A stretch of 64,000 nucleotides of DNA. Origin: a bacterium. GTDB taxonomy: Bacteria; Patescibacteriota; Minisyncoccia; Phycocordibacterales; UBA2100. The position numbers and the translations under genes were made by a program. The notes under the pieces are model-generated. The model was not told the origin of the DNA. It did no database searches and worked only from the letters and a program-made list of their open reading frames with translations. The DNA lies in contig RFQR01000006.1 in NCBI GenBank assembly GCA_009924895.1, positions 1,800 through 65,799 of the forward strand, in the 5' to 3' direction. Each line of letters opens with the position of its first letter. The first letter of the stretch is position 1. Positions 1-64,000 of the stretch are shown piece after piece.

Positions 1-470
1 CAGAGCGTGAAGTCGATATGGTCTATATGGTCTATGGAAACTTCTGCTGTCCTGAATGCGCCGTGTCATATCTTCTTACAGAGGGTCTGGACCCTCATGT
101 GCGTTGGGAGCGCATGGCCCTTCTTCATCGTATTTACGATAGTCAAGGGATAGGCCGTATATTTCCCGCCCCTGCGCGTGAAAGCCTCATACTGTTTGGT
201 GGCCCTATGACGATTGATACATTTCGCGCCACCATGCGTGAAAGAAGAGTTCGCGTGGATATACATATGCCGCCTATGGTCAGTATTCTTGGATCTATTG
301 ATACGAAACCGATTGATTTTTTCGAGACAAATCAAAGGCAGGGAGCCCCTTCCTTGCCACAGCGGTCTGTGGAAGAAGGTCTTCGATTAAAAAGAAATAA
401 ACCACTCAAAGAGCGTGAATCAACGTTAGATTCTGTTATGAGTATAAAAATCGGTGGAGCCAGGAAATAA
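1..470 (+). CDS. C-terminal fragment of a protein running in from the left window edge (no in-frame stop upstream of 18). It contains a CPEC zinc-finger-like motif, possibly transcription-factor-like.
   Basis: The reading frame is open from nt 3, so the gene is 5'-truncated by the window. FCCPECAVSY motif. Basic C-terminal tail. Confidence 0.35.
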   Translation, partial: EREVDMVYMVYGNFCCPECAVSYLLTEGLDPHVRWERMALLHRIYDSQGIGRIFPAPARESLILFGGPMTIDTFRATMRERRVRVDIHMPPMVSILGSIDTKPIDFFETNQRQGAPSLPQRSVEEGLRLKRNKPLKERESTLDSVMSIKIGGARK

Positions 471-531
471 GCTATGGAACTTGGTTGGTCTAAAATTGAG
501 GACCCAAAGCATTGTAGTTACAATCATAGAA

Positions 532-1227
532 ATGATAGAAACTACTGTGCGTCATTTATTACATGATTTGGAAAAGACGATTCATGAACGTCTAGAAGCG
601 GTGGATTCACTTCTTCAACGGCATGCGGAGAGCTCGAGGGACCCTACCACGCTACACGCGGATCAAGCACTCTTAGCGCGTATAGAAAACTTGGAAAAGG
701 AGATACAAGACCTTCGTTCTCAAAAGCGTGTTTCACCTGATATACCCGATTTAATACCACTTCATCCTCTCAACGGAATCGAGATTGTCCCTAAAAAAGA
801 GGTTGTTGTATCCGATCCAAATCCGGAGCGAATCAGCGTAGCGGATCGTTTACTTTTGAATACGACTGCACGGAGGGCCCTTGAAGAGGAGGAAGAGGTC
901 GAGGAAGAGGTCGAGGATATGTATAACGAGCGGGATATATTCGTTGAAGAATCAGAGGAGGAGGAAGAGGAATCAGAATACGAAAAAGAGGAAACTGAAG
1001 TAGAGGAAAAACAGGAAGAACAGGAAGAGACTGTTGACGAATCGAAGGAAGCGGAGGAAGATCGGGAAGAGGAGGAAGAGTTAGAAGAGTTTGAATATAA
1101 AGGTTCCACATACTACCGTGATGCAGAGAAGAATGTGTATATGTCAGACGAAACAGGGAGTTTACATCTTATTGGAATATGGAGCGATGTGAAGGCAAAA
1201 ATCATTGTAAAGAAAGCTGTCGCGTAA
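532..1227 (+). CDS. Acidic coiled-coil protein with a long poly-Glu/Asp tract.
   Basis: ORF 454..1227. The first in-frame ATG is at 532, 33 nt after an AAAATTGA motif (492-499). Residues ~140-220 are almost entirely E/D (EEEEVEEEVED...EEEEELEE). Confidence 0.5.
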   Translation: MIETTVRHLLHDLEKTIHERLEAVDSLLQRHAESSRDPTTLHADQALLARIENLEKEIQDLRSQKRVSPDIPDLIPLHPLNGIEIVPKKEVVVSDPNPERISVADRLLLNTTARRALEEEEEVEEEVEDMYNERDIFVEESEEEEEESEYEKEETEVEEKQEEQEETVDESKEAEEDREEEEELEEFEYKGSTYYRDAEKNVYMSDETGSLHLIGIWSDVKAKIIVKKAVA

Positions 1228-1299
1228 AAAAGATGCATGTAGCGTGAATTATCAAAATTAATAGCACTGTCCAAAGGGGCAGGACGAATATATTTTATA

Positions 1300-1635
1300 A
1301 TGCAAGTAAATAAATTATTAAACGGTAGTAGAATGAACTTCTTCTGCGCACCGGTATTAGCCACATCAGCCCTTTTTACAGCTATTGTTCTCCTTGATAT
1401 ACTCCGACATGACTTTGAATATGTGCCACGACATGGATTTTTAGGGTTTTTATGTGTATTTCTGATGGCCGTTCTATGCGAATATGGTGCTACATATGTT
1501 GCATGGGCCCTTCTTTTACTCCCATTTCTTCTTTTAATTATATCGACCATTATTGAAACATCTTTTCTTGCAAAACGCGTATCAGAGCCCTATACACTGG
1601 CCAGCTATACGGAAAAAAGCTGCAGCACCTGCTGA
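1300..1635 (+). CDS. Small multi-pass membrane protein, hypothetical.
   Basis: Three hydrophobic helix-length segments. Preferred over the antisense ORF 1113..1550. Confidence 0.4.
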   Translation: MQVNKLLNGSRMNFFCAPVLATSALFTAIVLLDILRHDFEYVPRHGFLGFLCVFLMAVLCEYGATYVAWALLLLPFLLLIISTIIETSFLAKRVSEPYTLASYTEKSCSTC

Positions 1636-1678
1636 TATTCAAAAAACACCTAAGGCTTTCACACACCTTCTATATAGA

Positions 1679-2233
1679 ATGTCTTCCCTTTTTTGCCTAT
1701 TATCTATTTATAGTCGGCTAACATCTTGTATGGATAGTTTACATTTGATGTGTAAGAAACTATATAGCGGTATAAGAACCGCCTTTCAACCTACTACCTA
1801 TGTCTTTTTTGAAGATATCTATTACCCATATTTGGAGAGTCTTGTGAATACGCGGGCATCCACATCTGCCAAGCCCCTGTGGAAATATGTGGTTGATACG
1901 CATACTTTTACGTCATGGACGGCTGCGCATACGCGCCTGCCACTCTCATATCTCTCCATAGAGATTGTGCAGGAAAATAAAGTCCTATATGATCTCACGG
2001 ATTTTCTCGATACAATGCGCGTCTACGGGAATTCTGGAACACCATCTCTACATCACATTGTGCATGCATGGGTTCTTTCCTCGGGTATTTGCCTGCATCC
2101 AAAGCGCAATCTGATATTGCGCGCTATGAACACGGATGCAGAAACGGAATTGGTGCCTTTGTATTATGAGAATCCCCTTGAGGCATATGAAGATGAGTTG
2201 GACGAACCAAAGGACCAGGCAAAGTTAGACTAA
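1679..2233 (+). CDS. Hypothetical protein.
   Basis: ORF 1553..2233. The first Met not overlapping the upstream gene is at 1679. No recognisable motif. Confidence 0.35.
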   Translation: MSSLFCLLSIYSRLTSCMDSLHLMCKKLYSGIRTAFQPTTYVFFEDIYYPYLESLVNTRASTSAKPLWKYVVDTHTFTSWTAAHTRLPLSYLSIEIVQENKVLYDLTDFLDTMRVYGNSGTPSLHHIVHAWVLSSGICLHPKRNLILRAMNTDAETELVPLYYENPLEAYEDELDEPKDQAKLD

Positions 2234-2280
2234 AGGGCTTAAAATTGAGAAACTATTCCATATATAACCCCGCACATACG

Positions 2281-2811
2281 ATGTCGGCGGATTTTGATTC
2301 TCCCCTGCCTTCTGGCACGTGGACATTGTATTTCCATGCGCCAAGGGAAAAGCGTTGGACGTTAGATACATTCCAACCTATTGTTAAGGTAACTTGTATT
2401 CGAGATATCTTGACAGTGTTTAATGAACTGGGTGATAAACTGAAGCGAGGGATGTTCTTCTTTATGCGCGATCCGATTCCTCCTCTTTGGGAGAACTATC
2501 AAAATATCCGGGGAGGAAGTTATTCTTTACGCGGAGGTCCAGAAGAAGGTGTAGAATATTATAAATCATATACGTTGGGTGCAATGCTTAATTTAGTAAC
2601 AATAGTTGAAAAAGATCAAATCGTTGGAGTAAGTATAAGTCCTAAAATCATAAATGGGCCGAATGGTACGCAGCGCGTGGGATTCTATGTTATAAAAGTC
2701 TGGAACAAGGATTCCGAAACATATAATGTTCCTAGCGGAATCCATCTTCTTCACCCAAAGTTAGTTGCATCCGATGTGTTATATACACCCCATGTGGACA
2801 AGAAAATGTGA
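2281..2811 (+). CDS. eIF4E-like mRNA cap-binding protein.
   Basis: WTLYFH...LWENYQNIRGGSY...VGFYVIKVWNK follows the eIF4E pattern of conserved Trp residues and the cap-binding core (eIF4E: WALWFF...MWEDEKNKRGGRW...IAIWT). ATG at 2281 lies 33 nt after AAAATTGA (2241-2248). Confidence 0.6.
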   Translation: MSADFDSPLPSGTWTLYFHAPREKRWTLDTFQPIVKVTCIRDILTVFNELGDKLKRGMFFFMRDPIPPLWENYQNIRGGSYSLRGGPEEGVEYYKSYTLGAMLNLVTIVEKDQIVGVSISPKIINGPNGTQRVGFYVIKVWNKDSETYNVPSGIHLLHPKLVASDVLYTPHVDKKM

Positions 2812-2827
2812 GCTTTGCATCTATCAG

Positions 2828-2859
2828 TATTATCTCTTTGACTTTGACCAGAGATAATA
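2828..2859. terminator. Perfect 10-bp stem hairpin (tattatctct / agagataata, 12-nt loop) between the convergent eIF4E and fucosyltransferase genes.
   Basis: Inverted repeat read directly. A second 8-bp inverted repeat (gaatatac...gtatattc) sits at ~2909-2955. Confidence 0.4.
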
Positions 2860-3000
2860 TATAAATACAACCACTACAATGAGTATAATAAAATGTATAA
2901 CTCCCTTTAGAATATACAATACTAGAAGGATAATAAGAATCCATAAAAGTATATTCTGAAGGGTGGGACTCATTCTATTTTTATATACCTAAATAAAATA

Positions 3001-3831
3001 TCAAACATTAACCACCGTGCTATCAGCAGTAAGAACGAGGAACCGCCCCACGTTGCTTGACAATGTGCAAACAATATATGGTATTTGCTGCATCACATAC
3101 AGCTCTGTCACGAAGTCTATATAAGCATTCATACGCTGCCGTGTGGGCAGAGCATTAAAATCTCGTTGTGTATGTCCCATTCTATCTGTAGGATATCTCA
3201 GTGTGAATATATTCCAGCTCGGCTCTTTCTTTCTCTTAAACTCTTCCAAACTTTGGGAAGAGTCTGTCATGAGAAAGACATCCAGCGTATTTTTCTTTGC
3301 TTTCTTTTGAAAATCCCTTAGCGCCTCTATATATGTATCGACCGGAACTAACTTTCTTTCTAGCGCCATATCTCCTGCCCGAATATGCACACCTACATCG
3401 AATGTGGAAGGGAGGGCGGATGTATCCAGGATGCCCTCCATTTCACTACGAATACCCGGTGTCCAATTTAAGATCTCTTTCACAGAATCATCGATGCTTG
3501 CATCATTCACAAATGCCCGCAGCTGGGCAGTACGTTTTTTCAGATTTGTCGCAGTAGGAATCTGAACATCGGTGAATTGTACATCTGCCATTTTGACAAA
3601 TGTATTTTGAATCAACGGATAGCGAATAGAGACCGCATTAATACTATCATTCACATATAAGGGGGCTTTTTGACTTCGTGCATACAGAAGCGCATAGACG
3701 TAGCTGTTGAACTGACTACAGAAGCCTGCGTCCGTTGTTTCCAAAAGGAAGGAGTTTTTTTCAACCGGCTTTCCTACAGGTTTTACACCATTATATTTGA
3801 TCCAGGATGTCATACTAAAAAGAATATACAA
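3001..3831 (-). CDS. GT23-like (alpha-1,6-fucosyltransferase / NodZ-type) glycosyltransferase.
   Basis: GVHIRAGDMALE...VPVDTYIEAL matches fucosyltransferase motif I (FUT8 GVHVRRTDKVG...HPIEEYM). Confidence 0.5.
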   Translation of the reverse strand: MYILFSMTSWIKYNGVKPVGKPVEKNSFLLETTDAGFCSQFNSYVYALLYARSQKAPLYVNDSINAVSIRYPLIQNTFVKMADVQFTDVQIPTATNLKKRTAQLRAFVNDASIDDSVKEILNWTPGIRSEMEGILDTSALPSTFDVGVHIRAGDMALERKLVPVDTYIEALRDFQKKAKKNTLDVFLMTDSSQSLEEFKRKKEPSWNIFTLRYPTDRMGHTQRDFNALPTRQRMNAYIDFVTELYVMQQIPYIVCTLSSNVGRFLVLTADSTVVNV

Positions 3832-3863
3832 GTATTCAAGGCCGGAAACTCCGCATTTATTTC

Positions 3864-4352
3864 TTGTGTATATATAAAATGATTTTTGATTTTAAACTTA
3901 CATTTCCAAAATGGTTAGCACGAGTATTCGGCGCGCCGAAAACTCGTAAAAATAGGGGGGCGAATCAACGATCGGGGACGAATACACGGCCATTGATGAA
4001 TATCGTTCGTAACATGTATGGGCTTAAGACGAATAAGAATGGGCTTAAGACAAATAGGAATGCGACGAAGAGGAATGGGACGAATAGGAATGGGACGAAT
4101 GAGAATGGGACGAATGGGGGGACGAATAATGATCCAGGTATTTTGGTTAATAATGATTCAGCTAAAAGGGGAAACAATCTATATAATAAAATATATGCAC
4201 CTAAAAAGACAAGTGGACAGCGGTTTTTGAATGCCTACGAAAAGAGACAAAGAAATGCGGAACAAAGAAATGCGGAACAAAGAAATGCGGAACAAAGAGA
4301 AAGAAATGCGCGGCGTAGGGCAGACCCCAATAATATGGATCCAAAACATTAA
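3864..4352 (+). CDS. Low-complexity basic repeat protein (NGTN and RNAEQ repeats). The coding status is uncertain.
   Basis: The ORF lies between two minus-strand genes and is built from 15-21-bp tandem DNA repeats (4018-4130; 4247-4295). Confidence 0.25.
   Translation: MCIYKMIFDFKLTFPKWLARVFGAPKTRKNRGANQRSGTNTRPLMNIVRNMYGLKTNKNGLKTNRNATKRNGTNRNGTNENGTNGGTNNDPGILVNNDSAKRGNNLYNKIYAPKKTSGQRFLNAYEKRQRNAEQRNAEQRNAEQRERNARRRADPNNMDPKH
4018..4295. repeat. Two short tandem-repeat blocks (gaatNNgaatgggac-type 15-21-bp units; aacaaagaaatgcgg x3).
   Basis: Direct reading of the sequence. Confidence 0.7.
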
Positions 4353-5179
4353 ACAACCGCGGCCTGCTTATTCTTCATAGGAGCCAAAACAAGCTTCACT
4401 TCTCCCAAGTTTGCAACCGTATACCGCAGAATCAAAGGAATATCATTCTTCAAATACAACTCAATAGAGGGACAGAGGCTCGTGCACTTTGTAAAAAGAA
4501 CCAGATGCTTCAGTTGAAAAATACCCTGGACAATTTCCGAGACACTATTCCCGAATTTATGGACTTTCATATTGGAGTTATCCTTCTCCGATATGATGGT
4601 CTCCTGTTCTGCAAAATCGCCCATACATTTGAAAATAAGGTCGGATCCTGAAGATGTAATTTCCACATCGAGCTTCTCACCGAGCGCATTCATATCTCTA
4701 CAAATCTTCTGCAGGTCCACACTCGGCATATGGATAATACTTGTGAAGTTCAGATTAGGAATCTGAATATCCTCCACATCCGTGTCAAACAGCTTCAAAA
4801 AATAGTTTGTCACCGTCGACTTCTCCGAGTTCTCCATACGAATACCCAGCTTGTTCGGATTGGACGCAGGCAAATAGAGTGTCAGATTATCATTATTCCC
4901 CATCGTCTTAATAAGCTTGAAAAGATAAATCATATTCACACCAAGCACATGTTTGGCAGGGCAGAAATACGTCTCGAACCGGTCTGCATGGAGACGGAGA
5001 TATACAAGAACTGTATGAGTCTCATCTACAGCCATGACCTTAATACCCTGGGAATCAAACTCCAGATTCGCCTCTGTCAAAATCTCCTTCAAAGCCTCTA
5101 TCAATGTGCGAACAGCGCCAGCCTGCACAGTGCGAATCTCAAACAAGTTGCCATTGGCATTCACATTGGGGCGGGACAT
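4349..5179 (-). CDS. PCNA: Proliferating cell nuclear antigen (DNA polymerase sliding clamp).
   Basis: 276 aa. N-terminal FEIRTVQAGAVRTLIEALKEIL resembles PCNA [22 protein letters not shown]. The two-domain length and LAPK C-terminal motif (LAPMKN) fit. Confidence 0.8.
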   Translation of the reverse strand: MSRPNVNANGNLFEIRTVQAGAVRTLIEALKEILTEANLEFDSQGIKVMAVDETHTVLVYLRLHADRFETYFCPAKHVLGVNMIYLFKLIKTMGNNDNLTLYLPASNPNKLGIRMENSEKSTVTNYFLKLFDTDVEDIQIPNLNFTSIIHMPSVDLQKICRDMNALGEKLDVEITSSGSDLIFKCMGDFAEQETIISEKDNSNMKVHKFGNSVSEIVQGIFQLKHLVLFTKCTSLCPSIELYLKNDIPLILRYTVANLGEVKLVLAPMKNKQAAVV

Positions 5180-5247
5180 TCTATAGTTCCATTCTGAAAA
5201 GCTCTTTATGCCTATACCGCGTATAATTGCCGGTGTGTTGCGTATTC

Positions 5248-5433
5248 CTACGAACGTTTGCTGCGTTTGCTGCGGCGTCGACCCTGCTTCCGGCGGGCCA
5301 TTCGGCTCTTATTGTTTCGAACAAGTCGGACACCCTGCGCAATCGCCGCCGTTACAAAATATGGACCCGTCTGTGATACACCGACCATTACACTTGGATA
5401 AAACCCCCCTTTTAGATTCTTACGGGTCGCCAT
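5248..5433 (-). CDS. Small arginine/lysine-rich protein, possibly DNA-binding or condensing.
   Basis: 61 aa with a C-terminal RRKQGRRRSKRSKRS tail. It sits in tandem just upstream of PCNA. It competes with the featureless + strand ORF 5208..5477. Confidence 0.25.
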   Translation of the reverse strand: MATRKNLKGGFYPSVMVGVSQTGPYFVTAAIAQGVRLVRNNKSRMARRKQGRRRSKRSKRS

Positions 5434-5473
5434 ACCGTTTGCTTAAAAGGGTGTTAGATTTCTATTATACAGA

Positions 5474-6112
5474 ATGATTGATACGCTTGTGATTAGTTCC
5501 ACGGATGCATGCACCGATTTGTGTGTATTAGGACGTAAATTTAATACAGATAAGAGCCCCTATAATGTGGTTGCACACCGGCACCCCTATACTGCCGTAT
5601 ATTCCATGCTATTTGCTTCCTTGAAAAATAGGCCTATTCGCTTTGCAGAGATTGGTGTAGCTAGAGGCGGAAGTGCGCAACTCTGGGACGCATACTTTAG
5701 CCACCCTGAAACTCAGATTGAGATGTTCGACCGTGATGCCAATTTTCTGCAACATACCAATGAAATAACAAGCAAGAAAGTGCAATGCAACTTGATGGAT
5801 GTCCAAAAGGATGGGGATATTGCAAGGGCGTTACAAGAGCGTGGGAATGAGTATGATATCATTCTTGATGACAGCACACATGGTGTGGAAGATCAAGTTC
5901 GAATCGTAAAAGAGGCATTTCCCCTGTTAAAGCCTGGGGGTGTCCTTATTGTGGAAGACATCTTCCGATCGACGAATATAGAAGAATATGAAACGCGCTT
6001 AAAAGATATACTTCCACTGTGTTCTGCATCCTATTTTGTTCTTTGTGAACATATGGCCCGATGGTCCCCCGGATGGGACAATGATAAGTTACTCGTACTC
6101 GTGAAAGAATGA
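5474..6112 (+). CDS. Class I SAM-dependent methyltransferase (TylF/CmcI-like O-methyltransferase fold).
   Basis: FAEIGVARGGSAQLW (motif I) ... IILDDSTH ... LLKPGGVLIVEDI (motif IV-like). Confidence 0.5.
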   Translation: MIDTLVISSTDACTDLCVLGRKFNTDKSPYNVVAHRHPYTAVYSMLFASLKNRPIRFAEIGVARGGSAQLWDAYFSHPETQIEMFDRDANFLQHTNEITSKKVQCNLMDVQKDGDIARALQERGNEYDIILDDSTHGVEDQVRIVKEAFPLLKPGGVLIVEDIFRSTNIEEYETRLKDILPLCSASYFVLCEHMARWSPGWDNDKLLVLVKE

Positions 6113-6172
6113 GTGCCCGACTAGCGTTACATAAAATTGGAACCAGGGTAAGCCCCCACCCTTGGCATAGGA

Positions 6173-9100
6173 ATGGACGCCGCTGCATATAAGAAACACA
6201 CCCATCGGGAACACATCTTGGAACTCCCAGATACGTATGTCGGTTCTACCGATACGCACTTGGAGCGTAGATGGGTGTTTGATGGAAAGATGACATACCG
6301 CGAAATAGCCTTCAACCCAGGTTTCTACAAGCTCTTTGATGAAATCATCGTGAATGCCCGCGACGCACTTGTTCGCAGCGCAGAACCCGGTAGAACTCCT
6401 ATCAAACATATCGACGTTACTCTTACCGGCGATTCACCTGTAATTTCCGTAGAGAATGATGGCGACGGTATTCCAGTGGAGATGCATCCTACGGAAAAAG
6501 TCTGGGCACCCGAGCTCATCTTTGGGCATCTTCTCACAAGCGGAAACTACAAAAAGGAGGAAGAGAAGATTGTCGGTGGTAAAAACGGTTATGGAGCGAA
6601 ACTCACGAATATCTTTAGCAAGCGCTTCACTGTAGAGACGCGCTCGCCAAAGCATGGTCAAAAGTATTCGCAGACGTGGACAACCAATATGTCCGTCGCT
6701 GGAAAGCCGTCTGTCAAAACCGATGGGGCGGCGAAAGGCTTCGTTCGCATTACATATGAACCCGATCTGTCCCGTTTCCCTGGCCTGAACTTGGCCGACA
6801 TGGTATCCGTTCTTCATACGCGTGTTGTGGAACTTGCAGCCATGGCTGGAAAAGAGGTGAAAGTGACCTATAACGGAGTGGCTATCACATCCAATACTTT
6901 TGAAAAGTTCGTCAAGCTCTTTGTGAAAGATGACACTGTCGTGGCATATGAACGATGCGGCGAGCGCTGGGAAGTGGCGGCAGTGATGGCGCGACAACTC
7001 TTTGAAGAGGATTCTGTGCCCGATGAAAAACATGTGTCTTTCGTAAATGGTATTCATACAAAAAAGGGGGGGAAGCATGTTGAGAAAGTCGTTGGCACTG
7101 TTATTGGAGACTTCTGTGAACATGCTGCCAAAAAAAAAGTGGTAGTAAAACCGGGTCAACTCAAGGACACTGTCATCTTCTTCGTGAATGCTACGATTGT
7201 AAATCCCGCCTTTGATTCCCAGACGAAAGAAACACTTACAACTCCCGCGACCAAGTTCGGTTCCACATTCAAGTCCGAGAAAATGGTCGCACAACTTGTA
7301 AGACTTGGACTCTTAGATGAGGCCATGTCGATTCTGGACGCAAAGGCCAATAAGGATGTGAAGAAAACGGATGGGTCCAAGAAGCGCGTGCTGCGCGGAA
7401 TGCCGAAACTCGTGGACGCGCTCTGGGCCGGCACTGCAAAATCCACTGAGTGCACGCTGATTCTCACTGAAGGGGATTCAGCTGCTACGTCCGCCATCAC
7501 AGGTCTGTCGGTCGTGGGGCGTGAGAAATGGGGTGTCTTTCCTCTCAAAGGTAAGATGCTAAACGTGCGCGACGTGAGCGCCGACAAGTTCGCCAAGAAT
7601 GAGGAGTTGACCGCCATCAAGAAGATTCTGGGCCTCGAGCAGTCCAAGGTCTATAAGGACTTGAAATCACTCCGATATGGTCGCGTGATGGTGATGGCGG
7701 ACCAGGATTTGGACGGGTCTCATATCAAGGGGCTTCTCATGAATCTGTTTCATGCTGAGTGGCCCGCTCTCATGCAGTCCGGATTCATCTGCTCTTTGGC
7801 GACTCCTTTGTTGAAGGCCACACGCCGCTCCGAGACCAAGAGTTTCTATTCTGCGGCCGAGTTTGAGGCCTGGAAAGCGGGTGGGTCCACGACGGGTTGG
7901 ACTCTGAAATACTACAAAGGGTTGGGCACGAGCACGGACGATGAAGCCAAGGAGTGGTTTGAGAAGCTCCATGAAATCAAATACACATGGGATGCCGAGA
8001 CGGATGAGTCCATGTCGATGGCCTTCTCCAAGAAGAGGGCGGATGATAGAAAGAAGTGGTTGGCAAACTATGATCCCCAGAGAATGCTTGTTGTGGGATC
8101 GGCAGGACGTGTGGAGTATTCCCGCTTCATTCACGACGAACTCATTCACTTCAGCAATGCCGACAATATACGATCTCTCGCTTCTATTATGGATGGTCTG
8201 AAACCATCCCAGCGGAAAATCGTGTTTGGTTGTTTGAAACGCGGGTTGAAGGCTGAGGTGCGTGTGGCACAGCTCGCAGGCTATGTTTCAGAGCATGCCG
8301 CCTATCACCACGGGGAAGCCTCTTTGACTGCAGCCATTACTTCCATGGCCCAACAGTTCGTGGGGGCGAATAATATCAACTTGCTCGCACCTGTGGGGCA
8401 GTTCGGTTCCAGGCTTCAGGGTGGCAAAGATGCGGCCTCTGCGAGGTATATTCACACCCACCTCGAAGGGATTGTTGACACTATTCTTCGGAAAGAGGAC
8501 ACTACGATTCTGAAGCAGATTAATGACGACGGCCTACTCGTGGAGCCTGAGACCTATTTCCCCGTCGTGCCCCTATTGGTCATCAATGGCTGTATTGGGA
8601 TTGGGACTGGATTTAGCACGGATATCCCCCCTCATAATCCGGAAGAAGTGGTGGGTTTGCTGCGGGATCGCCTCGAGGGTCGTCGGCAGACGCTCGAGAA
8701 TCTTGCCATGCGTCCTTGGTGGCTCGGATTCAAAGGGGCCGTGCAACTGGTTTCCGATGGTGTATGGCAAACAAGGGGGCTCTATACACTTGATGATGAA
8801 AAACGGATTGTTACAATTACAGAACTTCCTGTAGGAACTTGGACAGCCGATTATAAGGCATTCTTAGATGAGATGTGTGTGACAGGTTCTATCACAGGGA
8901 CGAAAATGGGTTCTGAGAATGGGAAGGCGGATGCCTCCAAAACAGAGGATGGAAAACCTATTCTCAAGAACTTTGACGATTTATATACACATATAGATGT
9001 AAAGTTCGTGCTCGAGCTGGACCCTGATTACTATGATGATATACGCGCAAATCCCGCGGAGTTTGAAAAGCGATTTAAGTTGACAAGCACGTGGCGCACA

Positions 9101-9634
9101 AGCAATATGGTAGCGTTTGATACGGATTTGAAGATTGTCAAATACGGCTGTGTGGGAGATATATTGGAGGCGTATTATGGACCGCGTTTAACCGCCTATG
9201 AGCGCAGAAGAGCGGCAGAGATTGCGCGATTAGAACGGGACGCCATTGAAGCAGATGCAAAAGCTCGTTTCTTGCAGGCTGTGTTGGATGGGACTATTGA
9301 TATGAGGCGGGCGTCCGATGAGGATATTGTGGCGGCCATGATTGCTCACGAGCTACCTGCCTTGTCGAGTGAGAATGTGACAAGCATCGAGTCGTATGAA
9401 TATCTCTTACGACTCCGTATGGACCGTGTGAAGGCGTCGGCAGTAGAAGATCATAAAAAGGCTGTTGTGACGGCGAAGGCTGCGTTAGTAGAACTGGAGG
9501 GAACCACTGCGAACGCTATGTGGCTCGCAGATTTGAATGACTTTGAGAGTGCGTGGAAAAAGATGCGCGCGGAGCGGGAGACTGCGCTAGAAGGAAAGGG
9601 GAAGGCTGTGAAGCCAAAAAATATGAAAAAGTAA
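6173..9634 (+). CDS. TOP2: DNA topoisomerase II (type IIA).
   Basis: 1153 aa. EHILELPDTYVGS, GKNGYGAKL, LILTEGDSA, VMVMADQDLDGSHIKGL, PLKGKMLNV and a full C-terminal GyrA-like part. Confidence 0.95.
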   Translation: MDAAAYKKHTHREHILELPDTYVGSTDTHLERRWVFDGKMTYREIAFNPGFYKLFDEIIVNARDALVRSAEPGRTPIKHIDVTLTGDSPVISVENDGDGIPVEMHPTEKVWAPELIFGHLLTSGNYKKEEEKIVGGKNGYGAKLTNIFSKRFTVETRSPKHGQKYSQTWTTNMSVAGKPSVKTDGAAKGFVRITYEPDLSRFPGLNLADMVSVLHTRVVELAAMAGKEVKVTYNGVAITSNTFEKFVKLFVKDDTVVAYERCGERWEVAAVMARQLFEEDSVPDEKHVSFVNGIHTKKGGKHVEKVVGTVIGDFCEHAAKKKVVVKPGQLKDTVIFFVNATIVNPAFDSQTKETLTTPATKFGSTFKSEKMVAQLVRLGLLDEAMSILDAKANKDVKKTDGSKKRVLRGMPKLVDALWAGTAKSTECTLILTEGDSAATSAITGLSVVGREKWGVFPLKGKMLNVRDVSADKFAKNEELTAIKKILGLEQSKVYKDLKSLRYGRVMVMADQDLDGSHIKGLLMNLFHAEWPALMQSGFICSLATPLLKATRRSETKSFYSAAEFEAWKAGGSTTGWTLKYYKGLGTSTDDEAKEWFEKLHEIKYTWDAETDESMSMAFSKKRADDRKKWLANYDPQRMLVVGSAGRVEYSRFIHDELIHFSNADNIRSLASIMDGLKPSQRKIVFGCLKRGLKAEVRVAQLAGYVSEHAAYHHGEASLTAAITSMAQQFVGANNINLLAPVGQFGSRLQGGKDAASARYIHTHLEGIVDTILRKEDTTILKQINDDGLLVEPETYFPVVPLLVINGCIGIGTGFSTDIPPHNPEEVVGLLRDRLEGRRQTLENLAMRPWWLGFKGAVQLVSDGVWQTRGLYTLDDEKRIVTITELPVGTWTADYKAFLDEMCVTGSITGTKMGSENGKADASKTEDGKPILKNFDDLYTHIDVKFVLELDPDYYDDIRANPAEFEKRFKLTSTWRTSNMVAFDTDLKIVKYGCVGDILEAYYGPRLTAYERRRAAEIARLERDAIEADAKARFLQAVLDGTIDMRRASDEDIVAAMIAHELPALSSENVTSIESYEYLLRLRMDRVKASAVEDHKKAVVTAKAALVELEGTTANAMWLADLNDFESAWKKMRAERETALEGKGKAVKPKNMKK

Positions 9635-9659
9635 GTATGGTCTAACATGTGCACAATCT

Positions 9660-9695
9660 TATATTAAGAATACTTATGGAAGTGTTCTTAATATA
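9660..9695. terminator. 14-bp stem hairpin (one U.G pair) between the convergent topoisomerase II and ankyrin genes.
   Basis: tatattaagaatac / gtgttcttaatata with an 8-nt loop, 26 nt after the TOP2 stop. Confidence 0.4.
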
Positions 9696-9773
9696 ACCCT
9701 GTCGTGACAAGTGCTGCGAATCTACCGCCGGGTCTTTCGATGCTTCTTTTTACGATTTACGCGCTTTGTTTTT

Positions 9774-10382
9774 CTATATCCACCCCCCTGCCCTTGGTGC
9801 AAGATGTTCTCCAAAAAGGGGTCCTCTCAATTTATCTTTTTGGCCTTTTAGGGTTCCATTTTCACCAGTTAGATACCCTGCAATCCTACCTAATACATCA
9901 GGATTCAACACGCCGGATGTTTTCGTGTTTAATTTTCCTAGCTCACCAAGATTCATCCATTTATCATACGCAGCTTCTTTCTTCTGTTCCTTCAACTTCT
10001 GCTCTAATACCTTTAGTATCTGTTCCTTATTTTTGAAATTTGGAATGGCGCTTAGCTTGTCTATATCCTTTTCTTTAATCAGGGCACCCCTACTAGACAG
10101 CTCTTCAACTATATTTAGGTGGCCCTTCTCACTCGCTGCCATCAAGGAAGTGAAGCCATTATCAGTCCTTGCAGCATTTACATTGGCCCCACGATCACAC
10201 AGCTCACGGACTATTGCCAGGTGGCCATTCTGACTCGCCATTATCAGGGAAGTGAAGCCATTATTCCTTGCAGCATTTACATTGGCCCCACGATCACACA
10301 GCTCACGGACTATTGCCAGGCGGCCCATATAACTCGCCGCCATCAGGGAAGTGTAGCCAGTATCAGTCATAGCAGCATTCAC
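9774..10382 (-). CDS. Ankyrin-repeat protein (intact 3' portion).
   Basis: GxTxLMxASxxGHLxIVRELCDRGANVNA units. Confidence 0.7.
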   Translation of the reverse strand: MNAAMTDTGYTSLMAASYMGRLAIVRELCDRGANVNAARNNGFTSLIMASQNGHLAIVRELCDRGANVNAARTDNGFTSLMAASEKGHLNIVEELSSRGALIKEKDIDKLSAIPNFKNKEQILKVLEQKLKEQKKEAAYDKWMNLGELGKLNTKTSGVLNPDVLGRIAGYLTGENGTLKGQKDKLRGPLFGEHLAPRAGGWI

Positions 10383-10530
10383 TTTGGCCCCACGATCACA
10401 CAGCTCACGGACTATTGCCAGGTGGCCCCTCTGCTCGCCGCCATCAGGGAAGTGTAGCCAGTATCATTCATAGCAGCATTCACGTTGGCCCCACGATCAC
10501 ACATCTCACGGACTATCTCCAGGTGGCCGT
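10125..10530. repeat. About 4.5 near-identical 99-bp tandem repeats, each encoding one 33-aa ankyrin repeat.
   Basis: cacgatcacacagctcacggactattgccaggtggcc recurs with 99-bp period. Confidence 0.85.
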
Positions 10531-10560
10531 TCCCACACGCTTCAAATAAAACCTCGTTAA
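10383..10560 (-). pseudogene. Frameshifted upstream continuation of the ankyrin gene.
   Basis: Ankyrin-coding repeats continue 5' of 10382, but one copy has gcgagcagaggg-gcc where the other copies have gcgagNNNNatgggccgc. This 1-nt loss gives TGG CAA TAG. No ATG precedes the region. Confidence 0.5.
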
Positions 10561-10648
10561 GCCTCGTTTGCTCTGCATTAGAAAGTCAAGGCATCTTTTT
10601 ATATTATATCTATAGACATTTTACCGCAGGGTCTTTCGATGCTTCTTT

Positions 10649-11674
10649 TCAGCATGTAAAAACTTTAATCAACCGATTCATTTTCGCAGTCTTCACTTTC
10701 TTCTTCTTCTTCACTTTGAATGAACGCACCCTAGTATCTAATGTATTCAATGCTGAACGGATAGCATCTTTTGATCCTCCTACTTGCAAGCCCGCCTGTG
10801 TTCCCACATGTACAAGAATCAAAGAAAGGTCATCGCCATCATACTCCTTCGGCGTGTTTGCAGAAGCCTTTACATGAGCTGTTATAACGGCCTTCGCTGT
10901 CGCAGATAAATCATACGAGTTTGCTATAAGCGCTTTATAAATATCTGCGGCCACCAAAGGCAGCGCCTTTAACACAGTAGTGTCCGTTTCCACCATTCCA
11001 TCCGACATAATCGCCAATAGGCCATTTGCTGGGCGCTCCATTACGAGAATATCTGGGTGGGCTGTGACTTTCATTTTGGTCCAATCCGACTCAAAAGGTG
11101 GATTTTTTAAATCGGGGAATTTGATTGTGAAATCTCCAAATGCCCGAGACACCATGAGACCCTCTACGCGAGGCACGCCCATATCATCGATTTCCACCTT
11201 GCCACCGGCGCGTTGAATTCGCGCAGACTCTTCGGCAAGAGTGGGTTCATGTTTCCCCATTTCCCCACCCGGAAGAATCAATCCCGTTATAGGATTCATA
11301 AGGAAACAAGGAGAATCTCCGATATAGGCTACAATGACGTGAGTCGGAGTAATAAGGGCTACGGTTGCGGTAGATCCAGAATCTCCCGTCTTTGTAATAT
11401 TTCTTGCAAGGTCCTTGTCGTGTTCAATAAAGATTGATTTCAAGATTGTTTTTAACTTTTCAATATTTGCCAAAACGCCCGGAGATTCTTTTAAAGCCGC
11501 TTGAATCCGTTGTGGAAGAACTTCTACGGTATATCGCGCAACTCCGGAACCCGAGTGACCATCAAACACTGCGAATAAATCACACTGTTCCATGAGATTC
11601 TTGAAGCACATCCGGTCTTCGGTAGAAGGAGGGTATCTCCCCCGACCGTTGAACTGTGCTGTTCCGTATAACAT
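10649..11674 (-). CDS. PP2C-family Ser/Thr protein phosphatase.
   Basis: FAVFDGHSGSG, VAYIGDSPC, RVEGLMVSRAFGD, LAIMSDGMVE (PP2C motifs 1, 2, 8, 11). Confidence 0.8.
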   Translation of the reverse strand: MLYGTAQFNGRGRYPPSTEDRMCFKNLMEQCDLFAVFDGHSGSGVARYTVEVLPQRIQAALKESPGVLANIEKLKTILKSIFIEHDKDLARNITKTGDSGSTATVALITPTHVIVAYIGDSPCFLMNPITGLILPGGEMGKHEPTLAEESARIQRAGGKVEIDDMGVPRVEGLMVSRAFGDFTIKFPDLKNPPFESDWTKMKVTAHPDILVMERPANGLLAIMSDGMVETDTTVLKALPLVAADIYKALIANSYDLSATAKAVITAHVKASANTPKEYDGDDLSLILVHVGTQAGLQVGGSKDAIRSALNTLDTRVRSFKVKKKKKVKTAKMNRLIKVFTC

Positions 11675-11712
11675 CCTATATAGGGCAGCGAGCTACGGAG
11701 AATGTGTACAGC

Positions 11713-11878
11713 CGCAGCTAAAGGCCTACCGGTCTGATATTGCAGCTAAAGGCCTAAGCCTTTACATGAAATATAAGACCTACCGGTCTGATATTGCAGC
11801 TAAAGGCCTAAGCCTTTACATGAAATATAAGACCTATCGGTCTTATATTGCAGCTAAAGGCCTAAGCCTTTACATGAA
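11713..11878. repeat. Intergenic tandem repeat, 54-bp unit x about 3.
   Basis: cctaccggtctgatattgcagctaaaggcctaagcctttacatgaaatataaga repeated. Confidence 0.85.
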
Positions 11879-12520
11879 TGGATTCAGCGGCAATGATTTT
11901 GTCCCGGCACGACTCAAATGTTGAGGTTGCGCAAGTGGAACTGGCATGTGGCTGATATCATTGAGGTAATAGTAATAGTGATCTACGGCCGAAAGAATAT
12001 GGGGCACAGACCAATCCACCACTTTCTTATTTAAATCATCCACCTGCGCTTTTATATCATTCGGCATATTCCGGGCATATTGGTAATATATTGCGCGCAT
12101 AATGATTTTCAATTCATCCGTAGATTGATCATCAATCACATACCCCTTCGATTGACTCCGGTCAAAGACGCCCTTTCGAATAAGTTGTTGCAGGCGTTTC
12201 ACGTTCTCTACGGAAAAGAAGGATGTGCTTATGGGCGTCACTTCCCAGTTTCCCCGGAGCATATCCGTCTGGAAATCGGCTTCCACCCCCGTTTCCGGTG
12301 AAAATCCGGGAAGACCGGCATTCCGATCTGAAAAGTCAGTTGCTCCAAACGCCACGCGTCCATTTTGCCCGGCAGGGGCGTTGGTTGTCATAGGTAACAC
12401 AAAGTCCGGCGGGGGAGTTCTAGTATCTGCCATCTTCTCTATTACCGCGGGATATGAAAACCAGAAGAATCTACCGGCAAGGAGTTCTGTTAAATTCTTT
12501 TCTAACTCCGGGATATACAA
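11870..12520 (-). CDS. Hypothetical protein.
   Basis: 216-aa ORF with no motif recognised. The start may be the internal Met at ~12433. Confidence 0.4.
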   Translation of the reverse strand: MYIPELEKNLTELLAGRFFWFSYPAVIEKMADTRTPPPDFVLPMTTNAPAGQNGRVAFGATDFSDRNAGLPGFSPETGVEADFQTDMLRGNWEVTPISTSFFSVENVKRLQQLIRKGVFDRSQSKGYVIDDQSTDELKIIMRAIYYQYARNMPNDIKAQVDDLNKKVVDWSVPHILSAVDHYYYYLNDISHMPVPLAQPQHLSRAGTKSLPLNPFM

Positions 12521-12931
12521 ATGACCTCTGTGACCAGCAATACCAAGGTGAATAGCGGCGATGTTGGGTATTTTATCAATGTGGGGAGCTTGTTAGGGCA
12601 GGTATACGGCTTGACCACTGTGAATGGCGGACCCTCCCTGTCCACGGCTACCTGGTCATACTGGCTCAGCAGCCCCCAGACTGTCTCCTCTTTGAAGACG
12701 GCTGGTCAGGCTATTCTGAAGGACATGGGCAAGACCGTGGTCTCTTCTTTGCGCACTTTCCGCAAGGTGCAGCTTGTGACTACGAATCTGGTTGGTGCTA
12801 ACTCCACTCTCAGCACCTTTGGTGTGGGTGGTCGCGCGGCCTCTGTGGGCGACGACTACTACACCGGCTACATTGAGCTGGGCTTCGAGGCCAACGGCAA
12901 CCCCGCCCCTGTCGCCCACTTCGGCCGATAA
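12521..12931 (+). CDS. Hypothetical Ser/Thr/Gly-rich protein.
   Basis: 136-aa ORF, divergent from the previous gene. Confidence 0.35.
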   Translation: MTSVTSNTKVNSGDVGYFINVGSLLGQVYGLTTVNGGPSLSTATWSYWLSSPQTVSSLKTAGQAILKDMGKTVVSSLRTFRKVQLVTTNLVGANSTLSTFGVGGRAASVGDDYYTGYIELGFEANGNPAPVAHFGR

Positions 12932-13024
12932 AAGGGCCGTTGAAGGAACTGACCCCATATCATTCTACAAACCACTATTCTTAGATGCGTTACGTCGCTA
13001 AGAATATCGGTCCTATCGATAGAG

Positions 13025-13510
13025 ATGGATTATTTGTTCTGGGCATATGTGTTCTTTTCCTGCATTCTTACATCCGGTGCAACTTATTATTATTACTCCA
13101 TTAAGCAACAGATTTCTTCCGGCGTCGTCTTTATAGGCTTCATTTTCATTTCCGTATTCTTCGGTCTTCGTTGGTTTTCGACATCAGGTCTGCAACTCAA
13201 ACCTCCCACTGGTGCATGGCCACCCCTTATAAACTACTGCCCCGACTTTTTGACACTCTATACGGTAAATAATGAATCCGTATGTATTGATACAGTCGGT
13301 GTAGCAGAAACAGGAGGAATGTCCAAATGGTCGGATCCAACTCAGCAAGATGAAAAATATCTGTTTCACCTCTTTACAAACTTAACAGGCTCCAGTAGGG
13401 TCAAGGCCCTCTGTCAACAGGCGAAAGATAAAAAGGTCACGTGGGAAGGTGTCTGGGATGGTAGCGTATGCTCGGAAACAGTTCCCCCCCTCCCTCGCGC
13501 AACCCCCTAA
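13025..13510 (+). CDS. Membrane protein with two N-terminal TM segments and a Cys-containing ectodomain.
   Basis: Hydrophobic segments at aa 5-25 and 35-55. Confidence 0.4.
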   Translation: MDYLFWAYVFFSCILTSGATYYYYSIKQQISSGVVFIGFIFISVFFGLRWFSTSGLQLKPPTGAWPPLINYCPDFLTLYTVNNESVCIDTVGVAETGGMSKWSDPTQQDEKYLFHLFTNLTGSSRVKALCQQAKDKKVTWEGVWDGSVCSETVPPLPRATP

Positions 13511-13517
13511 AGGATAT

Positions 13518-14687
13518 ATGTCATCACGTATAGTGAGGATGATACAGCAAAATACTGTATGCCTTCATCCATTCATTGAGAAACAACTTCATGAATGGTT
13601 GATAACACGCAAACAACCCGCCGTTCTTCTTCTTGGCGCCCCTGGTATTGGAAAAACAACTATTGCACACAGAGTCTTTCGCGCGGCGGGTCTAAAAACC
13701 GTCGAGTTTAATGCAAGCCATACGCGTTCTGGAACTTCCTTTCGAAAGACTATAGTGCCCCTATTACGGGAAGGGGGTATTGTTCAAATGATAGAATCCG
13801 GTAAAAAGGGGGGGATTGGTGTTTTATTAGACGAGATTGATGGACTCAGTAATGGTGAACGAGGAGGGCTCAATGAGTTACACGCATATTTAAAGTCAAA
13901 AGAAGTCAAGGAAGGTCGCCCCCTTATTCTCATTAGTAACTCTCTTGATACACGCACACTGCAACAAATTGCCAAAGTATGTTTAACTTTCAAAATAGAA
14001 CCTGTTGCAAAAAATACATTGCGTGAATGGCTCGGTAAGGACCCTCCTGACTCTTATAACGGGGATCTCCGTTCTCTCCAACGACAAATACAGGGTCTCG
14101 AGCTTTCTGAACAATCCTATAATATCCCAGAGGGAGTTATGCCCGTCGCGTGGTGGACATTGTGGGGGGATTGGGATCCTCTCCTCGAGTTTGATATAGA
14201 AAATAACGAAGGAAATCTTGCAAGCCTTATCAGCCTCGAAAATATTCCTGAACGCATTGAAGCATCAAAAGGGAATACGCCCGACGCATGGAATATGTAT
14301 TTGAGCCTTTTTCACGCATATAAAGTGTCCGACCAGGGCGATTTCTGGGCCTTTTTTTATCAGTGCTGGACGATTTTACCCCTATCTCTGAAACTGAAAC
14401 TAAAAATAATAAGCCTTCGTTTGGCACAAGAGGCTATTCTCCCTGAAGGTATTCCCCCCATCACCACCGATGATTTCCGCTATACTCCTGTTTTAACAAA
14501 ACAATCCGCCATGTTTAATGCATGGAAACTCTTATGCGAAGTAGCAGAAACACACAAAATCCCAGTTCGCCTTGCACCCATGTATGCATTCGCAGAGATT
14601 CAAAATGGCTCTCTGCGACCTGATAAAATACGGCGCTATGAGTCCATCAGCCTCGAACACCTCGAAAAGAAAATAAAGGGTCTCTAG
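13518..14687 (+). CDS. Replication factor C large-subunit-like AAA+ ATPase (clamp loader).
   Basis: LLLGAPGIGKTTIAHRV (Walker A) and VLLDEIDGLSNGERGG (RFC1 LIMDEVDGM..DRGG box). The start is taken at the first Met past the upstream gene. Confidence 0.6.
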   Translation: MSSRIVRMIQQNTVCLHPFIEKQLHEWLITRKQPAVLLLGAPGIGKTTIAHRVFRAAGLKTVEFNASHTRSGTSFRKTIVPLLREGGIVQMIESGKKGGIGVLLDEIDGLSNGERGGLNELHAYLKSKEVKEGRPLILISNSLDTRTLQQIAKVCLTFKIEPVAKNTLREWLGKDPPDSYNGDLRSLQRQIQGLELSEQSYNIPEGVMPVAWWTLWGDWDPLLEFDIENNEGNLASLISLENIPERIEASKGNTPDAWNMYLSLFHAYKVSDQGDFWAFFYQCWTILPLSLKLKLKIISLRLAQEAILPEGIPPITTDDFRYTPVLTKQSAMFNAWKLLCEVAETHKIPVRLAPMYAFAEIQNGSLRPDKIRRYESISLEHLEKKIKGL

Positions 14688-14698
14688 CCTCCGCGCAC

Positions 14699-16501
14699 CT
14701 AATATACTTTAGGTTTTGTGAACGATGCCACATCTGTATCTATATCATCTTCATTATACCATTTTATTTTTTTATCATTATCCGGATCCAAGACTAACAT
14801 CTTTTTCACGGAAACATATTTTGCATCCGCTTCTAACACTTTTGCAGGAGATGTCCCCTTTTTAATAAGAACAATGAAACGTTCCAGCTCAGGACTAATA
14901 TCCTTCACTTCATACCCTGTATCCGTGCTGCTGGATGATTCATAGCATGGGTATAATACACGCGACCCTTCTTCCGTTGTGCCACCATAAAAGTATCCTG
15001 CGTGAAGACCAAACTGAATAATGTCCTCCTTTTTTCTTGCTTGTGCAACTGCCCCACCCCTATCGGCTGTTGCGGGAATAGATGTCGTATACTTTCCTTT
15101 CTCATTCCGCTTCGGCTGCTTTGGATTATACTGTAAATAATAACAATACTCTAATGCCGCCTGTTTTGTATCAAAGATCCTATAACGGATTATTTTATGT
15201 TCGCGTTTCTCTGTATTTTGTATATTTGAAGGGTCAGCAAAGGTTGGCTTAGAACGAACTGTCCTTCCATTTTCTATCTGCAGATTTCTAGAACGATATT
15301 TCTGAATAGCATCGAAGTTGCCACCGGATTCAATCCATATAAGGTATTCATTTATCAGTTCCGTATCACAGAATATATGAGGCGCATCTATTCCAGAACG
15401 TTTATCATTCCCGCAAAGACGTCCAGCTAGGCCTTGTGCTGTAACATTTGTATCTTTATTCTTGACTATAGGGTCATGCACAATCCCTACAAATGTATCA
15501 ATAAGTCGCTTTCCCGCCCTCCAGAATTCTTTAATAAGAAGAAATGTATGTTGCTTAGGCTCGATTGTCATATGATAGTCAATATCACCCACGCGTTCGG
15601 ATGCAGAATGAAGCATAGATGTCCATCCCTCCTTTGCACATATTTTCTGAAATGTATTTTCAAACGTATTATTACGCGCTTTCGCGGGGAGGCGAATAAC
15701 ATGCCATAAAGGTTTTGTAAATGTATGTTTCACGAAAGAAACCATTAAATGAATGTCTTCTTCTTTTGTAAAGTCAAAAGATGTATGAAGGCGATTATCT
15801 TGCACCATACGTTTGAATCCAACATATCTATCCGAAGGATTTAGAATAACAACCGAATGATTCTCTACCCCCCATTTTTGTGTATCACGTAAAGTGGCGC
15901 CAGGAGTAGCACTCACTTCTAAAATCTTAATATTACGTTCACGTAGAACTTTTAAATCTAATAGACCAATATCCTTCAACATTTTAGATATTTGCTGATC
16001 TTTTCCAACAGCCACATGACATTCATCCATTATAATAAGTGAGTTGCGCGCATTAATAAGATTTGTATAAAATCCATCTTCGCGACCAGGCGTATTCAGT
16101 TTTCCACGATGATATACGCGCGATTGAAATGCTTCTAACATATCCTTTTTAGTCTGCTTTTGCCAATCTGTGTCACTCATACCTGTTATGATAAAGATGT
16201 TGCGTGGATCAATAATCTTATCATCGGATGGATGCACGCAGGCTCTATATGCAACTTCTAAGAAAGTGCCAGTCTTTCCTACCTGGGGTAGAGCAATAAG
16301 ACTCACCGCAACTACATTTTTTTCAAATAGTTCACGGATTATCATTTCCGCAGCTTCAGATTGATTTGGATATACCATTTCAGCATCATGACCCCTTAAT
16401 GATTTTATGGCATGCTGCTTCGCCAAATACGCATGATGCATAAACTCTCTTTGATGAAATAGCTGATTTTCTCGTGCAGCCATTCTATTGAAACTTAGCA
16501 T
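14699..16501 (-). CDS. D6/D11-family SF2 helicase, NPH-I (vaccinia D11L)-like.
   Basis: ALPQVGKTG (motif I), IIMDECH (motif II; D11L VIIDECHNF), LEVSATPG (motif III; D11L ICLSATP). ATG at 16501 lies 14 nt after a minus-strand AAAATTGA. Confidence 0.6.
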   Translation of the reverse strand: MLSFNRMAARENQLFHQREFMHHAYLAKQHAIKSLRGHDAEMVYPNQSEAAEMIIRELFEKNVVAVSLIALPQVGKTGTFLEVAYRACVHPSDDKIIDPRNIFIITGMSDTDWQKQTKKDMLEAFQSRVYHRGKLNTPGREDGFYTNLINARNSLIIMDECHVAVGKDQQISKMLKDIGLLDLKVLRERNIKILEVSATPGATLRDTQKWGVENHSVVILNPSDRYVGFKRMVQDNRLHTSFDFTKEEDIHLMVSFVKHTFTKPLWHVIRLPAKARNNTFENTFQKICAKEGWTSMLHSASERVGDIDYHMTIEPKQHTFLLIKEFWRAGKRLIDTFVGIVHDPIVKNKDTNVTAQGLAGRLCGNDKRSGIDAPHIFCDTELINEYLIWIESGGNFDAIQKYRSRNLQIENGRTVRSKPTFADPSNIQNTEKREHKIIRYRIFDTKQAALEYCYYLQYNPKQPKRNEKGKYTTSIPATADRGGAVAQARKKEDIIQFGLHAGYFYGGTTEEGSRVLYPCYESSSSTDTGYEVKDISPELERFIVLIKKGTSPAKVLEADAKYVSVKKMLVLDPDNDKKIKWYNEDDIDTDVASFTKPKVY

Positions 16502-16515
16502 ATTTAGTTTAAACC

Positions 16516-16523
16516 TCAATTTT
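16516..16523 (-). promoter_or_regulatory. AAAATTGA motif upstream of the NPH-I-like helicase.
   Basis: Exact octamer on the minus strand (tcaatttt on +). Confidence 0.4.
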
Positions 16524-16537
16524 AAATGCGCAGGCTG

Positions 16538-18529
16538 CTAGTTAGTATTTGGCATTTCATCTGAATGTAAAAGCCGAATAAAATGCAATGGGTCCGTTCG
16601 ACCCATTCTATAGGCTCTTCCTAATATTTGCTTCTCCTCCTCGTGTGTCATTGCATGGAGAAGAACCACGTGCGTCGCTGCTGTTATATTCAACCCCGAT
16701 CCCGCATAATGCGAGTTCAGCAGAAGACAGCGCAACTCCCCCTTTTGAAACAAGCGAAGCGTTGAAGCAATCGCATCCTTATTTCCCTTCAGCTGTTTCA
16801 CTGTCACTCCCATACTCTCAATATTTGACTCTAGTTGCGTAAAAGGATTGTCATACCGACTAAATACTAAAAAACGGCCCGCTGGATTCTCTTGAAATAG
16901 GCGCATCAATGCTTCAGGCTTCTTCTCGAGCTCATTCTCTGGATTCACTGCATCGCTCGAATCTACTATCACCGTTTCCTTATTTGCTACCACTTTCGCC
17001 AACTCCTTTACTTTCATATTTGCGCGACACATGGGGCATGTAGGCTTACGTGTATAGCAGTTCAGAATACACTCGCCACAAAAAATACGGGAACAACAGG
17101 GCGTGATTGTTGCCTCTTTCGGCTCGTCAAAACATATAGGACACATCTCTTCCTTGAACCCTTGAATGCGATCCTCAATACTTTTAATCGCATTCTCCTT
17201 CTCCTTTATTTTGACCAATAAAGAATTCAATGCCGTCTCCTTTGATTGCGCGGTCGAATACTCCAACCCCGCTTTAAAATCATACGTTACTTTCAATCGT
17301 GTCAACTCCTTTTGCAAGTTTTTGGTAACAGCTTCAATCAAACTTGTCGTGTCTTCCACTTTCACTCCCAACGCATTCATCGCCCCTACAATATCCCCTC
17401 CATGAAGCAGCTGTTGTATTTCAGCTGGAACAACATCCGATACAATGCGCTGTGTAAATGGAATTCTACATAGAATATTTGTTCTATACAGCGGAGGTAA
17501 TGATATAGATTCCTGAATAAAAGCATCACTACATCGAAGAACAATATTTCCACGCAACAAATGCGCTGGATTCATAGTTTTGCGAAAAAAGTTTAAAGAC
17601 GTCATATTAAAGCGCATATAATCATACGGACGCGTTGAACGATATATTTCATCAAAATGCGGTTTTAAATACGAATAACGAGCATTCTCCCTAAAAATAT
17701 TGTGAAATAGAACTGTTTTTTGCACATAGATTGTCTCATTTGGAAACATAAGATTGGGCCAAGAAGCTGTTATAAACCATGTAAAACGTGCCTCAGGTGT
17801 TGGATGACCATTTACTAAATGAATTGTATCTGCTTCATCAATAAATACCCGCTTCCAACGCACTTCATTCGTTTCTTGCCATCTACCAAACTCTTTATAA
17901 AGAGTATTACTTATAAGCACGACATCGGCGGCCATTATATCGGCTTTAAACGTCTCCGCCTGTAGACACGTTTTTTTGTCCAAGAACGCCGCCTTCAAGT
18001 TCGTCTGCTTTTTTATATACTCCGCCCACTGCCTATACAATGTATGGGGGACAATAATAAGACATCCTGCTTCACTCAGATCTGTAAATATATTTTGCGT
18101 CGTGCTAAATACATGATTGCTACTATTTTTACCAAGCGTAATAGATTGTCGGAGGGGTTGTATAGTTGGTATACGCGCAATATGCCCAAGGACCATTAGA
18201 GACTTGCCAACTCCCACAGAATCTCCAAGAACACCATACGAAGAATAAAATGTTTCACCTGAACAATCGAAGCCTCCAAGAAGCTCTCGTTCCTTTTTTT
18301 CCATTGCATGAAGCATCGCCTGTTGATGCGACCGAAGTGCCACTTTGAATGTCCCTTCAGGAACATCACACCGCGATGCATCCGACTCCAACGATTGTAA
18401 ATACACATCGGCCATTACATTCAATATACGCACCCCTTGTGTAGACATATACGCACTCATTCTGTTACAACGTATCTGTAAAACCCTTAAACCGATATTA
18501 ACAGACTTACGCGTTCTTAAAAAACTCAC
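16538..18529 (-). CDS. SNF2-family ATPase with an embedded C3HC4 RING finger (Rad5/Rad16/HLTF-like architecture).
   Basis: LRSHQ...GVGKS...FIDEADTIH; RING CPICFDEPKEATITPCCSRIFCGECI...CPMCR between the helicase lobes; C-terminal LLLNSHYAGSGLNITAATHVVL...GRAYRMGR (motifs V-VI). Confidence 0.75.
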   Translation of the reverse strand: MSFLRTRKSVNIGLRVLQIRCNRMSAYMSTQGVRILNVMADVYLQSLESDASRCDVPEGTFKVALRSHQQAMLHAMEKKERELLGGFDCSGETFYSSYGVLGDSVGVGKSLMVLGHIARIPTIQPLRQSITLGKNSSNHVFSTTQNIFTDLSEAGCLIIVPHTLYRQWAEYIKKQTNLKAAFLDKKTCLQAETFKADIMAADVVLISNTLYKEFGRWQETNEVRWKRVFIDEADTIHLVNGHPTPEARFTWFITASWPNLMFPNETIYVQKTVLFHNIFRENARYSYLKPHFDEIYRSTRPYDYMRFNMTSLNFFRKTMNPAHLLRGNIVLRCSDAFIQESISLPPLYRTNILCRIPFTQRIVSDVVPAEIQQLLHGGDIVGAMNALGVKVEDTTSLIEAVTKNLQKELTRLKVTYDFKAGLEYSTAQSKETALNSLLVKIKEKENAIKSIEDRIQGFKEEMCPICFDEPKEATITPCCSRIFCGECILNCYTRKPTCPMCRANMKVKELAKVVANKETVIVDSSDAVNPENELEKKPEALMRLFQENPAGRFLVFSRYDNPFTQLESNIESMGVTVKQLKGNKDAIASTLRLFQKGELRCLLLNSHYAGSGLNITAATHVVLLHAMTHEEEKQILGRAYRMGRTDPLHFIRLLHSDEMPNTN

Positions 18530-19250
18530 GGATTGAAATATCTTTTATAAAATCTTTCAGTTTCATACTGGTCTTTTTAACATACGGATTCTCCCCCTCT
18601 CGCATTTTTCGTTTATCATATGTATTTTCCGAATGACTCATAACTAACATCACTTTTAGCGGATTTAATTGAATCATTGGATATTTATACTCTTCTAAAA
18701 ACGAACGCTCCTCGGCATGCGTGACTGTTTCATCATACGTATGCGCAGTTGCATAAGAACGTCGCCAAGCCATTGTCCCATTTGTAGCATGATTTTTATT
18801 ATAGGGGCCCAGTTTGTATATCGTTTCAATATCCGAATAATATAAATATACTTCGGATGTTCCTGCCAGTTCAATTGTCGGATGTTGCCGAAACGCAGTC
18901 ACTACACTTGATACTCTATCAGGCGGATAATAATCGTCATCGTCCATCGCTATAAGAATATCACCACACGATTCCCTATTGAGACGATTCCGTTTAGCCC
19001 CTATTGTTTGCTTTTCCGCGGTATATATATATTTCAAATTCGGTATAGAAAGATTTTCAAATACATCTCCCACGGGATCCGATCCATCATCTAAAATAAT
19101 CCATTCCATTCGATGCGCAGGATATTTTTGCGCTTTATACATCTTGATAAGCTGTGGAATGAACTTCCTACGATTATATGTAGGTGTAATCACCGAAATA
19201 AACGGATATGTCGCCGCTTCTTGTGGTGATTTTGCAGGTGGCTGTGCCAT
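18507..19250 (-). CDS. GT2-family glycosyltransferase (GT-A fold).
   Basis: ISVITPTYNR...ILDDGSD...AMDDDDY. Confidence 0.7.
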   Translation of the reverse strand: MAQPPAKSPQEAATYPFISVITPTYNRRKFIPQLIKMYKAQKYPAHRMEWIILDDGSDPVGDVFENLSIPNLKYIYTAEKQTIGAKRNRLNRESCGDILIAMDDDDYYPPDRVSSVVTAFRQHPTIELAGTSEVYLYYSDIETIYKLGPYNKNHATNGTMAWRRSYATAHTYDETVTHAEERSFLEEYKYPMIQLNPLKVMLVMSHSENTYDKRKMREGENPYVKKTSMKLKDFIKDISIREFFKNA

Positions 19251-19252
19251 TA

Positions 19253-20551
19253 CTACTTTACAGATGCGCCAAACGTTAAAGCTCTTTTGCCCAATATGTT
19301 AGAAACTCCATAATATAAAGATACAATACTCAATAATACAATTTCAACAATACTTATTCTATGCAACGTATCTTGGCTTTTTTTCTGTTCTGGAGTCACG
19401 GCAGTAAGATTTACAATTTTATATCCAAACAGTTGCTGTGAAAGTGTTAAATCCGCACCCCCTTTTTGGGGAGGCACTGTTAGCGCCTTCGCCGCATCCT
19501 TTTGAACAGCCGTTAGCGCATTCGCCGCATCCTTTTGAACAGCCGTTAGCGCATTCGCCGTACCCGTTAGCGCTTTTGCCGCATCCGTTTGAACACTCGT
19601 TAGCACCTTTGCCGCATCCGTTTGAATACTTGACATGCCTGCAACACCCTTTAGAAGGGTATTTGAATCCTTTTGGACACTTGTTAACATATTCACGACA
19701 TCGGATGTGGCAGCGGTTTTATCTACAACACTTTTTATAGCGGAAGGGGCTGTAGCCACTGTAGGAACAATACGTAGATCTATAGAATAGAGGGGAATGA
19801 GTCCAGAAACCCAGTGGGGTTTATAATATATTCCATAAAAGAGGGAGAGTGGGAAAAAGGCGGCCCCATATATAAAATAAAAGAGTTTAATCCCCCAGAA
19901 ATAATCTTCCGCAAATGCGTTGGACAGTATAATTCCACCAAACAGGGCTCCGAAGCTAACACTTATAATCAATAGTCCTCGCATCATAATACGCAGAATA
20001 CGGCCACGAAATCGCGCCCAGTTAAATTCTTTATTCATATCATTTTCATCTTTATCATCCAGTTCTGCAAGCCTCTCACCTAACTCTTCAATACTCGTAT
20101 TTTGAAGAAATGCGCCCTTCACATCATGTAAAAGCTTCTCATACTCTTTTTTTAGATTTGTATTCTCCACATTTTTCAAATGCTTTTCAATCCTATGCTG
20201 CAGAGATTTTAATTCAGATGTGCGCTGTTTTTGTATAGCACCCTCCTGTTCCTTTATAGTATTTGCCAATCGGTTTTCAATATCCCCCAACTTTGCAGCA
20301 GTGGCGGCAGCTCCCAAGTTTGCCGTCTGCAAGTTCGTCGTTTCATTTGCAATTTCCTCTAGTTTATCTATATACGTCCGAGGAAGTTTCGCCGCAACTC
20401 CCTTGTCCAACGCTGCATTTATACGGTCTATTGTGGATTGTGTCATATTTCGCACATTTACCATATTTGTAACTTCATCCATAACATTTTTATAGGCCGC
20501 CGGGTCTGGAACAGGTGATGTAACACCTAAGGAAGATAGCACCGTTGCCAT
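19253..20551 (-). CDS. Coiled-coil / transmembrane repeat protein, a candidate virion structural protein.
   Basis: Long heptad-like N-terminal region and two TM helices. It has 11-aa TSVQKDAAKALT repeats from a 33-bp DNA repeat (19485-19640). The start is trimmed to the first Met after the MCP stop. Confidence 0.5.
   Translation of the reverse strand: MATVLSSLGVTSPVPDPAAYKNVMDEVTNMVNVRNMTQSTIDRINAALDKGVAAKLPRTYIDKLEEIANETTNLQTANLGAAATAAKLGDIENRLANTIKEQEGAIQKQRTSELKSLQHRIEKHLKNVENTNLKKEYEKLLHDVKGAFLQNTSIEELGERLAELDDKDENDMNKEFNWARFRGRILRIMMRGLLIISVSFGALFGGIILSNAFAEDYFWGIKLFYFIYGAAFFPLSLFYGIYYKPHWVSGLIPLYSIDLRIVPTVATAPSAIKSVVDKTAATSDVVNMLTSVQKDSNTLLKGVAGMSSIQTDAAKVLTSVQTDAAKALTGTANALTAVQKDAANALTAVQKDAAKALTVPPQKGGADLTLSQQLFGYKIVNLTAVTPEQKKSQDTLHRISIVEIVLLSIVSLYYGVSNILGKRALTFGASVK
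19485..19640. repeat. 33-bp tandem repeat x about 4.5 inside the coding sequence.
   Basis: gccgttagcgcattcgccgcatccttttgaaca units. Confidence 0.8.
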
Positions 20552-20570
20552 ACTACCGTGATGTTCCAAA

Positions 20571-22124
20571 TTATAAAGCATATTTGAGCCCACCCATGCC
20601 TGATACCACTTCAAACCAGTTAATATTTTCCACGTAAATATCTATATCATATGTATATGTGGTATTTACAGGAAGGGGAAACACATCCAAGTCAACTTGG
20701 AAGTTACGAATACGACTTGCATTTATGGATCCTGAAGCTTGTGTAGGAGATTGAGCTAGTTGAAAAGAATACAGGGGGAGTCCGTCTTGTCCAATCCCCC
20801 TCGCATATCTATATGTCGAAATGCGTGTAAAATAATCGACGGGCTTTAGTTCCTGCATTTCATTCCCATCACATAATATGCGAATATTACGAATAATATC
20901 TTGCTGAGAGTTCGGAATGAAAAGACCTGACGTAGAAGATTGTTGAAGAACATTCAGAATATTTGGTGTAGGCGAAAAGGGTGCATACGGATATGTATAC
21001 CAGTTCGTAAAGTTTGCAAAATCATTGCGTGCAGCTGCATCAGACCTACGTTGAATAAATAGAATACGGCTGAGAGGATTATGTGTTTGCAAATCAATAA
21101 CTTGTCGCGTATATTGTCCTGGAAATGGATATATAGTAACTTGTGGAATCATATAGCTGAGGGGGCGCGTGGCAAAGATTTGCTGCTCCTCTTTTGGAAG
21201 ATAAATGAATGTTCCCTGCAGTATAGGGTTTATAAACCAACTGTTCAATGCCGGGACAGCGGCATTGATATCTGTGAGAAAATATCGTATTTGAGCTAAA
21301 CTAGTATTGGATACTGAATAGTTGGGTGTATTATTGCGTATTTGTTCCGATGTAGCATTCATTATAAAGTTTGGATTCACACGATATCCAGATGCATCGT
21401 TTACCGTGTATAGTTGTGAAATGGGGTTTAGTGTAAGGCGTATTTCACATTCATGAAGCTGCAGACCTATCAGAGGAAGGGCCTGCGAAGGAGCCTCCGT
21501 AAACCAGAAAGAAAGAGGAATATGAATATTACGCCCCATGATGGAAGGGCGATTTACCTGAGTTGCTGTAGTAGGATTTGTAATGACACTCGGATATCCT
21601 AGATGCATAGAACCACCGGCATATGCGCCCGATGCAGGCTCTGTAAGCTCAGGTGTATCCCCCACAAGATATTTCCATTTAAGAAAAGCATCTTGATCTA
21701 CATCAAGCAATGCACGACTTAATAAATAGGAGCCGTCAAACTCTTGAATCTTTTGACCCCCTACAAAAAATGCTGCGTTTTGAATAATGGATGCGCCTAT
21801 ATAGCGAACCCATTGAAACTCCCACTGAGATATACGGCCCGGTGGGGGTTGAGGCGTGATATATTTGCTATAAATATCGGGTATCGTAAATGTAAAAATC
21901 ATATCGGATAATAAATCACCATATCGAGGTATTTTTGCCCGGAGTTGTATCGGCTGATCGAACGAAAGTTCATTCGGCCCCTCTAAGGGAATTGTGATAC
22001 TTTCCATTGCAAAATGAGAATATCGCTTAAATGCCTTATAAAAATACGTCATTTGGGGATTGCCACTTAAAAGCACGTTTTGCGCACCATATGCAACTAA
22101 TGCTAATAATCCTCCACCGGCCAT
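20571..22124 (-). CDS. MCP: Major capsid protein (double jelly-roll, NCLDV MCP).
   Basis: From Met26, MAGGGLLALVAYGAQNVLLSGNPQMTYFYKAFKRYSHFAMESI matches PBCV-1 Vp54 / mimivirus MCP ([42 protein letters not shown]). Confidence 0.9.
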   Translation of the reverse strand: MAGGGLLALVAYGAQNVLLSGNPQMTYFYKAFKRYSHFAMESITIPLEGPNELSFDQPIQLRAKIPRYGDLLSDMIFTFTIPDIYSKYITPQPPPGRISQWEFQWVRYIGASIIQNAAFFVGGQKIQEFDGSYLLSRALLDVDQDAFLKWKYLVGDTPELTEPASGAYAGGSMHLGYPSVITNPTTATQVNRPSIMGRNIHIPLSFWFTEAPSQALPLIGLQLHECEIRLTLNPISQLYTVNDASGYRVNPNFIMNATSEQIRNNTPNYSVSNTSLAQIRYFLTDINAAVPALNSWFINPILQGTFIYLPKEEQQIFATRPLSYMIPQVTIYPFPGQYTRQVIDLQTHNPLSRILFIQRRSDAAARNDFANFTNWYTYPYAPFSPTPNILNVLQQSSTSGLFIPNSQQDIIRNIRILCDGNEMQELKPVDYFTRISTYRYARGIGQDGLPLYSFQLAQSPTQASGSINASRIRNFQVDLDVFPLPVNTTYTYDIDIYVENINWFEVVSGMGGLKYAL

Positions 22125-22208
22125 AGTCTCTTCTGAATCCTTACTGGAATAGAAGAGATTATGCTTAAGCGGTTTGGAACATTTGCGGGGTACTGGCAAA
22201 TGCCATAC

Positions 22209-23072
22209 TTATGTGCTATTTGCCCACCAATCATCACCCATATAGGGGGGCGCATCCAACTGCTTTATTTTTACAGTAGACGAAGGTCCTGCCGCCATAA
22301 TGGCTTGAATCTCATTCATAGAAAGGGCATACCGGGCATATGTAAGATTTGAAACATATCCTTTAAAAGAACCTTCTATTTGGAAATCCTCTCCATTCAA
22401 CGAGGGTATTCCTGATCCACGAAGACTATTTGAGTTAATTGTTGAAAAAAGGACAATATTCTGAAAGTTTTGATATGGCAGCGTATCCTTAAAAGATATA
22501 CGATTCGCCAGATTTCCATTGATAAAAATATCAAGGCCCCCCTTGTAACTATTTAACACTAAATGAAACCACTTTTGCACAGGAATATTCTTAACATCCG
22601 CATATGTAAATGGATTCTTATATGTATTCATGATTACGCGTAAGGTGTTTGTATCAGAATGGAAAAATACGCCCGGACCCATTAAAGGCCAAGGCATCGT
22701 ATATCCCTTATGAAAGACATGTTTGAATGTAGAAGAGCCTGAAAATGTGGCGGGATCCGCGTAAATAAATACTGAATATCCGAACTCAATCCCGGTGCGT
22801 TCATTCATAGAGAATCCAATCGGCTTTGCGTCACTATATTTGGAAGCATCTTGTTGAATTGTGATGGTTGCATCACTCGAGTTCGCAGTATAATCGACAA
22901 CGGTATAAAAACGATTTCGCGCATCAAGTGTCGTTTTGTATAACATTTCAAAAACAATGGTGATAAGTAACACCAATCCTACCATCATAAGACTACTCAC
23001 CACCTGGCCGGAAGAACTTATAGGATTGGGCGGCCCGCTTAAGAGTTTTGGTTGATCAGATATGCTCTGCAT
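22209..23072 (-). CDS. Type-II membrane protein with a C-terminal LamG/ConA-like lectin-fold domain (paralog 1 of 4).
   Basis: N-terminal TM. WFHLVLNSYKGGLDIFINGNL...FKGYVSNLTYARYALSMNEI matches the laminin-G/pentraxin signature. Confidence 0.55.
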   Translation of the reverse strand: MQSISDQPKLLSGPPNPISSSGQVVSSLMMVGLVLLITIVFEMLYKTTLDARNRFYTVVDYTANSSDATITIQQDASKYSDAKPIGFSMNERTGIEFGYSVFIYADPATFSGSSTFKHVFHKGYTMPWPLMGPGVFFHSDTNTLRVIMNTYKNPFTYADVKNIPVQKWFHLVLNSYKGGLDIFINGNLANRISFKDTLPYQNFQNIVLFSTINSNSLRGSGIPSLNGEDFQIEGSFKGYVSNLTYARYALSMNEIQAIMAAGPSSTVKIKQLDAPPYMGDDWWANST

Positions 23073-23165
23073 CTTCTAGTTAGACCTCTGAAGATTAAAA
23101 ATGGGTGTTCTACCTTGAATACTATCAGGGGTGACTGACCATATTCATTTGCAATGAGGGTTGGT

Positions 23166-24215
23166 CTAAGAGGAACCTTTAAAAAGTGAAATAAACCAGG
23201 AAAAAATGTCAGTGCTACTGAGTCCATTTGGTCCAGACAAATAGGCCCTATAAATTTCATCTGGATTCATCGCATAGTTTGCAACTGCCGTATATCCTGT
23301 ATATCCATCAAATCCGCCAAAATCAGTAATATTTGCACGAACCCCCGTAGGGTCCACTCTAAAATAAGAAGATGCCATACATGAGCGGCGAAGCTTGCCA
23401 TCTAAATATACATCTATTGTGCGACCATTGAGAACAACCGTAATCAGTGTCCAGCGCTGAAGGTCCACTTCGGGAAGATCGCATGTAGGAGGACTTGTTA
23501 AAAGGGAATCATTCATCGCTAAAGGCGTGAAGAGTGTTTTCACAACTCCAACAGAGAGATTTCCAATATTTCCAGAGGCATTGGGAGGAACAGCGGAAGC
23601 AGTTGGTGTCGCGCTGGGGCGCGGGGCGCTGGCATTCGTCATTCCAGATCCAGATCCAGATCCAGATCCAGCTCCAGACTGAAATCCGTCGGTAGCTTCA
23701 ATCAACTTATATCCCTTCCCAGATCCAAAGCCCGATTGAAACCCTTCTGCACTCGGATTCTGCGTATGCGTCCTTACCATCAATGTATTATTAAATGCAC
23801 CCAAGCCAACTAAAAGACTTGAAAAATAGTCACCCTGCAGTTCGAAAATGTGCTTTCGTGTATTTAGATTCTTATTATAACTGTTCACATATATCCATAT
23901 ATTTACAGAATACTCCCCACCCTCATAGGGAGTAGGGATTTTTGGAAGATTATCAGGCGCCGAATCAGCAGCACGTTTTTGTGTAAGAATAGGTATAAGT
24001 TTATCACTCGAAGATGTATATAAATAGCGATACATATAATATATAACAATGAACCCTATTACAAGAAAAATCATAGTTATGATTGAAAATCCACTTGAGC
24101 TTTTTACAGGCTGTGCTGTAGCCATAGATGCGGCCATAGATGCTCCTAGATTTGATGTGGAAGGCCCCGATGCAGATTTATTAAATCCTACCATAGAGGA
24201 TACTGACGTTCCCAT
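23166..24215 (-). CDS. LamG/ConA-like membrane protein (paralog 2) with a Gly/Ser low-complexity linker.
   Basis: TM helix, GSGSGSGSG tract, WTLITVVLNGRTIDVYLDGKL...GYTAVANYAMNPDEI. Confidence 0.55.
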   Translation of the reverse strand: MGTSVSSMVGFNKSASGPSTSNLGASMAASMATAQPVKSSSGFSIITMIFLVIGFIVIYYMYRYLYTSSSDKLIPILTQKRAADSAPDNLPKIPTPYEGGEYSVNIWIYVNSYNKNLNTRKHIFELQGDYFSSLLVGLGAFNNTLMVRTHTQNPSAEGFQSGFGSGKGYKLIEATDGFQSGAGSGSGSGSGMTNASAPRPSATPTASAVPPNASGNIGNLSVGVVKTLFTPLAMNDSLLTSPPTCDLPEVDLQRWTLITVVLNGRTIDVYLDGKLRRSCMASSYFRVDPTGVRANITDFGGFDGYTGYTAVANYAMNPDEIYRAYLSGPNGLSSTDIFSWFISLFKGSS

Positions 24216-24325
24216 ATTTCTCTACCGTGAAGTATCAAATTTAATATTCATGGCACTGTGGTTCACTATTTTATGCAGGGCAACTACATAAAATAGTAAA
24301 CGGCATAGATACGTCCCAAAAAGAC

Positions 24326-25378
24326 TCAGGCATAGGGTGTGGACCATTGATATAAGGGGGATGCGGCACGAATAGGAGGGGGGTCGAAGCATCCTCCTGG
24401 GCATACACTTATGCCACTCAATGTAGAACCGATGGATGTAGATTCGGCGGAAGGATTTAGTCCAACCCTATTAATCATTTCGGAGGGGGGGGCCGTCGTA
24501 GACAGCCCGAGTGTTGAACCGGAATTCAAATAAGGCCTTCCTCGTGTATCGGAGAACGTCTTATATATGATACGAATCTCGCCGCTACTTATACGATTCG
24601 TATATAGATTCGCCATAGCAATTTGCCCTATAAGTTCATCAGACCCGGAGGTAACACCTTTGTAGTTTGTATTTGATTTATTCGATATTGGCATATACAT
24701 TGTTTTTTGTGACAAGACAAGAATATCATTGTAATATATATCAAACCGCCGGCCCTCGCGACCCACGGTTACCATTGTCCACTTTTGAATAGGAATCGGG
24801 GGGACTTGCAATGTTTCAATATATTTTTGAGAGTTTGTAGAGCCAGCTGATACGGGGGGGCCTTCCGTTTGCACAATCAGTTGCGACATAGCCTTCCCTT
24901 GACGACTTGCATCCGGGGCATTTAATACTTCAAATCCTACAACGCCTGCAATATTAAATATGGATTTATATCCTGAATGATTGCAAATAGAACAGTTATT
25001 CGTTGCAGGGTCGCATGGGCAGGGAACAAACGTTCCATCTTCACAGGATGCCTGATTTGGATTTGTCCCGCATTTTGCATATGCACCTGTTCGATTCATA
25101 GGGCTCAAATATACAAAGGCAGAAAAACTTCCATCTGTATCCGTGTAAAACGTGGACGCTGTATCAGCATCAATCATTGATGTTTCAGAACCGAGCGAAA
25201 AAGGGCCTATGGCGCTTACTTGAATTTTTGGAACATAGCTAGGACTGAAATACATTACTAGAACTATAACAAATAGAATTGCGAGGAGAATATAGCCCAT
25301 ACGTATCGATGTAAACCATGCAAATATGGATATATTATGTGATGTCATGCTAGGAACAATTGCTTTACCCAAATCCAT
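24326..25378 (-). CDS. LamG/ConA-like membrane protein (paralog 3) with a Cys-rich segment.
   Basis: TM helix, WTMVTVGREGRRFDIYYNDIL...IGQIAMANLYTNRISSGEI. Confidence 0.5.
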   Translation of the reverse strand: MDLGKAIVPSMTSHNISIFAWFTSIRMGYILLAILFVIVLVMYFSPSYVPKIQVSAIGPFSLGSETSMIDADTASTFYTDTDGSFSAFVYLSPMNRTGAYAKCGTNPNQASCEDGTFVPCPCDPATNNCSICNHSGYKSIFNIAGVVGFEVLNAPDASRQGKAMSQLIVQTEGPPVSAGSTNSQKYIETLQVPPIPIQKWTMVTVGREGRRFDIYYNDILVLSQKTMYMPISNKSNTNYKGVTSGSDELIGQIAMANLYTNRISSGEIRIIYKTFSDTRGRPYLNSGSTLGLSTTAPPSEMINRVGLNPSAESTSIGSTLSGISVCPGGCFDPPPIRAASPLYQWSTPYA

Positions 25379-25382
25379 CTAC

Positions 25383-26513
25383 TTATAATGCACTCTTTGA
25401 AAAAAATGAATCACTTGCTATAGGATCCCCATTCGAAGCTATTTCGCGTACAGTTAATACTCTAGGCCAGAAAGTAAGGTTTGCTAAAAATGCGCTTGGC
25501 ATCACATTGGATGTCGGTGGATAAAACATGGATGCATCTGATACGGGCATTGGAGGATTATGTAGTGTCATTGTTTTTTCGAGTGCACCATTGATATAGA
25601 CTTCCACAAACTTTTGCGTAAAAATCACTGTGAGCCGAATAACTTCTTTCATAGGAATATTTTCAATAGGTGCCATTGTTTGTAGTTGTGCCTTGGCTGC
25701 CGTACCATCTTCGCTAGTAATAACAGTAACATTCAAATCATTTTTCATGGAATCAAGCCATAGAATAATATTTGTATCAGGAAAATATGTAAAAATATTA
25801 TTGTTAGAAACAGGGGTAGGAACAGTGCCAGAACCTGTGCCAGGACCAGTGCCAGAAGCAGGACTAGTGCCAGTGCCAGAACCAGTGCCAGTGCCAGAAC
25901 CAGAACCTGTGCCAGAACCAGGACTAGGTGTAGGACAGGCATTCGTCGTGCTGGGTTGAGATGTATCGACAGAAGTGGGTAATCCAAAGTCCTGTGATAC
26001 AGGACTCGTTGTGATTCCTACACCAGGACTTGCGGGTGTGACGACACTCGTTTTCCCCCTATATAAGAGTATACGAGGCGCTGGAGATACATAAAAGGAA
26101 CCACTCAGATACAAGTCCATTCCAATTGTATACGAATATGCAGGGATATCCTTAAAATTCGCACTTTTATCAGATGGTGCGGGTGAAGCCGTAAAATCAG
26201 TTTGAATGTCGGAGACAGTTGGTATAGGAATAAAACCACTATCACTTGGATTGAAAGAAAATACCGGTGTTATTGTAAAATGAACAAACACCAGTGCTAA
26301 AAAGAGTATGAATACAATCAATGCCATATAAAAAACGCTTTGCAATATGTTTCCATACGTAGTTGTAGTCTGCGGCGCCTGCATGACTGGCCTCTTATTC
26401 AAGACACTTTGGAGAAGAACAGAGGGTTGCGTGGATTTATTCCATGTTGGTAAATGAGATGCATACATTTCCTTGCTACCACAAGCAACGAAATTCATGC
26501 ATCTAAAATTCAT
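25383..26513 (-). CDS. LamG/ConA-like membrane protein (paralog 4) with a GSGTG repeat linker.
   Basis: TM helix, (GSGTG)n, VIRLTVIFTQKFVEVYINGAL...FLANLTFWPRVLTVREI. The exact start is uncertain. Confidence 0.5.
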   Translation of the reverse strand: MNFRCMNFVACGSKEMYASHLPTWNKSTQPSVLLQSVLNKRPVMQAPQTTTTYGNILQSVFYMALIVFILFLALVFVHFTITPVFSFNPSDSGFIPIPTVSDIQTDFTASPAPSDKSANFKDIPAYSYTIGMDLYLSGSFYVSPAPRILLYRGKTSVVTPASPGVGITTSPVSQDFGLPTSVDTSQPSTTNACPTPSPGSGTGSGSGTGTGSGTGTSPASGTGPGTGSGTVPTPVSNNNIFTYFPDTNIILWLDSMKNDLNVTVITSEDGTAAKAQLQTMAPIENIPMKEVIRLTVIFTQKFVEVYINGALEKTMTLHNPPMPVSDASMFYPPTSNVMPSAFLANLTFWPRVLTVREIASNGDPIASDSFFSKSAL

Positions 26514-26527
26514 ATTCTATCTTCACA

Positions 26528-27676
26528 TCACGCCTTCCGCGTCTTTCTTTTTTTCATATCCCCATGTTCAGGATGAAATTGAATACGATCATAATATGCC
26601 TGTGTATCTTTCATTTTGCACCCACGTAGTTTTTCGCGCAAATAACATACAAACGAAATACGAGTAAACAGTTGGTCTCCACCCAATGTGCCCGTATCTG
26701 ATGAGTTGTTGTGTATTTTTGGAAGCGCCCTATTATATTTTTTATCAGCATCTGTTTCTATCATTTCGGTATTACAGTGCCATTCGTGCACATCCATTGC
26801 AAGAAAATCTCCCGTTCGCACATTAAATCCGATTTTATATCTCGGTAGAATTGTTGCTCCACCTGTATAACGACCCCGCTCAATTACAGACAGATTTCCA
26901 TACCCCTCTTTAAAATCCCCTGCATCTACATGTAGGGCTGTGCGAAAGTTTCTATTCACCGTAATCGATGAAAACGCCGTTTTAGTAATGCGATAGCGCG
27001 ATTTCTCAGAGGCAGCGGAAAGTTGTTTTGCATGTTTGTCCGGAATCAGGCGTTTAAATACGGAATCAATCGCCTCAATATAAGGTAATCCATGTTTATA
27101 TTGCTCGAAATACTTTTGTGTATAAGAAGTCAGGCGACATGGAAGGCCCATAAAAGGTGTTTCTTCGAAATATCCTAAGACGGAACTGAACACATTATTA
27201 TTCACGCGCATTTTGGAAAGTTTCCCGTTTTGTTTATACCTCGCAGACCAACCATTCACTTCCACAGGCTTCCGCTTTTTCCAATAGTTGGAATCATGTT
27301 GAATAGGCCCTGCAGCTGCTCCGCGATTTCGCGAGGATGCCGCCGTTTGATAATATGCTTCCCACCCGATTTTTATCAAATCATTCGGCAATACGTGTTT
27401 GCGAAAACGTGCGAGTAACTTCTTTTCGCCACTGGATGGATCGATACCGTATACATCTACATCCTCGTCCAGAATCTCATTCGCATCCTTTTCTGTAAAA
27501 TAGGTGCCCTCTCGCCCCTTTATTTCATCCTCCGTAAGCTGTGGCTTCAATGTTAGTTCGCGAACTTTCAGCTTTAACTCCTTTGCGTGACCTTCAGGTA
27601 TCTGCAACCCTTCATAGATTTCTGGCTTATAATGCTTTGCTTTTCGACTTACTCCTCTTTTTGAGTGTGCCACCAT
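26528..27676 (-). CDS. Hypothetical protein, possibly a 2OG-Fe(II) dioxygenase-like fold (HxD ... H motif).
   Basis: 382-aa ORF. TALHVDAGDF then ~45 aa later VHEWH, with a later TRISF (RxS-like). The functional call is weak. Confidence 0.35.
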   Translation of the reverse strand: MVAHSKRGVSRKAKHYKPEIYEGLQIPEGHAKELKLKVRELTLKPQLTEDEIKGREGTYFTEKDANEILDEDVDVYGIDPSSGEKKLLARFRKHVLPNDLIKIGWEAYYQTAASSRNRGAAAGPIQHDSNYWKKRKPVEVNGWSARYKQNGKLSKMRVNNNVFSSVLGYFEETPFMGLPCRLTSYTQKYFEQYKHGLPYIEAIDSVFKRLIPDKHAKQLSAASEKSRYRITKTAFSSITVNRNFRTALHVDAGDFKEGYGNLSVIERGRYTGGATILPRYKIGFNVRTGDFLAMDVHEWHCNTEMIETDADKKYNRALPKIHNNSSDTGTLGGDQLFTRISFVCYLREKLRGCKMKDTQAYYDRIQFHPEHGDMKKRKTRKA

Positions 27677-27752
27677 CCTACTCCATCGTTAGAGATTTAT
27701 AACGTATGCCCACACCCTTCAGAGATCTAAGTAGTTGCCGGTAACACACTGA

Positions 27753-28577
27753 CTATTTTCTATCCAAATGATATATTAGAAACCCCTTTTGAGATTCTAT
27801 AAACTCTTTATTTAAATTATAAAAACTTCTTCTATTCCAACTAAATCCGTAGTTAATATCCAGTAACTTATTCAGTATATCTATATCATTTGTAAGTAAT
27901 GTTTCAATAGACCATTGTAACTTTGTTATAGGAGTCGTATTTATAATTTCAAACCCATGGTATAGTATTAAATAAAATTGATAAATGATATAGTCAAAAT
28001 GATCCCAGATAATCGCATCATACGTAATCATATTTAAAAAAGGGTGTATATCGGCTCGTCTATACACTGGTAAATCGCTCCACCAAAAATAAAGAGTAAA
28101 GTTTTTTGTTACATCTTCAAGGTATTTCATTTTTTCCGGAAATAATGAAGCACAATTCTTTGTTATTCGTTTCGTTAGACAGTTCCCGTTTGTATCACCC
28201 GCATAAATTGTTTTAGTATCAAATATCTGTTTTATTTTATTGTTCATATTTTCACTTGTAAAGTTAGTGGGTATAATATCTATTTCACTGTCGCAACAAA
28301 CTATATACTCATATTTCGAATCGGCTAGATGTTTGAGTCCAAAAAATTTCTTATATGTAATTATTGATTTTGTTTCAAAAGGTTCACATACAATAGGTTT
28401 TATTTCGTTTTTCATAGTAAATCTATCATACTCCGTATTATTTGAAAATACTAGACATATATCAATATGAATATCATGCTCTTTTAGTTTATTGATTAGA
28501 TTATACATATAATGATAGTTAGGCGGGTGAATAGGAATTAGAATGGCAATATTGTCAATATGCATGTACATATACAT
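27753..28577 (-). CDS. Hypothetical protein encoded in an AT-rich compositional island, possibly glycosyltransferase-like.
   Basis: 274-aa ORF with strongly AT-biased codons (N/I/K/Y-rich), unlike its neighbours. Confidence 0.45.
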   Translation of the reverse strand: MYMYMHIDNIAILIPIHPPNYHYMYNLINKLKEHDIHIDICLVFSNNTEYDRFTMKNEIKPIVCEPFETKSIITYKKFFGLKHLADSKYEYIVCCDSEIDIIPTNFTSENMNNKIKQIFDTKTIYAGDTNGNCLTKRITKNCASLFPEKMKYLEDVTKNFTLYFWWSDLPVYRRADIHPFLNMITYDAIIWDHFDYIIYQFYLILYHGFEIINTTPITKLQWSIETLLTNDIDILNKLLDINYGFSWNRRSFYNLNKEFIESQKGFLIYHLDRK

Positions 28578-28605
28578 AAGAAAAATAATATGTCAAGGAG
28601 TCGAT

Positions 28606-29073
28606 TTAGAGTTTCTCACCTTGCGTCGTCCACCATAAAAGACCCCCTGCTATCGCCACGACACCCGCCCCCAGCACCGCCCCCTTCATCATAGACCGTG
28701 AATCAATCTCTTCAAAATCAACATTTGTAATAAAAGGGCTCTTTTCCCTTGCCCCAATACGTGTATAAAAGTTGATAGATTCTATCTCGGTGATTGTGGG
28801 TTTACCCAATAATGTATTTACCTCATTATGAAGCCGAACTGTCCAGCGAAACAAATCATCGCGGCGATCCAGGTGAGGCGATATAGGCAACTTTTGTAAA
28901 TGTTGTTTATAATGCTCACGGCATATGGGACAGGGTATCAACTCTGTCATACTTTCATAAAACTCTTTTGCCGCCCGCTTTTGCGCATATGTCGGGTTGC
29001 TGGGATATGAAAGTGCAACTACATGAATCGTATGCCAAAATATAGGTCCCCAGACATTCGGAGGGAATCGCAT
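28606..29073 (-). CDS. Erv1/ALR-family FAD-linked sulfhydryl oxidase with a C-terminal TM anchor.
   Basis: WGPIFWHTIHVVALSYP...CPICREHY (CxxC) plus a hydrophobic C-terminus. Typical of the NCLDV E10R/pB119L class. Confidence 0.8.
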   Translation of the reverse strand: MRFPPNVWGPIFWHTIHVVALSYPSNPTYAQKRAAKEFYESMTELIPCPICREHYKQHLQKLPISPHLDRRDDLFRWTVRLHNEVNTLLGKPTITEIESINFYTRIGAREKSPFITNVDFEEIDSRSMMKGAVLGAGVVAIAGGLLWWTTQGEKL

Positions 29074-29154
29074 ATTTTCTGCTATATATGCGATGTATCT
29101 TTAAAGTGTGCCTAAACGCGTGGAAAGTATACCTAATAGCAGTGTTTCATACAC

Positions 29155-30063
29155 ATGAAACAATACAAAATATTTACACCCACAACCGTGACATGCACAA
29201 ACTGTTCCCAAATAGGCCATGTATCCAAAATTTGCCACCAGCCTATTACAAGTTATGGAGTTATTCTATTTCGTCTACGGGGAGGGTGGAATCAGGCGAA
29301 TGCACTTCTTCAAGGAAACACCACCGGAATCGAAGGCCTTCAACAAAATATTGAATATCTCTTAATTCAGCGTAAAGATACCATTGCGTTTATTGAAATT
29401 ATGCGAGGGAAATATCGCACAAATGACAATGAATATATAAAACAACATCTTTCGCATACAACGGCGGAAGAGCGTATCAAACTTCTTACTCAAAGTTTTG
29501 ATACATTATGGGAAAGCCTCTGGGGGCCTCCCCAAGAGGGTTCCCATAACTATAAAAATGAAAAGGAAATTGCGCGTCAAAAGTTGGAAACCATACAGCC
29601 GATTCTTGCAGATTTAATAAAAGACTGTGGAGGGCCGTGGGAAACACCCGAATGGGGATTTCCAAAAGGGCGACGCGAAAATGGGGAATCCGAATATAAC
29701 TGTGCAATGAGGGAACTTTGGGAAGAGACAAACATATACGAAAAGGAAATATATCCTATTCGCAATATGGAGCCTATACGAGAAATATTTTACGGGACCA
29801 ATAGTATTCAATATTGTCATAAATATTATATTGCATATGCGCCTGCAGGGCTTGGAGAAGAACCGATTGAACAGGCTGCATTGACGAATAAGCATATTAA
29901 ACAAGAAGTGAGTGCGATACGATGGTTACCATTTGACGAAGCGGTTGAATATATTCGCCCTGAAAATCCAGAAAAACGGGAAGTGTTGCTCCGGGTTCAT
30001 ACTCTTTTAACAAAATATTGTCCCCTTGCGGTAACAAATATAGATTTGAAAAAATCAATATAG
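29155..30063 (+). CDS. Nudix hydrolase (mRNA-decapping D9/D10-like) with an N-terminal CCHC zinc knuckle.
   Basis: Nudix box GRRENGESEYNCAMRELWEETNI; CTNCSQIGHVSKIC. Confidence 0.75.
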   Translation: MKQYKIFTPTTVTCTNCSQIGHVSKICHQPITSYGVILFRLRGGWNQANALLQGNTTGIEGLQQNIEYLLIQRKDTIAFIEIMRGKYRTNDNEYIKQHLSHTTAEERIKLLTQSFDTLWESLWGPPQEGSHNYKNEKEIARQKLETIQPILADLIKDCGGPWETPEWGFPKGRRENGESEYNCAMRELWEETNIYEKEIYPIRNMEPIREIFYGTNSIQYCHKYYIAYAPAGLGEEPIEQAALTNKHIKQEVSAIRWLPFDEAVEYIRPENPEKREVLLRVHTLLTKYCPLAVTNIDLKKSI

Positions 30064-30068
30064 GATAG

Positions 30069-33000
30069 ATGTCTGTTGAAACACACACAGAAGATATTCT
30101 TCGGAAATGGCATACTCTTCCAATAGAAGAACGAGACAAACTTTTTGAAAAAGCCGGCGATATGGGCCTGTATCCTAGGGTCATGCGGGAAACAGATGCA
30201 TGGGAAGAATATGCCGGCCTTTATCCTGATACAGATGATCCGCGATTTATAGAAAAGTTGATGCGTAAACAGGAGTTTGCCGAAAATAGGCAAGAAAGTA
30301 TTGCAGAACAGAAAAAAAAGAATGTAAATCCGTGCGATCCTGAAAAGGAGTTTGAGTTAACACCGGTGCAGCGTTTTATAGGCCGGTATTTATCTCCTCA
30401 ATGCCCATATCAATCTGCATTACTTTATCACGGAGTAGGTGTTGGTAAAACGTGTGCAGCCATTACTGTCGCTGAAAACTTTTTAGCGACGTATCCTCGT
30501 AAACAAGTAATTATTATATCGCCTAGAAATATTCAGCCCGGATTTCGGAGAACTATATTTGACGACGAAGCTCTGCAAATAGGAGAGGGGGATACTCCTA
30601 ATACGGCAAAAGGGTGTACGGGAAATGGGTATTTGAAACGCACGGGAAGCGAGTTGGAACGCGACCGCGACGTAGTTATTCGGCGTATATCTCAATCCAT
30701 ACAGACACGGTATCTGTTCATGGGGTATATCCAGTTTCATAGAATGATTGATGATCTTATAAAACGAGTCCCAAAAGGGCTTGATGAAGAAGCGGCAATT
30801 ATGCAGCGGGATCGTATCCTTCGACGTGAGTTTGGCGGGCGTTTGGTGATTATTGATGAGGCGCACAATTTGCGTGATACTCCTGGTGAATCGATGGACG
30901 ATGATACAGATAATCCTGGGGGGGATATGGAGCTGACAGAGTCTCAGGCGGGTAAGAGATTAACACCGAGTCTCATAAAAGTGCTACATGCATCGGAAGG
31001 GATGAAACTTCTCTTAATGACAGGAACTCCCATGTATAACTCGTATAAGGAAATCATTTTTTTATTAAACCTCTTACTCATGAATGATAAGAAAGTGACT
31101 CTCTCCGAAAGGGATATTTTTACTCCGTTGACAGGGGCCTTTATAAAAGGGGAGCCTGGGCGAAAAAGTGGAAAGGAGATTCTGGGCGCTGCGGCGAATG
31201 CCTATGTTAGTTTCATGCGCGGTGAGAATCCTCTCTCCTTTCCTGTGCGCCTACAACCCATGAACACTCCTATATTGGATGCCTGGCCTGAGAATAGTCC
31301 CGACGCGAAGCCTATACCTGTAGAGCAACGCGAACGTATGACGCGACTTCCCATCATTCCAGTTTCGTTTGAAGGGGGGTCTATGAATGAATATTTGAAA
31401 ATTTCCGAAGAAGCCATTGAAGCCGGTGGCCTAGGTGTAGGGAGTATTGATGAAATGGTGCAATCCGGTAACTGGCTTTTTCCAACCGAGGGGGGAGTTC
31501 AGATTCGGGACGGGGGATTCGACGGGTGTTTTGAGGATGTAGGAGGAGTATCCCAGTTTCGTTCGCGCGGAAATAGTAGTTGGCTATTGCGCGAGAATCT
31601 TGGCACGGCATCTCCTAAAGCAAAGTTCACGCTGCAGCGCACACAAACCGCCAAAGGGGTGATTTTCATTTATAGTCGGTTTATTAAATCAGGGGCGCTT
31701 ACATTAGCACTCGCGCTAGAAGCAAATGGCTATACTCCTTGGGGAGATCGGAAACCACTTCTTATGAATGGTATTCAGGATGATCAGGGGCGTCAATGCG
31801 CTCTATGCCCGAAGCGTGAAAAGAATCATGGAGGTGCGGGGCATAAATTCATTCCGGCAAAATATATTCTGATTACGGGGCGTGCAAATCTGTCTCCCAA
31901 CAATGCAAAAGCAATTCAAGCCGCGCGGGCAAAAACGAATATGGATGGGCGCGAAGTTAAAATCATCATTGGCTCGCAAGTAGCATCCGAAGGCATTGAT
32001 TTCCGATTTGTGCGCGAAATATACGTATTTGACAGTTGGTTTCACCTGAATAAAATGGAGCAAGTGCTGGGTCGTGGGATTCGTACATGTTCACATTCAC
32101 TTATGGATGAGGATGAACGGAACTGCACGATTCACTTACTCGTAAACTCATTCGGCGGAGAGCAGGATACCGAAACAGCGGATATGTATATGTATCGGAA
32201 TGCAATGTCAAAAGCCATGCAAGTGGGGCGCGTGACACGTGTATTAAAGGAATATGCCCTCGATTGTAATCTGAATCGGGATGCCATTCTTGTCACCGGA
32301 TTAGCGACACAAAGACATGTAGACGCACAGGGGACGGTTCGCGAAGAAGTAAATATTAATGATACACCCTTTACAAATGTGTGCGATTGGATTGAAACGT
32401 GCGAGTATGAATGTGCAAAACCGGTGGATGCCGATACACCCCTTGATATGAGCAGTTATGATGATTATAGTGTAAAATGGCGAGAAAGTGAATTGCGGTC
32501 GGCTATACGAAAGATGTTTCAACAACGAGAACAACCCGTATTTTCATTGGAACACATACACGATATAATGAAGAAGATGTCTATTCCTACGAGGGCCGTT
32601 TCAGGATTGCTTGCAGATATTGTAGGAAATCCATCGTTTCGAGTCCAAATGCCTGTACACAAGTCGGGTAAAATGATTGATGGATATATTGTGTATCGGA
32701 ATGGATATTACATGTTCCAGCCAGATTATTTGAATGATATACGGGTTCCTTTGGCGCTTCGGGTAGCAGATGTACCTGTAAAACGAGATATGTTTGATCC
32801 CACAACTATAAAAGTAAAACCTCTTTCGGAGGCGGCTGCAAAGGCACCTGAACCAACTACGGCAGAAACCCCGTTGGTAGTCGCCCCTATCCAAGAGGGC
32901 ACTCTTCCTAGTTTTTGGCGAAACATTAAAGAATGGGCTATTGCCATTTCCGAGTCCAAAGCCCCCTTGGAAGATATTCCCGAATCCTTGCAAAAAGCGA

Positions 33001-33920
33001 TTTCAGAACGGTATGCAGGGGATGCAGAGTTCCGCGAAAATGATCAACTCATCATGATTAACTGGCTATATGAATACATTCATAAGTCTACGGAGTTTAC
33101 AGAAGAAAATCGCCGTAATTATTTGATAGCTTTATCGGAATCTCTTTTGGGAATGGTCTGGGATGAAAGTCTTCGACCCAATGAACAACTCCAACTCCTT
33201 TCAACGGACGACGCTATTGCAAATGCAATAGCAAAATCCGGTGGCCAAGTTCTTGTAAAGGGGGGGACTACGAGTTATCGTGTTATAGATATTTCTACAG
33301 GTGGTATGAAATACTATTGCGGAAAAGTGCCCTGTTCAGAGGCCGTGAGCCGAATCTTTGATACGAATGAGGCAGACCCCTTTCATACTCTAAAGGCAGA
33401 TTCGAGCACTACTGCGCCAATCTATGGGTTTATAGTTCCAAAAGGGAAGGAGGGTCGGCTTGTATTTAAAACAAATGAACGGCCTGTCCCCCCTGGAACA
33501 AAACCTGAAAAGGGGGGTGAATGCTCCATAGTAAGCACCATATCATTTCATATTCGCATGCTAAAAGATATTGCAAAGTTGATGGAAGCGGATGGATATC
33601 CTACATTTATCTTGAAAGATGAATATTTGGATGAAAAGGCTATCAAACGACGCCAAGAAAATGAGGCCAAGGAGGCCGCAAAAGCAGCCGGCAAAAAGTT
33701 TGAAAAGGAAATGATACTACCCCCTGTCCGAGCGACACAATATGCAAAAAAGGGGAAACATTTGTTCAAAACGCGCACATTTGAAAATGCCGTTCGAGCC
33801 TGTGCCTTGAAAAATATCATTTTACGTATGATTGATTTCTTACAAGTAAAAACGGGGGGAAGGCGATACTTTTATCGCCCAGTTGCTGCTTTGAAATCGG
33901 ACCATAAAGGGAGTAAGTAA
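30069..33920 (+). CDS. D6/D11-family SNF2-like helicase, VETF small-subunit (vaccinia D6R)-like, with a long C-terminal extension.
   Basis: YHGVGVGKTCAAI, VIIDEAHNLRD, LLMTGTPMYNS, VIFIYSRFIKSGALTLALALEANGY, GSQVASEGIDFRFVREIYVFDSWFHLNKMEQVLGRGIR. These parallel the vaccinia D6R motifs. Confidence 0.8.
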   Translation: MSVETHTEDILRKWHTLPIEERDKLFEKAGDMGLYPRVMRETDAWEEYAGLYPDTDDPRFIEKLMRKQEFAENRQESIAEQKKKNVNPCDPEKEFELTPVQRFIGRYLSPQCPYQSALLYHGVGVGKTCAAITVAENFLATYPRKQVIIISPRNIQPGFRRTIFDDEALQIGEGDTPNTAKGCTGNGYLKRTGSELERDRDVVIRRISQSIQTRYLFMGYIQFHRMIDDLIKRVPKGLDEEAAIMQRDRILRREFGGRLVIIDEAHNLRDTPGESMDDDTDNPGGDMELTESQAGKRLTPSLIKVLHASEGMKLLLMTGTPMYNSYKEIIFLLNLLLMNDKKVTLSERDIFTPLTGAFIKGEPGRKSGKEILGAAANAYVSFMRGENPLSFPVRLQPMNTPILDAWPENSPDAKPIPVEQRERMTRLPIIPVSFEGGSMNEYLKISEEAIEAGGLGVGSIDEMVQSGNWLFPTEGGVQIRDGGFDGCFEDVGGVSQFRSRGNSSWLLRENLGTASPKAKFTLQRTQTAKGVIFIYSRFIKSGALTLALALEANGYTPWGDRKPLLMNGIQDDQGRQCALCPKREKNHGGAGHKFIPAKYILITGRANLSPNNAKAIQAARAKTNMDGREVKIIIGSQVASEGIDFRFVREIYVFDSWFHLNKMEQVLGRGIRTCSHSLMDEDERNCTIHLLVNSFGGEQDTETADMYMYRNAMSKAMQVGRVTRVLKEYALDCNLNRDAILVTGLATQRHVDAQGTVREEVNINDTPFTNVCDWIETCEYECAKPVDADTPLDMSSYDDYSVKWRESELRSAIRKMFQQREQPVFSLEHIHDIMKKMSIPTRAVSGLLADIVGNPSFRVQMPVHKSGKMIDGYIVYRNGYYMFQPDYLNDIRVPLALRVADVPVKRDMFDPTTIKVKPLSEAAAKAPEPTTAETPLVVAPIQEGTLPSFWRNIKEWAIAISESKAPLEDIPESLQKAISERYAGDAEFRENDQLIMINWLYEYIHKSTEFTEENRRNYLIALSESLLGMVWDESLRPNEQLQLLSTDDAIANAIAKSGGQVLVKGGTTSYRVIDISTGGMKYYCGKVPCSEAVSRIFDTNEADPFHTLKADSSTTAPIYGFIVPKGKEGRLVFKTNERPVPPGTKPEKGGECSIVSTISFHIRMLKDIAKLMEADGYPTFILKDEYLDEKAIKRRQENEAKEAAKAAGKKFEKEMILPPVRATQYAKKGKHLFKTRTFENAVRACALKNIILRMIDFLQVKTGGRRYFYRPVAALKSDHKGSK

Positions 33921-33932
33921 GTGCGCAAGGGT

Positions 33933-33940
33933 AAAATTGA
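33933..33940 (+). promoter_or_regulatory. AAAATTGA motif 31 nt upstream of the Rpb7-like ATG.
   Basis: Exact octamer. The spacing equals that upstream of eIF4E and of the poly-E protein. Confidence 0.4.
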
Positions 33941-33970
33941 GTATATTCTAAGTTGATAGGAGTGTATAGG

Positions 33971-34606
33971 ATGGAATACAATGCAGTGTTTGAAGAACAG
34001 ATTGCCTTAACGCCCAAAGATATGCGGATGAAGATTGATTCGATTGAAACAGTTCTTCAAAATAAACTGCAGGCAAAACTGGAGGGGCGTTGTTCACGGG
34101 ATGGTTTTGTTCAACCCGGCACAATAAAAGTTCTTTCGAGGTCCATGGGACATTTGGAAAAGGGGCTCTTCACGGGAAGTATACTCTTTCACATTCAAGC
34201 GGAAGGAAGTGTCTTAAATCCCCCCGACGGAACCGTTTTAGAAGGTGAAGTTATACGAAAAAATAAAATGGGGATTTACGTCTCATATAAAGATGCTATT
34301 CGTGTGATTATTCCTCGCGATCTACATATCGGTGATGAAGCGTTTGAGGCCGTCGAGATTGGTCAAACGGTGGAAGTAGAAATCAAAAAGTCCCGCTTTC
34401 AGGTGAATGACCCATATATTCTGAGCGTGGGTATGTTCCGGTCTGTCATCGGAGCTGCCCCCGCTCCCGCAAAGAATGTGGTCAAACCGATACCTGTGAA
34501 GACGGTTCCTAGCCCCGAGGATACAGAGGAAGACTCGGATGAAAATGAGTTGGCAGATGCATTTGCCGCGGAAGAGGATGATACAGCAGAGAAAGAAGTA
34601 GAATAG
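33971..34606 (+). CDS. RNA polymerase subunit Rpb7/E'-like (RNP + S1-like) with an acidic tail.
   Basis: N-terminal pattern L.P......I...L...L...LEGRCS.DGFV plus a central beta-rich S1-like region. The call comes from overall pattern only. Confidence 0.45.
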   Translation: MEYNAVFEEQIALTPKDMRMKIDSIETVLQNKLQAKLEGRCSRDGFVQPGTIKVLSRSMGHLEKGLFTGSILFHIQAEGSVLNPPDGTVLEGEVIRKNKMGIYVSYKDAIRVIIPRDLHIGDEAFEAVEIGQTVEVEIKKSRFQVNDPYILSVGMFRSVIGAAPAPAKNVVKPIPVKTVPSPEDTEEDSDENELADAFAAEEDDTAEKEVE

Positions 34607-34607
34607 A

Positions 34608-34907
34608 ATGAGTGCTGCCGCCGCTGCATTATCAAATGCAGAATATGATGAACGTAGAAAAGCATTAGAGTATATTCGAACACTATCTAAATCAGAACTG
34701 GAGGAAATTTATAAAATCCTGAAAAATGCAAAAGCCGAGTTTAGCGAAAATAGCAATGGAGTTTTTTTTGATCTTTGTAAACTTCCGGCGGACGTCTTTG
34801 CTGAACTTCAAAAGTTTATTGAGTTCTGCAATAAGATGCGCGACGACTTTGCTTTACGAGAGGAAGAGGAACGAAAGGCGCAAGAAGCCCTTGATAGGGA
34901 CAGCTGA
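34608..34907 (+). CDS. Small hypothetical protein.
   Basis: 99-aa ORF directly abutting the previous stop. Confidence 0.3.
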   Translation: MSAAAAALSNAEYDERRKALEYIRTLSKSELEEIYKILKNAKAEFSENSNGVFFDLCKLPADVFAELQKFIEFCNKMRDDFALREEEERKAQEALDRDS

Positions 34908-34941
34908 CCCTACTAAAGCTCTCCCGCTATTCCATATAGGA

Positions 34942-35706
34942 ATGGAAGTGTTACGCAGAATTCAAACATGGGCTACACAGAATCCCCATCGGACGCTCAA
35001 AGTGTTTCCGATAGAGATTTCCGTGGTATCGGATACACAGGAAGGGCATGAGGCGCCTGCGACCCTCCCTGGAGGCTGGTCACCTACACCTCTCGAGCCA
35101 CCTGGACCCGTGAGTCTATATCTGTGGAAGACGAATCCCGAATTCCGGGCGGCCACACCGCCTGTTCGTAGAACCATTCTGCGTGATATGATTTTAAAGA
35201 TTACGGAGAGGGCGGATGCGGAGCTTCGTGGTATTAAATGGCAGCGCAAAAAGATTTTAGAGCAGGTTGCGGCACAGCAGACGTCTGCTGTCTCGCCACC
35301 TATGGATACACATGAGCTCGATATTGGAATGTGTGCCTTGTTTGGATATCAAAAAGTGTCTGTGGATGAGGCGAATAAGAAGGTGCGATTTTTTCCCGCG
35401 GATCCACGGACGTGGTCTACGGAACTTCCCGTCTGGGGAGGCACGGCTGGGTCTCGTGCCGTTCTTCATGCCAGGGGAGAGTCTTCTGTAGGTGTTGGAA
35501 TTGCCGCATGGGTTGGTGACAGGGAACGCGAAGGATGGAAGATTGATTGGCCCGAGGCGGAAGGGACCCTGGAAGAGATTAAAAGTAAAATGGCCCAGCG
35601 CGGGACGGGTTTAGGGCCACGATTAGATAAACCGAAAAAGGCAGATTGGGCGGCCGCGTTAGGACGTGCGGAGGCTATTGCGGCGTTGGGAAAAGTATAT
35701 ATCTAA
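34942..35706 (+). CDS. Hypothetical protein in a locally GC-richer stretch.
   Basis: ORF 34726..35706 trimmed to the Met at 34942. Confidence 0.4.
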   Translation: MEVLRRIQTWATQNPHRTLKVFPIEISVVSDTQEGHEAPATLPGGWSPTPLEPPGPVSLYLWKTNPEFRAATPPVRRTILRDMILKITERADAELRGIKWQRKKILEQVAAQQTSAVSPPMDTHELDIGMCALFGYQKVSVDEANKKVRFFPADPRTWSTELPVWGGTAGSRAVLHARGESSVGVGIAAWVGDREREGWKIDWPEAEGTLEEIKSKMAQRGTGLGPRLDKPKKADWAAALGRAEAIAALGKVYI

Positions 35707-35713
35707 AATAGAG

Positions 35714-36097
35714 ATGCCTATATCACCTAATCAATTACAAAAAGGCCATACATATACTTTAGTTGGAATAAGGGGAAAGAAAGTAACGAATGTAGAAAAA
35801 GACTGTACATATAAGGGTCTTTCACCTGAAACTACAACATTTCGTAGGTTTACAGATAATAGTGGTAAAACGTTTGCATATGAAGAATACCATTATGATA
35901 AGCGACAGGAGATTGACTATGGTTATAAATTTTATATGAACAATGATACAGATATTCCAACGGTGGGTGAGACGATAAGGGCAAGTAGTGTGCCCAAACC
36001 TCGAACTCATTCACGCTCTCGATCAAAGACACGACGCAGTAAGTCAAAGACTGGTGGAGGAACGTTGCGATTGAAAAAAGAAAAGAGAACCCACTAA
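35714..36097 (+). CDS. Small protein with a basic SR-rich tail ending SKTGGGTLRLKKEKRTH.
   Basis: Shares its last ~15 codons and its 3' flank with the ankyrin gene at 36318..37070. Confidence 0.4.
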   Translation: MPISPNQLQKGHTYTLVGIRGKKVTNVEKDCTYKGLSPETTTFRRFTDNSGKTFAYEEYHYDKRQEIDYGYKFYMNNDTDIPTVGETIRASSVPKPRTHSRSRSKTRRSKSKTGGGTLRLKKEKRTH

Positions 36098-36180
36098 TTT
36101 AATACGCGAACATCATTCCGCCCCGCCCACCATACACACGAAATATGTTATACGTTTCTGCCCACACATAAACTAGGTAT
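36000..36180. repeat. Copy 1 of a dispersed ~125-180-bp module (coding tail plus 3' flank).
   Basis: ggaggaacgttgcgattgaaaaaag...taatttaatacgcgaacatcattccgccccgcccaccatacacacgaaatatgttatacgtttctgcccacaca. Confidence 0.8.
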
Positions 36181-36317
36181 CTCGGCACATTATATGTGGT
36201 GGTATATCCAGCCAAGGAAGATTTTTTTGTTTTTTTTAAGGTCGGTAATGCTATTCGATTTTACCATTACCGGCAGCCCTAATCTGCGGATTTTTAATAA
36301 AGCGGTACATATAGAAA

Positions 36318-37070
36318 ATGCCTGGTTCTAATAACTCCTCGAAGAACCTGGATGAACAACTTTTAAAAGCAATTGCAAGTGATGAATATGGTAAGGAGAA
36401 CAATAATGAGATTCAAGAGCTTATAGATGAGGGGGCCGACGTGAATGCTGAGGATAAGGATGGCTTCACCGCTCTGATGATAGCGACTCACGAGGGCAAA
36501 TTGGAGGTCTTCTATAAGCTGTATAGACTAGGTGCCAAAGTGGATGCTAAGAGTAAGGATGGCATCACCGCTTTGATGGTAGCGAGTGCGACGGGCAATG
36601 AGGTTATCGTGAAGTATCTGTGTGACAATGAGCGTGATCCCGATGTGAATGCTAAGAGTAAGGATGGCTACACTGCTCTGATGTTTGCCTGTGAGAGTGA
36701 GAAGGGCGACCTAGAAATAGTCCGTGAGCTGTTAAAAGCGGGAGCAGACCCAAGATTAAAAAATAAGAAAGGAATAAGCGCATATTTCTTAGCAAAAAAA
36801 CCAGCCATTATAGAACTATTATCAGAAAGAATACATGAATTATTCAATAAATTTCCAAATAATAATGGGAATGAGAAGAATAATGGGAATAATAATGGGA
36901 ATGAGAATCTATTAGAAAAGGTGTACCCCCCACAAATTGTGACTAGGTCACCCGAACTAGCTAATAAACGTAAAAGCTTTCTAGCCAGATTATTCGGTAA
37001 GAAAAGTGGAGGAACGTTGCGATTGAAAAAAGGAAAGAGAACATTGAAAACAAGAAAGAGAACCCGCTAA
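36318..37070 (+). CDS. Ankyrin-repeat protein with an Asn-rich tract and the shared GGTLRLKKGKRT tail.
   Basis: DGFTALMIATHEGKLEV..., DGITALMVASATGNEV..., DGYTALMFACESEKG... Confidence 0.7.
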   Translation: MPGSNNSSKNLDEQLLKAIASDEYGKENNNEIQELIDEGADVNAEDKDGFTALMIATHEGKLEVFYKLYRLGAKVDAKSKDGITALMVASATGNEVIVKYLCDNERDPDVNAKSKDGYTALMFACESEKGDLEIVRELLKAGADPRLKNKKGISAYFLAKKPAIIELLSERIHELFNKFPNNNGNEKNNGNNNGNENLLEKVYPPQIVTRSPELANKRKSFLARLFGKKSGGTLRLKKGKRTLKTRKRTR

Positions 37071-37262
37071 TTTAATACACGAACATCATTCCGCCCCGCC
37101 CACCATACACACGAAATATGTTATACGTTTCTGCCCACACAAAAACTTGGAATACAACTTGCACAAAGGGCAGGTGGTGCGCGTAGAACTCGAACTCATT
37201 CACGCTCTCAATCAAAGACTCGCAAGCCTCGCTCTCATTCAAGAACTCGCCGTTCCAAAAAT
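37000..37262. repeat. Copy 2 of the same module, with a 21-bp insertion and the SR-tail segment transposed downstream.
   Basis: Near-identical sequence at 37000-37148. The cgaactcattcacgctctc...segment reappears at 37187-37260 in no ORF. Confidence 0.8.
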
Positions 37263-37461
37263 AGTATCTAACCAATATTCTCCAAAGTTATAGTTTGGAT
37301 ATCTGTGATGTAATATATATAGAACCAGATATAATACGTTACAATCGATGTCAGTCTTAAGGTAAGAATACTCCTCGAGTGTTCTTACCTTTAGCACTTG
37401 CTAGTAAAATTGGCTAGGACACCCAAAGCTAAAACGATACAAGGTATTAGAACTCGGTCCT

Positions 37462-40400
37462 ATGGAACTCTTTTCAGCGGAGGCCGAAAATATTAAGAAA
37501 AAAGTGGAAGAATGGATTACACATCCCGAATATGAGCTGGAGGCAACATTTGGCGCAACAGGAGAGGTGGATTCCACCACCTTTCTGGCGGTGGCTCAGC
37601 GGCTTCGTGCCAAAGGGTATGCGTCCCTTCCCCAAGAAGATCGCCTTACAGTTATCACCCCGGAACACGTGCGCTTCACTATAACAAGTCTTGGAGTTAT
37701 TCAGGCCTATTGTAAGGATGATACGATGACCGGTAAGCCTTATACTGTCATGATTAAAGACCGTGCCACCGCCGACGCGCAGATTGATTTGGAAGATTAT
37801 GATACGCGCATTAAAGTTCGTCGAGAGCGTGATATGGCGCAAACAGATGCATCCGTGAAAAAGCTATTAGAAACATGGGCTCAACAACGCAAGGCGTTTC
37901 GTATGATTCGGCGCTGGTCGTTTCATTCCGATGGTATTCGTATTGACATGTCTATTGTGAGGGCGACTGCGAAGCTGCGGAGTGGGGAGTTCCGATGGCA
38001 GCGCGCCTTTCGCGATCAGGATGTCATGATGAACGCCCCCAACTATGAGATTGAAGTCGAGTTGGAGCATCTTCCGGGTGATACGGCGGATATTGCGATG
38101 AAGCGGCTCATTCGCGGTATTGGCGAAGTGCTTCGCGGAATTCAAAAGAATACCGTTCTCATTCGCAAAGAAACGCGGAAGAAAGTTCTTGCAGCCTACC
38201 GCGAGTTGACTGGTTCCGATCTCTTCCGTGGCCCCGCCTTGCGCACACTTCGAAAGGAGAACTTTGTCAAAGAGCGAACTGCTAAGACGCCGAATATACG
38301 CGATGGCTATAATGTGACGGACAAGGCGGATGGACTTCGTTGCATGGGTTTCGTAGACGCAAAAGGAGACTTGTATCTCATTGACATGGGAATGAATGTG
38401 TATAGAACAGGTCTTCGCAATCTTGCACTGCGCCTGTCTCTTGTAGATGGTGAATGGGTAACGCAGACAAAGGATGACCCGCCCAAACCTATGCAGCAGT
38501 TTCTAGTCTTTGATATTCTATATATGACGGATAAACGGAATGTGAGTCAGTTTCCATTTGAAGCTGGCGCAACGCTTCTAGTAGAGGGAGAACCGCCTCC
38601 TATTGCACCTCCTCCAGAAGACAGCCGACATTACCAGCTCAAATCCTGGATTACCACATGGAATAAGGACGAGGGGCCGAAAGTTATGACTCCTGGGTTG
38701 ACGCCTACAACAAAACTCCAGGTTGCCGCAAAAGAATACTTCTTTGCAAAGGCGGGGAATGATAGTATCTTTCGTATGGCGGCGCGAGTATTGGCGGCCG
38801 CAAGACCCTATTATACAGACGGTCTCATCTTTACTCCCAATGCGCTACCTCTTCCTGAACGCCCTGCCGCCACCTTTTGGGAACAGTTCAAATGGAAGCC
38901 GGCCGAAGATAATACAATTGACTTTCTGGTGGTGACAGAGAAACAAACAGGTTCTAAAACACAGGATAAGGTGATTGCAGGAATCAAACCAGGTCCGTCT
39001 GCTGAAACAGTGAACTATAAGACACTTCGTTTATACGTGGGTTCTAATACGGAAAATGCGCGTGATATTATTCTGAATCGGCGTGATATGCCCAAACGCG
39101 ACCGCACGCCGTATGGGGCAAAAGGAAAGAAAGAATATAAGCCTGTTATATTTACACCCAAAGAGTTTCCAGATCCTATGGCGGCCATATGTCGTCTTCC
39201 TATTCAAACCGACCCTGATACGGGAGAGCAATATATTATGACAGAAGACACGGAAGAACCTATACAAGATAAAACGATTGTGGAAATGGCATATGACCCG
39301 GCGCAACCTCCTGGATGGCGCTGGAAGCCCCTACGAGTGCGTATGGATAAAACGGAGCGTCTACAGCGGGGGACGCTGAGTCGAACTCTCAATTCAGAGG
39401 GAGTGGCAGAGGATGCGTGGAATAGTATTCACGACCCAGTCACGGCATCCATGATTAAAACGGGTGCGGATCAGCCAACGGACGAGGAGATGGCGGCTAT
39501 TCGTCGTGATTCGTCGGGTTCTGCGCGTAAATACTTTGACCGCGAAGAGCCTGTTATCGACGAGGCCTTGGTAGAGGGTATGAAGAAGTTTCATGGGCGT
39601 TATATTCGCGGAGAGATTCTCTATAGGGCGGGGCTGTCCGGTGGAAAAACGCTGATGGATGTAGCGTGCGGAGTTGCAGGGGATCTTCATAACTGGATGC
39701 GCGCAGGAGTTGATTTCGTTCTGGGGATTGATTATGCTGCGAAAAATATAATGGACTCGCACGACAGTGCCTATACACGCTATATGAATCTGGCGATTGA
39801 AAGGGGGGGATTGGATTCCATTCCACCCATGGTGTTTGCGATTGCAGATTCCACAAAACCATTGGTGGATGGAACTGCGGGAAATAATGAACAAGAGAAA
39901 GATATTCTGCGTTCCGTCTTTGGAAAAGTGAAGCCAGCCGGCTCTGTTCCAGCGTATGTAGAGGAAGTGGGTGCGTCAAAACTGAAGATGGGGGCAGATT
40001 GTATTACATGTATGTTTGCCATCCACTATTTCTTTGAAACGCCTGATAAACTAAATGGGTTCTTGGAAAATCTGTCGCAGACGTTAAAAGTGGGCGGATA
40101 TTTCATTGGATGCTGTTTTGATGGGCAAAAAGTGTTTGATATATTACGCGAAGTTCCAAAGGGGAAGTCTAAAACAGGGATGGAGGGAGATACCGTTTTA
40201 TGGGAGATTACAAAACAATATGATGCAGAAGATATCCCAGAGGGTTCTGAAGCTATTGGTCTAGGTGTAGATGTGAATTTCATTTCGATTGGTATGCCAC
40301 ATCGCGAATATCTTGTGCCCTTTCGCCTGTTAGAAGATAAGATGCGACTGATCGGTTGCGATCTTCTTACAACTGACGAATTGAAGAAACTCGGATTGGT

Positions 40401-41394
40401 GAACTCGACAGCGACGTTTGATGTGTCATGGGATATGGCAAAAAAGAATGGCACTACGTATAAAATGAATACGGCAGTGAAAGAGTTTTCCTTCTTAAAT
40501 CGGTGGTTCATCTTCAAGCGAAAGCGCCAGGAGACGGTGGTAATAACGGAAGTAGCACAAAAGGAGGTGACTCCTATACAATCAAATCTAGGAAGAATGG
40601 GTGCGGCGAGGGCCAGGGCAAGTGCCGTGGCAAAGGCGGCAAATACAATACAGGGGCAGGCGCCAGAAAAGTCACAGGGGCAGACGCCAGAAACAAATGA
40701 TATGCCCGCTTCAAGGACGGTTGGTGTCGCCCCAGGCCCTGCCACACCCCCCGCAAAGAGCTATACGATAGGCGAAGTCTTCCAGTTCTATTCCGATGCT
40801 CCTACTGCAAAAGATATTCTTGGAATAGAGGATAAAGGTGCCGCTCGCTGGCTATCGCCTTCTGCTCCCTTTCCTATCAAAGATGGCGACGTGCAATATC
40901 CATCCATGGAACATTATATGGGGGGTATGCGCGTAAAACTTGCCACAAATAAGCCTGAACTTGCAGAGAGTATGTTTAGTCGAGAAGGAACTATACATCA
41001 ACGCTTTCTGAATGATCGCCTTGGTATGACAAACGGTGGAACAAAACAGCTGACCGAAGAACAGGACCATGATATAATGAATGCAGAACTCGCCGCCGTG
41101 AAAGCGGCAATGGGGGTTCTCTCCCTGAAACGACACCGCGCTACAGTGGATGAAGCTACGTGGGCCACTGTAAAAGACAAAGTGATAGAGGATGCATTAA
41201 AACAACGGTGGACATTGGACAAGCGCTTTCGCAAAATCGTTGAGACTGCGCGTAACCAAGGAAAGTATCTCTTATATTATAGCCCTGGGGCTACGACAAA
41301 CTTGGGTGGAAGACGTGATAAAGACACGGGCCACATCGATGGGGAAAATAGGATTGGAAAGGCGATTATGAAACTTGCGGGGTATCCTGAATAA
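37462..41394 (+). CDS. Trifunctional mRNA capping enzyme (TTM RNA triphosphatase, guanylyltransferase, cap N7-methyltransferase) with an additional C-terminal NADAR/YbiA-like domain.
   Basis: EYELEATFG (triphosphatase), KADGLR (KxDG GTase lysine), VLDVACGVAGDLHNW (SAM motif I). C-terminal FQFYSDAP...WLSPSAPF...YPSMEHYMGGMRVKLA matches the DUF1768/NADAR signature. Confidence 0.9.
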   Translation: MELFSAEAENIKKKVEEWITHPEYELEATFGATGEVDSTTFLAVAQRLRAKGYASLPQEDRLTVITPEHVRFTITSLGVIQAYCKDDTMTGKPYTVMIKDRATADAQIDLEDYDTRIKVRRERDMAQTDASVKKLLETWAQQRKAFRMIRRWSFHSDGIRIDMSIVRATAKLRSGEFRWQRAFRDQDVMMNAPNYEIEVELEHLPGDTADIAMKRLIRGIGEVLRGIQKNTVLIRKETRKKVLAAYRELTGSDLFRGPALRTLRKENFVKERTAKTPNIRDGYNVTDKADGLRCMGFVDAKGDLYLIDMGMNVYRTGLRNLALRLSLVDGEWVTQTKDDPPKPMQQFLVFDILYMTDKRNVSQFPFEAGATLLVEGEPPPIAPPPEDSRHYQLKSWITTWNKDEGPKVMTPGLTPTTKLQVAAKEYFFAKAGNDSIFRMAARVLAAARPYYTDGLIFTPNALPLPERPAATFWEQFKWKPAEDNTIDFLVVTEKQTGSKTQDKVIAGIKPGPSAETVNYKTLRLYVGSNTENARDIILNRRDMPKRDRTPYGAKGKKEYKPVIFTPKEFPDPMAAICRLPIQTDPDTGEQYIMTEDTEEPIQDKTIVEMAYDPAQPPGWRWKPLRVRMDKTERLQRGTLSRTLNSEGVAEDAWNSIHDPVTASMIKTGADQPTDEEMAAIRRDSSGSARKYFDREEPVIDEALVEGMKKFHGRYIRGEILYRAGLSGGKTLMDVACGVAGDLHNWMRAGVDFVLGIDYAAKNIMDSHDSAYTRYMNLAIERGGLDSIPPMVFAIADSTKPLVDGTAGNNEQEKDILRSVFGKVKPAGSVPAYVEEVGASKLKMGADCITCMFAIHYFFETPDKLNGFLENLSQTLKVGGYFIGCCFDGQKVFDILREVPKGKSKTGMEGDTVLWEITKQYDAEDIPEGSEAIGLGVDVNFISIGMPHREYLVPFRLLEDKMRLIGCDLLTTDELKKLGLVNSTATFDVSWDMAKKNGTTYKMNTAVKEFSFLNRWFIFKRKRQETVVITEVAQKEVTPIQSNLGRMGAARARASAVAKAANTIQGQAPEKSQGQTPETNDMPASRTVGVAPGPATPPAKSYTIGEVFQFYSDAPTAKDILGIEDKGAARWLSPSAPFPIKDGDVQYPSMEHYMGGMRVKLATNKPELAESMFSREGTIHQRFLNDRLGMTNGGTKQLTEEQDHDIMNAELAAVKAAMGVLSLKRHRATVDEATWATVKDKVIEDALKQRWTLDKRFRKIVETARNQGKYLLYYSPGATTNLGGRRDKDTGHIDGENRIGKAIMKLAGYPE

Positions 41395-41710
41395 GGTCCA
41401 TCTTCAAAAGTCCAATAGGAATATGAAGAGCTGGCTCCTCTTCATCTCGTAGAACAGGCACCCATCCAATCAGGGCAAATCCCTTCTCGCTAATCTCTTT
41501 GTCAAATGTAGTATTTTCGTATGGATATGCATCACCATATGCTACGGGAATAAAATCATCTAGTTCTCCTATAAAATCCATAATACTTTTTTTAGCTTCC
41601 TCATACGATATATAGACTTTTTTACTCGCCTCAGGAATCTCAGGTATTGCATAGATGAACTCATCCGATGAAGAATCTTTAATAGCAATCATATACACAT
41701 GGCTTGTCAT
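41366..41710 (-). CDS. Small acidic hypothetical protein.
   Basis: 114-aa ORF whose 3' end overlaps the capping-enzyme stop by 29 nt. Confidence 0.3.
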   Translation of the reverse strand: MTSHVYMIAIKDSSSDEFIYAIPEIPEASKKVYISYEEAKKSIMDFIGELDDFIPVAYGDAYPYENTTFDKEISEKGFALIGWVPVLRDEEEPALHIPIGLLKMDLIQDTPQVS

Positions 41711-41782
41711 TTCTAATATACCATATATTCAGCTATAAAAAATTAAACGCACCTAAACTATACGTAAGGTATTAGAAAAAGA

Positions 41783-42619
41783 ATGCCACATCCTTGGCAA
41801 GAGTTGTCTATTGTGAATAAACATCCGCGCGATGATTTTATCCAGTTTGATGAACCTACGCATGTATATACAGTCAATGGGAGTTCCAAAGGAGTGATTT
41901 CGTGCACGAAGTTTCTTCATGAGTTCTTTCCTCACTTTGATGCAAAGGCGGTGATTGCAAAAATGATGGCTTCGCCAAAATGGCCTCAAAATAAATATTA
42001 TGGAAAGACGGCAGAACAAATTCAAAAAGAGTGGAATGACAATGGTGCTGCTGCAAGTGGAGCCGGCACAGCCATGCATTTGGCCATTGAACAGTTTCTT
42101 CACGGACATCCTGAGTTGATTGAACCGGGTGTTCTTCAAACTCCTGAGTGGCAGTATTTCACGAATTTCTGGAAAGATGCAAAAGAGGATTTAGTCCCCT
42201 ATAGAAGTGAGTGGGAAGTATGGAGCGAGGAATATAAACTTGCGGGTTCGATTGACATGGTGTTTTATCGTAAATCAGACGACTCCTATGTGATATATGA
42301 CTGGAAACGCTCCAAAGAAATAAAGAAAGAGAATAGTTTTGGAAATGGGTTTGGCCCCGTGAGTCATTTACCGGATTGCAACTATTGGCATTATACGTTG
42401 CAACTGAATGTGTATCGCTGGTTTTTAGAGACCTACTATGGTCTGAAAATCAGTGATATGTATATTATGATCTTTCACCCGGACAATGACGACTATAAGC
42501 GCTATAAACTAAATCGACTAGAGGAAGAAGTTCTGGAGATGCTGGCTGCCCGCTTAAGGGCTGTGCGGGAAGGGCGAGGGGTTGTAACATATGACAGGCG
42601 CGGGTCTAAGGCTTTCTAA
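41783..42619 (+). CDS. PD-(D/E)xK nuclease of the RecB/Cas4/lambda-exo (YqaJ-like) family.
   Basis: GTAMHLAIEQF, GSIDMVF...VIYDWKRSK (D...DxK), QLNVYRWFLE (QxxxY). Confidence 0.55.
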   Translation: MPHPWQELSIVNKHPRDDFIQFDEPTHVYTVNGSSKGVISCTKFLHEFFPHFDAKAVIAKMMASPKWPQNKYYGKTAEQIQKEWNDNGAAASGAGTAMHLAIEQFLHGHPELIEPGVLQTPEWQYFTNFWKDAKEDLVPYRSEWEVWSEEYKLAGSIDMVFYRKSDDSYVIYDWKRSKEIKKENSFGNGFGPVSHLPDCNYWHYTLQLNVYRWFLETYYGLKISDMYIMIFHPDNDDYKRYKLNRLEEEVLEMLAARLRAVREGRGVVTYDRRGSKAF

Positions 42620-45600
42620 ACCGCAGAAGAGAATCGGCTTTTTCATATATTTGTTTCAATCCTCGTGGCATATCGTCTCGAGTCAAAAACTGAGGTAGTT
42701 CGGGTGATAATAAAAGAAGGGCCGGTCCTTCTTCTGTGATTATAAATACGGGAACGCCAGGCGCGCTTGGTCGAATCGGTTTAAATGCCCTGTATTTTGG
42801 CGGATCTGAACGTATATCGATTTGTATGACGGGCATCGATATTTCATGTAGTATTCTGGCCAGGGTTTTATCATCCAGTTCTTTTGTATCAGGCCCTATT
42901 CCAAGCCCAGCAGATGTCATACCTATGGGCGCCAATAAAGTATCAAATGTCCCTCTTTTTAACCGAAGAGCTCCTGTTTTGGGATCCGGCTCCCCTCCCT
43001 GTAGAAAGTTCTCAAGCGTTGGAGGAAGTTTTGTAGACTCGTCTTGGGGGGCGAGAGGCGTGGCCGTCGCTATACGGGACATTTCTTCATAGAACTTCGG
43101 CACCTCCTCTTTTGTCGTTGCCCAATCCAGTCGTAACAGTTCATACCATGCAGCAGACTTCTCTGGATAAATGCGCTGATTCCCTTCAATCGTAACGGGC
43201 TTATCCAGGGTCGCTAATCGGCTCACATCTTGTTCCAACAGTTGCCGCCGTTTTTCCGCATAGCGCAATAGTTCTTCTATCAAACGAGCTAAAAGAATCT
43301 CTGGCGCTGATACGGCCTTTTCCTGCCCCCCCACGTGTGTTTCTTTTGGCACATGTAGAAGACATTTTCCCTTCTCTTCACGCCAAGCACATCGACCCCC
43401 GCACGCCTCTTTATTCTTGAAGTGACAGTCTACACGTAATAGGGATGTTTCATGTGACCGCTTTTTATCCTCCTCTGTAAAATCGGTTGTAATCCAGCTC
43501 TGAACTGTTTTCCATAAATGTATGGATAATGCCTTTCTCTTTTCATGCATGGGTAGTTTATGAGAGAAAATAATGCTTTTCAGCAGTTCTCTAAAGTCGC
43601 CACCATCCTCTTTGGCCGCTAACCAGTTTGAAAATCGTATACGCAGATGCTCAAATACTTCCTGAAATTCTATTTCATCCATTCGAGCCTTTTCACCAGG
43701 AACTTCTATAGATTCCTCTTTAAAGGATATGTCGTGATTTATTTTCCATTCCATCATTCCTACCGTAACAGACTCTAGTTTATTCTCTGTCATCAGCTTC
43801 TCCACAACATCCGGCTTCGTGGGTCCTACAGGAACGTACAGCCCATTTCGCAGTTGAATCGCCTCAATCTCTCCACTTTGCTGCCCTTTGACAATTCTTC
43901 GCGGGACATAGCCCTTATAAAGAGCAAAGTGTGGTTCTATGAACATTTTGTAAAACTGGAGGACTTGTTGTAGGGATGCGGGTTTAAACGCCGGATCATC
44001 CCAGTCTAGGAATAGATTCCCTTTTATAAAAAGCCTACCGTCGTCTACCACAGGTAATGCAATATATCCCTCCTGTGTTTTAAACTTATATACAAGTGCT
44101 CCTAAATGATTATATGCATCTCGTATGATTCCGACCATGGAAACACTGAGCTCTTTTATGAAAATGCTGTTTGAAATACTTGCAGGAATCATTGCCATTG
44201 GATGTATTTTACTTTGGGATGTATATGCCGCACGACCATTTGAGCTGCATTGATTCATATATTCTTGCAGGCGTTGTGTAACAATATCGGGCCAGACAGA
44301 TGCGTCAGTCATTTGAAATATAAGCGTAAAAATATCCATACCTCGTTGTTCGACGGAACGATTATCTACATAAAAGATTGGTTCCCAAATTCCTGACCAA
44401 TGATGCATGAGAAACGCCACATTATTTTGCGCCATAAGTTCTGCATTATACCCATAGGGTGGGCAGCGAACAGAGACTTTTCCAGATTTCAATATATCTA
44501 GCACAATAAATGTTGTTCCTACACCAAACGCTTTTCGTGTAATCAGATTTGATTGTGAAAGTGCTAATGCAAAATGTCTGAATTCCTTTTTCGTTTTATC
44601 GGATTTCAGCCATTCCTCAAAAGAATAATAACTCATATACGCACGCACAATGGCCTCCCTATTGGATTCATCCACATCTACTTGAAGTTCATCAGATGCC
44701 CATTTCATGATAGCTGAATCTTTGGGTCGTCGCAGGGTCGAGTTTGCAGGATCATAGAACTCCAACACCATATTTCCGTAGTTAAGACCTAAAAATATGC
44801 GCGGGGTTATTTTACTAAGTAGAAATGATTTCATTTGGTCTGCATTATTCAACATATAATAGGGCGCAACTGCGGCTAAAAAACTGTCATTCTGGAATCT
44901 GGCACGATTTTCTACTCCAATCCGTAAAAATCCTGTCCCACCCTCCTTTATTTTTTGAGGATTAAATGTGCGACTCACGAGTTGCGTAGAATCCTGGTTA
45001 AAATATGTATCAAATATGGGTGGAAGTAATCCTACTTGGGCTTCTCCTCTCGCCTTTCCCACAAGTAAACTAACATCGAGGGGCATTTTTTCCGCACCTA
45101 CAATGTATTTTTTTGTCACGCCTGCGAGTGTTACATAATAATCCAAAATAGGTATACCTGCATCATCTCTGGATGTCGCGATTTGTTCCTCCTCCTCGTC
45201 ACTATCCTCGAGGGTAACACTTTTTGTTTTTGTTTTGGGTTTCTCTCCCCATTCCCTATATCTATCAAACGCGGGATCCGTAAACTGAATAGGAGATTCT
45301 TCCATAAAACAACATGGGAGATAGAATCCTTCTGGATGCGTTTTGGCTTTTAAAAATTTTATATAGAGATGTCGTCGACCTGTATTCGGTTTCATCTCTC
45401 TTTCTAAGATCGTTTCACCCGCTTTAGGGTAACGGCGTGATTGAATCACTTTTCCTTTACAAAAAGGACATTCTCCAGGTCGTTTGGGAGCCCCCTTTGG
45501 TCGACGCATAACAGATGATTCCAGATCCGATTCTCGAATCATAATTTCATCTTTTGTGCAGAAATAGCGGCAACAGATATAATAGTTTTGATTTTGTGCT

Positions 45601-48254
45601 GTTGTTCCGTATCGAAGGACTGTATAATAATCATTTTCTATCACGCCCTCTGGCTTTGATTCTTCTCCAGGCTCTATAGGAAATATTTGAAAATATACGG
45701 GATCATTCGCGTATTCTTCTTGCATTCGCTGGAACTGGGCTTCTGAAAGAACCGCTGGTTGACGACCATGCGTTGGTTGGCATTGACTCACATAGCGCTT
45801 TAAAGAGGGATGTGATTTCGTATAATCAAATAGGCGACGGTCGGCCTCATGCAACTTATTTAGGAAAAAGTTTGCAATACCCGTTTCAGGTGTAGAGGAT
45901 TCATCCTCTGATTCAACGGGAGCCGTCACTTTTACTGGTTGTATATGCGCCCCTTGTAAATCTTCTTTAGGAGTGGCAGTAGCTTTTGCAATTTCTCGTT
46001 TCAGTTCCTCTACAGGGGCGGCTAGAGGATCTGCGCGAACAGGGGCAGGAGTATTGTCCTGTATAAGTTCCTCTGAATAGGGTGTTCCTTGTTGGGTAGC
46101 CACTTGTTGAGCAGCCTTCGCTTCCTCTTCTGTCATTTGGTCGTCCTGTTCATATGCAAAAAAATCAAGATAATCGGGTAACTCTTCAGGGACATTTTCA
46201 TCTGCATTTGCGGGTGCATCTGCTGGGACTTCTGGTGCATTTGCGGGTGCATTTGCTGGGACTTCTGGTGTTTCTGCTGGGACTTCTGGGACTTCTGGTG
46301 TTTCTGGTGCATCTGGTGCATCTGGTGCATCTGCAACACTTTCCTCATCCTCTGATTCTACTCCCTCCGCGCGTTGCAGCTCTTTCACAACACTTGCTCC
46401 CACCTTCAGTTCCTCTGCATCAATACCAATCATCAATGACATAGCTGTAATAATCCGCTGTAGATTTTCAAGGGAGTTTACATTATACAAATGGAATGTG
46501 TAAAAGGGGTGTTGGGCAAAAATGGCAATATCAATCCCAGAGTTATTTTCATGCATATATTCGCTAGATGCTGGATTCACAATAGCGACTGCACCCTGTG
46601 CCTGAAACTTTTTCGCCACTTGTTTCCGTGCTTCTGCCATATCAATTTGGAATTCATCTGCAACAAGATCTACCAAGTTCGTCGCAATCCCTTCCCCACG
46701 AAGAACTTTACGATGAATCACCTGTGTTATAAATGTTTGTATCCGATCCTCTGTGGCGAAGTTACTAACAACTTTAAAACGTAACATAAGAATCGGCTTT
46801 TCTCCAGGGAGGGGCGCAATTTCCTGAAAGAAAGATGTAAAAATGGGAAGGCGATCTCGTAACATTTTTGTAGTAATAGGAGGATTCTCCTTTTTCAAAC
46901 GAATACCTAATACAAATGTCGCCTTCTTAATATCAGGAATCGTATCAATATGCGATATTCCTTTTAGACTTTCTACAATCGTTTCGCCGAGAGATGGTAG
47001 ATCGGTGCGTGGGTCCAGCTTTTTAAACCCCCTAGGAGGCTCTATAATATAATCTGCCGTGCCCTCATCAAATAAACGCAATGTCCCATAAATAGGAGCT
47101 ACATTCGTAAGTCCATTCCGTATCAATATTTTGGCAAATACATAATCTTTCTCAGGCGTAGGGTTTCGTTCTTGTGACCATGCAATCAATAGTTTCGGAT
47201 CCTGAATATCAGGTATTTTCCCATCTGCCATATATATTTTAGTAATCCCAGCTCCCTCCACAGGTAGAAGGCGCATAAATGGACGGCGCTCATTCACTGC
47301 CGCCTCATAAAAGGGCGTCTCTATTCCTGCAATATTCTTCTTTTTTGCCCACGTAAGTTGTAAATATTTAACACCTGCAAGTGTTAGTTCAATACTCAAG
47401 GGAGTATCTTCATCTAATATAGACTGTAAGCGCATCAACAGTTGTTGTCGGCGTGAAAAAAGAATCGCCAGTCGTTCCGCCCGCGCCTTTTGTTCCGCAG
47501 TAGGCTCTTCCGTTCCCACTGGAAGATACGGAAAAAACGGATATAAGCGACCATTCCAATCTTTTTCACTGGGTGGTTTTGGCCCTGGAATCTGTTTCAA
47601 TAAACTCCTATATAAATATAGATGAAACTCAGGTATCACTTTTCCTCCACAATACGCACCCTTTAAAAAAGCGTCTTCAATCGTCACCCGCTCCCTGTTC
47701 ACAATACTTATAAGTCGTCGCTCTCCATTTGATTCAACAAATCTAGGGTCCGTTTTGGCACCTGTCACAAGTTCAAAAGGTAGGGCATTATAAAAGAGTT
47801 CTTTCGTGCTTAGAATACTGGGTTGATTCCATGTATAATCCACACTCACAGTCCCTTTGTTTTTATAGGGATTGCCTCCTGGTGTAGGTCCATGTGCACA
47901 CAAATAAGTAAACTCGGGTATTGCATTCGGATCTTTTTCCAAATGTATATACAGCGCCGTCTTAATATCCTGTAGAGTCATGAAGGGGAACATGTTTTTC
48001 AACACGATTTCTTTGGGCTCTACCGTGGGCTCTGTATGAAGCATAACAGTGAGCTCGCCGGACGGCATAGAGTCTCTAAAGCTTCCAAGTGTAGATGGAT
48101 ATAATACTTTTCTGATGAAATCAGGAATATCTTGTAGACCTGTGGCCATCTCTAACGTCACATACCAAAGTTTATTCCGTAGAATACGGAATGAACCGTG
48201 ATGTGTCAATACACTATCCTTTTGAAAAATCAGTACCATCTTTTGTGGCATCAT
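42606..48254 (-). CDS. 1882-aa protein, a candidate early transcription factor large subunit (vaccinia A7L / VETF-L-like), with an internal acidic Pro-rich repeat.
   Basis: KTHPEGFYLPCCFMEESPIQ resembles the A7L KYCIPCCFLHDQS motif. Long uninterrupted ORF. (PDA/PEV/PAN) repeats at ~46180-46340. Confidence 0.45.
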   Translation of the reverse strand: MMPQKMVLIFQKDSVLTHHGSFRILRNKLWYVTLEMATGLQDIPDFIRKVLYPSTLGSFRDSMPSGELTVMLHTEPTVEPKEIVLKNMFPFMTLQDIKTALYIHLEKDPNAIPEFTYLCAHGPTPGGNPYKNKGTVSVDYTWNQPSILSTKELFYNALPFELVTGAKTDPRFVESNGERRLISIVNRERVTIEDAFLKGAYCGGKVIPEFHLYLYRSLLKQIPGPKPPSEKDWNGRLYPFFPYLPVGTEEPTAEQKARAERLAILFSRRQQLLMRLQSILDEDTPLSIELTLAGVKYLQLTWAKKKNIAGIETPFYEAAVNERRPFMRLLPVEGAGITKIYMADGKIPDIQDPKLLIAWSQERNPTPEKDYVFAKILIRNGLTNVAPIYGTLRLFDEGTADYIIEPPRGFKKLDPRTDLPSLGETIVESLKGISHIDTIPDIKKATFVLGIRLKKENPPITTKMLRDRLPIFTSFFQEIAPLPGEKPILMLRFKVVSNFATEDRIQTFITQVIHRKVLRGEGIATNLVDLVADEFQIDMAEARKQVAKKFQAQGAVAIVNPASSEYMHENNSGIDIAIFAQHPFYTFHLYNVNSLENLQRIITAMSLMIGIDAEELKVGASVVKELQRAEGVESEDEESVADAPDAPDAPETPEVPEVPAETPEVPANAPANAPEVPADAPANADENVPEELPDYLDFFAYEQDDQMTEEEAKAAQQVATQQGTPYSEELIQDNTPAPVRADPLAAPVEELKREIAKATATPKEDLQGAHIQPVKVTAPVESEDESSTPETGIANFFLNKLHEADRRLFDYTKSHPSLKRYVSQCQPTHGRQPAVLSEAQFQRMQEEYANDPVYFQIFPIEPGEESKPEGVIENDYYTVLRYGTTAQNQNYYICCRYFCTKDEIMIRESDLESSVMRRPKGAPKRPGECPFCKGKVIQSRRYPKAGETILEREMKPNTGRRHLYIKFLKAKTHPEGFYLPCCFMEESPIQFTDPAFDRYREWGEKPKTKTKSVTLEDSDEEEEQIATSRDDAGIPILDYYVTLAGVTKKYIVGAEKMPLDVSLLVGKARGEAQVGLLPPIFDTYFNQDSTQLVSRTFNPQKIKEGGTGFLRIGVENRARFQNDSFLAAVAPYYMLNNADQMKSFLLSKITPRIFLGLNYGNMVLEFYDPANSTLRRPKDSAIMKWASDELQVDVDESNREAIVRAYMSYYSFEEWLKSDKTKKEFRHFALALSQSNLITRKAFGVGTTFIVLDILKSGKVSVRCPPYGYNAELMAQNNVAFLMHHWSGIWEPIFYVDNRSVEQRGMDIFTLIFQMTDASVWPDIVTQRLQEYMNQCSSNGRAAYTSQSKIHPMAMIPASISNSIFIKELSVSMVGIIRDAYNHLGALVYKFKTQEGYIALPVVDDGRLFIKGNLFLDWDDPAFKPASLQQVLQFYKMFIEPHFALYKGYVPRRIVKGQQSGEIEAIQLRNGLYVPVGPTKPDVVEKLMTENKLESVTVGMMEWKINHDISFKEESIEVPGEKARMDEIEFQEVFEHLRIRFSNWLAAKEDGGDFRELLKSIIFSHKLPMHEKRKALSIHLWKTVQSWITTDFTEEDKKRSHETSLLRVDCHFKNKEACGGRCAWREEKGKCLLHVPKETHVGGQEKAVSAPEILLARLIEELLRYAEKRRQLLEQDVSRLATLDKPVTIEGNQRIYPEKSAAWYELLRLDWATTKEEVPKFYEEMSRIATATPLAPQDESTKLPPTLENFLQGGEPDPKTGALRLKRGTFDTLLAPIGMTSAGLGIGPDTKELDDKTLARILHEISMPVIQIDIRSDPPKYRAFKPIRPSAPGVPVFIITEEGPALLLLSPELPQFLTRDDMPRGLKQIYEKADSLLRFRKP

Positions 48255-48825
48255 ATGTAGGTTGATCCGTGATTTTCATACCACAATAGGATACGGGGTG
48301 GGCGCGAAAATCACGATGTTTGTAAATGCCAATATGCTCCGCTTCTTGTAAAAGCCATGCAAAGTTATTCCAAAAATCTGGACCATGCCCCACTGTTTTC
48401 GTAATCATGTGGCCCATTTCATGTATCGCTACGAACGTTACAATATCCTCGTTCACGAGCGATTCATTCGACCCTTCACGCTCTCGAAGACAGAAATAGA
48501 CAGATTCGCCTTTGTTTACACTGTAACTTGTAAACTCGGCCTCAGGAGTCGCTTCATATATCCTGGACGCCTGTGCTTCAAAGTTATTCACCAACTGCTT
48601 TACTTGAGGCTTGTCGGGGAAAGAACTTTCCACGTGTAACTTCAACTTGTTCATTTTGATACGAACTTTTGCCATCATATCTGCAGCTTCTTGCTTATCA
48701 AGCATATCACGCACAGAATATATCTGTCCGTCGATGTTACTTTTTACTTTTACAATTGGATATTTAGATGCGCCGAGACCTACATAGCTAAGAGCATATG
48801 TAAGAGAACCGGCTAAATCTCCCAT
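48214..48825 (-). CDS. SprT-like zinc metallopeptidase.
   Basis: FVAIHEMGHMITKTVGHGPDFW matches the HExxH...GHGxxF SprT/Spartan signature. Confidence 0.55.
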   Translation of the reverse strand: MGDLAGSLTYALSYVGLGASKYPIVKVKSNIDGQIYSVRDMLDKQEAADMMAKVRIKMNKLKLHVESSFPDKPQVKQLVNNFEAQASRIYEATPEAEFTSYSVNKGESVYFCLREREGSNESLVNEDIVTFVAIHEMGHMITKTVGHGPDFWNNFAWLLQEAEHIGIYKHRDFRAHPVSYCGMKITDQPTYDATKDGTDFSKG

Positions 48826-49136
48826 CTATTGTGGGGAGAAGAATTGTTAGACGAACGTCGTACGTTTATAAGTATTATATGTGGTATTTATTTGATGTTA
48901 GGGAGTGATAGTTATACGTTGGGAAGACCATGTTTAACAGTTTGTCCATAATGCCTTGGCTTCGTGGCATGCGTAGTAGTAGACACGACACTGTGTCTGT
49001 CTGCCTGTGTTGAGTTGAGCTGAGTCTGAGCCTTGACTTGTGGCTCGTGGCTCGGAGGTAAATTAAGCGTTTGGGCTTATGTTTTTCGACCTAGCTTATT
49101 TTCGTCTACCGACCACCATGTCTCTTTAACTCGGAC

Positions 49137-50381
49137 TCAATCGACTTTCTCTTTCATTTTCGACGCTGAGTAACGCGTAGAACTTCTTGGGTTCACGGGA
49201 GACCTTCCTAGGTTTGGTAATCTAAATTCCTTAAACCTCCTCGTAGAACCGACTGAGGTTTGTGGTAAAGAATGTAAAGAAAGTAAAGAAAGGGGGTTAT
49301 GTAATGTAAGAGGGGGAGTTAGGTTACGCGTAGAACTTTGGGTCACGGGAGACCTTCCTACGGTTGGTGATCTAAAATCCTTAAACCTCCTCGTAAAATC
49401 GGCTGAGGTTTCTGGGAAAGAATGAGAAAGGGATCTCTGTAGTGTAGGAGAGCGAGATAGTTTACGCGTAGAACTTCTTGGGTTCACGGGAGACCCTACT
49501 AAGGTTGGTGGCGCTGAATTAAAGGGGTTATTTAATCCCTGAAGCCGTTCGGCATTAGCCCTATAAGAGCTATTTTCCCCTATACGGTAACCCCGCCGCC
49601 GCATAATATCCCTCAACGCCTCCTCCCTTGCATCAAGTATTTGCTGTTTCTGATTGTTACGCGTAAGCCTTTCTGCATTACGTCTTATTTTATACTGTTC
49701 TAGTGCAGTTCGAATCTTCCCTATAATGCCTTTTTTAGGTTTTATAATACCTTCTATTATCTTTGAAAGCGTATTAACAAGTTTTTTTTCCTGGTTTGTG
49801 TAGGGAGTGGAAAATGTCATAGAATCGTTCCAGGAGCCATTTGGATTACCTTGTGCGTAATATGCCGCTTTCAGCTTTTCCGTCCTATCATCAAAAAATT
49901 TTTTTAAAAGGCTTCTTGCAGTCGCGGCCTCGTTATTACGCAGTTGTTCTTGACTTGCTTTGTGTGCTTGAAGGGCGTCTAAGCCCGCCTTATGACGAGC
50001 GGAATGGGATCCCACCGTTTTTTTCGCCTCTTTTTCTGCTTCTTTTAGTGCCTCGCGCATTGCGCGCGCCGCTTTTGCATTAAATCTACTAACTTTACTG
50101 AATGGGTTATAACCCTCTCGTAAGGCAGTGAGTCTAGATTTAATACCATTATACCACTTCCTAGTCTTAAGTGCGTTTCGGCTAGGTTTATTAAACTGAA
50201 TCGCCTTTGCTCGTCGTGATCCAGTCTTGGAGGTCTTTGTCTTTGTCTTTGTCTTTGTCTTTGGACTTGCTCTGGCAGCTGCCCTATATGTTTCTCCTGT
50301 ACTACCCATATTTCCTGTAATCTTTCGACCTAATCCTAAGACTTTTGTGAAACCATTCTTGAGAGTTTTAAAAAATCCCAT
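49137..50381 (-). CDS. Highly basic low-complexity protein (KT repeats, S/T/P/R-rich C-terminal repeats), a candidate DNA-binding or core protein.
   Basis: KTKTKTKTKT tract. The C-terminal domain is built of about 3 tandem copies of TRRFK(D/E)FR.P..GRSPV...SSTR. Confidence 0.45.
   Translation of the reverse strand: MGFFKTLKNGFTKVLGLGRKITGNMGSTGETYRAAARASPKTKTKTKTKTSKTGSRRAKAIQFNKPSRNALKTRKWYNGIKSRLTALREGYNPFSKVSRFNAKAARAMREALKEAEKEAKKTVGSHSARHKAGLDALQAHKASQEQLRNNEAATARSLLKKFFDDRTEKLKAAYYAQGNPNGSWNDSMTFSTPYTNQEKKLVNTLSKIIEGIIKPKKGIIGKIRTALEQYKIRRNAERLTRNNQKQQILDAREEALRDIMRRRGYRIGENSSYRANAERLQGLNNPFNSAPPTLVGSPVNPRSSTRKLSRSPTLQRSLSHSFPETSADFTRRFKDFRSPTVGRSPVTQSSTRNLTPPLTLHNPLSLLSLHSLPQTSVGSTRRFKEFRLPNLGRSPVNPRSSTRYSASKMKEKVD
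49160..49525. repeat. About 140-bp tandem repeat x about 2.6 within the 3' coding part of the basic protein gene.
   Basis: tacgcgtagaacttcttgggttcacgggagacc... recurs at ~49170, 49326 and 49463. Confidence 0.8.
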
Positions 50382-50505
50382 GTATCTATTTATATATCAC
50401 AGTATTTTTCTAGTATCCATTGCCACAGATAAGCACCCTCAAGGAGGATTCTTATTTGGAGTATACATGTTAGCATATCAAGATATCTTCGGCATATTCC
50501 TAGAT

Positions 50506-51054
50506 TTACGCAATCTCTAGAGAACGACGATTCACATCAGGTTCAATCGTAGGAACGTTAAAGACAGTCACAGGCACTTGAGGATTGGGAGGCTCGGACC
50601 GGAGTTGGTAGTTGGCGTTCCGGAGACTTTGACCCACCGTATTCACACCAATCAGAGCCCCAGCGGAAAGGAAGTTCTTCCCCTTCAATGACCCAGTTCC
50701 CATAGGATTCTGCTGGGCCCAGACGGAGTTCGCGTCCTTTGGTAGCAGCTCGGAAGGGGTCAACTGGTCGCGAGGATAACAACCTGCGGGCTGCTCTGCG
50801 CTCCCAAAGTTCGCAGGACCCGACGAAGGAGTAGGAACCACTTCAGGTGCAGTCTTTACGATTTGTTCGCGCACAGAGCCTGCAACGGCCCTGGATCCAG
50901 GAGATGCAGATGTATTGGATGCAGCAGAAAGAGTTGCTTGAAATCCATCACGCTGTGCAAACATCCCAGGGTTTGCATATGCCAACGTCAATACGACGCC
51001 CGCTAAAATAACTAGTGCCCCCAATGCATTCATACTTCCAGAGGTACCTACCAT
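50506..51054 (-). CDS. Signal-anchored secreted or membrane protein, hypothetical.
   Basis: N-terminal hydrophobic segment ALGALVILAGVVLTLAYA. Confidence 0.4.
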   Translation of the reverse strand: MVGTSGSMNALGALVILAGVVLTLAYANPGMFAQRDGFQATLSAASNTSASPGSRAVAGSVREQIVKTAPEVVPTPSSGPANFGSAEQPAGCYPRDQLTPSELLPKDANSVWAQQNPMGTGSLKGKNFLSAGALIGVNTVGQSLRNANYQLRSEPPNPQVPVTVFNVPTIEPDVNRRSLEIA

Positions 51055-51078
51055 ACTTGTTTCTGTATTAGCACGAGC

Positions 51079-51756
51079 CTATATTTTTGTCGTTTCCATT
51101 TCTCCATCCGAAGTTAGTTCGGATTCTGACCCATCCATTTCAAAATTTCCATATCGTTTCCAATAACGGTCTGCAAGTTCTTCTGCGCGAAGGCGGGACA
51201 AAGATGCCCTGAGCCGGGCCTGACGAATATGTTTACGAGCCCGCTCTCGTTTGGCTCTTTCCTCTGAAGAACTTGCCCCATATGGAATACTATCTTCTAG
51301 GACTTCTGTAATAGGGTGTTCCGGAAGTTCTATTTTTAAATCATTTGAATCACCCAGTTCATCCAAAAATCCGGGAGGAATTCGAAATGAAACTTGTTCC
51401 ACTTCCACTAACGTGAAATATACTTCATAGCGGGTAGGGTAAAAGAGAATGCGAGCCGGAATCCAGGTAGCTCGGAAGGTTTCTTCCGTGCCGAGATATG
51501 GCGGTATATCTACTTCCTCCGTAATCCATTGATATACGACTCTTTTATAGAACATGGCTAGATCCAATGACTTGGAAAAATACTTAGATGCCTGTTGTAA
51601 AAACTCTTTGAAAAATTGTTCCGTCGTATCTCCTTGCATGACGATAAGTTTTGTCGGGTCTTTCGTAGTTACTTCAATCCTCGGGGCACATTTAAATGTG
51701 AATGTATAGCACTTTTTTGCAGAATCGAACTGGGGTGGAAGCACTTCGAAGCTCAT
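51079..51756 (-). CDS. Hypothetical protein with a basic/acidic C-terminus.
   Basis: 225-aa ORF. Confidence 0.45.
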   Translation of the reverse strand: MSFEVLPPQFDSAKKCYTFTFKCAPRIEVTTKDPTKLIVMQGDTTEQFFKEFLQQASKYFSKSLDLAMFYKRVVYQWITEEVDIPPYLGTEETFRATWIPARILFYPTRYEVYFTLVEVEQVSFRIPPGFLDELGDSNDLKIELPEHPITEVLEDSIPYGASSSEERAKRERARKHIRQARLRASLSRLRAEELADRYWKRYGNFEMDGSESELTSDGEMETTKI

Positions 51757-51801
51757 GTGCGTAGACCTTTGTAATAAGTTTTAATATTTATATCGTAGAA
51801 A

Positions 51802-52050
51802 ATGACGAAGCCCGGGACAAATACAAACACAATTTTTAAGAAAGTGTTTGATTATATAAAACAGGATGAAATACGTCATAAAATACAAGAAGAACTCGTG
51901 GACCCTCTCATAGAACATATCATGAAGCGTGTATTTCCATATATCATACTTACATGTGTATTTTTCATATTGCTTCTTATAGTTGTTCTCTTAACGCTCG
52001 GCATCATTGTGTTTCAAATGCGTAGAAGTAGTTTACCCGGAGTAGAATGA
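51802..52050 (+). CDS. Small single-pass membrane protein.
   Basis: 82 aa with a C-terminal TM helix ILTCVFFILLLIVVLLTLGIIVF. Confidence 0.4.
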   Translation: MTKPGTNTNTIFKKVFDYIKQDEIRHKIQEELVDPLIEHIMKRVFPYIILTCVFFILLLIVVLLTLGIIVFQMRRSSLPGVE

Positions 52051-52466
52051 ATCCACCTCCAAACGCTATAACACCTACTGGAAATCCTGTAGAGCATATT
52101 GGAAATTTGATTCGTCATTGGGTGTTTTATGATACAAAAATATCAGATCTCAACAAACAGATTGGTAGCGCAAGAAGCACGCGCAATACATATGAAACAG
52201 AGATACTTCAGAAACTTCGTGAAAACAATATCATACATCCGGTTATTCAAACGGCAGGGGGGCGCTTGATTGTATCCGATGATAAACATACAGCGCCATT
52301 GACATTCACCAATCTCGAATCACTCTTACATAAATATTATGCAAAAAAACCGGGGGCATACGATGAAACAAGTGATATTTTGAAATTTATAAAAGCAAAT
52401 CGCGAGACAACTATTACACCGTGTTTAAAACGGCAAGGTGTTCCTCGCACACGTAATACAACATAA
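52047..52466 (+). CDS. Hypothetical protein.
   Basis: 139-aa ORF whose start overlaps the previous stop. Confidence 0.4.
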   Translation: MNPPPNAITPTGNPVEHIGNLIRHWVFYDTKISDLNKQIGSARSTRNTYETEILQKLRENNIIHPVIQTAGGRLIVSDDKHTAPLTFTNLESLLHKYYAKKPGAYDETSDILKFIKANRETTITPCLKRQGVPRTRNTT

Positions 52467-52482
52467 AGCATCTTTACAATAT

Positions 52483-53010
52483 ATGACTAGGGATATGGCA
52501 TTTTGGGAAGATATTGAATGGAAAGCATGGTTACGAGAGTATGTCACTTGGAAGAATGAGCAGATTCCACGACATGCAGCTATTCGTCATTTTTGTAATG
52601 AACTTTGTATATTTCTTCATTTCCATGGCTATTTCTTACGTGTCAATCGCAATACACTGAAATCACATATAGCGACTGGATTATATAACAGTCGAACATC
52701 GTGTAATATAACACACTGGATATTCGGAGAACAAGATGCGGACTATCAGCATAAAGTATATTTTGCACACGTGATTGATTCTACGGAATGGAACAAATTC
52801 TGGAACACATCCGCAAAATGGTGCGATCTAGATGCGAATGTTCTATATGGTCTTGAACGTCAATATTGTATTGAACATTATGTTTGGACACAGCTAGATT
52901 TAGGTATATCAAAACATACACGAACGGTGAATGAATTATTAGGCTTAGATGATGATATAATATCAGAAAATGAAAATCATGACACGATATTCCAAGATAT
53001 GAATGATTAA
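52483..53010 (+). CDS. Hypothetical His/Trp-rich protein.
   Basis: ORF 52438..53010 trimmed to the Met at 52483. Confidence 0.4.
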   Translation: MTRDMAFWEDIEWKAWLREYVTWKNEQIPRHAAIRHFCNELCIFLHFHGYFLRVNRNTLKSHIATGLYNSRTSCNITHWIFGEQDADYQHKVYFAHVIDSTEWNKFWNTSAKWCDLDANVLYGLERQYCIEHYVWTQLDLGISKHTRTVNELLGLDDDIISENENHDTIFQDMND

Positions 53011-54233
53011 CTGCTAGACCACTTTGAATTATTAAAGGGTCGCATAAATAAAGAATCCACTTCTTTTTCAAATTCGTGCACTTTAGTATCGAATTTCAAG
53101 GCGTCGGGTGTTTTAGGTATTTTGCCATTTTTCATTAACATTTCTTCATCATGGGCGGATTGAGATGGTTTCTTGCCATAGCAATTCACTCCATATAACA
53201 TATCGGGATTATCAAAATATCCTCCATTGAGTCCAACCGTCCCACATGCGCCGTGATCATCCGCCGGGCCGTTTTGAATTTTATCATATGTTTCTTGTTG
53301 AGTTGGATATACGGCCATTTGCCCCTTCACCCAACCATAGTTGCACCAATCCGCGCCTTTACTCCAAGCATTTTTGACTTGTTCATATGTGGCTAGTTCT
53401 GCTCCAAGAGATTTACATAAAGGCTCCGCATCATAATAGGTGAACTTGTTGTGAGAGACATTATATACTTCATTACTACCTGTCGGAAGTACTTTCTCTA
53501 CAATATTATTCATCTGTATTTCCTGCTTGGGAGTTATGGTTTGAGGAGGTATAGGTGCTTGTGTTATAGGGGGTGTCGTATCAACAACAGGTAAAGGTGG
53601 TTTAGATATACCAAGGGACATTTTAATAGATCTCGAAAGATATTCATATCCGTGTGATATTTGTTTATTAAAAATGGCAAAGACCACTAAAAATACTGTA
53701 AAAAATGCAATAAAAATCCAGAGGGGGGATATCCAAGAACTGGAGATTTTTCCACTATTGTTTGCAGCCATATTGAACATATTCGATCCACTCGCAGATC
53801 CACTCGCAGATCCACTTGCAGATCCACTTGCAGATCCACTCGCATTTTTAGAGTTTGAGTTTCCAAAAATATTAAACATGCTGTTATTTGCAGCATTATT
53901 TTTCGTATTCGCCCCACTTTCTTTTTTTGTGTTTACCATGTTTGTATTTGTTCGAGGCGGGGATGCATTTCCAAACGGTAATAAACTATTAAAAGATGAA
54001 GTCTTATTTGCAGCAGGTATTACAGAACTTATTGCAGAACTCGCTGCATTTACTGCAGTGGTTGCCGCGGAACTCGCTGCATTTACTGCAGTGGTTGCCG
54101 CAGAACTGGCTGCACTTGCAAGTGCATTTACTGCCCCTGTAGTTACTCCAAATGCGCTTGTTAAAGCTCCCGCAACGGGATTTTGTCCTATAGGATTCGA
54201 AGCAGTCGCGTTCATCTCTACCGTGTTGTGCAT
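53007..54233 (-). CDS. Membrane protein with a C-terminal Link (hyaluronan-binding, Xlink) module.
   Basis: A/S-rich N-terminus, (SGSA)n, TM (aa 168-188), Pro-rich stalk, then KFTYYDAEPLCKSLGAELATYEQVKNAWSKGADWCNYGWVKGQMAVYPTQ...GACG...CYG, which fits the Link module (TSG-6/CD44 type, 4 Cys). Confidence 0.5.
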   Translation of the reverse strand: MHNTVEMNATASNPIGQNPVAGALTSAFGVTTGAVNALASAASSAATTAVNAASSAATTAVNAASSAISSVIPAANKTSSFNSLLPFGNASPPRTNTNMVNTKKESGANTKNNAANNSMFNIFGNSNSKNASGSASGSASGSASGSASGSNMFNMAANNSGKISSSWISPLWIFIAFFTVFLVVFAIFNKQISHGYEYLSRSIKMSLGISKPPLPVVDTTPPITQAPIPPQTITPKQEIQMNNIVEKVLPTGSNEVYNVSHNKFTYYDAEPLCKSLGAELATYEQVKNAWSKGADWCNYGWVKGQMAVYPTQQETYDKIQNGPADDHGACGTVGLNGGYFDNPDMLYGVNCYGKKPSQSAHDEEMLMKNGKIPKTPDALKFDTKVHEFEKEVDSLFMRPFNNSKWSSS

Positions 54234-54236
54234 AAT

Positions 54237-55241
54237 TTAAGAGTGAAGAATATCGGGTAGTTGTGATTTCATATGTTCCAAAAATGCAGCGACACTTACA
54301 TCCCAGTGAATACCATCCGGGGCGAGATTTGGATATGCCATACCAAATCCCCATGCATCAGGAACATTTTTCAACTTTCCAGTCTTTCCATCATATTCCA
54401 ACGAAGACACGCTTTTTCCATCCATCATTAAAGAAATACTGCGAGGTTGAAATCCCATTGCATATATAGTCCATGTAGCATTTTGAGAACTACGAATCAC
54501 GTTTGATATGTCATGTGTTTGAACGAGTTTTACAGGTATTCTACCACTTACAATATCATCCGCTATGATTGCTGCTTCTGCTTTTATACCATCATAGTCT
54601 CCATTACGATCCCAATAAAATGGTTCTGCACTATTATAATACGCCACTATATCTGCACCCAAACTAGACAGATTCCGTATAACAAGGGTGCCGCTATGCA
54701 TTGTTCCAAAGACGAGGACACGGTCTGTCGGCTTTACATAATGTTGAAGGCGCGTGGCATCCAGGGCAATCTCAAGCGGAATAGAAGGGATTCCGAGATC
54801 TAATGTTTTCGGGTCACTTCCAGGCGCAAGAATAAGACGTTTGGATGTTATATGGGTTGTTTTTCCTAAAGACTGTATATCGAGTGTCCATGTATGTGAT
54901 TCCGAGTCATAGTTCGCTTGTAGAAGAGTTCCTTGGATGTGTTGTATTTTTTTGAAAAGAGGTAGGGCGAGCTTTCGAAGAAGATGCCCTATTTCGACGA
55001 GTTTTGTAGTATTTTCGTGCGGAGGCTCCAGTGCAAGGGAGGGACATGCCGTTTGTAACGCGCGAATTGTTTTGGACCAAGGCGTATTTGATTCAACTGC
55101 CGTCCAACGTCGGGATATATCGCCCCCGTCGAAATGGGGATCAATAATCGTTATATTGGATATGTCTATACCAGATTCATGGAGGAGGAGTAACATGCTA
55201 AGACCTGTTACTCCTGCGCCTACAATGCATACACTTGTCAT
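54237..55241 (-). CDS. FAD/NAD(P)-binding oxidoreductase (two Rossmann dinucleotide-binding motifs).
   Basis: MTSVCIVGAGVTGLS (GxGxxG) and RVLVFGTMHSGTLV. Confidence 0.55.
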   Translation of the reverse strand: MTSVCIVGAGVTGLSMLLLLHESGIDISNITIIDPHFDGGDISRRWTAVESNTPWSKTIRALQTACPSLALEPPHENTTKLVEIGHLLRKLALPLFKKIQHIQGTLLQANYDSESHTWTLDIQSLGKTTHITSKRLILAPGSDPKTLDLGIPSIPLEIALDATRLQHYVKPTDRVLVFGTMHSGTLVIRNLSSLGADIVAYYNSAEPFYWDRNGDYDGIKAEAAIIADDIVSGRIPVKLVQTHDISNVIRSSQNATWTIYAMGFQPRSISLMMDGKSVSSLEYDGKTGKLKNVPDAWGFGMAYPNLAPDGIHWDVSVAAFLEHMKSQLPDILHS

Positions 55242-55267
55242 TCTACTATACCGTGAAGTATCAAAAT

Positions 55268-55358
55268 TAATAACACTACCGTTTAATAGCACTGCCGTTT
55301 AATAGCACTGCCATTTAATATTTTATTTACTTATACTGCAAGTAAATAAAATATTAAA
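55268..55358. promoter_or_regulatory. 16-bp x 3 tandem repeat followed by a ~17-bp-stem AT-rich palindrome, between the 3' end of 55409..55924 and the 5' end of the oxidoreductase gene.
   Basis: aatagcactgccgttt units; taatattttatttact / agtaaataaaatatta inverted repeat. Confidence 0.5.
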
Positions 55359-55408
55359 CAGTATTGAGGCAATTCCCAACGTTCAGCACATCACACCTGT
55401 TGGCATGT

Positions 55409-55924
55409 TTATGCGGAATCCTCGGGTCCGGTTTTATTCCCGCCACGTCCTGCAATGTATTGGCGCTGCTGAGGAGTGGTGCATACACACCCGCCTCCAC
55501 AACTAAAACTGGCTCCACAGCACTCGGGCTTGCACTGATTATTTTTAAACATGAATAAGTTATCTGCGTCGGGTTTAAACTCAGCCCCCATCAAAGGTTC
55601 ATTAGGTGCCGTATATCTCCAACTAGAACTGTTATTGCCGGTAGATAGTTTTATACCATCAAAGGCCCCAACAGGGCTATACTTCTCCTTTGCCCCGCCC
55701 GCGTTTTCCAAAAAATAGGAACTGAACCCTTCGTAGTTCTCGCCCTCGTTCTCGTTCTCGTTGTAGTTGTAGTTCTCGTTCTCGTTCTCGTTCTCGTTGT
55801 AGTAGTTCTCGTTCTCGTTGTTATTGGGCACAAACCCCTCCATGCCTCGAGGATAATAATATACCATCATCACATTTGCAATCAAAATAAGAAGTAATCC
55901 AGAAATTAACACAGCAGTCCTCAT
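55409..55924 (-). CDS. Signal-anchored protein with a (NEN)n repeat and a Cys-rich C-terminal knot.
   Basis: Hydrophobic N-terminus, NENENYNYNENENE, CKPECCGASFSCGGGCVC. Confidence 0.45.
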   Translation of the reverse strand: MRTAVLISGLLLILIANVMMVYYYPRGMEGFVPNNNENENYYNENENENENYNYNENENEGENYEGFSSYFLENAGGAKEKYSPVGAFDGIKLSTGNNSSSWRYTAPNEPLMGAEFKPDADNLFMFKNNQCKPECCGASFSCGGGCVCTTPQQRQYIAGRGGNKTGPEDSA

Positions 55925-55952
55925 TACCGATTCTTCTCAGGGGTGATTTTTT

Positions 55953-56459
55953 CTACGAGACTCCTTTAATACCAAAAGTATTACGAACCCAATCTCGATC
56001 TTCTTGAAACACTTTGGACGCCTTTGGAACAACCGTATGTGTAAGTTTTGCTACCGCATCCAACTTTCGAAAGACTCCAAGCGATGAATATTCATCGATC
56101 GCCTTCTTAAGAGCTGCGCGCCGAGTAGACTTTGCAATACGAAACGAATATCCGTATTTAGCCAACTCACCCTTTCGGAGAGGCCCAAATAGTTTTGCAC
56201 TTTTGCGAGTTTTCGCCTCTCCCGTATTTTTAACGCAACGTGATTCCACATACATATTCTTATTTGTTGGATGCACACGATATTCTTTTCCCATAGAGCG
56301 TTTTACTGTAAATCCCCTTTGCCGAACAGCCGTAGAATAATGCCGTGTATAGCCCTTTCGAAAAATTTGACCCGGAGGGCATTCATTCGAAAGACTTCGA
56401 ATACTTGGAATCCCCTTCAGAATCTGCCGGGCGTGTTTACGAAGTGTCTTGGCTCCCAT
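55953..56459 (-). CDS. Basic hypothetical protein.
   Basis: 168 aa, K/R-rich. Confidence 0.4.
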   Translation of the reverse strand: MGAKTLRKHARQILKGIPSIRSLSNECPPGQIFRKGYTRHYSTAVRQRGFTVKRSMGKEYRVHPTNKNMYVESRCVKNTGEAKTRKSAKLFGPLRKGELAKYGYSFRIAKSTRRAALKKAIDEYSSLGVFRKLDAVAKLTHTVVPKASKVFQEDRDWVRNTFGIKGVS

Positions 56460-56898
56460 CTACTTTTCTATTAGGAATAATAACACTATTCACAGGGGTA
56501 TGATTGGATATATGTGCATTAATCAAAGATGGATTTAAGGTATAAGGATATATTCGTAAATCCTGCTCCGCATAATACATTAAATCATCCTTTAATGATG
56601 GATCCGCGCGTAGTGCTGGAAATATGCCGTATTTTTCAAATGCAAAATATAGTAGCTTTATATCTTCATTGACATTCGTAGGTATCTCTCCATTCGCTTG
56701 AATAACATTTAGTAAACTAATATATATGTTATCCAGTGTATGAATGACATGTGTCATAACATTTTCTACATTTTGCCTATCATCATCTTTAACATATGTA
56801 TGATTAATATCTACATATGATTTCTTAATATCCGCTATAAGACTTCGAAACTGTGCCACGACTGGATTTGGCGGAGTCTCTGCAACAGGATTCTCCAT
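56437..56898 (-). CDS. Hypothetical protein.
   Basis: 153-aa ORF. Confidence 0.4.
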   Translation of the reverse strand: MENPVAETPPNPVVAQFRSLIADIKKSYVDINHTYVKDDDRQNVENVMTHVIHTLDNIYISLLNVIQANGEIPTNVNEDIKLLYFAFEKYGIFPALRADPSLKDDLMYYAEQDLRIYPYTLNPSLINAHISNHTPVNSVIIPNRKVDGSQDTS

Positions 56899-57128
56899 GT
56901 TTCTATCACCCCATTACGTAAAAAATAAAAGAATAAAATACGGGCTTCTATAAATGCCCATATCCGGCAACCAAGGACCCCGCGATACAGGACCCTCGAT
57001 AGAAGAATCGATTCGTGATGCGGAAACTCGCACACTTGATTTTCCCGCCACCGAACGAGCAAACTATGTGCGTGCAATGGCACATCGTATCCAAGAACTT
57101 CAAGCATCAAACCGGACACTAGAAGATA

Positions 57129-58499
57129 TCAAGTCCCTTCTACCCGAGTTTGTGCGCGAATATCCTCATTTATTTGAAACACTGACGGCGCCTGACTACG
57201 ATCCTTCGACTCTTCAGGTAATGTTGACAATGCTGGAACGGATGGGCAATGGGAGTCTGAATCATCATCAAGCAACGGTAATTGTGGGGAAGCGTTTAGC
57301 ACAGAAGTATATACGACCGGATGGATCTTCATAGGCTGTAGCATAGTAGATGGAATATGAAATCGTTGACACCACGCAAGACTTGTCTGGAAATCAATAT
57401 GCATTTGATGCGCATACCACGCGGTAGGGTCGTTCGCATAGCATTCAGCAAGTGTAATAGCCCTTACTTGTTCTTTACGAGTGTAATCAACATGTTCCAG
57501 AATATATGTATACTCCTTTTCATCTAACCATACATTTTGAAGCGGGTATAGCCCCGCTGTATGTTTTTCTTGAAACTCTAACAACACTTTCAACACGTTG
57601 TTCGTCAATCCTACAAAATCATGGCCTAAAAAATAGCGTTCCGAGTTACATGGGCGAGACAAACTTGGCTTATATAATGTCCATTTCTTAAAACATCTCC
57701 CCAATATCGCTATAAGAGCCATGGTAGATTCGGAAAATATATCAAAGAACTTAAGCACAAAAGACCCCCCTATATGAAGACAACGTATACCAATCGTTGC
57801 CGAGCAAACTAATAGATTATATACGCGCTGTTCTTGAACATCATAATCAATACTAAAATCGAACCCACCATCGGCCGTATATAAATGCACTCCAGGCGCA
57901 GTGGCTTCTATAAACGAGTTTTGATTCAGTATCTCATACACATTTCCTGTTCCATCCGCACCATAGTGAAGTCTTACTTCACGATGTTGATGTAGAAAAT
58001 GAGAAGCACGACGCCACCCTGGGACATGCGGATCTGTCGGCTTTAATGTCATAGCCGTCGCATTCTGTAATATTTTCTTATTGCGCAATACAGTGTCTGT
58101 AATGGCCTGGATAAACCCACCCGGTCCTTCTGCTACATGGGCCGTACGAATCTTAGGAGCCTGCTTGGGAAGAGATTCATAAAAACGAAGAACGTCTAAC
58201 ATTTCTATCATTTTGAAATATGAGCGACTGAGAGGTTTTAGAACCGCAATAGAGGGATGAAAATGCCCCGTTTCATGTGTATATACCATTTCATAGGGGT
58301 TTACCATTTTTTTCACAAGTTCCCATCGATGTTTTGATTCTAAAAAAGAAATCCGCTGTTTGGCGGTTTGAATGTCTGCCGGTTGCGCATCTTTCCATGG
58401 ACCATATGAGATTTGCTCAGGAATAGGACATAGAATACGATCCTGCCACTGTGGAGATAACCAAGGTGGCTTTATCGGGTGTGCGTGACTCATACTCAT
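57129..58499 (-). CDS. RrmJ/FtsJ-like methyltransferase, a candidate mRNA cap 2'-O-methyltransferase (CMTR1-like).
   Basis: AHVAEGPGGFIQAI (SAM motif), LYTADGGFD, a downstream K and E consistent with the K-D-K-E tetrad. Confidence 0.5.
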   Translation of the reverse strand: MSMSHAHPIKPPWLSPQWQDRILCPIPEQISYGPWKDAQPADIQTAKQRISFLESKHRWELVKKMVNPYEMVYTHETGHFHPSIAVLKPLSRSYFKMIEMLDVLRFYESLPKQAPKIRTAHVAEGPGGFIQAITDTVLRNKKILQNATAMTLKPTDPHVPGWRRASHFLHQHREVRLHYGADGTGNVYEILNQNSFIEATAPGVHLYTADGGFDFSIDYDVQEQRVYNLLVCSATIGIRCLHIGGSFVLKFFDIFSESTMALIAILGRCFKKWTLYKPSLSRPCNSERYFLGHDFVGLTNNVLKVLLEFQEKHTAGLYPLQNVWLDEKEYTYILEHVDYTRKEQVRAITLAECYANDPTAWYAHQMHIDFQTSLAWCQRFHIPSTMLQPMKIHPVVYTSVLNASPQLPLLDDDSDSHCPSVPALSTLPEESKDRSQAPSVFQINEDIRAQTRVEGT

Positions 58500-58523
58500 A
58501 GAATGTAATAAAGCCTTATACCC

Positions 58524-61500
58524 TTACTCTTCTGCATCTACAATCGTAATCTCCATATCAGGTTCATCCATCAGAACGGCTCTTTGTGGCATAGCAATAT
58601 TCATGCGCAGACGAGCGGTCGAGCACATGTCATCCGTGTCTTCATGTAACTCTTGATTAATCTGTTCCTGCGTAGGTCCCTCATCCTCGTCCTCAAATCC
58701 TTCCAATGGTGTCATACCCTCCTGGAGACGCATATACGCCGACTCATCGAATAGCACCTCAAAGAATCCTGTGCCTCCACGAATCGGTTGCCCCATCATA
58801 ATATTCGCTGAAATACCTGTCACTGGATCAATTTCTCCAAAGAGGGCGGCGCGTAACAGAATCTTTTCCGTTTCCTCAAAGGATGCTTTCGCTAAAGGCC
58901 CAATATCCATTTTGTTAATACCATATCGGTCGACCGACATAAGGCGTCCTGCACGCGTCATTACATCACACAGGAGTCCCAGATGCCTAGAGTTTACACC
59001 CGCCTCTTCAAAGAGAGTCGTAATCTCCTGAATAAGTGTAGACCTCGTCGCCTCAATACCCAGATGTTCGTATACGTCGTGCACATGACTACTTGTAAGC
59101 TTCAACCCATCCACATAGGGGTGATTCATAACCGCAAGAAAGTTGGTGCCATCCGTATCTAACACATATTGCGTTACCTGCTTATAGACGCGCTCTTCTG
59201 TATTATATTCCAGCGTGTCCTTGTCCTGGCGAAAGTTAACAGCCTTGATTCCAGGAACGCCGCGAATCACAATCCCTGTTAGCAATCTATTTTGTAGCTT
59301 CTTGAGGGCCAGTAAATCGTCCATACCCGAGTTCATCTCAGGAGGAATGCGCACACGCATAATCAGGCGCTGCGAGTTATAATCACTATAGACCAAGTTA
59401 ATCGCTGTCCCGAACTTCTGTCGGAGCACAAAGGCTATATCATCCATACTAATATTTTTCATGAACATGCGCTCCCTATCAAGCTCTAAGCGGAGCATGA
59501 GCCGGCTCCAAATGGCCTTTTGTTCCTCCCCCGCCTCTCCAAACTTGGGCACAGGTGCCGCATCAGGTTCCATTTCCGCCTCAAACGCTTTATAGAACTT
59601 AATGAGGTCACGATCCTCCTCAAGCACCGACGTGGAATCGTCCGGGTCATAATAGATTGCCGCTTTGACTGTAATATCTTTTAGAAGCGTAAGCTCCAAA
59701 TCTTGCGCGACTTTTCTAGCCTTCTCTTTGGAATCACGAATCTCAGGCTTCAAGCTTATGGTGAGAGAAATCGCCTTGGGATTCTGCGTAACCTTGAGCA
59801 ACTCCTTCAACCGTGGCACACCTCGTGTGACATTCGACTTGGCAGCTACACCAGCTAAATGAAACGTATTGAGCGTCATCTGTGTCGATGGCTCGCCAAT
59901 ACTCTGTGCCGCGATGATACCCACCTGCTCCCCAGGCTGCGCCCACCCCTGCCAGTTCTTCACAACAATCATCTCACAGACTGTATCAAATGCCTTGCGT
60001 GTGAGGCGCTCCTTCAGAACCACCTTGTGAGGGGCCAAATAGAAGCGAAGAAGGGCCGCCCAGAGTTTATGATACGACTGTGTCCTCTGAATCAGCTTTT
60101 CAATACCCTGTAGAACATAGAGGGGTGTCAAATCCGTCGCCGCCTTTTTATCCAGGCGAAAACTCGTTATGACATTTATTAAGACGCGGTCAATATTCAC
60201 AGATGCAAACAGCCCTACATCCTGTCTCGACCGTTGCACTCCCTCCACGAGCATCTTGCGATCGTCTAAAACCTGCTCCGCAAAAGCTTTCAGAACCGCG
60301 GCATCCTCCCCACGAAGAGTGCCCTCTGCCAAGACACTTGTCATATCCGCGACAGTCATTCCATACTCCCGTAGAATCTCTTCGTCACTTAGTTTCCCAA
60401 GACCCAGGCTCGCAGACTCAATCTTGGTCGCATTGATTCCATCCTCCCCATATTTGAATTGTGCAATATTCATACGACTGTCTCGGACGGAACCATCGTA
60501 TTGGACGGTTAAATCTTCCATGGCCTTGACGAGCTGTCGCTGGATATAGCCTGTGTCGGCGGTATCATAGACTTGAAGGCCATTCGCCAAACCAAATGTG
60601 AATGTTCCAGGCACTGTCAAATCATATAACTTAGGATACTTTTCTAGACCAACAGGTGTAATCTCCACAATTTCATCTAGAACTACATCCTTCTGGAATG
60701 GGAAGTTACGATGCTCAGAAGAAGCCTTTAGAGCCAGTAGTTTTGTATTCTTCGCATCATCCATGAGACGTATCTTATCTGCGAATCGTTTCGCCCATTG
60801 AGCCCTGATCGATAGGCGGTAGCTTGGTTGAATAACCTCCGTGCCAAGATTATTGCTTGTAAGTTGGGACTCAAACACCTTTGCAAAGATACCAAGACGA
60901 CTCAATAGCATATTGATGCCCTCAATCAAATCCTTGGAAGCAGAACCGACTTCCACCGAGTTATCCGACACAGAACCATCTCCAGAGAAATAGCCATCAA
61001 GAAGTGCCACTATGAAATGTTCAGGCGCTGCAAAGGACTCCGCAGGAACACGCTTATTGGATGCTCCATGCCCAACCAAGAGGTCTAGGAACTTGGCTAA
61101 GACAGTGGAATAGCCACGCACGGTAGTAGTCACACCCCCTATTGCGTTGAGCTTTACATATTCGGTAGTCTTTACACGCTGACTCTCAAACCAGTCATGA
61201 ACGAACTGACAGATTGCCGAATTGTTGTTCGTAATAGCTATATATCCACTCGTCACATCCACATTACCCTCCGCAAGGAACAGGCCCAGGAAACGGCCAT
61301 TCTCTTCACTCATGGTGAACTCATCGGGAATGCGCGCGTGGTCACGGTTGGTAGTAAAGGGATAGACATATCCACGAAGTATATTATCCGTCTTAGAACG
61401 TGTGAGTGTTCGCACAAAGCGCCCTTTATTCTCGTAAGGAAGCGTGAAGGCCTTGCCATTGTTTTCATCCCACCAGCCGCCAGGAATGTGCTCGCGATCC

Positions 61501-64000
61501 AGCATTGCCTCCGCCACGGCCTCTTGAGCTACCAGGAAATCAGTTCCATAGAGATAGACATCCTTTGATAGATACTTGGCAAGAGAAATGGACTGACAAA
61601 CGACTGGAGGTGCTACTAGTTGCATGGTGACTGGCATACAATGCCCAGGACGCACCTCAAGTGTATCCATCTTCTCAAATGTCTTTGTTTCGCTGCGCCA
61701 AATCAAGAGGGACTTGGATTCAGGGACAATCACGGAACGACCACCCAATGTCTTCACTTCATAGAGCTGTTTCCCAGGGTCATGGCGAGTGACTGCCGCT
61801 ACAGAACCCCATGATACAGATCCCTCTGCTGTCACTGTAGGAATGAACGTATTCGATGATAGTTGTAGCATTTCAAGTTCGTTATCCTCAGGGAAATGCT
61901 CAATATCGCCCATCTTTGCACCCCTCATATGCGCATCAATCCAGTCCCCAATTGCTACACACTTTGTCAGACCCTCTTCCATCACCACAATCTTCGTATC
62001 ACCTGTCACAGACTTTACAGCTGTATCAATCAGACCCTCACGACCTGACATGGCATGAAAGAAGAACTCCTGTGGCGTCAGACCCTGTATAAAGCTGCTC
62101 TCCACAAAGCCCCTCGCCTCAGCACCATCATCATACTTCTTGAAATGTGGCAAAGTCCTATCGGAGAACCCATACGGAATACGCTTTCCTTCAGGCGCCT
62201 GTTGTCCCACACAAGCCATCATCTGCGAAATATTAATGGTGCTACCCTTGGAACCCGCTCGCACCATTGCCACTAGACGGTTCTCGTCCGAAAGCGCTCC
62301 CAAGCCAATCTTGCCCGACTCCTCCGTCGCCTTATTCAGCTCTGTAAACACTTTATCTTCAAACTCCTGTTGATTTGTCTTTCCCGTATTGTTATCAAAG
62401 AGATCTAAATGAATCTGGAGGAGAATATTCTCAATCGCCGCCTTACGCTTCTTCACCACTTCCTCCATCTGTTTCCGAGTATCTTCATCGGCAATCAAAT
62501 CCGAAATACCCACGGAGAACCCATTATACACCAGAAACTGCTCCACCGTATTTTGCATACTGTCAATAAAGTTCACAGTGTCTTTGGGGCCATGGTCGCG
62601 ATATGTCACGTGCACAACACCCTTTGAAGGCTTTGAGAATATATCCTTATCAAAGATTCCCTGCTCCACCACACCTTCCCGAATTTTCACATAGTTTTCC
62701 TGGCTCTTATTATCCTTATAGAGACCATTCCCCATTTCCAGATTAATAGGCGGCATCAACTGCGTAAGAACTTGTTGACCCGTCCAACGAGACGACTTTC
62801 CCTCTACAACTTTCCCCCCCTTTGGCACCACACCTTCAAAACGCTTATTCCACATCATCATGTTCATAAACTCTCGACGATTGAAATCCACTTGTGGACG
62901 TGTCATTCGATAGGAACCCACCAACGAGTCTTGCACAATACCAATCAACGGCTTTGCGTGACGAGGTGTCACAATCTGATGAGGAACCGCCGCAATCTCT
63001 GCCAGCTCCGTAGAAGCCTCGTAGGACTGGGGGATATGCGCATTCATCTCATCGCCGTCAAAATCCGCATTATAGGGTGCTGTTACGGACACATTCAGGC
63101 GGAAAGTATTATACGGCAATACCTTGACCCGGTGGCCCATCATAGACATCCTGTGGAGAGTAGGTTGCCGGTTGAAGAGGATGATATCTCCGTCGTCCAA
63201 ATGCCTATTCACCACATCACCCAGCTTCAGCACAATCTCTCTCGTATTCACATGCTTCAATGAAATCATGCGGCCATCGGGGCGCACGATAGTCTTTGCG
63301 CCAGGGTGTTTATCCGCCCCATTTTGGATTAGTTTATACATCTGCTCTCGATTATAGGGCGTTACCTTCTCAGGCACCGTCAGATTCAGGGCAATCTTCA
63401 GCGGAACGCCAATCTCCGCAATAGACAAGTTCGGATCCGGCGTAATCACAGAACGCGCTGAAAACTCCACACGCTTCCCCTGAATATTGTAGCGAATACG
63501 CCCCTCCTTTGAACCCAGGCGCTGCTGCACAGACTTCAAGGGGCGTCCTGAACGCTGGGCAGAAGGAGCCACGCCAGGAATCTGATTGTCCACAAGAGTC
63601 GCAATATGATATTGTAGAACCGTGTGCTCATCTTCAATCAAGTTCTTCGCGGCATTATTATTAATCTTATCATTCAGACGCTGGTTCGTCGAGATGATTT
63701 CAAAGAGCTTGTGTGTCAAATCATCTTCCGAGCGCTGATTGTTGTCTTGGATGACAGAGGGACGCACTTGAGGAGGAGGAATAGGAAGCACGGAACAAAT
63801 CATCCAATCCGGGCGACACCAATATCGATTGAGGCCCATGAAATCCACATCCTCATCCGTCATACGACGAAAGAGGCGGAGCACATACTCCACCTCGAGA
63901 ACCTGACTCACCATTTCGGGTTTCTCCTGACCGGGATTTGTCAAACTGCTTGTCCATTCGGCAGTGATACGTGCAATCCCATCACGTGTATAACGGTCCG
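58524..64000 (-). CDS. RPB1: DNA-directed RNA polymerase largest subunit (RPB1), N-terminally truncated by the window edge, interrupted by an intein.
   Basis: RPDWMI...VLPIPPPQVRPS, NADFDGDEMN (catalytic), GREGLIDTAVK | intein | TADTGYIQRQLVKAMEDLTVQYDGSVRDS. The minus-strand frame is still open at nt 64000. Confidence 0.95.
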   Translation of the reverse strand, partial: DRYTRDGIARITAEWTSSLTNPGQEKPEMVSQVLEVEYVLRLFRRMTDEDVDFMGLNRYWCRPDWMICSVLPIPPPQVRPSVIQDNNQRSEDDLTHKLFEIISTNQRLNDKINNNAAKNLIEDEHTVLQYHIATLVDNQIPGVAPSAQRSGRPLKSVQQRLGSKEGRIRYNIQGKRVEFSARSVITPDPNLSIAEIGVPLKIALNLTVPEKVTPYNREQMYKLIQNGADKHPGAKTIVRPDGRMISLKHVNTREIVLKLGDVVNRHLDDGDIILFNRQPTLHRMSMMGHRVKVLPYNTFRLNVSVTAPYNADFDGDEMNAHIPQSYEASTELAEIAAVPHQIVTPRHAKPLIGIVQDSLVGSYRMTRPQVDFNRREFMNMMMWNKRFEGVVPKGGKVVEGKSSRWTGQQVLTQLMPPINLEMGNGLYKDNKSQENYVKIREGVVEQGIFDKDIFSKPSKGVVHVTYRDHGPKDTVNFIDSMQNTVEQFLVYNGFSVGISDLIADEDTRKQMEEVVKKRKAAIENILLQIHLDLFDNNTGKTNQQEFEDKVFTELNKATEESGKIGLGALSDENRLVAMVRAGSKGSTINISQMMACVGQQAPEGKRIPYGFSDRTLPHFKKYDDGAEARGFVESSFIQGLTPQEFFFHAMSGREGLIDTAVKSVTGDTKIVVMEEGLTKCVAIGDWIDAHMRGAKMGDIEHFPEDNELEMLQLSSNTFIPTVTAEGSVSWGSVAAVTRHDPGKQLYEVKTLGGRSVIVPESKSLLIWRSETKTFEKMDTLEVRPGHCMPVTMQLVAPPVVCQSISLAKYLSKDVYLYGTDFLVAQEAVAEAMLDREHIPGGWWDENNGKAFTLPYENKGRFVRTLTRSKTDNILRGYVYPFTTNRDHARIPDEFTMSEENGRFLGLFLAEGNVDVTSGYIAITNNNSAICQFVHDWFESQRVKTTEYVKLNAIGGVTTTVRGYSTVLAKFLDLLVGHGASNKRVPAESFAAPEHFIVALLDGYFSGDGSVSDNSVEVGSASKDLIEGINMLLSRLGIFAKVFESQLTSNNLGTEVIQPSYRLSIRAQWAKRFADKIRLMDDAKNTKLLALKASSEHRNFPFQKDVVLDEIVEITPVGLEKYPKLYDLTVPGTFTFGLANGLQVYDTADTGYIQRQLVKAMEDLTVQYDGSVRDSRMNIAQFKYGEDGINATKIESASLGLGKLSDEEILREYGMTVADMTSVLAEGTLRGEDAAVLKAFAEQVLDDRKMLVEGVQRSRQDVGLFASVNIDRVLINVITSFRLDKKAATDLTPLYVLQGIEKLIQRTQSYHKLWAALLRFYLAPHKVVLKERLTRKAFDTVCEMIVVKNWQGWAQPGEQVGIIAAQSIGEPSTQMTLNTFHLAGVAAKSNVTRGVPRLKELLKVTQNPKAISLTISLKPEIRDSKEKARKVAQDLELTLLKDITVKAAIYYDPDDSTSVLEEDRDLIKFYKAFEAEMEPDAAPVPKFGEAGEEQKAIWSRLMLRLELDRERMFMKNISMDDIAFVLRQKFGTAINLVYSDYNSQRLIMRVRIPPEMNSGMDDLLALKKLQNRLLTGIVIRGVPGIKAVNFRQDKDTLEYNTEERVYKQVTQYVLDTDGTNFLAVMNHPYVDGLKLTSSHVHDVYEHLGIEATRSTLIQEITTLFEEAGVNSRHLGLLCDVMTRAGRLMSVDRYGINKMDIGPLAKASFEETEKILLRAALFGEIDPVTGISANIMMGQPIRGGTGFFEVLFDESAYMRLQEGMTPLEGFEDEDEGPTQEQINQELHEDTDDMCSTARLRMNIAMPQRAVLMDEPDMEITIVDAEE
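60564..62012 (-). mobile_element. 483-aa intein with a LAGLIDADG homing-endonuclease domain inserted in RPB1.
   Basis: The N-terminal block SVTGDTKIVVMEEGLTKCVAIGDWI aligns with the VMA1 intein CFAKGTNVLMADGSIECIENI. LAGLIDADG motifs LGLFLAEGN and IVALLDGYFSGDGS. The C-terminal block FGLANGLQVYD|T aligns with VMA1 FLLANQVVVHN|C. Confidence 0.75.

What the first reader, a model, noticed from the sequence alone, without database searches (positions are those of the whole stretch)
53175..53471. Link (hyaluronan-binding) module in a viral membrane protein.
Residues ~255-353 of the 408-aa protein match the Link module: the LATYEQL-like helix, the paired CxxGW motif and the PRxxCG-like loop, with four cysteines at the expected positions. 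Link modules are essentially a metazoan extracellular-matrix domain (CD44, TSG-6, lecticans). Its presence on a TM-anchored viral protein with a Pro-rich stalk suggests host capture and a role in binding hyaluronan or related glycosaminoglycans on host cells. It also hints that the host may be an animal.
Basis: partly seen in the sequence, partly recalled or inferred. Interest (0 to 1): 0.65.

Follow-up and report, generated by a model that had tools for sequence, protein, structure and literature searches.

The report
Giant-virus membrane protein with Link module
The gene does encode a true Link (hyaluronan-receptor-type) domain, but it belongs to a large, old and highly conserved family of giant-virus membrane proteins of plankton-infecting viruses. 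It is not a recent theft from an animal host, and it probably does not bind hyaluronan.

Summary
Observation confirmed. ORF 53007-54233 (-), 408 aa, hits Pfam Xlink at E=1.6e-15 (57.6 bits, cut-off 27). A high-confidence AlphaFold model (pLDDT 92) matches only Link modules in the PDB: aggrecan G1, TSG-6 (TM 0.81-0.84, 2.4 A), LYVE-1 and CD44. C-type lectin domains score far worse. The four cysteines sit in the canonical Link columns.

The window is a giant virus (NCLDV) with Imitervirales-type genes. The protein belongs to a very large viral family: about 440 clusters at 50% identity with E<=1e-30, and at least 582 IMG/VR loci. The family has fixed synteny, and the Link domain is the best-conserved segment among the neighbouring genes compared. 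Link-domain proteins that are probably relatives are annotated in haptophyte and dinoflagellate viruses (CeV, PelV-1). In PkV RF02 such a protein was found in purified virions. So this is an ancient viral gene, and nothing points to an animal host.

The basic hyaluronan-contact residues are replaced by Asn/Gln and the domain is acidic, so hyaluronan is an unlikely ligand. Flanking charges predict that the domain faces the cytoplasm. A viral Erv1 oxidase in the window could form its disulfides there.

Most likely role: a virion-membrane, lectin-like recognition or anchoring protein. It is a new member of an annotated but uncharacterised family.

The parts
53007..54233 (-). Whole gene, 408 aa plus stop. 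The true start may be Met7 (54213-54215), where most homologues begin.
   Evidence: ORF list. Family alignment shows M7 nearly invariant as the start.
53730..54233 (-). N-terminal low-complexity region (aa 1-168), rich in Ala/Asn/Ser/Thr and almost uncharged. It contains an 11-residue-periodic segment, the conserved FNSLIPFGN motif (aa 80-88) and a (GSAS)n repeat (aa 131-151).
   Evidence: Composition N 20%, A 19%, charged residues 7%. Identity at lag 11 is 0.27 against 0.14 when shuffled, across 111 homologues. 33-bp and 12-bp tandem repeats.
53670..53726 (-). Single transmembrane helix (aa 170-188, PLWIFIAFFTVFLVVFAIF).
   Evidence: Kyte-Doolittle mean 2.68. One TM in 225 of 286 family members. 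K+R are enriched on the C-terminal flank (1.6 against 0.64).
53640..53663 (-). Conserved juxtamembrane motif QIxxGYEY (aa 191-198).
   Evidence: G195, Y196 and Y198 invariant and Q191 nearly invariant in 32 homologues.
53502..53609 (-). Pro-rich variable linker (aa 209-244).
   Evidence: Sequence. Variable in the alignment. Low pLDDT at the start of the model.
53166..53474 (-). Link module proper (aa 254-356), with cysteines C273 (53415-53417), C297 (53343-53345), C330 (53244-53246) and C351 (53181-53183).
   Evidence: Pfam Xlink E=1.6e-15. AF2 pLDDT 95-98. Foldseek top 25 PDB hits are all Link modules. Cysteine columns invariant.
53259..53297 (-). Family-specific insertion (aa 313-325, ETYDKIQNGPAD) forming an extra helix between strand 4 and the third cysteine.
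   Evidence: 12-column gap in TSG-6 and metazoan-type modules. Helix at model residues 74-81.
53010..53165 (-). Conserved C-terminal extension (aa 357-408): two helices plus the terminal PFNxxKW motif. It is modelled as one compact unit with the Link module.
   Evidence: Homologues match query residues about 14-167 of 169. pLDDT 86-96, pTM 0.78. F400 and W405 nearly invariant.
52047..52466 (+). Convergent neighbour gene encoding a DUF5760 protein. It marks the conserved gene block that contains the Link gene.
   Evidence: Pfam DUF5760. Found downstream on the opposite strand in 82 of 102 loci, median distance 1.1 kb.
28609..29073 (-). Erv1/Alr-family sulfhydryl oxidase gene elsewhere in the window. 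It is the enzyme that could form the Link disulfides in the cytoplasm.
   Evidence: Pfam Evr1_Alr E=1.3e-20.

Best explanation
The gene encodes a member of a large, vertically inherited family of giant-virus (Nucleocytoviricota, Imitervirales-type) membrane proteins.

Architecture, from N to C terminus:
- an uncharged, low-complexity N-terminal region;
- one transmembrane helix;
- a Pro-rich tether;
- a compact C-terminal domain of about 155 residues, made of a true Link module (two disulfides, C273-C351 and C297-C330 by homology), a family-specific inserted helix and a two-helix extension.

Shown here: the fold, the family size, the synteny, the strong conservation, and the loss of the basic hyaluronan-contact residues.

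From the literature: a Link-domain protein of a related cultured virus is packaged in virions.

Inferred mechanism: the protein is anchored in the virion's internal lipid membrane. Its Link domain lies on the cytoplasm-derived (outer) face of that membrane and is oxidised by the virus's own Erv1 oxidase. It acts as a lectin-like recognition module. Its groove is conserved and uncharged, lined with amides and aromatics (N262, N298, Y299, Y309, N336, Y339). This groove would bind a conserved ligand that is not hyaluronan, most likely a host surface glycan or glycoconjugate, during attachment or when the internal membrane is exposed for fusion.
For: Fold and family identity:
- Xlink hit at 57.6 bits against a cut-off of 27.
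- All 10 distant members tested pass the threshold.
- AF2 pLDDT 92.1.
- Foldseek PDB: the top 25 hits are all Link modules, with TSG-6 at TM 0.81-0.84, rmsd 2.4 A and 27% identity. C-type lectin domains appear only from E about 0.07.
- The four cysteines are conserved in 276 of 278 domains. One sequence has lost C297 and C330 together.
- The cysteines align with those of TSG-6.

Family size and inheritance:
- 1683 / 988 / 440 cluster representatives at E<=1e-3 / 1e-10 / 1e-30.
- At least 582 IMG/VR loci, many labelled GVMAG.
- DUF5760, a WLM-like peptidase and a 1882-aa protein lie in fixed order and orientation next to the gene.
- Median domain identity is 57.7%, the highest among the neighbouring genes compared.

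Virion association:
- The window also carries minor capsid proteins P8 and P11 and three ConA-like lectin paralogues, like the PkV RF02 virion set.

Ligand and topology:
- N262 (274/278), N298, Y299 and Y/F309 are conserved at positions equivalent to hyaluronan-contact residues.
- Positive charge is enriched on the C-terminal flank of the TM in 152 members against 22.
- An Erv1/Alr oxidase is encoded in the window.
Against: - No binding, localisation or topology experiment exists for this protein.
- Orthology to PkV RF02 ORF195, the CeV protein and PelV1_042 is inferred from annotation and size, not from sequence comparison.
- Very high conservation is unusual for a host-receptor-binding protein. 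Such proteins normally evolve fast, so this fits a structural partner equally well.
- If the domain lies under the capsid, it cannot mediate first contact with the host.
- The positive-inside rule is only a statistical predictor, and a translocated N-terminus of about 170 residues would be unusual.
Confidence: 0.55

Rival explanations
1. Structural tether. The Link fold is used as a protein-protein module, as in many C-type-lectin-like domains. It would anchor the internal virion membrane to the inner face of the capsid or to minor capsid proteins, with no carbohydrate ligand.
For: The domain is the most conserved segment among the neighbouring genes compared (57.7% median identity), as expected for a partner that co-evolves slowly. 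It is predicted to lie on the cytoplasmic, capsid-facing side. The gene sits near minor capsid protein genes: P11 in the window, and P9 and P2 in the distant loci L017 and L020. The domain is acidic.
Against: The near-invariant polar and aromatic residues fall at positions equivalent to the carbohydrate groove of TSG-6 and CD44. The 35-70-residue flexible Pro-rich tether is odd for a rigid structural anchor. A distant variant carries collagen repeats after the domain, which suggests a projecting fibre.
Confidence: 0.25
2. A Link module recently captured from an animal host binds hyaluronan or a related glycosaminoglycan on animal cells.
For: It is a true Link module. Three aromatic positions of the hyaluronan groove are retained: Y299, Y309 and Y339. 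The best PDB match is hyaluronan-bound aggrecan G1.
Against: The family comprises hundreds of diverged viral lineages with fixed synteny. Identity to metazoan-type modules is only 24-33%. The basic residues K11/R41 and R78 are replaced by Q/N, and Y12/Y42 by an invariant Asn. Median net charge is -2 against +7 for TSG-6. Known hosts of viruses with annotated Link-domain proteins are haptophytes and a dinoflagellate. There is no signal peptide, and the domain is predicted to be cytoplasmic.
Confidence: 0.04
3. The domain binds glycans made by the virus itself or by the infected cell. It would organise a virion glycan or fibre layer, or retain virus-made polysaccharide, and would not recognise the uninfected host.
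For: The window encodes a GT2 glycosyltransferase and a weak FUT8-like match. Giant viruses are known to make their own glycans (PMC9614988, listed). A distant variant carries collagen repeats.
Against: No hyaluronan synthase or other polysaccharide synthase was seen in the window. The glycosyltransferases are not syntenic with the Link gene. There is no direct evidence.
Confidence: 0.1

Closest known systems
Metazoan Link modules (TSG-6, CD44, LYVE-1, aggrecan/HAPLN; Pfam PF00193)
   Same: Same fold: two helices and two antiparallel sheets. Same four cysteine positions. Shared LATYxQ helix and CxxGW motif. TM 0.81-0.84 to TSG-6. Like CD44 and LYVE-1, the module is extended by flanking sequence and tethered to a membrane anchor.
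   Different: Has a 12-residue helical insertion before the third cysteine and a different two-helix C-terminal extension. The basic hyaluronan-contact residues are absent and the net charge is acidic. There is no signal peptide, and the predicted orientation is the opposite one. Only 24-33% identity. The context is viral, not extracellular matrix.
Link-domain proteins annotated in cultured Mesomimiviridae: CeV A0A0N7G7N3 (281 aa), PkV RF02 ORF195 (30.7 kDa, in virions), PelV-1 PelV1_042
   Same: Giant-virus proteins with a Pfam Xlink domain. In the CeV protein it lies in the C-terminal part. These are most probably the same family. The window also shares the ConA-like lectin virion genes of PkV RF02.
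   Different: The window protein is longer (408 aa) because of an expanded N-terminal low-complexity region. None of these proteins has been studied functionally.
Tupanvirus 'putative neurocan core protein' (A0A6N1NY79)
   Same: It is the only viral structure in BFVD that matches at E<1e-3 (7.9e-7, TM about 0.5). It is a Link module in a giant virus.
   Different: Only 27% identity, 176 aa. It is reported to cluster with fish sequences, which suggests a separate recent acquisition (PMC12383584). It is not a close member of this family.
C-type-lectin-like viral membrane proteins (poxvirus A33/OPG161, ASFV EP153R, herpesvirus UL45)
   Same: Same superfamily fold, on membrane-anchored proteins of large DNA viruses. 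KEGG assigned PelV1_042 to pox A33.
   Different: The structural match is weak: UL45 E=0.015, EP153R 0.05, OPG161 0.18-1.5. The resemblance is only at superfamily level and does not indicate orthology.

Membership tests
Link module (Pfam Xlink, PF00193) | Profile match above the curated gathering score | tested here: met
   57.6 bits against 27, E=1.6e-15. 10 of 10 distant relatives score 41-58 bits.
Link module (Pfam Xlink, PF00193) | Link-type alpha/beta fold, closer to Link modules than to canonical C-type lectin domains | tested here: met
   AF2 pLDDT 92.1. The top 25 Foldseek PDB hits are all Link modules, with TSG-6 at TM 0.81-0.84 and rmsd 2.4 A. C-type lectin domains appear only from E about 0.07.
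Link module (Pfam Xlink, PF00193) | Four cysteines at the positions of the two conserved disulfides (1-4 and 2-3) | tested here: met
   C273, C297, C330 and C351 lie in invariant columns with the TSG-6 and metazoan-type module cysteines. They are conserved in 276 of 278 family domains. One sequence has lost C297 and C330 together. They sit in helix 1, before strand 3, in the loop before strand 5 and in the last strand, as in TSG-6.
Link module (Pfam Xlink, PF00193) | Disulfide geometry (S-S distances) in the three-dimensional model | not testable with these tools
   Model coordinates are not exposed to the scripting environment.
Hyaluronan-binding Link proteins (hyaladherins) | Conservation of the hyaluronan-contact residues (TSG-6 K11, Y12, Y59, F70, Y78; CD44 R41, Y42, R78, Y79) | tested here: not met
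   K11/R41 becomes Q/N/K (His in this protein). Y12/Y42 becomes Asn in 274 of 278. R78 becomes Asn. F70 becomes T/R/K. Only Y79, Y59 and Y78/Y105 are kept as aromatics. Net charge is -4 here and the family median is -2, against +7 for TSG-6. The residue list for TSG-6 and CD44 is from my own knowledge of the literature.
Hyaluronan-binding Link proteins (hyaladherins) | Secreted or extracellular location (signal peptide or type I/II ectodomain) | tested here: inconclusive
   There is no N-terminal signal sequence. K+R enrichment on the C-terminal flank of the TM (152 members against 22) predicts that the domain stays cytoplasmic. A viral Erv1 oxidase is available for cytoplasmic disulfide formation. 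This is a prediction only.
Hyaluronan-binding Link proteins (hyaladherins) | Binding of hyaluronan | not testable with these tools
   Requires a binding assay with the refolded domain.
Giant-virus Link-plus-extension membrane protein family (unnamed; CeV / PkV RF02 ORF195 type) | C-terminal domain of about 155 residues (Link module, inserted helix and two-helix extension ending in PFNxxKW) downstream of a TM anchor | tested here: met
   Matches cover query residues about 14-167 of 169 in hundreds of proteins, 440 of them at E<=1e-30. TM present in 267 of 286 members. Alignment.
Giant-virus Link-plus-extension membrane protein family (unnamed; CeV / PkV RF02 ORF195 type) | Location in a giant-virus genome within the conserved gene block | tested here: met
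   The window carries MCP, TopoIIA, capping enzyme, RPB1, P8, P11 and Erv1. DUF5760 lies convergently downstream in 82 of 102 loci.
Giant-virus Link-plus-extension membrane protein family (unnamed; CeV / PkV RF02 ORF195 type) | Presence in virions | not testable with these tools
   Reported for PkV RF02 ORF195 by mass spectrometry (PMC11953307). Orthology is assumed, not verified.
Poxvirus A33 / OPG161 (KEGG K25940) | Specific structural or sequence similarity to A33 | tested here: not met
   OPG161 models match only at E=0.18-1.5. No A33 entry appears in the sequence or profile searches of the PDB.

The most novel reading that the evidence does not exclude
The Link module is not a metazoan invention. 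Giant viruses of protists carry a deep, highly diversified clade of Link modules as a core virion-membrane protein. It is assembled on the cytoplasmic side with virus-made disulfides and has a ligand other than hyaluronan. On this reading, the animal hyaluronan receptors descend from, or share an ancient source with, this viral clade (virus-to-animal transfer near the origin of Metazoa).
Probability: 0.1. Interest if true: 0.75.

Novelty: new member of a known kind. Interest (0 to 1): 0.4.

Why it matters
Entry and attachment proteins of the abundant aquatic giant viruses (Imitervirales) are almost unknown. This family is present in hundreds of lineages, is the most conserved segment among the neighbouring genes compared, and is reported in virions of one isolate. 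That makes it a concrete, testable candidate for a conserved step in virion architecture or entry.

It also shows that the Link module has a very large non-animal reservoir. This matters for accounts of how hyaluronan-receptor domains originated. It also warns against reading a Link domain as evidence of an animal host or of hyaluronan binding.

Tried and rejected
- The first AlphaFold run, with 32 close homologues, gave a useless model (pLDDT 39). A 99-sequence diverse alignment fixed this.
- BFVD contains only a Tupanvirus Link protein above noise, so it says little about which cultured viruses carry the family.
- Bacterial origin was rejected. All 21 GTDB hits are MAG contigs. For most of the 21 several neighbouring ORFs match giant-virus loci, and two of the six with no other such match (L017, L020) carry giant-virus minor-capsid and UCH genes.
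- The KEGG-style assignment to pox A33 was rejected.
- The Pfam Serglycin hit (E=0.03, below cut-off) is an artefact of the Ser-Gly repeat.
- The idea that the N-terminus is an FG-nucleoporin-like repeat was rejected as weak: a median of 2 F[GN] motifs per protein.
- A weak tblastn 'paralogue' within the window (E=0.24) was rejected as chance.
- Literature searches combining Link or hyaluronan terms with giant-virus taxa found only passing annotations and no functional study.
Full report
**1. The observation**

The interval 53175-53471 on the minus strand encodes residues 255-353 of a 408-aa ORF (53007-54233, minus strand). Pfam-A gives Xlink (PF00193) at E=1.6e-15 and 57.6 bits, against a curated cut-off of 27. 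A phmmer search of all PDB sequences returns only Link-module proteins above noise: aggrecan G1 1.7e-11, LYVE-1 3e-5, CD44 6e-4, TSG-6 1e-3. A profile built from 99 family members does the same with stronger scores: aggrecan 1.2e-20, LYVE-1 2e-11, TSG-6 4e-8, CD44 3e-7. No C-type lectin appears.

So are the transmembrane helix (aa 170-188) and the Pro-rich linker (aa 209-244).

**2. Fold and cysteines**

A first AlphaFold run with 32 close homologues failed (pLDDT 39). A run with 99 diverse homologues gave pLDDT 92.1 and pTM 0.78 for aa 240-408.

Foldseek against the PDB lists Link modules in all of the top 25 places:
- hyaluronan-bound aggrecan G1, 2e-7;
- TSG-6, 8e-7, with target-normalised TM 0.81-0.84, rmsd 2.4 A and 27% identity;
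- LYVE-1 and CD44.

Canonical C-type lectin domains begin only at E about 0.07.

In an alignment with TSG-6 and metazoan-type Link modules, C273, C297, C330 and C351 occupy the four invariant cysteine columns. They lie in helix 1, just before strand 3, in the loop before strand 5 and in the last strand. This is the canonical arrangement for the 1-4 and 2-3 disulfides. Across 278 family domains, 276 keep all four cysteines. The one sequence that lacks C297 also lacks C330, as expected for partners. I could not measure S-S distances because model coordinates are not exposed.

Compared with canonical modules, the viral domain has two additions. One is a 12-residue helical insertion (aa 313-325). 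The other is a conserved 52-residue C-terminal extension of two helices ending in PFNxxKW. Both are modelled with high confidence as part of one compact domain.

**3. What the genome is**

The window encodes:
- an NCLDV major capsid protein, topoisomerase IIA, a capping enzyme and SNF2/RING and helicase proteins;
- an RPB1 with an intein;
- minor capsid proteins P8 and P11, Erv1/Alr, DUF5760, DUF5771, eIF4E, PCNA and PP2C;
- three tandem ConA-like lectin/glucanase paralogues next to the capsid gene.

This is a giant virus with a gene set of the Imitervirales type. I did not place it phylogenetically.

**4. The family**

A word-indexed search found more than 1437 homologues. The best 120 all have E<1e-100, carry PF00193, are 250-430 aa long, and come from metagenomes with no name other than 'hypothetical protein'.

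An exhaustive HMMER search of 1.84 billion cluster representatives with aa 240-408 gave 1683, 988 and 440 hits at E<=1e-3, 1e-10 and 1e-30. Nearly all of the best 150 are 135-580-aa proteins whose match covers the Link module plus the extension, usually at or near the C-terminus. Identity falls to about 38%. Ten distant members all pass the Xlink threshold.

The 21 hits in GTDB 'bacterial' genomes are all MAG contigs. For most of them several neighbouring ORFs match giant-virus loci. Two of the six contigs with no other such match (L017, L020) carry minor capsid P9 and P2 homologues and a UCH peptidase. The contigs examined are giant-virus contigs that were mis-binned, and nothing points to a bacterial origin for the rest.

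**5. Synteny and conservation**

I compared 102 fetched loci: 81 viral, and 21 from contigs labelled bacterial.
- The DUF5760 gene lies downstream on the opposite strand in 82 loci (median distance 1.1 kb).
- A WLM-like peptidase lies downstream on the same strand in 64 loci.
- A 1882-aa protein lies downstream in 47 loci.
- A FAD/NAD(P)-binding oxidoreductase lies directly upstream in 29 loci.

Orientation never varies.

The Link-plus-extension domain has a median identity of 57.7% (47-81%) to these loci. The corresponding figures are 56% for the peptidase, 46% for FtsJ, 41% for the oxidoreductase, 38% for DUF5760 and 31% for the 1882-aa protein. The gene is single-copy in the window and in every locus.

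This is the signature of an old, vertically inherited gene under strong constraint. It is not the signature of a recent capture.

**6. What is already known**

UniProt/Pfam already label a 281-aa Chrysochromulina ericina virus protein as 'Link domain-containing' (supplement of PMC12383584). That paper counts 12 viral Xlink hits. It notes that most viral, bacterial and metagenomic hits form a separate clade, whereas two Tupanvirus proteins group with fish sequences.

The PelV-1 preprint lists PelV1_042 as 'Poxviridae protein A33; Pfam Xlink' among possible structural proteins (PMC12338748).

[quoted passage not shown] The authors filed it under 'virus entry' (PMC11953307).

I found no functional work. 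The hosts of these isolates are haptophytes and a dinoflagellate.

**7. Is hyaluronan the ligand?**

I used the cysteine-anchored alignment and the published contact residues of TSG-6 and CD44. The residue list is from my own knowledge of that literature.

| Contact residue | In the viral family |
|---|---|
| K11 / R41 (basic) | Q/N/K (His in this protein) |
| Y12 / Y42 | Asn in 274 of 278 |
| R78 (basic) | Asn |
| F70 | T/R/K |
| CD44 Y79 | Y299, in 274 of 278 |
| TSG-6 Y59 | Y/F309 |
| TSG-6 Y78 / CD44 Y105 | Y/F339 |

The Link core has net charge -4 here and a family median of -2. It is zero or negative in 85% of members, against +7 for the TSG-6 module.

So the positions of the canonical groove are under strong constraint, but with an uncharged amide-and-aromatic chemistry. 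This argues for a conserved ligand that is not a polyanionic glycosaminoglycan. No hyaluronan synthase is in the window. The glycosyltransferases present are a 247-aa GT2 and a weak FUT8-like match.

**8. Topology (inference)**

There is no signal peptide. In 225 single-TM family members, K+R average 1.6 on the C-terminal flank of the helix and 0.64 on the N-terminal flank. The C-flank is the more positive in 152 members and the N-flank in 22. By the positive-inside rule the Link domain would stay on the cytoplasmic side, and the nearly uncharged N-terminal region (7% charged residues) would be the translocated part.

This is compatible with disulfide formation by the virus-encoded Erv1/Alr oxidase present in the window. 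Established knowledge for poxviruses and ASFV is that such oxidases oxidise cytoplasm-facing virion membrane proteins, which end up on the outer face of the viral membrane. By analogy, the Link domain would sit on the outer face of the internal virion membrane, on a 35-70-residue flexible tether.

Other family members have two or four TM helices. One distant variant adds collagen repeats after the domain. The anchor therefore varies while the domain is constant.

**9. Mechanism and rivals**

My best reading (confidence about 0.55, much higher for identity than for mechanism) is a virion-membrane, lectin-like protein. Its extended Link domain would recognise a conserved ligand other than hyaluronan, most likely a glycan, during attachment or when the internal membrane is exposed for fusion.

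The main rival (0.25) is a purely structural protein-protein tether between membrane and capsid. The extreme conservation, the predicted capsid-facing side and the neighbouring minor-capsid genes favour this rival. The groove-position conservation and the long flexible tether count against it.

Binding of virus-made glycans is possible (0.1).

**10. Verdict**

The protein is a new member (61% identical to its nearest database relative) of a family that is already annotated but uncharacterised. Interest is moderate. It comes from the unexpected size and conservation of the viral Link clade, and from its value as an experimentally tractable candidate for giant-virus entry or architecture. It does not come from host capture.

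The most novel reading not excluded is that the animal Link module and this viral clade share an ancient origin, with transfer from virus to animal. I put that at about 10%.

Noticed in passing
window 53970-54233 (-), aa 1-88; 33-bp tandem repeat at 54034-54114: The N-terminal part of the protein shows an 11-residue (hendecad) periodicity in an uncharged Ala/Asn/Val/Thr-rich sequence (SAATTAVNAAS repeats). Across 111 homologues, identity peaks at lags 4, 7, 11, 15, 18 and 22 (lag 11: 0.27 against 0.14 when shuffled). This suggests an amphipathic helix or a right-handed coiled coil.
   Followed up: partly
window 53781-53843 (-), aa 131-151; 12-bp repeat x5 at 53785-53844: A (GSAS)n Ser-Gly repeat causes a sub-threshold Pfam Serglycin hit (E=0.03). 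It is probably just low complexity, although Ser-Gly repeats are glycosaminoglycan attachment sites in animals.
   Followed up: no
window 54237-55292 (-): A FAD/NAD(P)-binding (Pyr_redox_2-like) oxidoreductase gene ends 3 nt before the Link gene's ATG. It is found directly upstream on the same strand in 29 of 102 loci. It has no CxxC motif and its role is unknown.
   Followed up: partly
window 22212-25378 (-): Three tandem paralogues with ConA-like lectin/glucanase (Laminin_G_3) domains lie immediately downstream of the major capsid protein gene. ConA-like lectin proteins are among the listed 'virus entry' virion proteins of PkV RF02.
   Followed up: no
window 58524-63944 (-): The RNA polymerase RPB1 gene is interrupted by an intein with a LAGLIDADG homing-endonuclease domain (aa about 687-1122). 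The syntenic RPB1 in L001 has one too.
   Followed up: no
window 28609-29073 (-) and 26531-27676 (-): The window encodes an Erv1/Alr sulfhydryl oxidase and a TET/JBP-family 2OG-Fe(II) dioxygenase, a possible DNA base modifier.
   Followed up: no
window 49137-50381 (-): A 414-aa, very basic Lys/Arg/Ser/Thr-rich protein with repeated GRSPVNPRSSTR-like units and a (KT)n run. It has no Pfam hit and no tblastn match in the 102 related loci. It may be a DNA-condensing or core protein.
   Followed up: no
L002-L022 (GTDB genome contigs): Twenty-one contigs deposited in 'bacterial' MAGs (Bacteroidetes, Alphaproteobacteria, Chitinophagaceae, Pacebacteria and others) carry this gene. For most of them the neighbouring ORFs match giant-virus genes, which indicates giant-virus contigs mis-binned into bacterial MAGs. 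Examples are RGCF01000091.1 and the 188-kb JAIYBN010000006.1.
   Followed up: partly
L020 4746-6086 (+) and L017 4782-5639 (+): A distant branch of the family has two N-terminal TM helices. The Link-plus-extension domain is followed by further sequence: collagen triple-helix repeats and a C-terminal globular region in L020. The gene is flanked by a UCH peptidase and a minor capsid P2 homologue, with a P9 homologue also found near L020.
   Followed up: partly
P0211 and P0265 (2386 and 2307 aa): These are very large proteins with about eight Link modules alternating with LDL-receptor class A repeats. Their source organism is unknown. They are metazoan-type modules without the viral insertion.
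   Followed up: no

What the first reader, a model, noticed from the sequence alone, without database searches (positions are those of the whole stretch)
60564..62012. Intein with LAGLIDADG endonuclease splitting RPB1 at the GLIDTAVK|TAxTGY bridge/trigger region; non-canonical YD|T C-terminal junction.
The RPB1 ORF is about 480 aa too long. The extra block sits exactly between the universally contiguous GREGLIDTAVK and TA(E/D)TGYIQRRLVKA segments. It begins with a canonical Hint block A (SVTGDTKIV...), carries two LAGLIDADG motifs, and ends in a block G that aligns residue-for-residue with the VMA1 intein. However, Tyr-Asp replaces His-Asn before a +1 Thr. A terminal Asp (instead of Asn) and loss of the penultimate His are rare among characterised inteins. 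This raises the question of whether the intein still splices, or whether the virus tolerates or depends on an altered mechanism.
Basis: partly seen in the sequence, partly recalled or inferred. Interest (0 to 1): 0.7.

Follow-up and report, generated by a model that had tools for sequence, protein, structure and literature searches.

The report
Mobile intein in giant-virus RNA polymerase
A self-splicing, mobile protein insert (an intein carrying its own homing endonuclease) interrupts the bridge helix of a giant virus's RNA polymerase, and it belongs to a large, apparently undescribed family that replaces the textbook catalytic histidines and the terminal asparagine with lysine, non-histidine residues and aspartate.

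Summary
Window 60564..62012 (minus strand) is a 483-codon in-frame insert in RPB1, between GREGLIDTAVK and TADTGYIQRQLVKA in the bridge helix.

It is a genuine intein, a Hint splicing domain with a nested LAGLIDADG endonuclease:
- The family profile matches PI-PkoII at E = 3.9e-20.
- The AF2 model has pLDDT 92.7, and its best PDB matches are intein-endonucleases.

All 120 best RPB1 relatives listed (up to 90% identity) lack the insert and read GLIDTAVKTADTGYIQ without interruption.

The Tyr-Asp|Thr junction is real but is not a defect. It is the rule in a very large giant-virus RPB1 intein family:
- 484 IMG/VR loci and 555 protein clusters at E <= 1e-30 belong to it.
- 177 of 179 complete C-junctions end in Asp.

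The block F histidine is missing too.

A related virus (L004) carries a 98.6% identical intein inside RPB1 flanks that are only about 85% identical. That points to recent homing, and so to splicing that works.

Verdict: an active, mobile intein and a new catalytic variant of a known kind. The chemistry is inferred, not shown.

The parts
62013..64000 (-). RPB1 N-extein (domains 1-4 and the N-terminal half of the bridge helix). It ends ...FFFHAMSGREGLIDTAVK. The ORF runs off the window end, so the N-terminus of RPB1 is not in the window.
   Evidence: Pfam RNA_pol_Rpb1_1 to _4 hits. The frame stays open up to base 64000.
60564..62012 (-). The intein: 483 aa, from Ser1 to Asp483.
   Evidence: The insertion is precise relative to the intein-less alleles L002 and L003.
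61608..62012 (-). N-terminal splicing (Hint) half, aa 1-135. It holds block A SVTGDTKIVVM (61980-62012), the invariant TRHD motif (61773-61799) and block B GGRSVIVPESKSLLIW (61698-61745). Pro97 (61722-61724) sits at B:7 and Lys100 (61713-61715) sits at B:10, where His is expected.
   Evidence: The profile-to-PDB alignments place the family's T-E-S-K on the T-x-x-H of PI-PkoII and the TFIIB mini-inteins.
60702..61607 (-). Nested homing-endonuclease region, aa 136-437: a linker/DNA-recognition part followed by the LAGLIDADG core. Motif 1 is at 61257-61298 with catalytic Glu248 (61269-61271). Motif 2 is at 60972-61016 with catalytic Asp345 (60978-60980).
   Evidence: Pfam LAGLIDADG_3 5.8e-19. Foldseek matches to PI-PkoII, PI-PfuI, PI-SceI and I-DmoI. 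The motifs are intact in full-length family members and decayed in shortened ones.
60564..60701 (-). C-terminal splicing half, aa 438-483. It holds block F KLYDLTVPGTFTF (60594-60632) and block G GLANGLQVYD (60564-60593). Asp464 at F:4 is kept. Phe471 stands at the block F His position. Tyr482 is at G:6 and Asp483 at G:7.
58524..60563 (-). RPB1 C-extein, starting with the +1 nucleophile Thr (ACC, 60561-60563): TADTGYIQRQLVKA... It covers the C-terminal half of the bridge helix, an uninterrupted trigger loop (GEPSTQMTLNTFHLAGV) and domains 5-7, through to the stop codon.

Best explanation
This is a functional, recently mobile intein in the RPB1 gene of a giant virus (Nucleocytoviricota).

How it most likely works:
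- RPB1 is translated as a precursor with 483 extra residues in the middle of the bridge helix.
- The Hint domain then removes itself and joins ...TAVK to TADTGY..., which restores the universally conserved helix.
- The nucleophiles are the standard class-1 ones: Ser1 for the N-O acyl shift and Thr+1 for transesterification. The block F Asp464 is kept.
- The branched intermediate is inferred to be resolved by cyclisation of the terminal Asp483 instead of Asn.
- The three usual helper histidines (block B, block F and the penultimate residue) are all absent. Lys100 sits where the block B His should be. Together with the bulky -1 Lys, it is the best candidate for activating the N-terminal scissile bond.

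The nested LAGLIDADG enzyme has both catalytic acidic residues intact. It is inferred to cut intein-less RPB1 alleles of co-infecting relatives at the GLIDTAVK|TADTGY coding site, so that the intein is copied in by repair (homing).

Shown here: identity, architecture, exact insertion, family-wide conservation of the unusual residues, purifying selection, and a horizontal-transfer signature.

Inferred: that splicing occurs, the chemical roles of Lys100 and Asp483, and endonuclease activity.
For: Identity and fold:
- Searches give the family hits.
- One search gives profile alignments to PI-PkoII (3.9e-20), the TFIIB mini-inteins and the VMA inteins.
- One search gives an AF2 model with pLDDT 92.7 and pTM 0.92.
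- One search gives top PDB matches that are all intein-endonucleases (2cw7 at 8.5e-26).

Exact insertion and presence/absence polymorphism:
- All 120 best RPB1 relatives listed, up to 90% identical, are contiguous at GLIDTAVKTA(D/E)TGY.
- The syntenic intein-less locus L003 has the same RPB1-FtsJ-...-Xlink gene order.
- The flanks align codon for codon.

The unusual residues are selected, not decay:
- 47 of 48 C-junctions end in Asp, all followed by Thr.
- 72 of 72 full-length IMG/VR copies have Ser1, terminal Asp (GAT or GAC) and Thr+1, with no stop codons.
- 177 of 179 junctions in the representative library end in Asp.
- Lys holds the block B His position in 82 of 94, 65 of 72 and 96 of 123 bridge-helix copies.
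- Between the window intein and the L001 intein, pN = 0.17 against a saturated pS = 0.75, across all three domains.
- Mini-inteins that have lost the endonuclease keep all the splicing blocks.

Mobility:
- The intein in L004 is 98.6% nt identical to the window's, while the flanking RPB1 is about 85% identical. The identity tract ends 36 nt upstream and 20 nt downstream of the intein.

Literature:
- Asp and Gln termini can cyclise, and His G:6 is dispensable in about 5% of inteins (PMC4031507).
- A bulky -1 residue can compensate for loss of the block B His (PMC6333167).

No RNA intron family matches the region.
Against: - No biochemical evidence exists. Splicing, an anhydride intermediate and DNA cleavage were not and cannot be observed with these tools.
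- Pfam Intein_splicing scores below its curated cut-off (29.1 against 35.8 bits), as might be expected for a divergent splicing domain.
- This copy has Pro instead of Thr at B:7, which is the minority state in the family (8 of 94). It could therefore splice less well than the consensus.
- According to PMC4031507, an intein without the block B His was until recently either a pseudogene or needed a compensating residue elsewhere. The role assigned here to Lys100 is an assumption based on position alone.
- Only the window was read, so a second, intein-free RPB1 copy elsewhere in the genome cannot be excluded.
Confidence: 0.85

Rival explanations
1. The intein splices, but not by simple Asp cyclisation with Lys100 standing in for the block B His. 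Possible alternatives:
- The invariant His77 of the TRHD motif, or extein residues of the bridge helix, do the catalytic work.
- The branched ester is resolved by another route.
- Splicing is conditional, for example favoured at low pH where Asp is protonated, and so times the maturation of the viral polymerase.
For: - T75, R76, H77 and P79 are invariant in the family alignment. R-H at the aligned position also occurs in relatives that do have the block B His: PI-PkoII and the TFIIB inteins and the archaeal RpoA'' intein P0110.
- The block B position is not strictly Lys. Gln, Glu, Met, Asn and His also occur there, which argues against an indispensable chemical role.
- PMC4031507 notes that C-terminal cleavage is favoured at low pH and that 'other mechanisms are possible' for Asp, Glu or Gln termini.
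Against: - Nothing in the sequence data singles out an alternative catalytic residue.
- The model's coordinates could not be inspected, so residue proximity is unknown.
- Lys at about 80% in two separate insertion-site lineages suggests selection for that residue.
- No evidence bears on regulation.
Confidence: 0.1
2. The intein is a fixed, vertically inherited passenger whose endonuclease is no longer active in this genome. It splices but no longer homes.
For: - The BsV paper describes RNA-polymerase inteins in a klosneuvirus as lacking an active endonuclease and as fixed (PMC5871332).
- Many family members are mini-inteins or have decayed LAGLIDADG motifs.
- Activity of this particular copy was not tested.
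Against: - Both LAGLIDADG motifs and their acidic residues, Glu248 and Asp345, are intact.
- The endonuclease region is under purifying selection (pN 0.17 against pS 0.76).
- The closest RPB1 relatives lack the intein.
- The contrast with L004, 98.6% against about 85% identity with sharp boundaries, is the signature of recent transfer.
Confidence: 0.08
3. The insert is a dead or non-splicing intein. Either this RPB1 copy is non-functional, or the polymerase tolerates a 483-aa insert in the bridge helix.
For: - The canonical block B His, block F His, penultimate His and terminal Asn are all missing, and B:7 is Pro.
- Pfam Intein_splicing scores below its cut-off.
- One related locus, L001, shows that the intein can sit in a decayed RPB1 pseudogene.
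Against: - The same residue set is conserved across hundreds of diverged copies with intact ORFs.
- There is strong purifying selection.
- The window's RPB1 exteins are intact, without stop codons, and 82-90% identical to intein-less orthologues.
- The bridge helix is a core catalytic element of RNA polymerase (PMC2776397 and PMC2988716), so a 483-aa insert there is very unlikely to be tolerated.
Confidence: 0.03
4. The block is a lineage-specific RPB1 insertion domain or an intron-encoded ORF, not an intein.
For: Related RPB1 genes do carry other insertions. One example is an interruption of about 1.3 kb carrying a GIY-YIG ORF between domains 2 and 3 in L003.
Against: - The Hint and LAGLIDADG folds and motifs are present.
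- The insert is in frame with no stop codon.
- No Rfam intron matches at E <= 0.1.
- The insert is absent from close relatives, with exactly conserved junctions.
Confidence: 0.01

Closest known systems
Giant-virus RPB1 (polr2a) inteins noted in Bodo saltans virus, and the copy present in Catovirus CTV1 (ARF09014.1)
   Same: Same host gene. For Catovirus it is the same family and the same GLIDTAVK|S...RD|TAESGY site: the P0009 cluster, 48% identical. The BsV paper records inteins in the RNA polymerase subunit A and B genes (PMC5871332).
   Different: The BsV inteins are described as lacking an active endonuclease and as fixed. The window copy has an intact LAGLIDADG domain and shows a recent-transfer signature. 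The papers I could search do not mention the Asp terminus or the missing block B His. I did not verify the BsV insertion site.
Archaeal RpoA'' inteins (NCBIfam NF011491 / PRK14898; for example the Haloarculaceae protein MFT4922823.1 = P0110)
   Same: This is the best curated match (3e-45). The intein is homologous (27% identity). The host protein is the orthologue of the same RNA polymerase largest subunit. It has Ser1 and a nested LAGLIDADG endonuclease.
   Different: The insertion site differs: the trigger loop, GEPGTQM|S, rather than the bridge helix. The archaeal copy keeps the canonical block B T-K-S-H. Giant-virus copies at that same TQM| site also keep His, in 10 of 11 cases.
PI-PkoII (Thermococcus kodakarensis intein homing endonuclease II, PDB 2cw7), and likewise the TliVMA/PhoVMA inteins, PI-PfuI and PI-SceI
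   Same: Same architecture: a Hint splicing domain with an inserted LAGLIDADG endonuclease. These are the best sequence and fold matches. Blocks A, B, F and G align.
   Different: Different host proteins, and only 12-16% identity in the Foldseek alignments. PI-PkoII has His where the window intein has Lys100. From my own knowledge, the PI-SceI junction is His-Asn|Cys.
Inteins with an Asp or Gln C-terminus (the Asp-ending intein and the Chilo iridescent virus RNR intein of Amitai, Dassa and Pietrokovski 2004; Pab and Mma Pol II inteins)
   Same: A C-terminal residue other than Asn that can still cyclise and support splicing (PMC4031507).
   Different: Those are isolated cases in otherwise canonical inteins. 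Here Asp is the near-universal state of a family with hundreds of clusters, and it is combined with loss of all three helper histidines. The 2004 paper itself was not readable in the library.
Tko CDC21-1 intein and its orthologues (natural inteins without the block B His)
   Same: [quoted passage not shown] They also have a bulky -1 residue (PMC4031507; PMC6333167).
   Different: In Tko CDC21-1 the compensating Lys58 lies outside the conserved motifs. Here the Lys occupies the B:10 position itself. The host protein differs, and no close relationship between the two was detected.

Membership tests
Intein (class 1, Hint-domain protein-splicing element) | Hint-fold splicing domain made of N- and C-terminal halves (blocks A, B, F, G) | tested here: met
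   The family profile matches solved inteins across blocks A-B and F-G. The AF2 model has pLDDT 92.7, and its top Foldseek matches are inteins. Pfam Intein_splicing gives 1e-6 but scores below its gathering cut-off.
Intein (class 1, Hint-domain protein-splicing element) | In-frame insertion at a conserved site of a host protein, with intein-less alleles in relatives | tested here: met
   The 483 codons are in frame. All 120 best RPB1 relatives listed are contiguous at the site. The nucleotide-level insertion is precise relative to L002 and L003.
Intein (class 1, Hint-domain protein-splicing element) | Nucleophile at intein position 1 (Cys or Ser) and at C-extein +1 (Cys, Ser or Thr) | tested here: met
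   Ser1 (TCT) and Thr+1 (ACC). Both are invariant in the family.
Intein (class 1, Hint-domain protein-splicing element) | Block B Thr-x-x-His (Thr B:7, His B:10) | tested here: not met
   The window has Pro97-Glu-Ser-Lys100, aligned to T-x-x-H of PI-PkoII and the TFIIB inteins. The family is mostly T-E-S-K.
Intein (class 1, Hint-domain protein-splicing element) | Block G His-Asn at the C-terminus | tested here: not met
   The window has Tyr482-Asp483. The family has Arg, Val or Tyr followed by Asp. Asp is an accepted functional variant according to PMC4031507.
Intein (class 1, Hint-domain protein-splicing element) | Block F Asp (F:4) | tested here: met
   Asp464 lies in K-L-Y-D-L-T. Y463, D464 and T466 are invariant in alignment A1. 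The block F His position is Phe471, which is Leu in most of the family.
Intein (class 1, Hint-domain protein-splicing element) | Autocatalytic excision with ligation of the exteins | not testable with these tools
   Only indirect evidence is available: purifying selection, conservation of the junction residues in hundreds of copies, and location in an essential helix.
LAGLIDADG homing endonuclease (intein-nested, PI-SceI/PI-PfuI type) | Two LAGLIDADG motifs, each ending in a catalytic acidic residue, in the alpha-beta-beta-alpha-beta-beta-alpha fold | tested here: met
   The motifs are GLFLAEG (Glu248) and LLDGYFSGDG (Asp345). Pfam LAGLIDADG_3 gives 5.8e-19. Foldseek matches I-DmoI, PI-PfuI and PI-SceI.
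LAGLIDADG homing endonuclease (intein-nested, PI-SceI/PI-PfuI type) | Site-specific cleavage of the intein-less allele, and homing | tested here: inconclusive
   No cleavage assay is possible. The indirect signature is strong: 98.6% nt identity of the intein against about 85% for the flanks between the window and L004, with sharp boundaries, and a sporadic distribution among close relatives.
Class 2 intein (Ala1, no N-terminal nucleophile) | Absence of a Cys or Ser nucleophile at position 1 | tested here: not met
   Ser1 is present and invariant.
Class 3 intein (Trp-Cys-Thr motif) | Cys at block F position 4 acting as the branch nucleophile | tested here: not met
   F:4 is Asp464, invariant in the family. 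The class definition is taken from PMC4031507 and PMC7765530.

The most novel reading that the evidence does not exclude
The window intein represents a large, so far uncharacterised clade of giant-virus RNA-polymerase inteins, found at the bridge-helix site and at a second trigger-loop site. This clade has replaced the whole canonical helper set as follows:
- Block B His is replaced by Lys.
- Block F His is replaced by Leu or Phe.
- The penultimate His is replaced by Arg, Val or Tyr.
- The terminal Asn is replaced by Asp.

If so, it splices by a distinct catalytic strategy: a Lys-assisted N-O shift at a Lys(-1)/Ser1 junction, followed by Asp cyclisation. That chemistry may depend on pH or other conditions, and could therefore gate maturation of the viral transcription machinery.
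Probability: 0.3. Interest if true: 0.75.

Novelty: new variant of a known kind. Interest (0 to 1): 0.6.

Why it matters
Mechanism. Reviews of intein chemistry call the block B histidine the most conserved intein residue. They list only one functional group of natural exceptions (PMC4031507, PMC7765530), and they treat Asp or Gln termini as rare curiosities. This locus opens onto hundreds of natural, diverged and evidently functional inteins that lack all three helper histidines and the asparagine. Their insertion-site relatives at the archaeal-type TQM| site still keep the histidine (10 of 11). Together these form a ready-made comparative series for asking which residues protein splicing really requires. 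They are also a possible source of cysteine-free, histidine-free inteins for protein engineering.

Virus biology. The essential bridge helix and trigger loop of giant-virus RNA polymerase turn out to be hot spots for actively homing elements. Transfers between viruses whose RPB1 flanks differ by about 15% in nucleotide sequence are visible in the data. This supports the idea that homing endonucleases act in competition between co-infecting giant viruses (PMC5871332).

Practical use. RPB1 is a standard phylogenetic marker for Nucleocytoviricota. Unrecognised inteins split or lengthen gene calls, and many database entries in this family are fragments or are labelled 'hypothetical'.

Tried and rejected
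- Alternative junction placements. Shifting the boundaries by one residue gives TAVDTADTGY or TAVKSADTGY and an intein that starts with Lys or Val. Neither restores the conserved extein nor gives a nucleophile at position 1, so both were rejected by reading the sequence.
- Allelism with the known archaeal RNA polymerase inteins. The archaeal RpoA'' intein (P0110) sits at GEPGTQM| in the trigger loop. From memory only, the M. jannaschii A' intein lies near the active-site region rather than the bridge helix. The two Weinzierl papers say only that mjA' numbering is intein-free. The window intein is therefore homologous to these inteins but not allelic with them.
- RNA-level removal. An Rfam scan of 57000-64000 at E <= 0.1 found nothing.
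- Naming the virus. Cluster look-ups returned no organism names for the close RPB1 relatives. Only the context (topoisomerase II, NCLDV major capsid protein, capping enzyme) and GVMAG/IMG-VR contig names place it in Nucleocytoviricota. The family-level lineage is unresolved.
- The Amitai et al. 2004 paper on Asp-terminal inteins could not be read. Its content is cited only through PMC4031507.
- Intein-less allele P0128 (89% identical) had no DNA on file, so L002 and L003 were used instead.
- Residue proximity in the AF2 model (Lys100, His77 and Asp464 relative to Ser1 and Asp483) could not be measured, because the coordinates are not exposed.
- dS between the window and L001 inteins is saturated. 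Only the pN/pS contrast is meaningful, not an omega value.
Full report
**1. The observation**

The only long ORF over the flagged interval is on the minus strand, 58524..63944, and its frame stays open to the window edge at 64000. Its translation is RPB1, with Pfam domains 1-7.

Residues 645-1127 of that translation correspond exactly to window 62012..60564. They form a 483-codon in-frame block between ...FFFHAMSGREGLIDTAVK and TADTGYIQRQLVKA.... The block starts SVTGDTKIVVM and ends GLANGLQVYD. Asp483 is encoded by GAT and the next codon, ACC, encodes Thr.

The HAMxGREG...TA(x)xGY segment is the RNA polymerase bridge helix. The M. jannaschii residues H806-G813 and A822-Y826 studied in PMC2988716 correspond to it by motif. 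The insertion therefore lies in the bridge helix, not the trigger loop. The trigger loop itself (GEPSTQMTLNTFHLAGV) is uninterrupted further downstream.

**2. What it is**

Sequence evidence:
- Pfam gives LAGLIDADG_3 at 5.8e-19 and Intein_splicing at 1e-6, the latter below its gathering score.
- NCBIfam's best hit is the intein-containing archaeal RpoA'' model, at 3e-45.
- The closest solved protein is the intein endonuclease PI-PkoII.
- A profile built from the window intein and 21 relatives (A1) matches PI-PkoII at 3.9e-20, and also the TFIIB mini-inteins and the Tli/Pho VMA inteins. The alignments cover blocks A-B and F-G.

Structural evidence:
- An AlphaFold2 model built on A1 is confident (pLDDT 92.7, pTM 0.92).
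- Its best PDB matches are all intein-endonucleases: 2cw7 at 8.5e-26, then TliVMA, PhoVMA, PI-PfuI and PI-SceI. Mini-inteins match the Hint part, and I-DmoI matches the LAGLIDADG core.

Other checks:
- No Rfam family, including introns, matches the region.
- The window is from a giant virus. It encodes topoisomerase II, an NCLDV major capsid protein, an mRNA capping enzyme, SNF2/RING helicases and an FtsJ methyltransferase.

**3. The insert is extra**

I searched with the spliced extein (330 aa on each side). This returned 3275 RPB1 proteins at E <= 1e-60. All 120 best hits listed, up to 90% identical, read GLIDTAVKTA(D/E/T/A)TGY without interruption.

Two intein-less loci were fetched. L003 is syntenic with the window, sharing the gene order RPB1, FtsJ..., Xlink. 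In both L002 and L003 the 30 codons on each side of the junction align codon for codon with the window's. The 30 C-side residues are identical in both loci, the N-side has none (L002) or a few (L003) amino-acid differences, and the DNA is about 80% identical. The window therefore carries a clean 1449-nt insertion.

**4. The odd junction is a family trait**

The intein alone found 114 proteins. Nearly all are RPB1 fragments from metagenomes, and one cluster includes Catovirus CTV1 ARF09014.1.

Terminal Asp and +1 Thr:
- Of 48 C-junctions, 47 end in Asp and 1 in Asn. All are followed by Thr. The penultimate residue is Arg, Val, Tyr, Lys or Ala, and never His.
- A scan of IMG/VR found 484 loci encoding a relative. 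Of the 80 fetched, 72 could be parsed. All 72 have Ser1, a terminal Asp (GAT in 61, GAC in 11), Thr+1 and no stop codon.
- An exhaustive HMM search of 1.84 billion cluster representatives found 555 clusters at E <= 1e-30 and 1390 at E <= 1e-10. Among 179 complete C-junctions in the best 138 new proteins, 177 end in Asp.

- The profile-to-structure alignments place the family's T-E-S-K on the T-x-x-H of PI-PkoII (T-S-G-H) and of the TFIIB inteins (T-R-S-H and T-G-S-H).
- The residue at the His position is Lys in 82 of 94, in 65 of 72, and in 96 of 123 bridge-helix copies. Gln, His and Glu are the minority states.
- The window copy reads Pro97-Glu-Ser-Lys100.
- The block F histidine (the His of 'HNF') is Leu in most of the family and Phe471 in the window.
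- What is retained: Ser1, Asp464 at F:4, Thr+1, and an invariant T-R-H-(D)-P motif at residues 75-79.

**5. Evidence that it works**

The intein interrupts a core catalytic helix of an essential enzyme, and the exteins are intact.

Between the window intein and the L001 intein, synonymous sites are saturated (pS 0.75) while pN is 0.17. The contrast is similar in the N-splicing, endonuclease and C-splicing parts.

The family shows the classic life cycle of a homing element:
- Full-length copies of 480-494 aa have intact LAGLIDADG motifs.
- Copies of 288-371 aa have lost the motif residues.
- Mini-inteins of 183-263 aa keep every splicing block.

The most telling result concerns IMG/VR locus L004, which carries an intein 98.6% identical in DNA to the window's (21 mismatches in 1449 nt). 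The RPB1 sequence on either side is only about 85% identical, with a mismatch every few codons. The high-identity tract stops 36 nt upstream and 20 nt downstream of the intein. L005, by contrast, is about equally diverged inside and outside the intein. This is the expected footprint of a recent homing event between two distinct viruses. It implies a working endonuclease in the recent past and a splicing-competent intein in both recipients.

**6. Mechanism**

The following steps are inferred, not shown:
- Ser1 performs the N-O acyl shift at the Lys(-1)-Ser1 bond.
- Thr+1 attacks the ester.
- Asp483 cyclises to release the intein.
- An O-N shift restores ...TAVK-TADTGY....

The review PMC4031507 supplies the background. 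Asp, Gln or Glu termini can replace Asn by cyclisation. About 5% of active inteins lack the penultimate His. The block F His is not always needed. [quoted passage not shown] PMC6333167 shows that a bulky -1 side chain can compensate for loss of the block B His. Here the -1 residue is the invariant extein Lys.

My preferred reading is that Lys100 (charge or hydrogen-bond stabilisation of the tetrahedral intermediate) and the Lys(-1) strain together replace the histidine. The variability of the position (Gln, Glu, Met) and the invariant His77 keep an alternative open. This is listed as rival 1.

**7. Comparison with what is known**

- Inteins in giant-virus RNA polymerase genes have been mentioned for Bodo saltans virus, where they are described as endonuclease-less and fixed (PMC5871332).
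- The 2018 survey of eukaryotic and viral inteins lists viral RNA polymerase inteins only under KOG0214 (PMC5784728). As far as I know that group is the second-largest subunit, RPB2, not RPB1.
- Searches for intein together with RPB1, bridge helix or Nucleocytoviricota found no description of this family or of its catalytic peculiarities.
- The nearest curated relatives are the archaeal RpoA'' inteins. These sit in the trigger loop at GEPGTQM| and keep T-K-S-H (P0110).
- Within giant viruses the family occupies at least three RPB1 sites: the bridge helix, trigger loop 'b' (TLN|TFH) and the archaeal-type trigger loop 'a' (TQM|TLN). Lys dominates at the first two (96 of 123 and 40 of 47), whereas His is kept at the third (10 of 11).

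The element is therefore an intein by fold, context and nucleophiles. It fails two of the textbook motif tests (T-x-x-H and H-N), and it does so as a member of a coherent lineage. I rate it a new variant of a known kind.

**8. Verdict**

- Interest is moderate to high for intein mechanism and for giant-virus mobile-element biology.
- The locus itself is one member of a widespread family, and the chemistry remains to be shown experimentally.

Noticed in passing
L004 4647-6101 approx. (IMGVR_UViG_3300048670_000989), also L005 and L010; the empty site in the window is near 59868: Close relatives carry a second insertion of about 1.4 kb in RPB1 at the trigger loop. In L004, the only one translated, it is a 486-aa intein at GEPSTQMTLN|SVDWDT...CIACKD|TFHLAG. 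It is 31% identical to the window intein (E 3e-58). It also has Ser1, a block B reading T-K-G-K, and a terminal Asp before Thr. The window lacks it, since GEPSTQMTLNTFHLAGV is contiguous there.
   Followed up: partly
L001 1840-3282 (Logan SRR20314591_176223): Here the RPB1 gene is a decayed pseudogene, with 14 stop codons in 601 N-extein codons and 15 in the first 330 C-extein codons. It is about 35% identical to the window extein, with GC of 36-38%. Yet at the same site it holds an intact 481-codon intein with no stop codon, 76% aa identity to the window intein and GC of 44.6%. This looks like homing into a dead (possibly endogenised) RPB1 copy. An assembly chimera is not excluded.
   Followed up: partly
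L003 8664-10000 (ENA MEHR18-2 scaffold_415): In a syntenic relative with 84% identical RPB1, the gene is interrupted between domains 2 and 3 by about 1.3 kb carrying an ORF with a faint GIY-YIG hit. This probably explains why many database RPB1 entries are fragments of about 1000 aa. It is likely a group I intron with a homing endonuclease. The window has no interruption at that position.
   Followed up: no
Representative proteins P0263-P0400: Many giant-virus RPB1 proteins carry two (67) or three (18) inteins of this family. In a few, two insertion sites lie only three residues apart (...TQM|intein|TLN|intein|TFH...).
   Followed up: partly
window 42606-48254 (-): A 1882-aa ORF with no Pfam match at E <= 0.001. 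A 1927-aa gene runs off the end of the syntenic locus L003 at the corresponding side.
   Followed up: no
window 53007-54233 (-): A 408-aa ORF with an extracellular link (Xlink, hyaluronan-binding type) domain at 1.6e-15. The domain is conserved in the syntenic relative L003. As far as I know it is mainly an animal extracellular-matrix domain, so it is an unexpected find in a giant virus.
   Followed up: no
window 37462-41394 (+): The mRNA capping enzyme ORF (guanylyltransferase plus N7-methyltransferase domains) has a weak, sub-threshold NADAR domain hit at its C-terminus (aa 1199-1305, E 3.3e-4).
   Followed up: no
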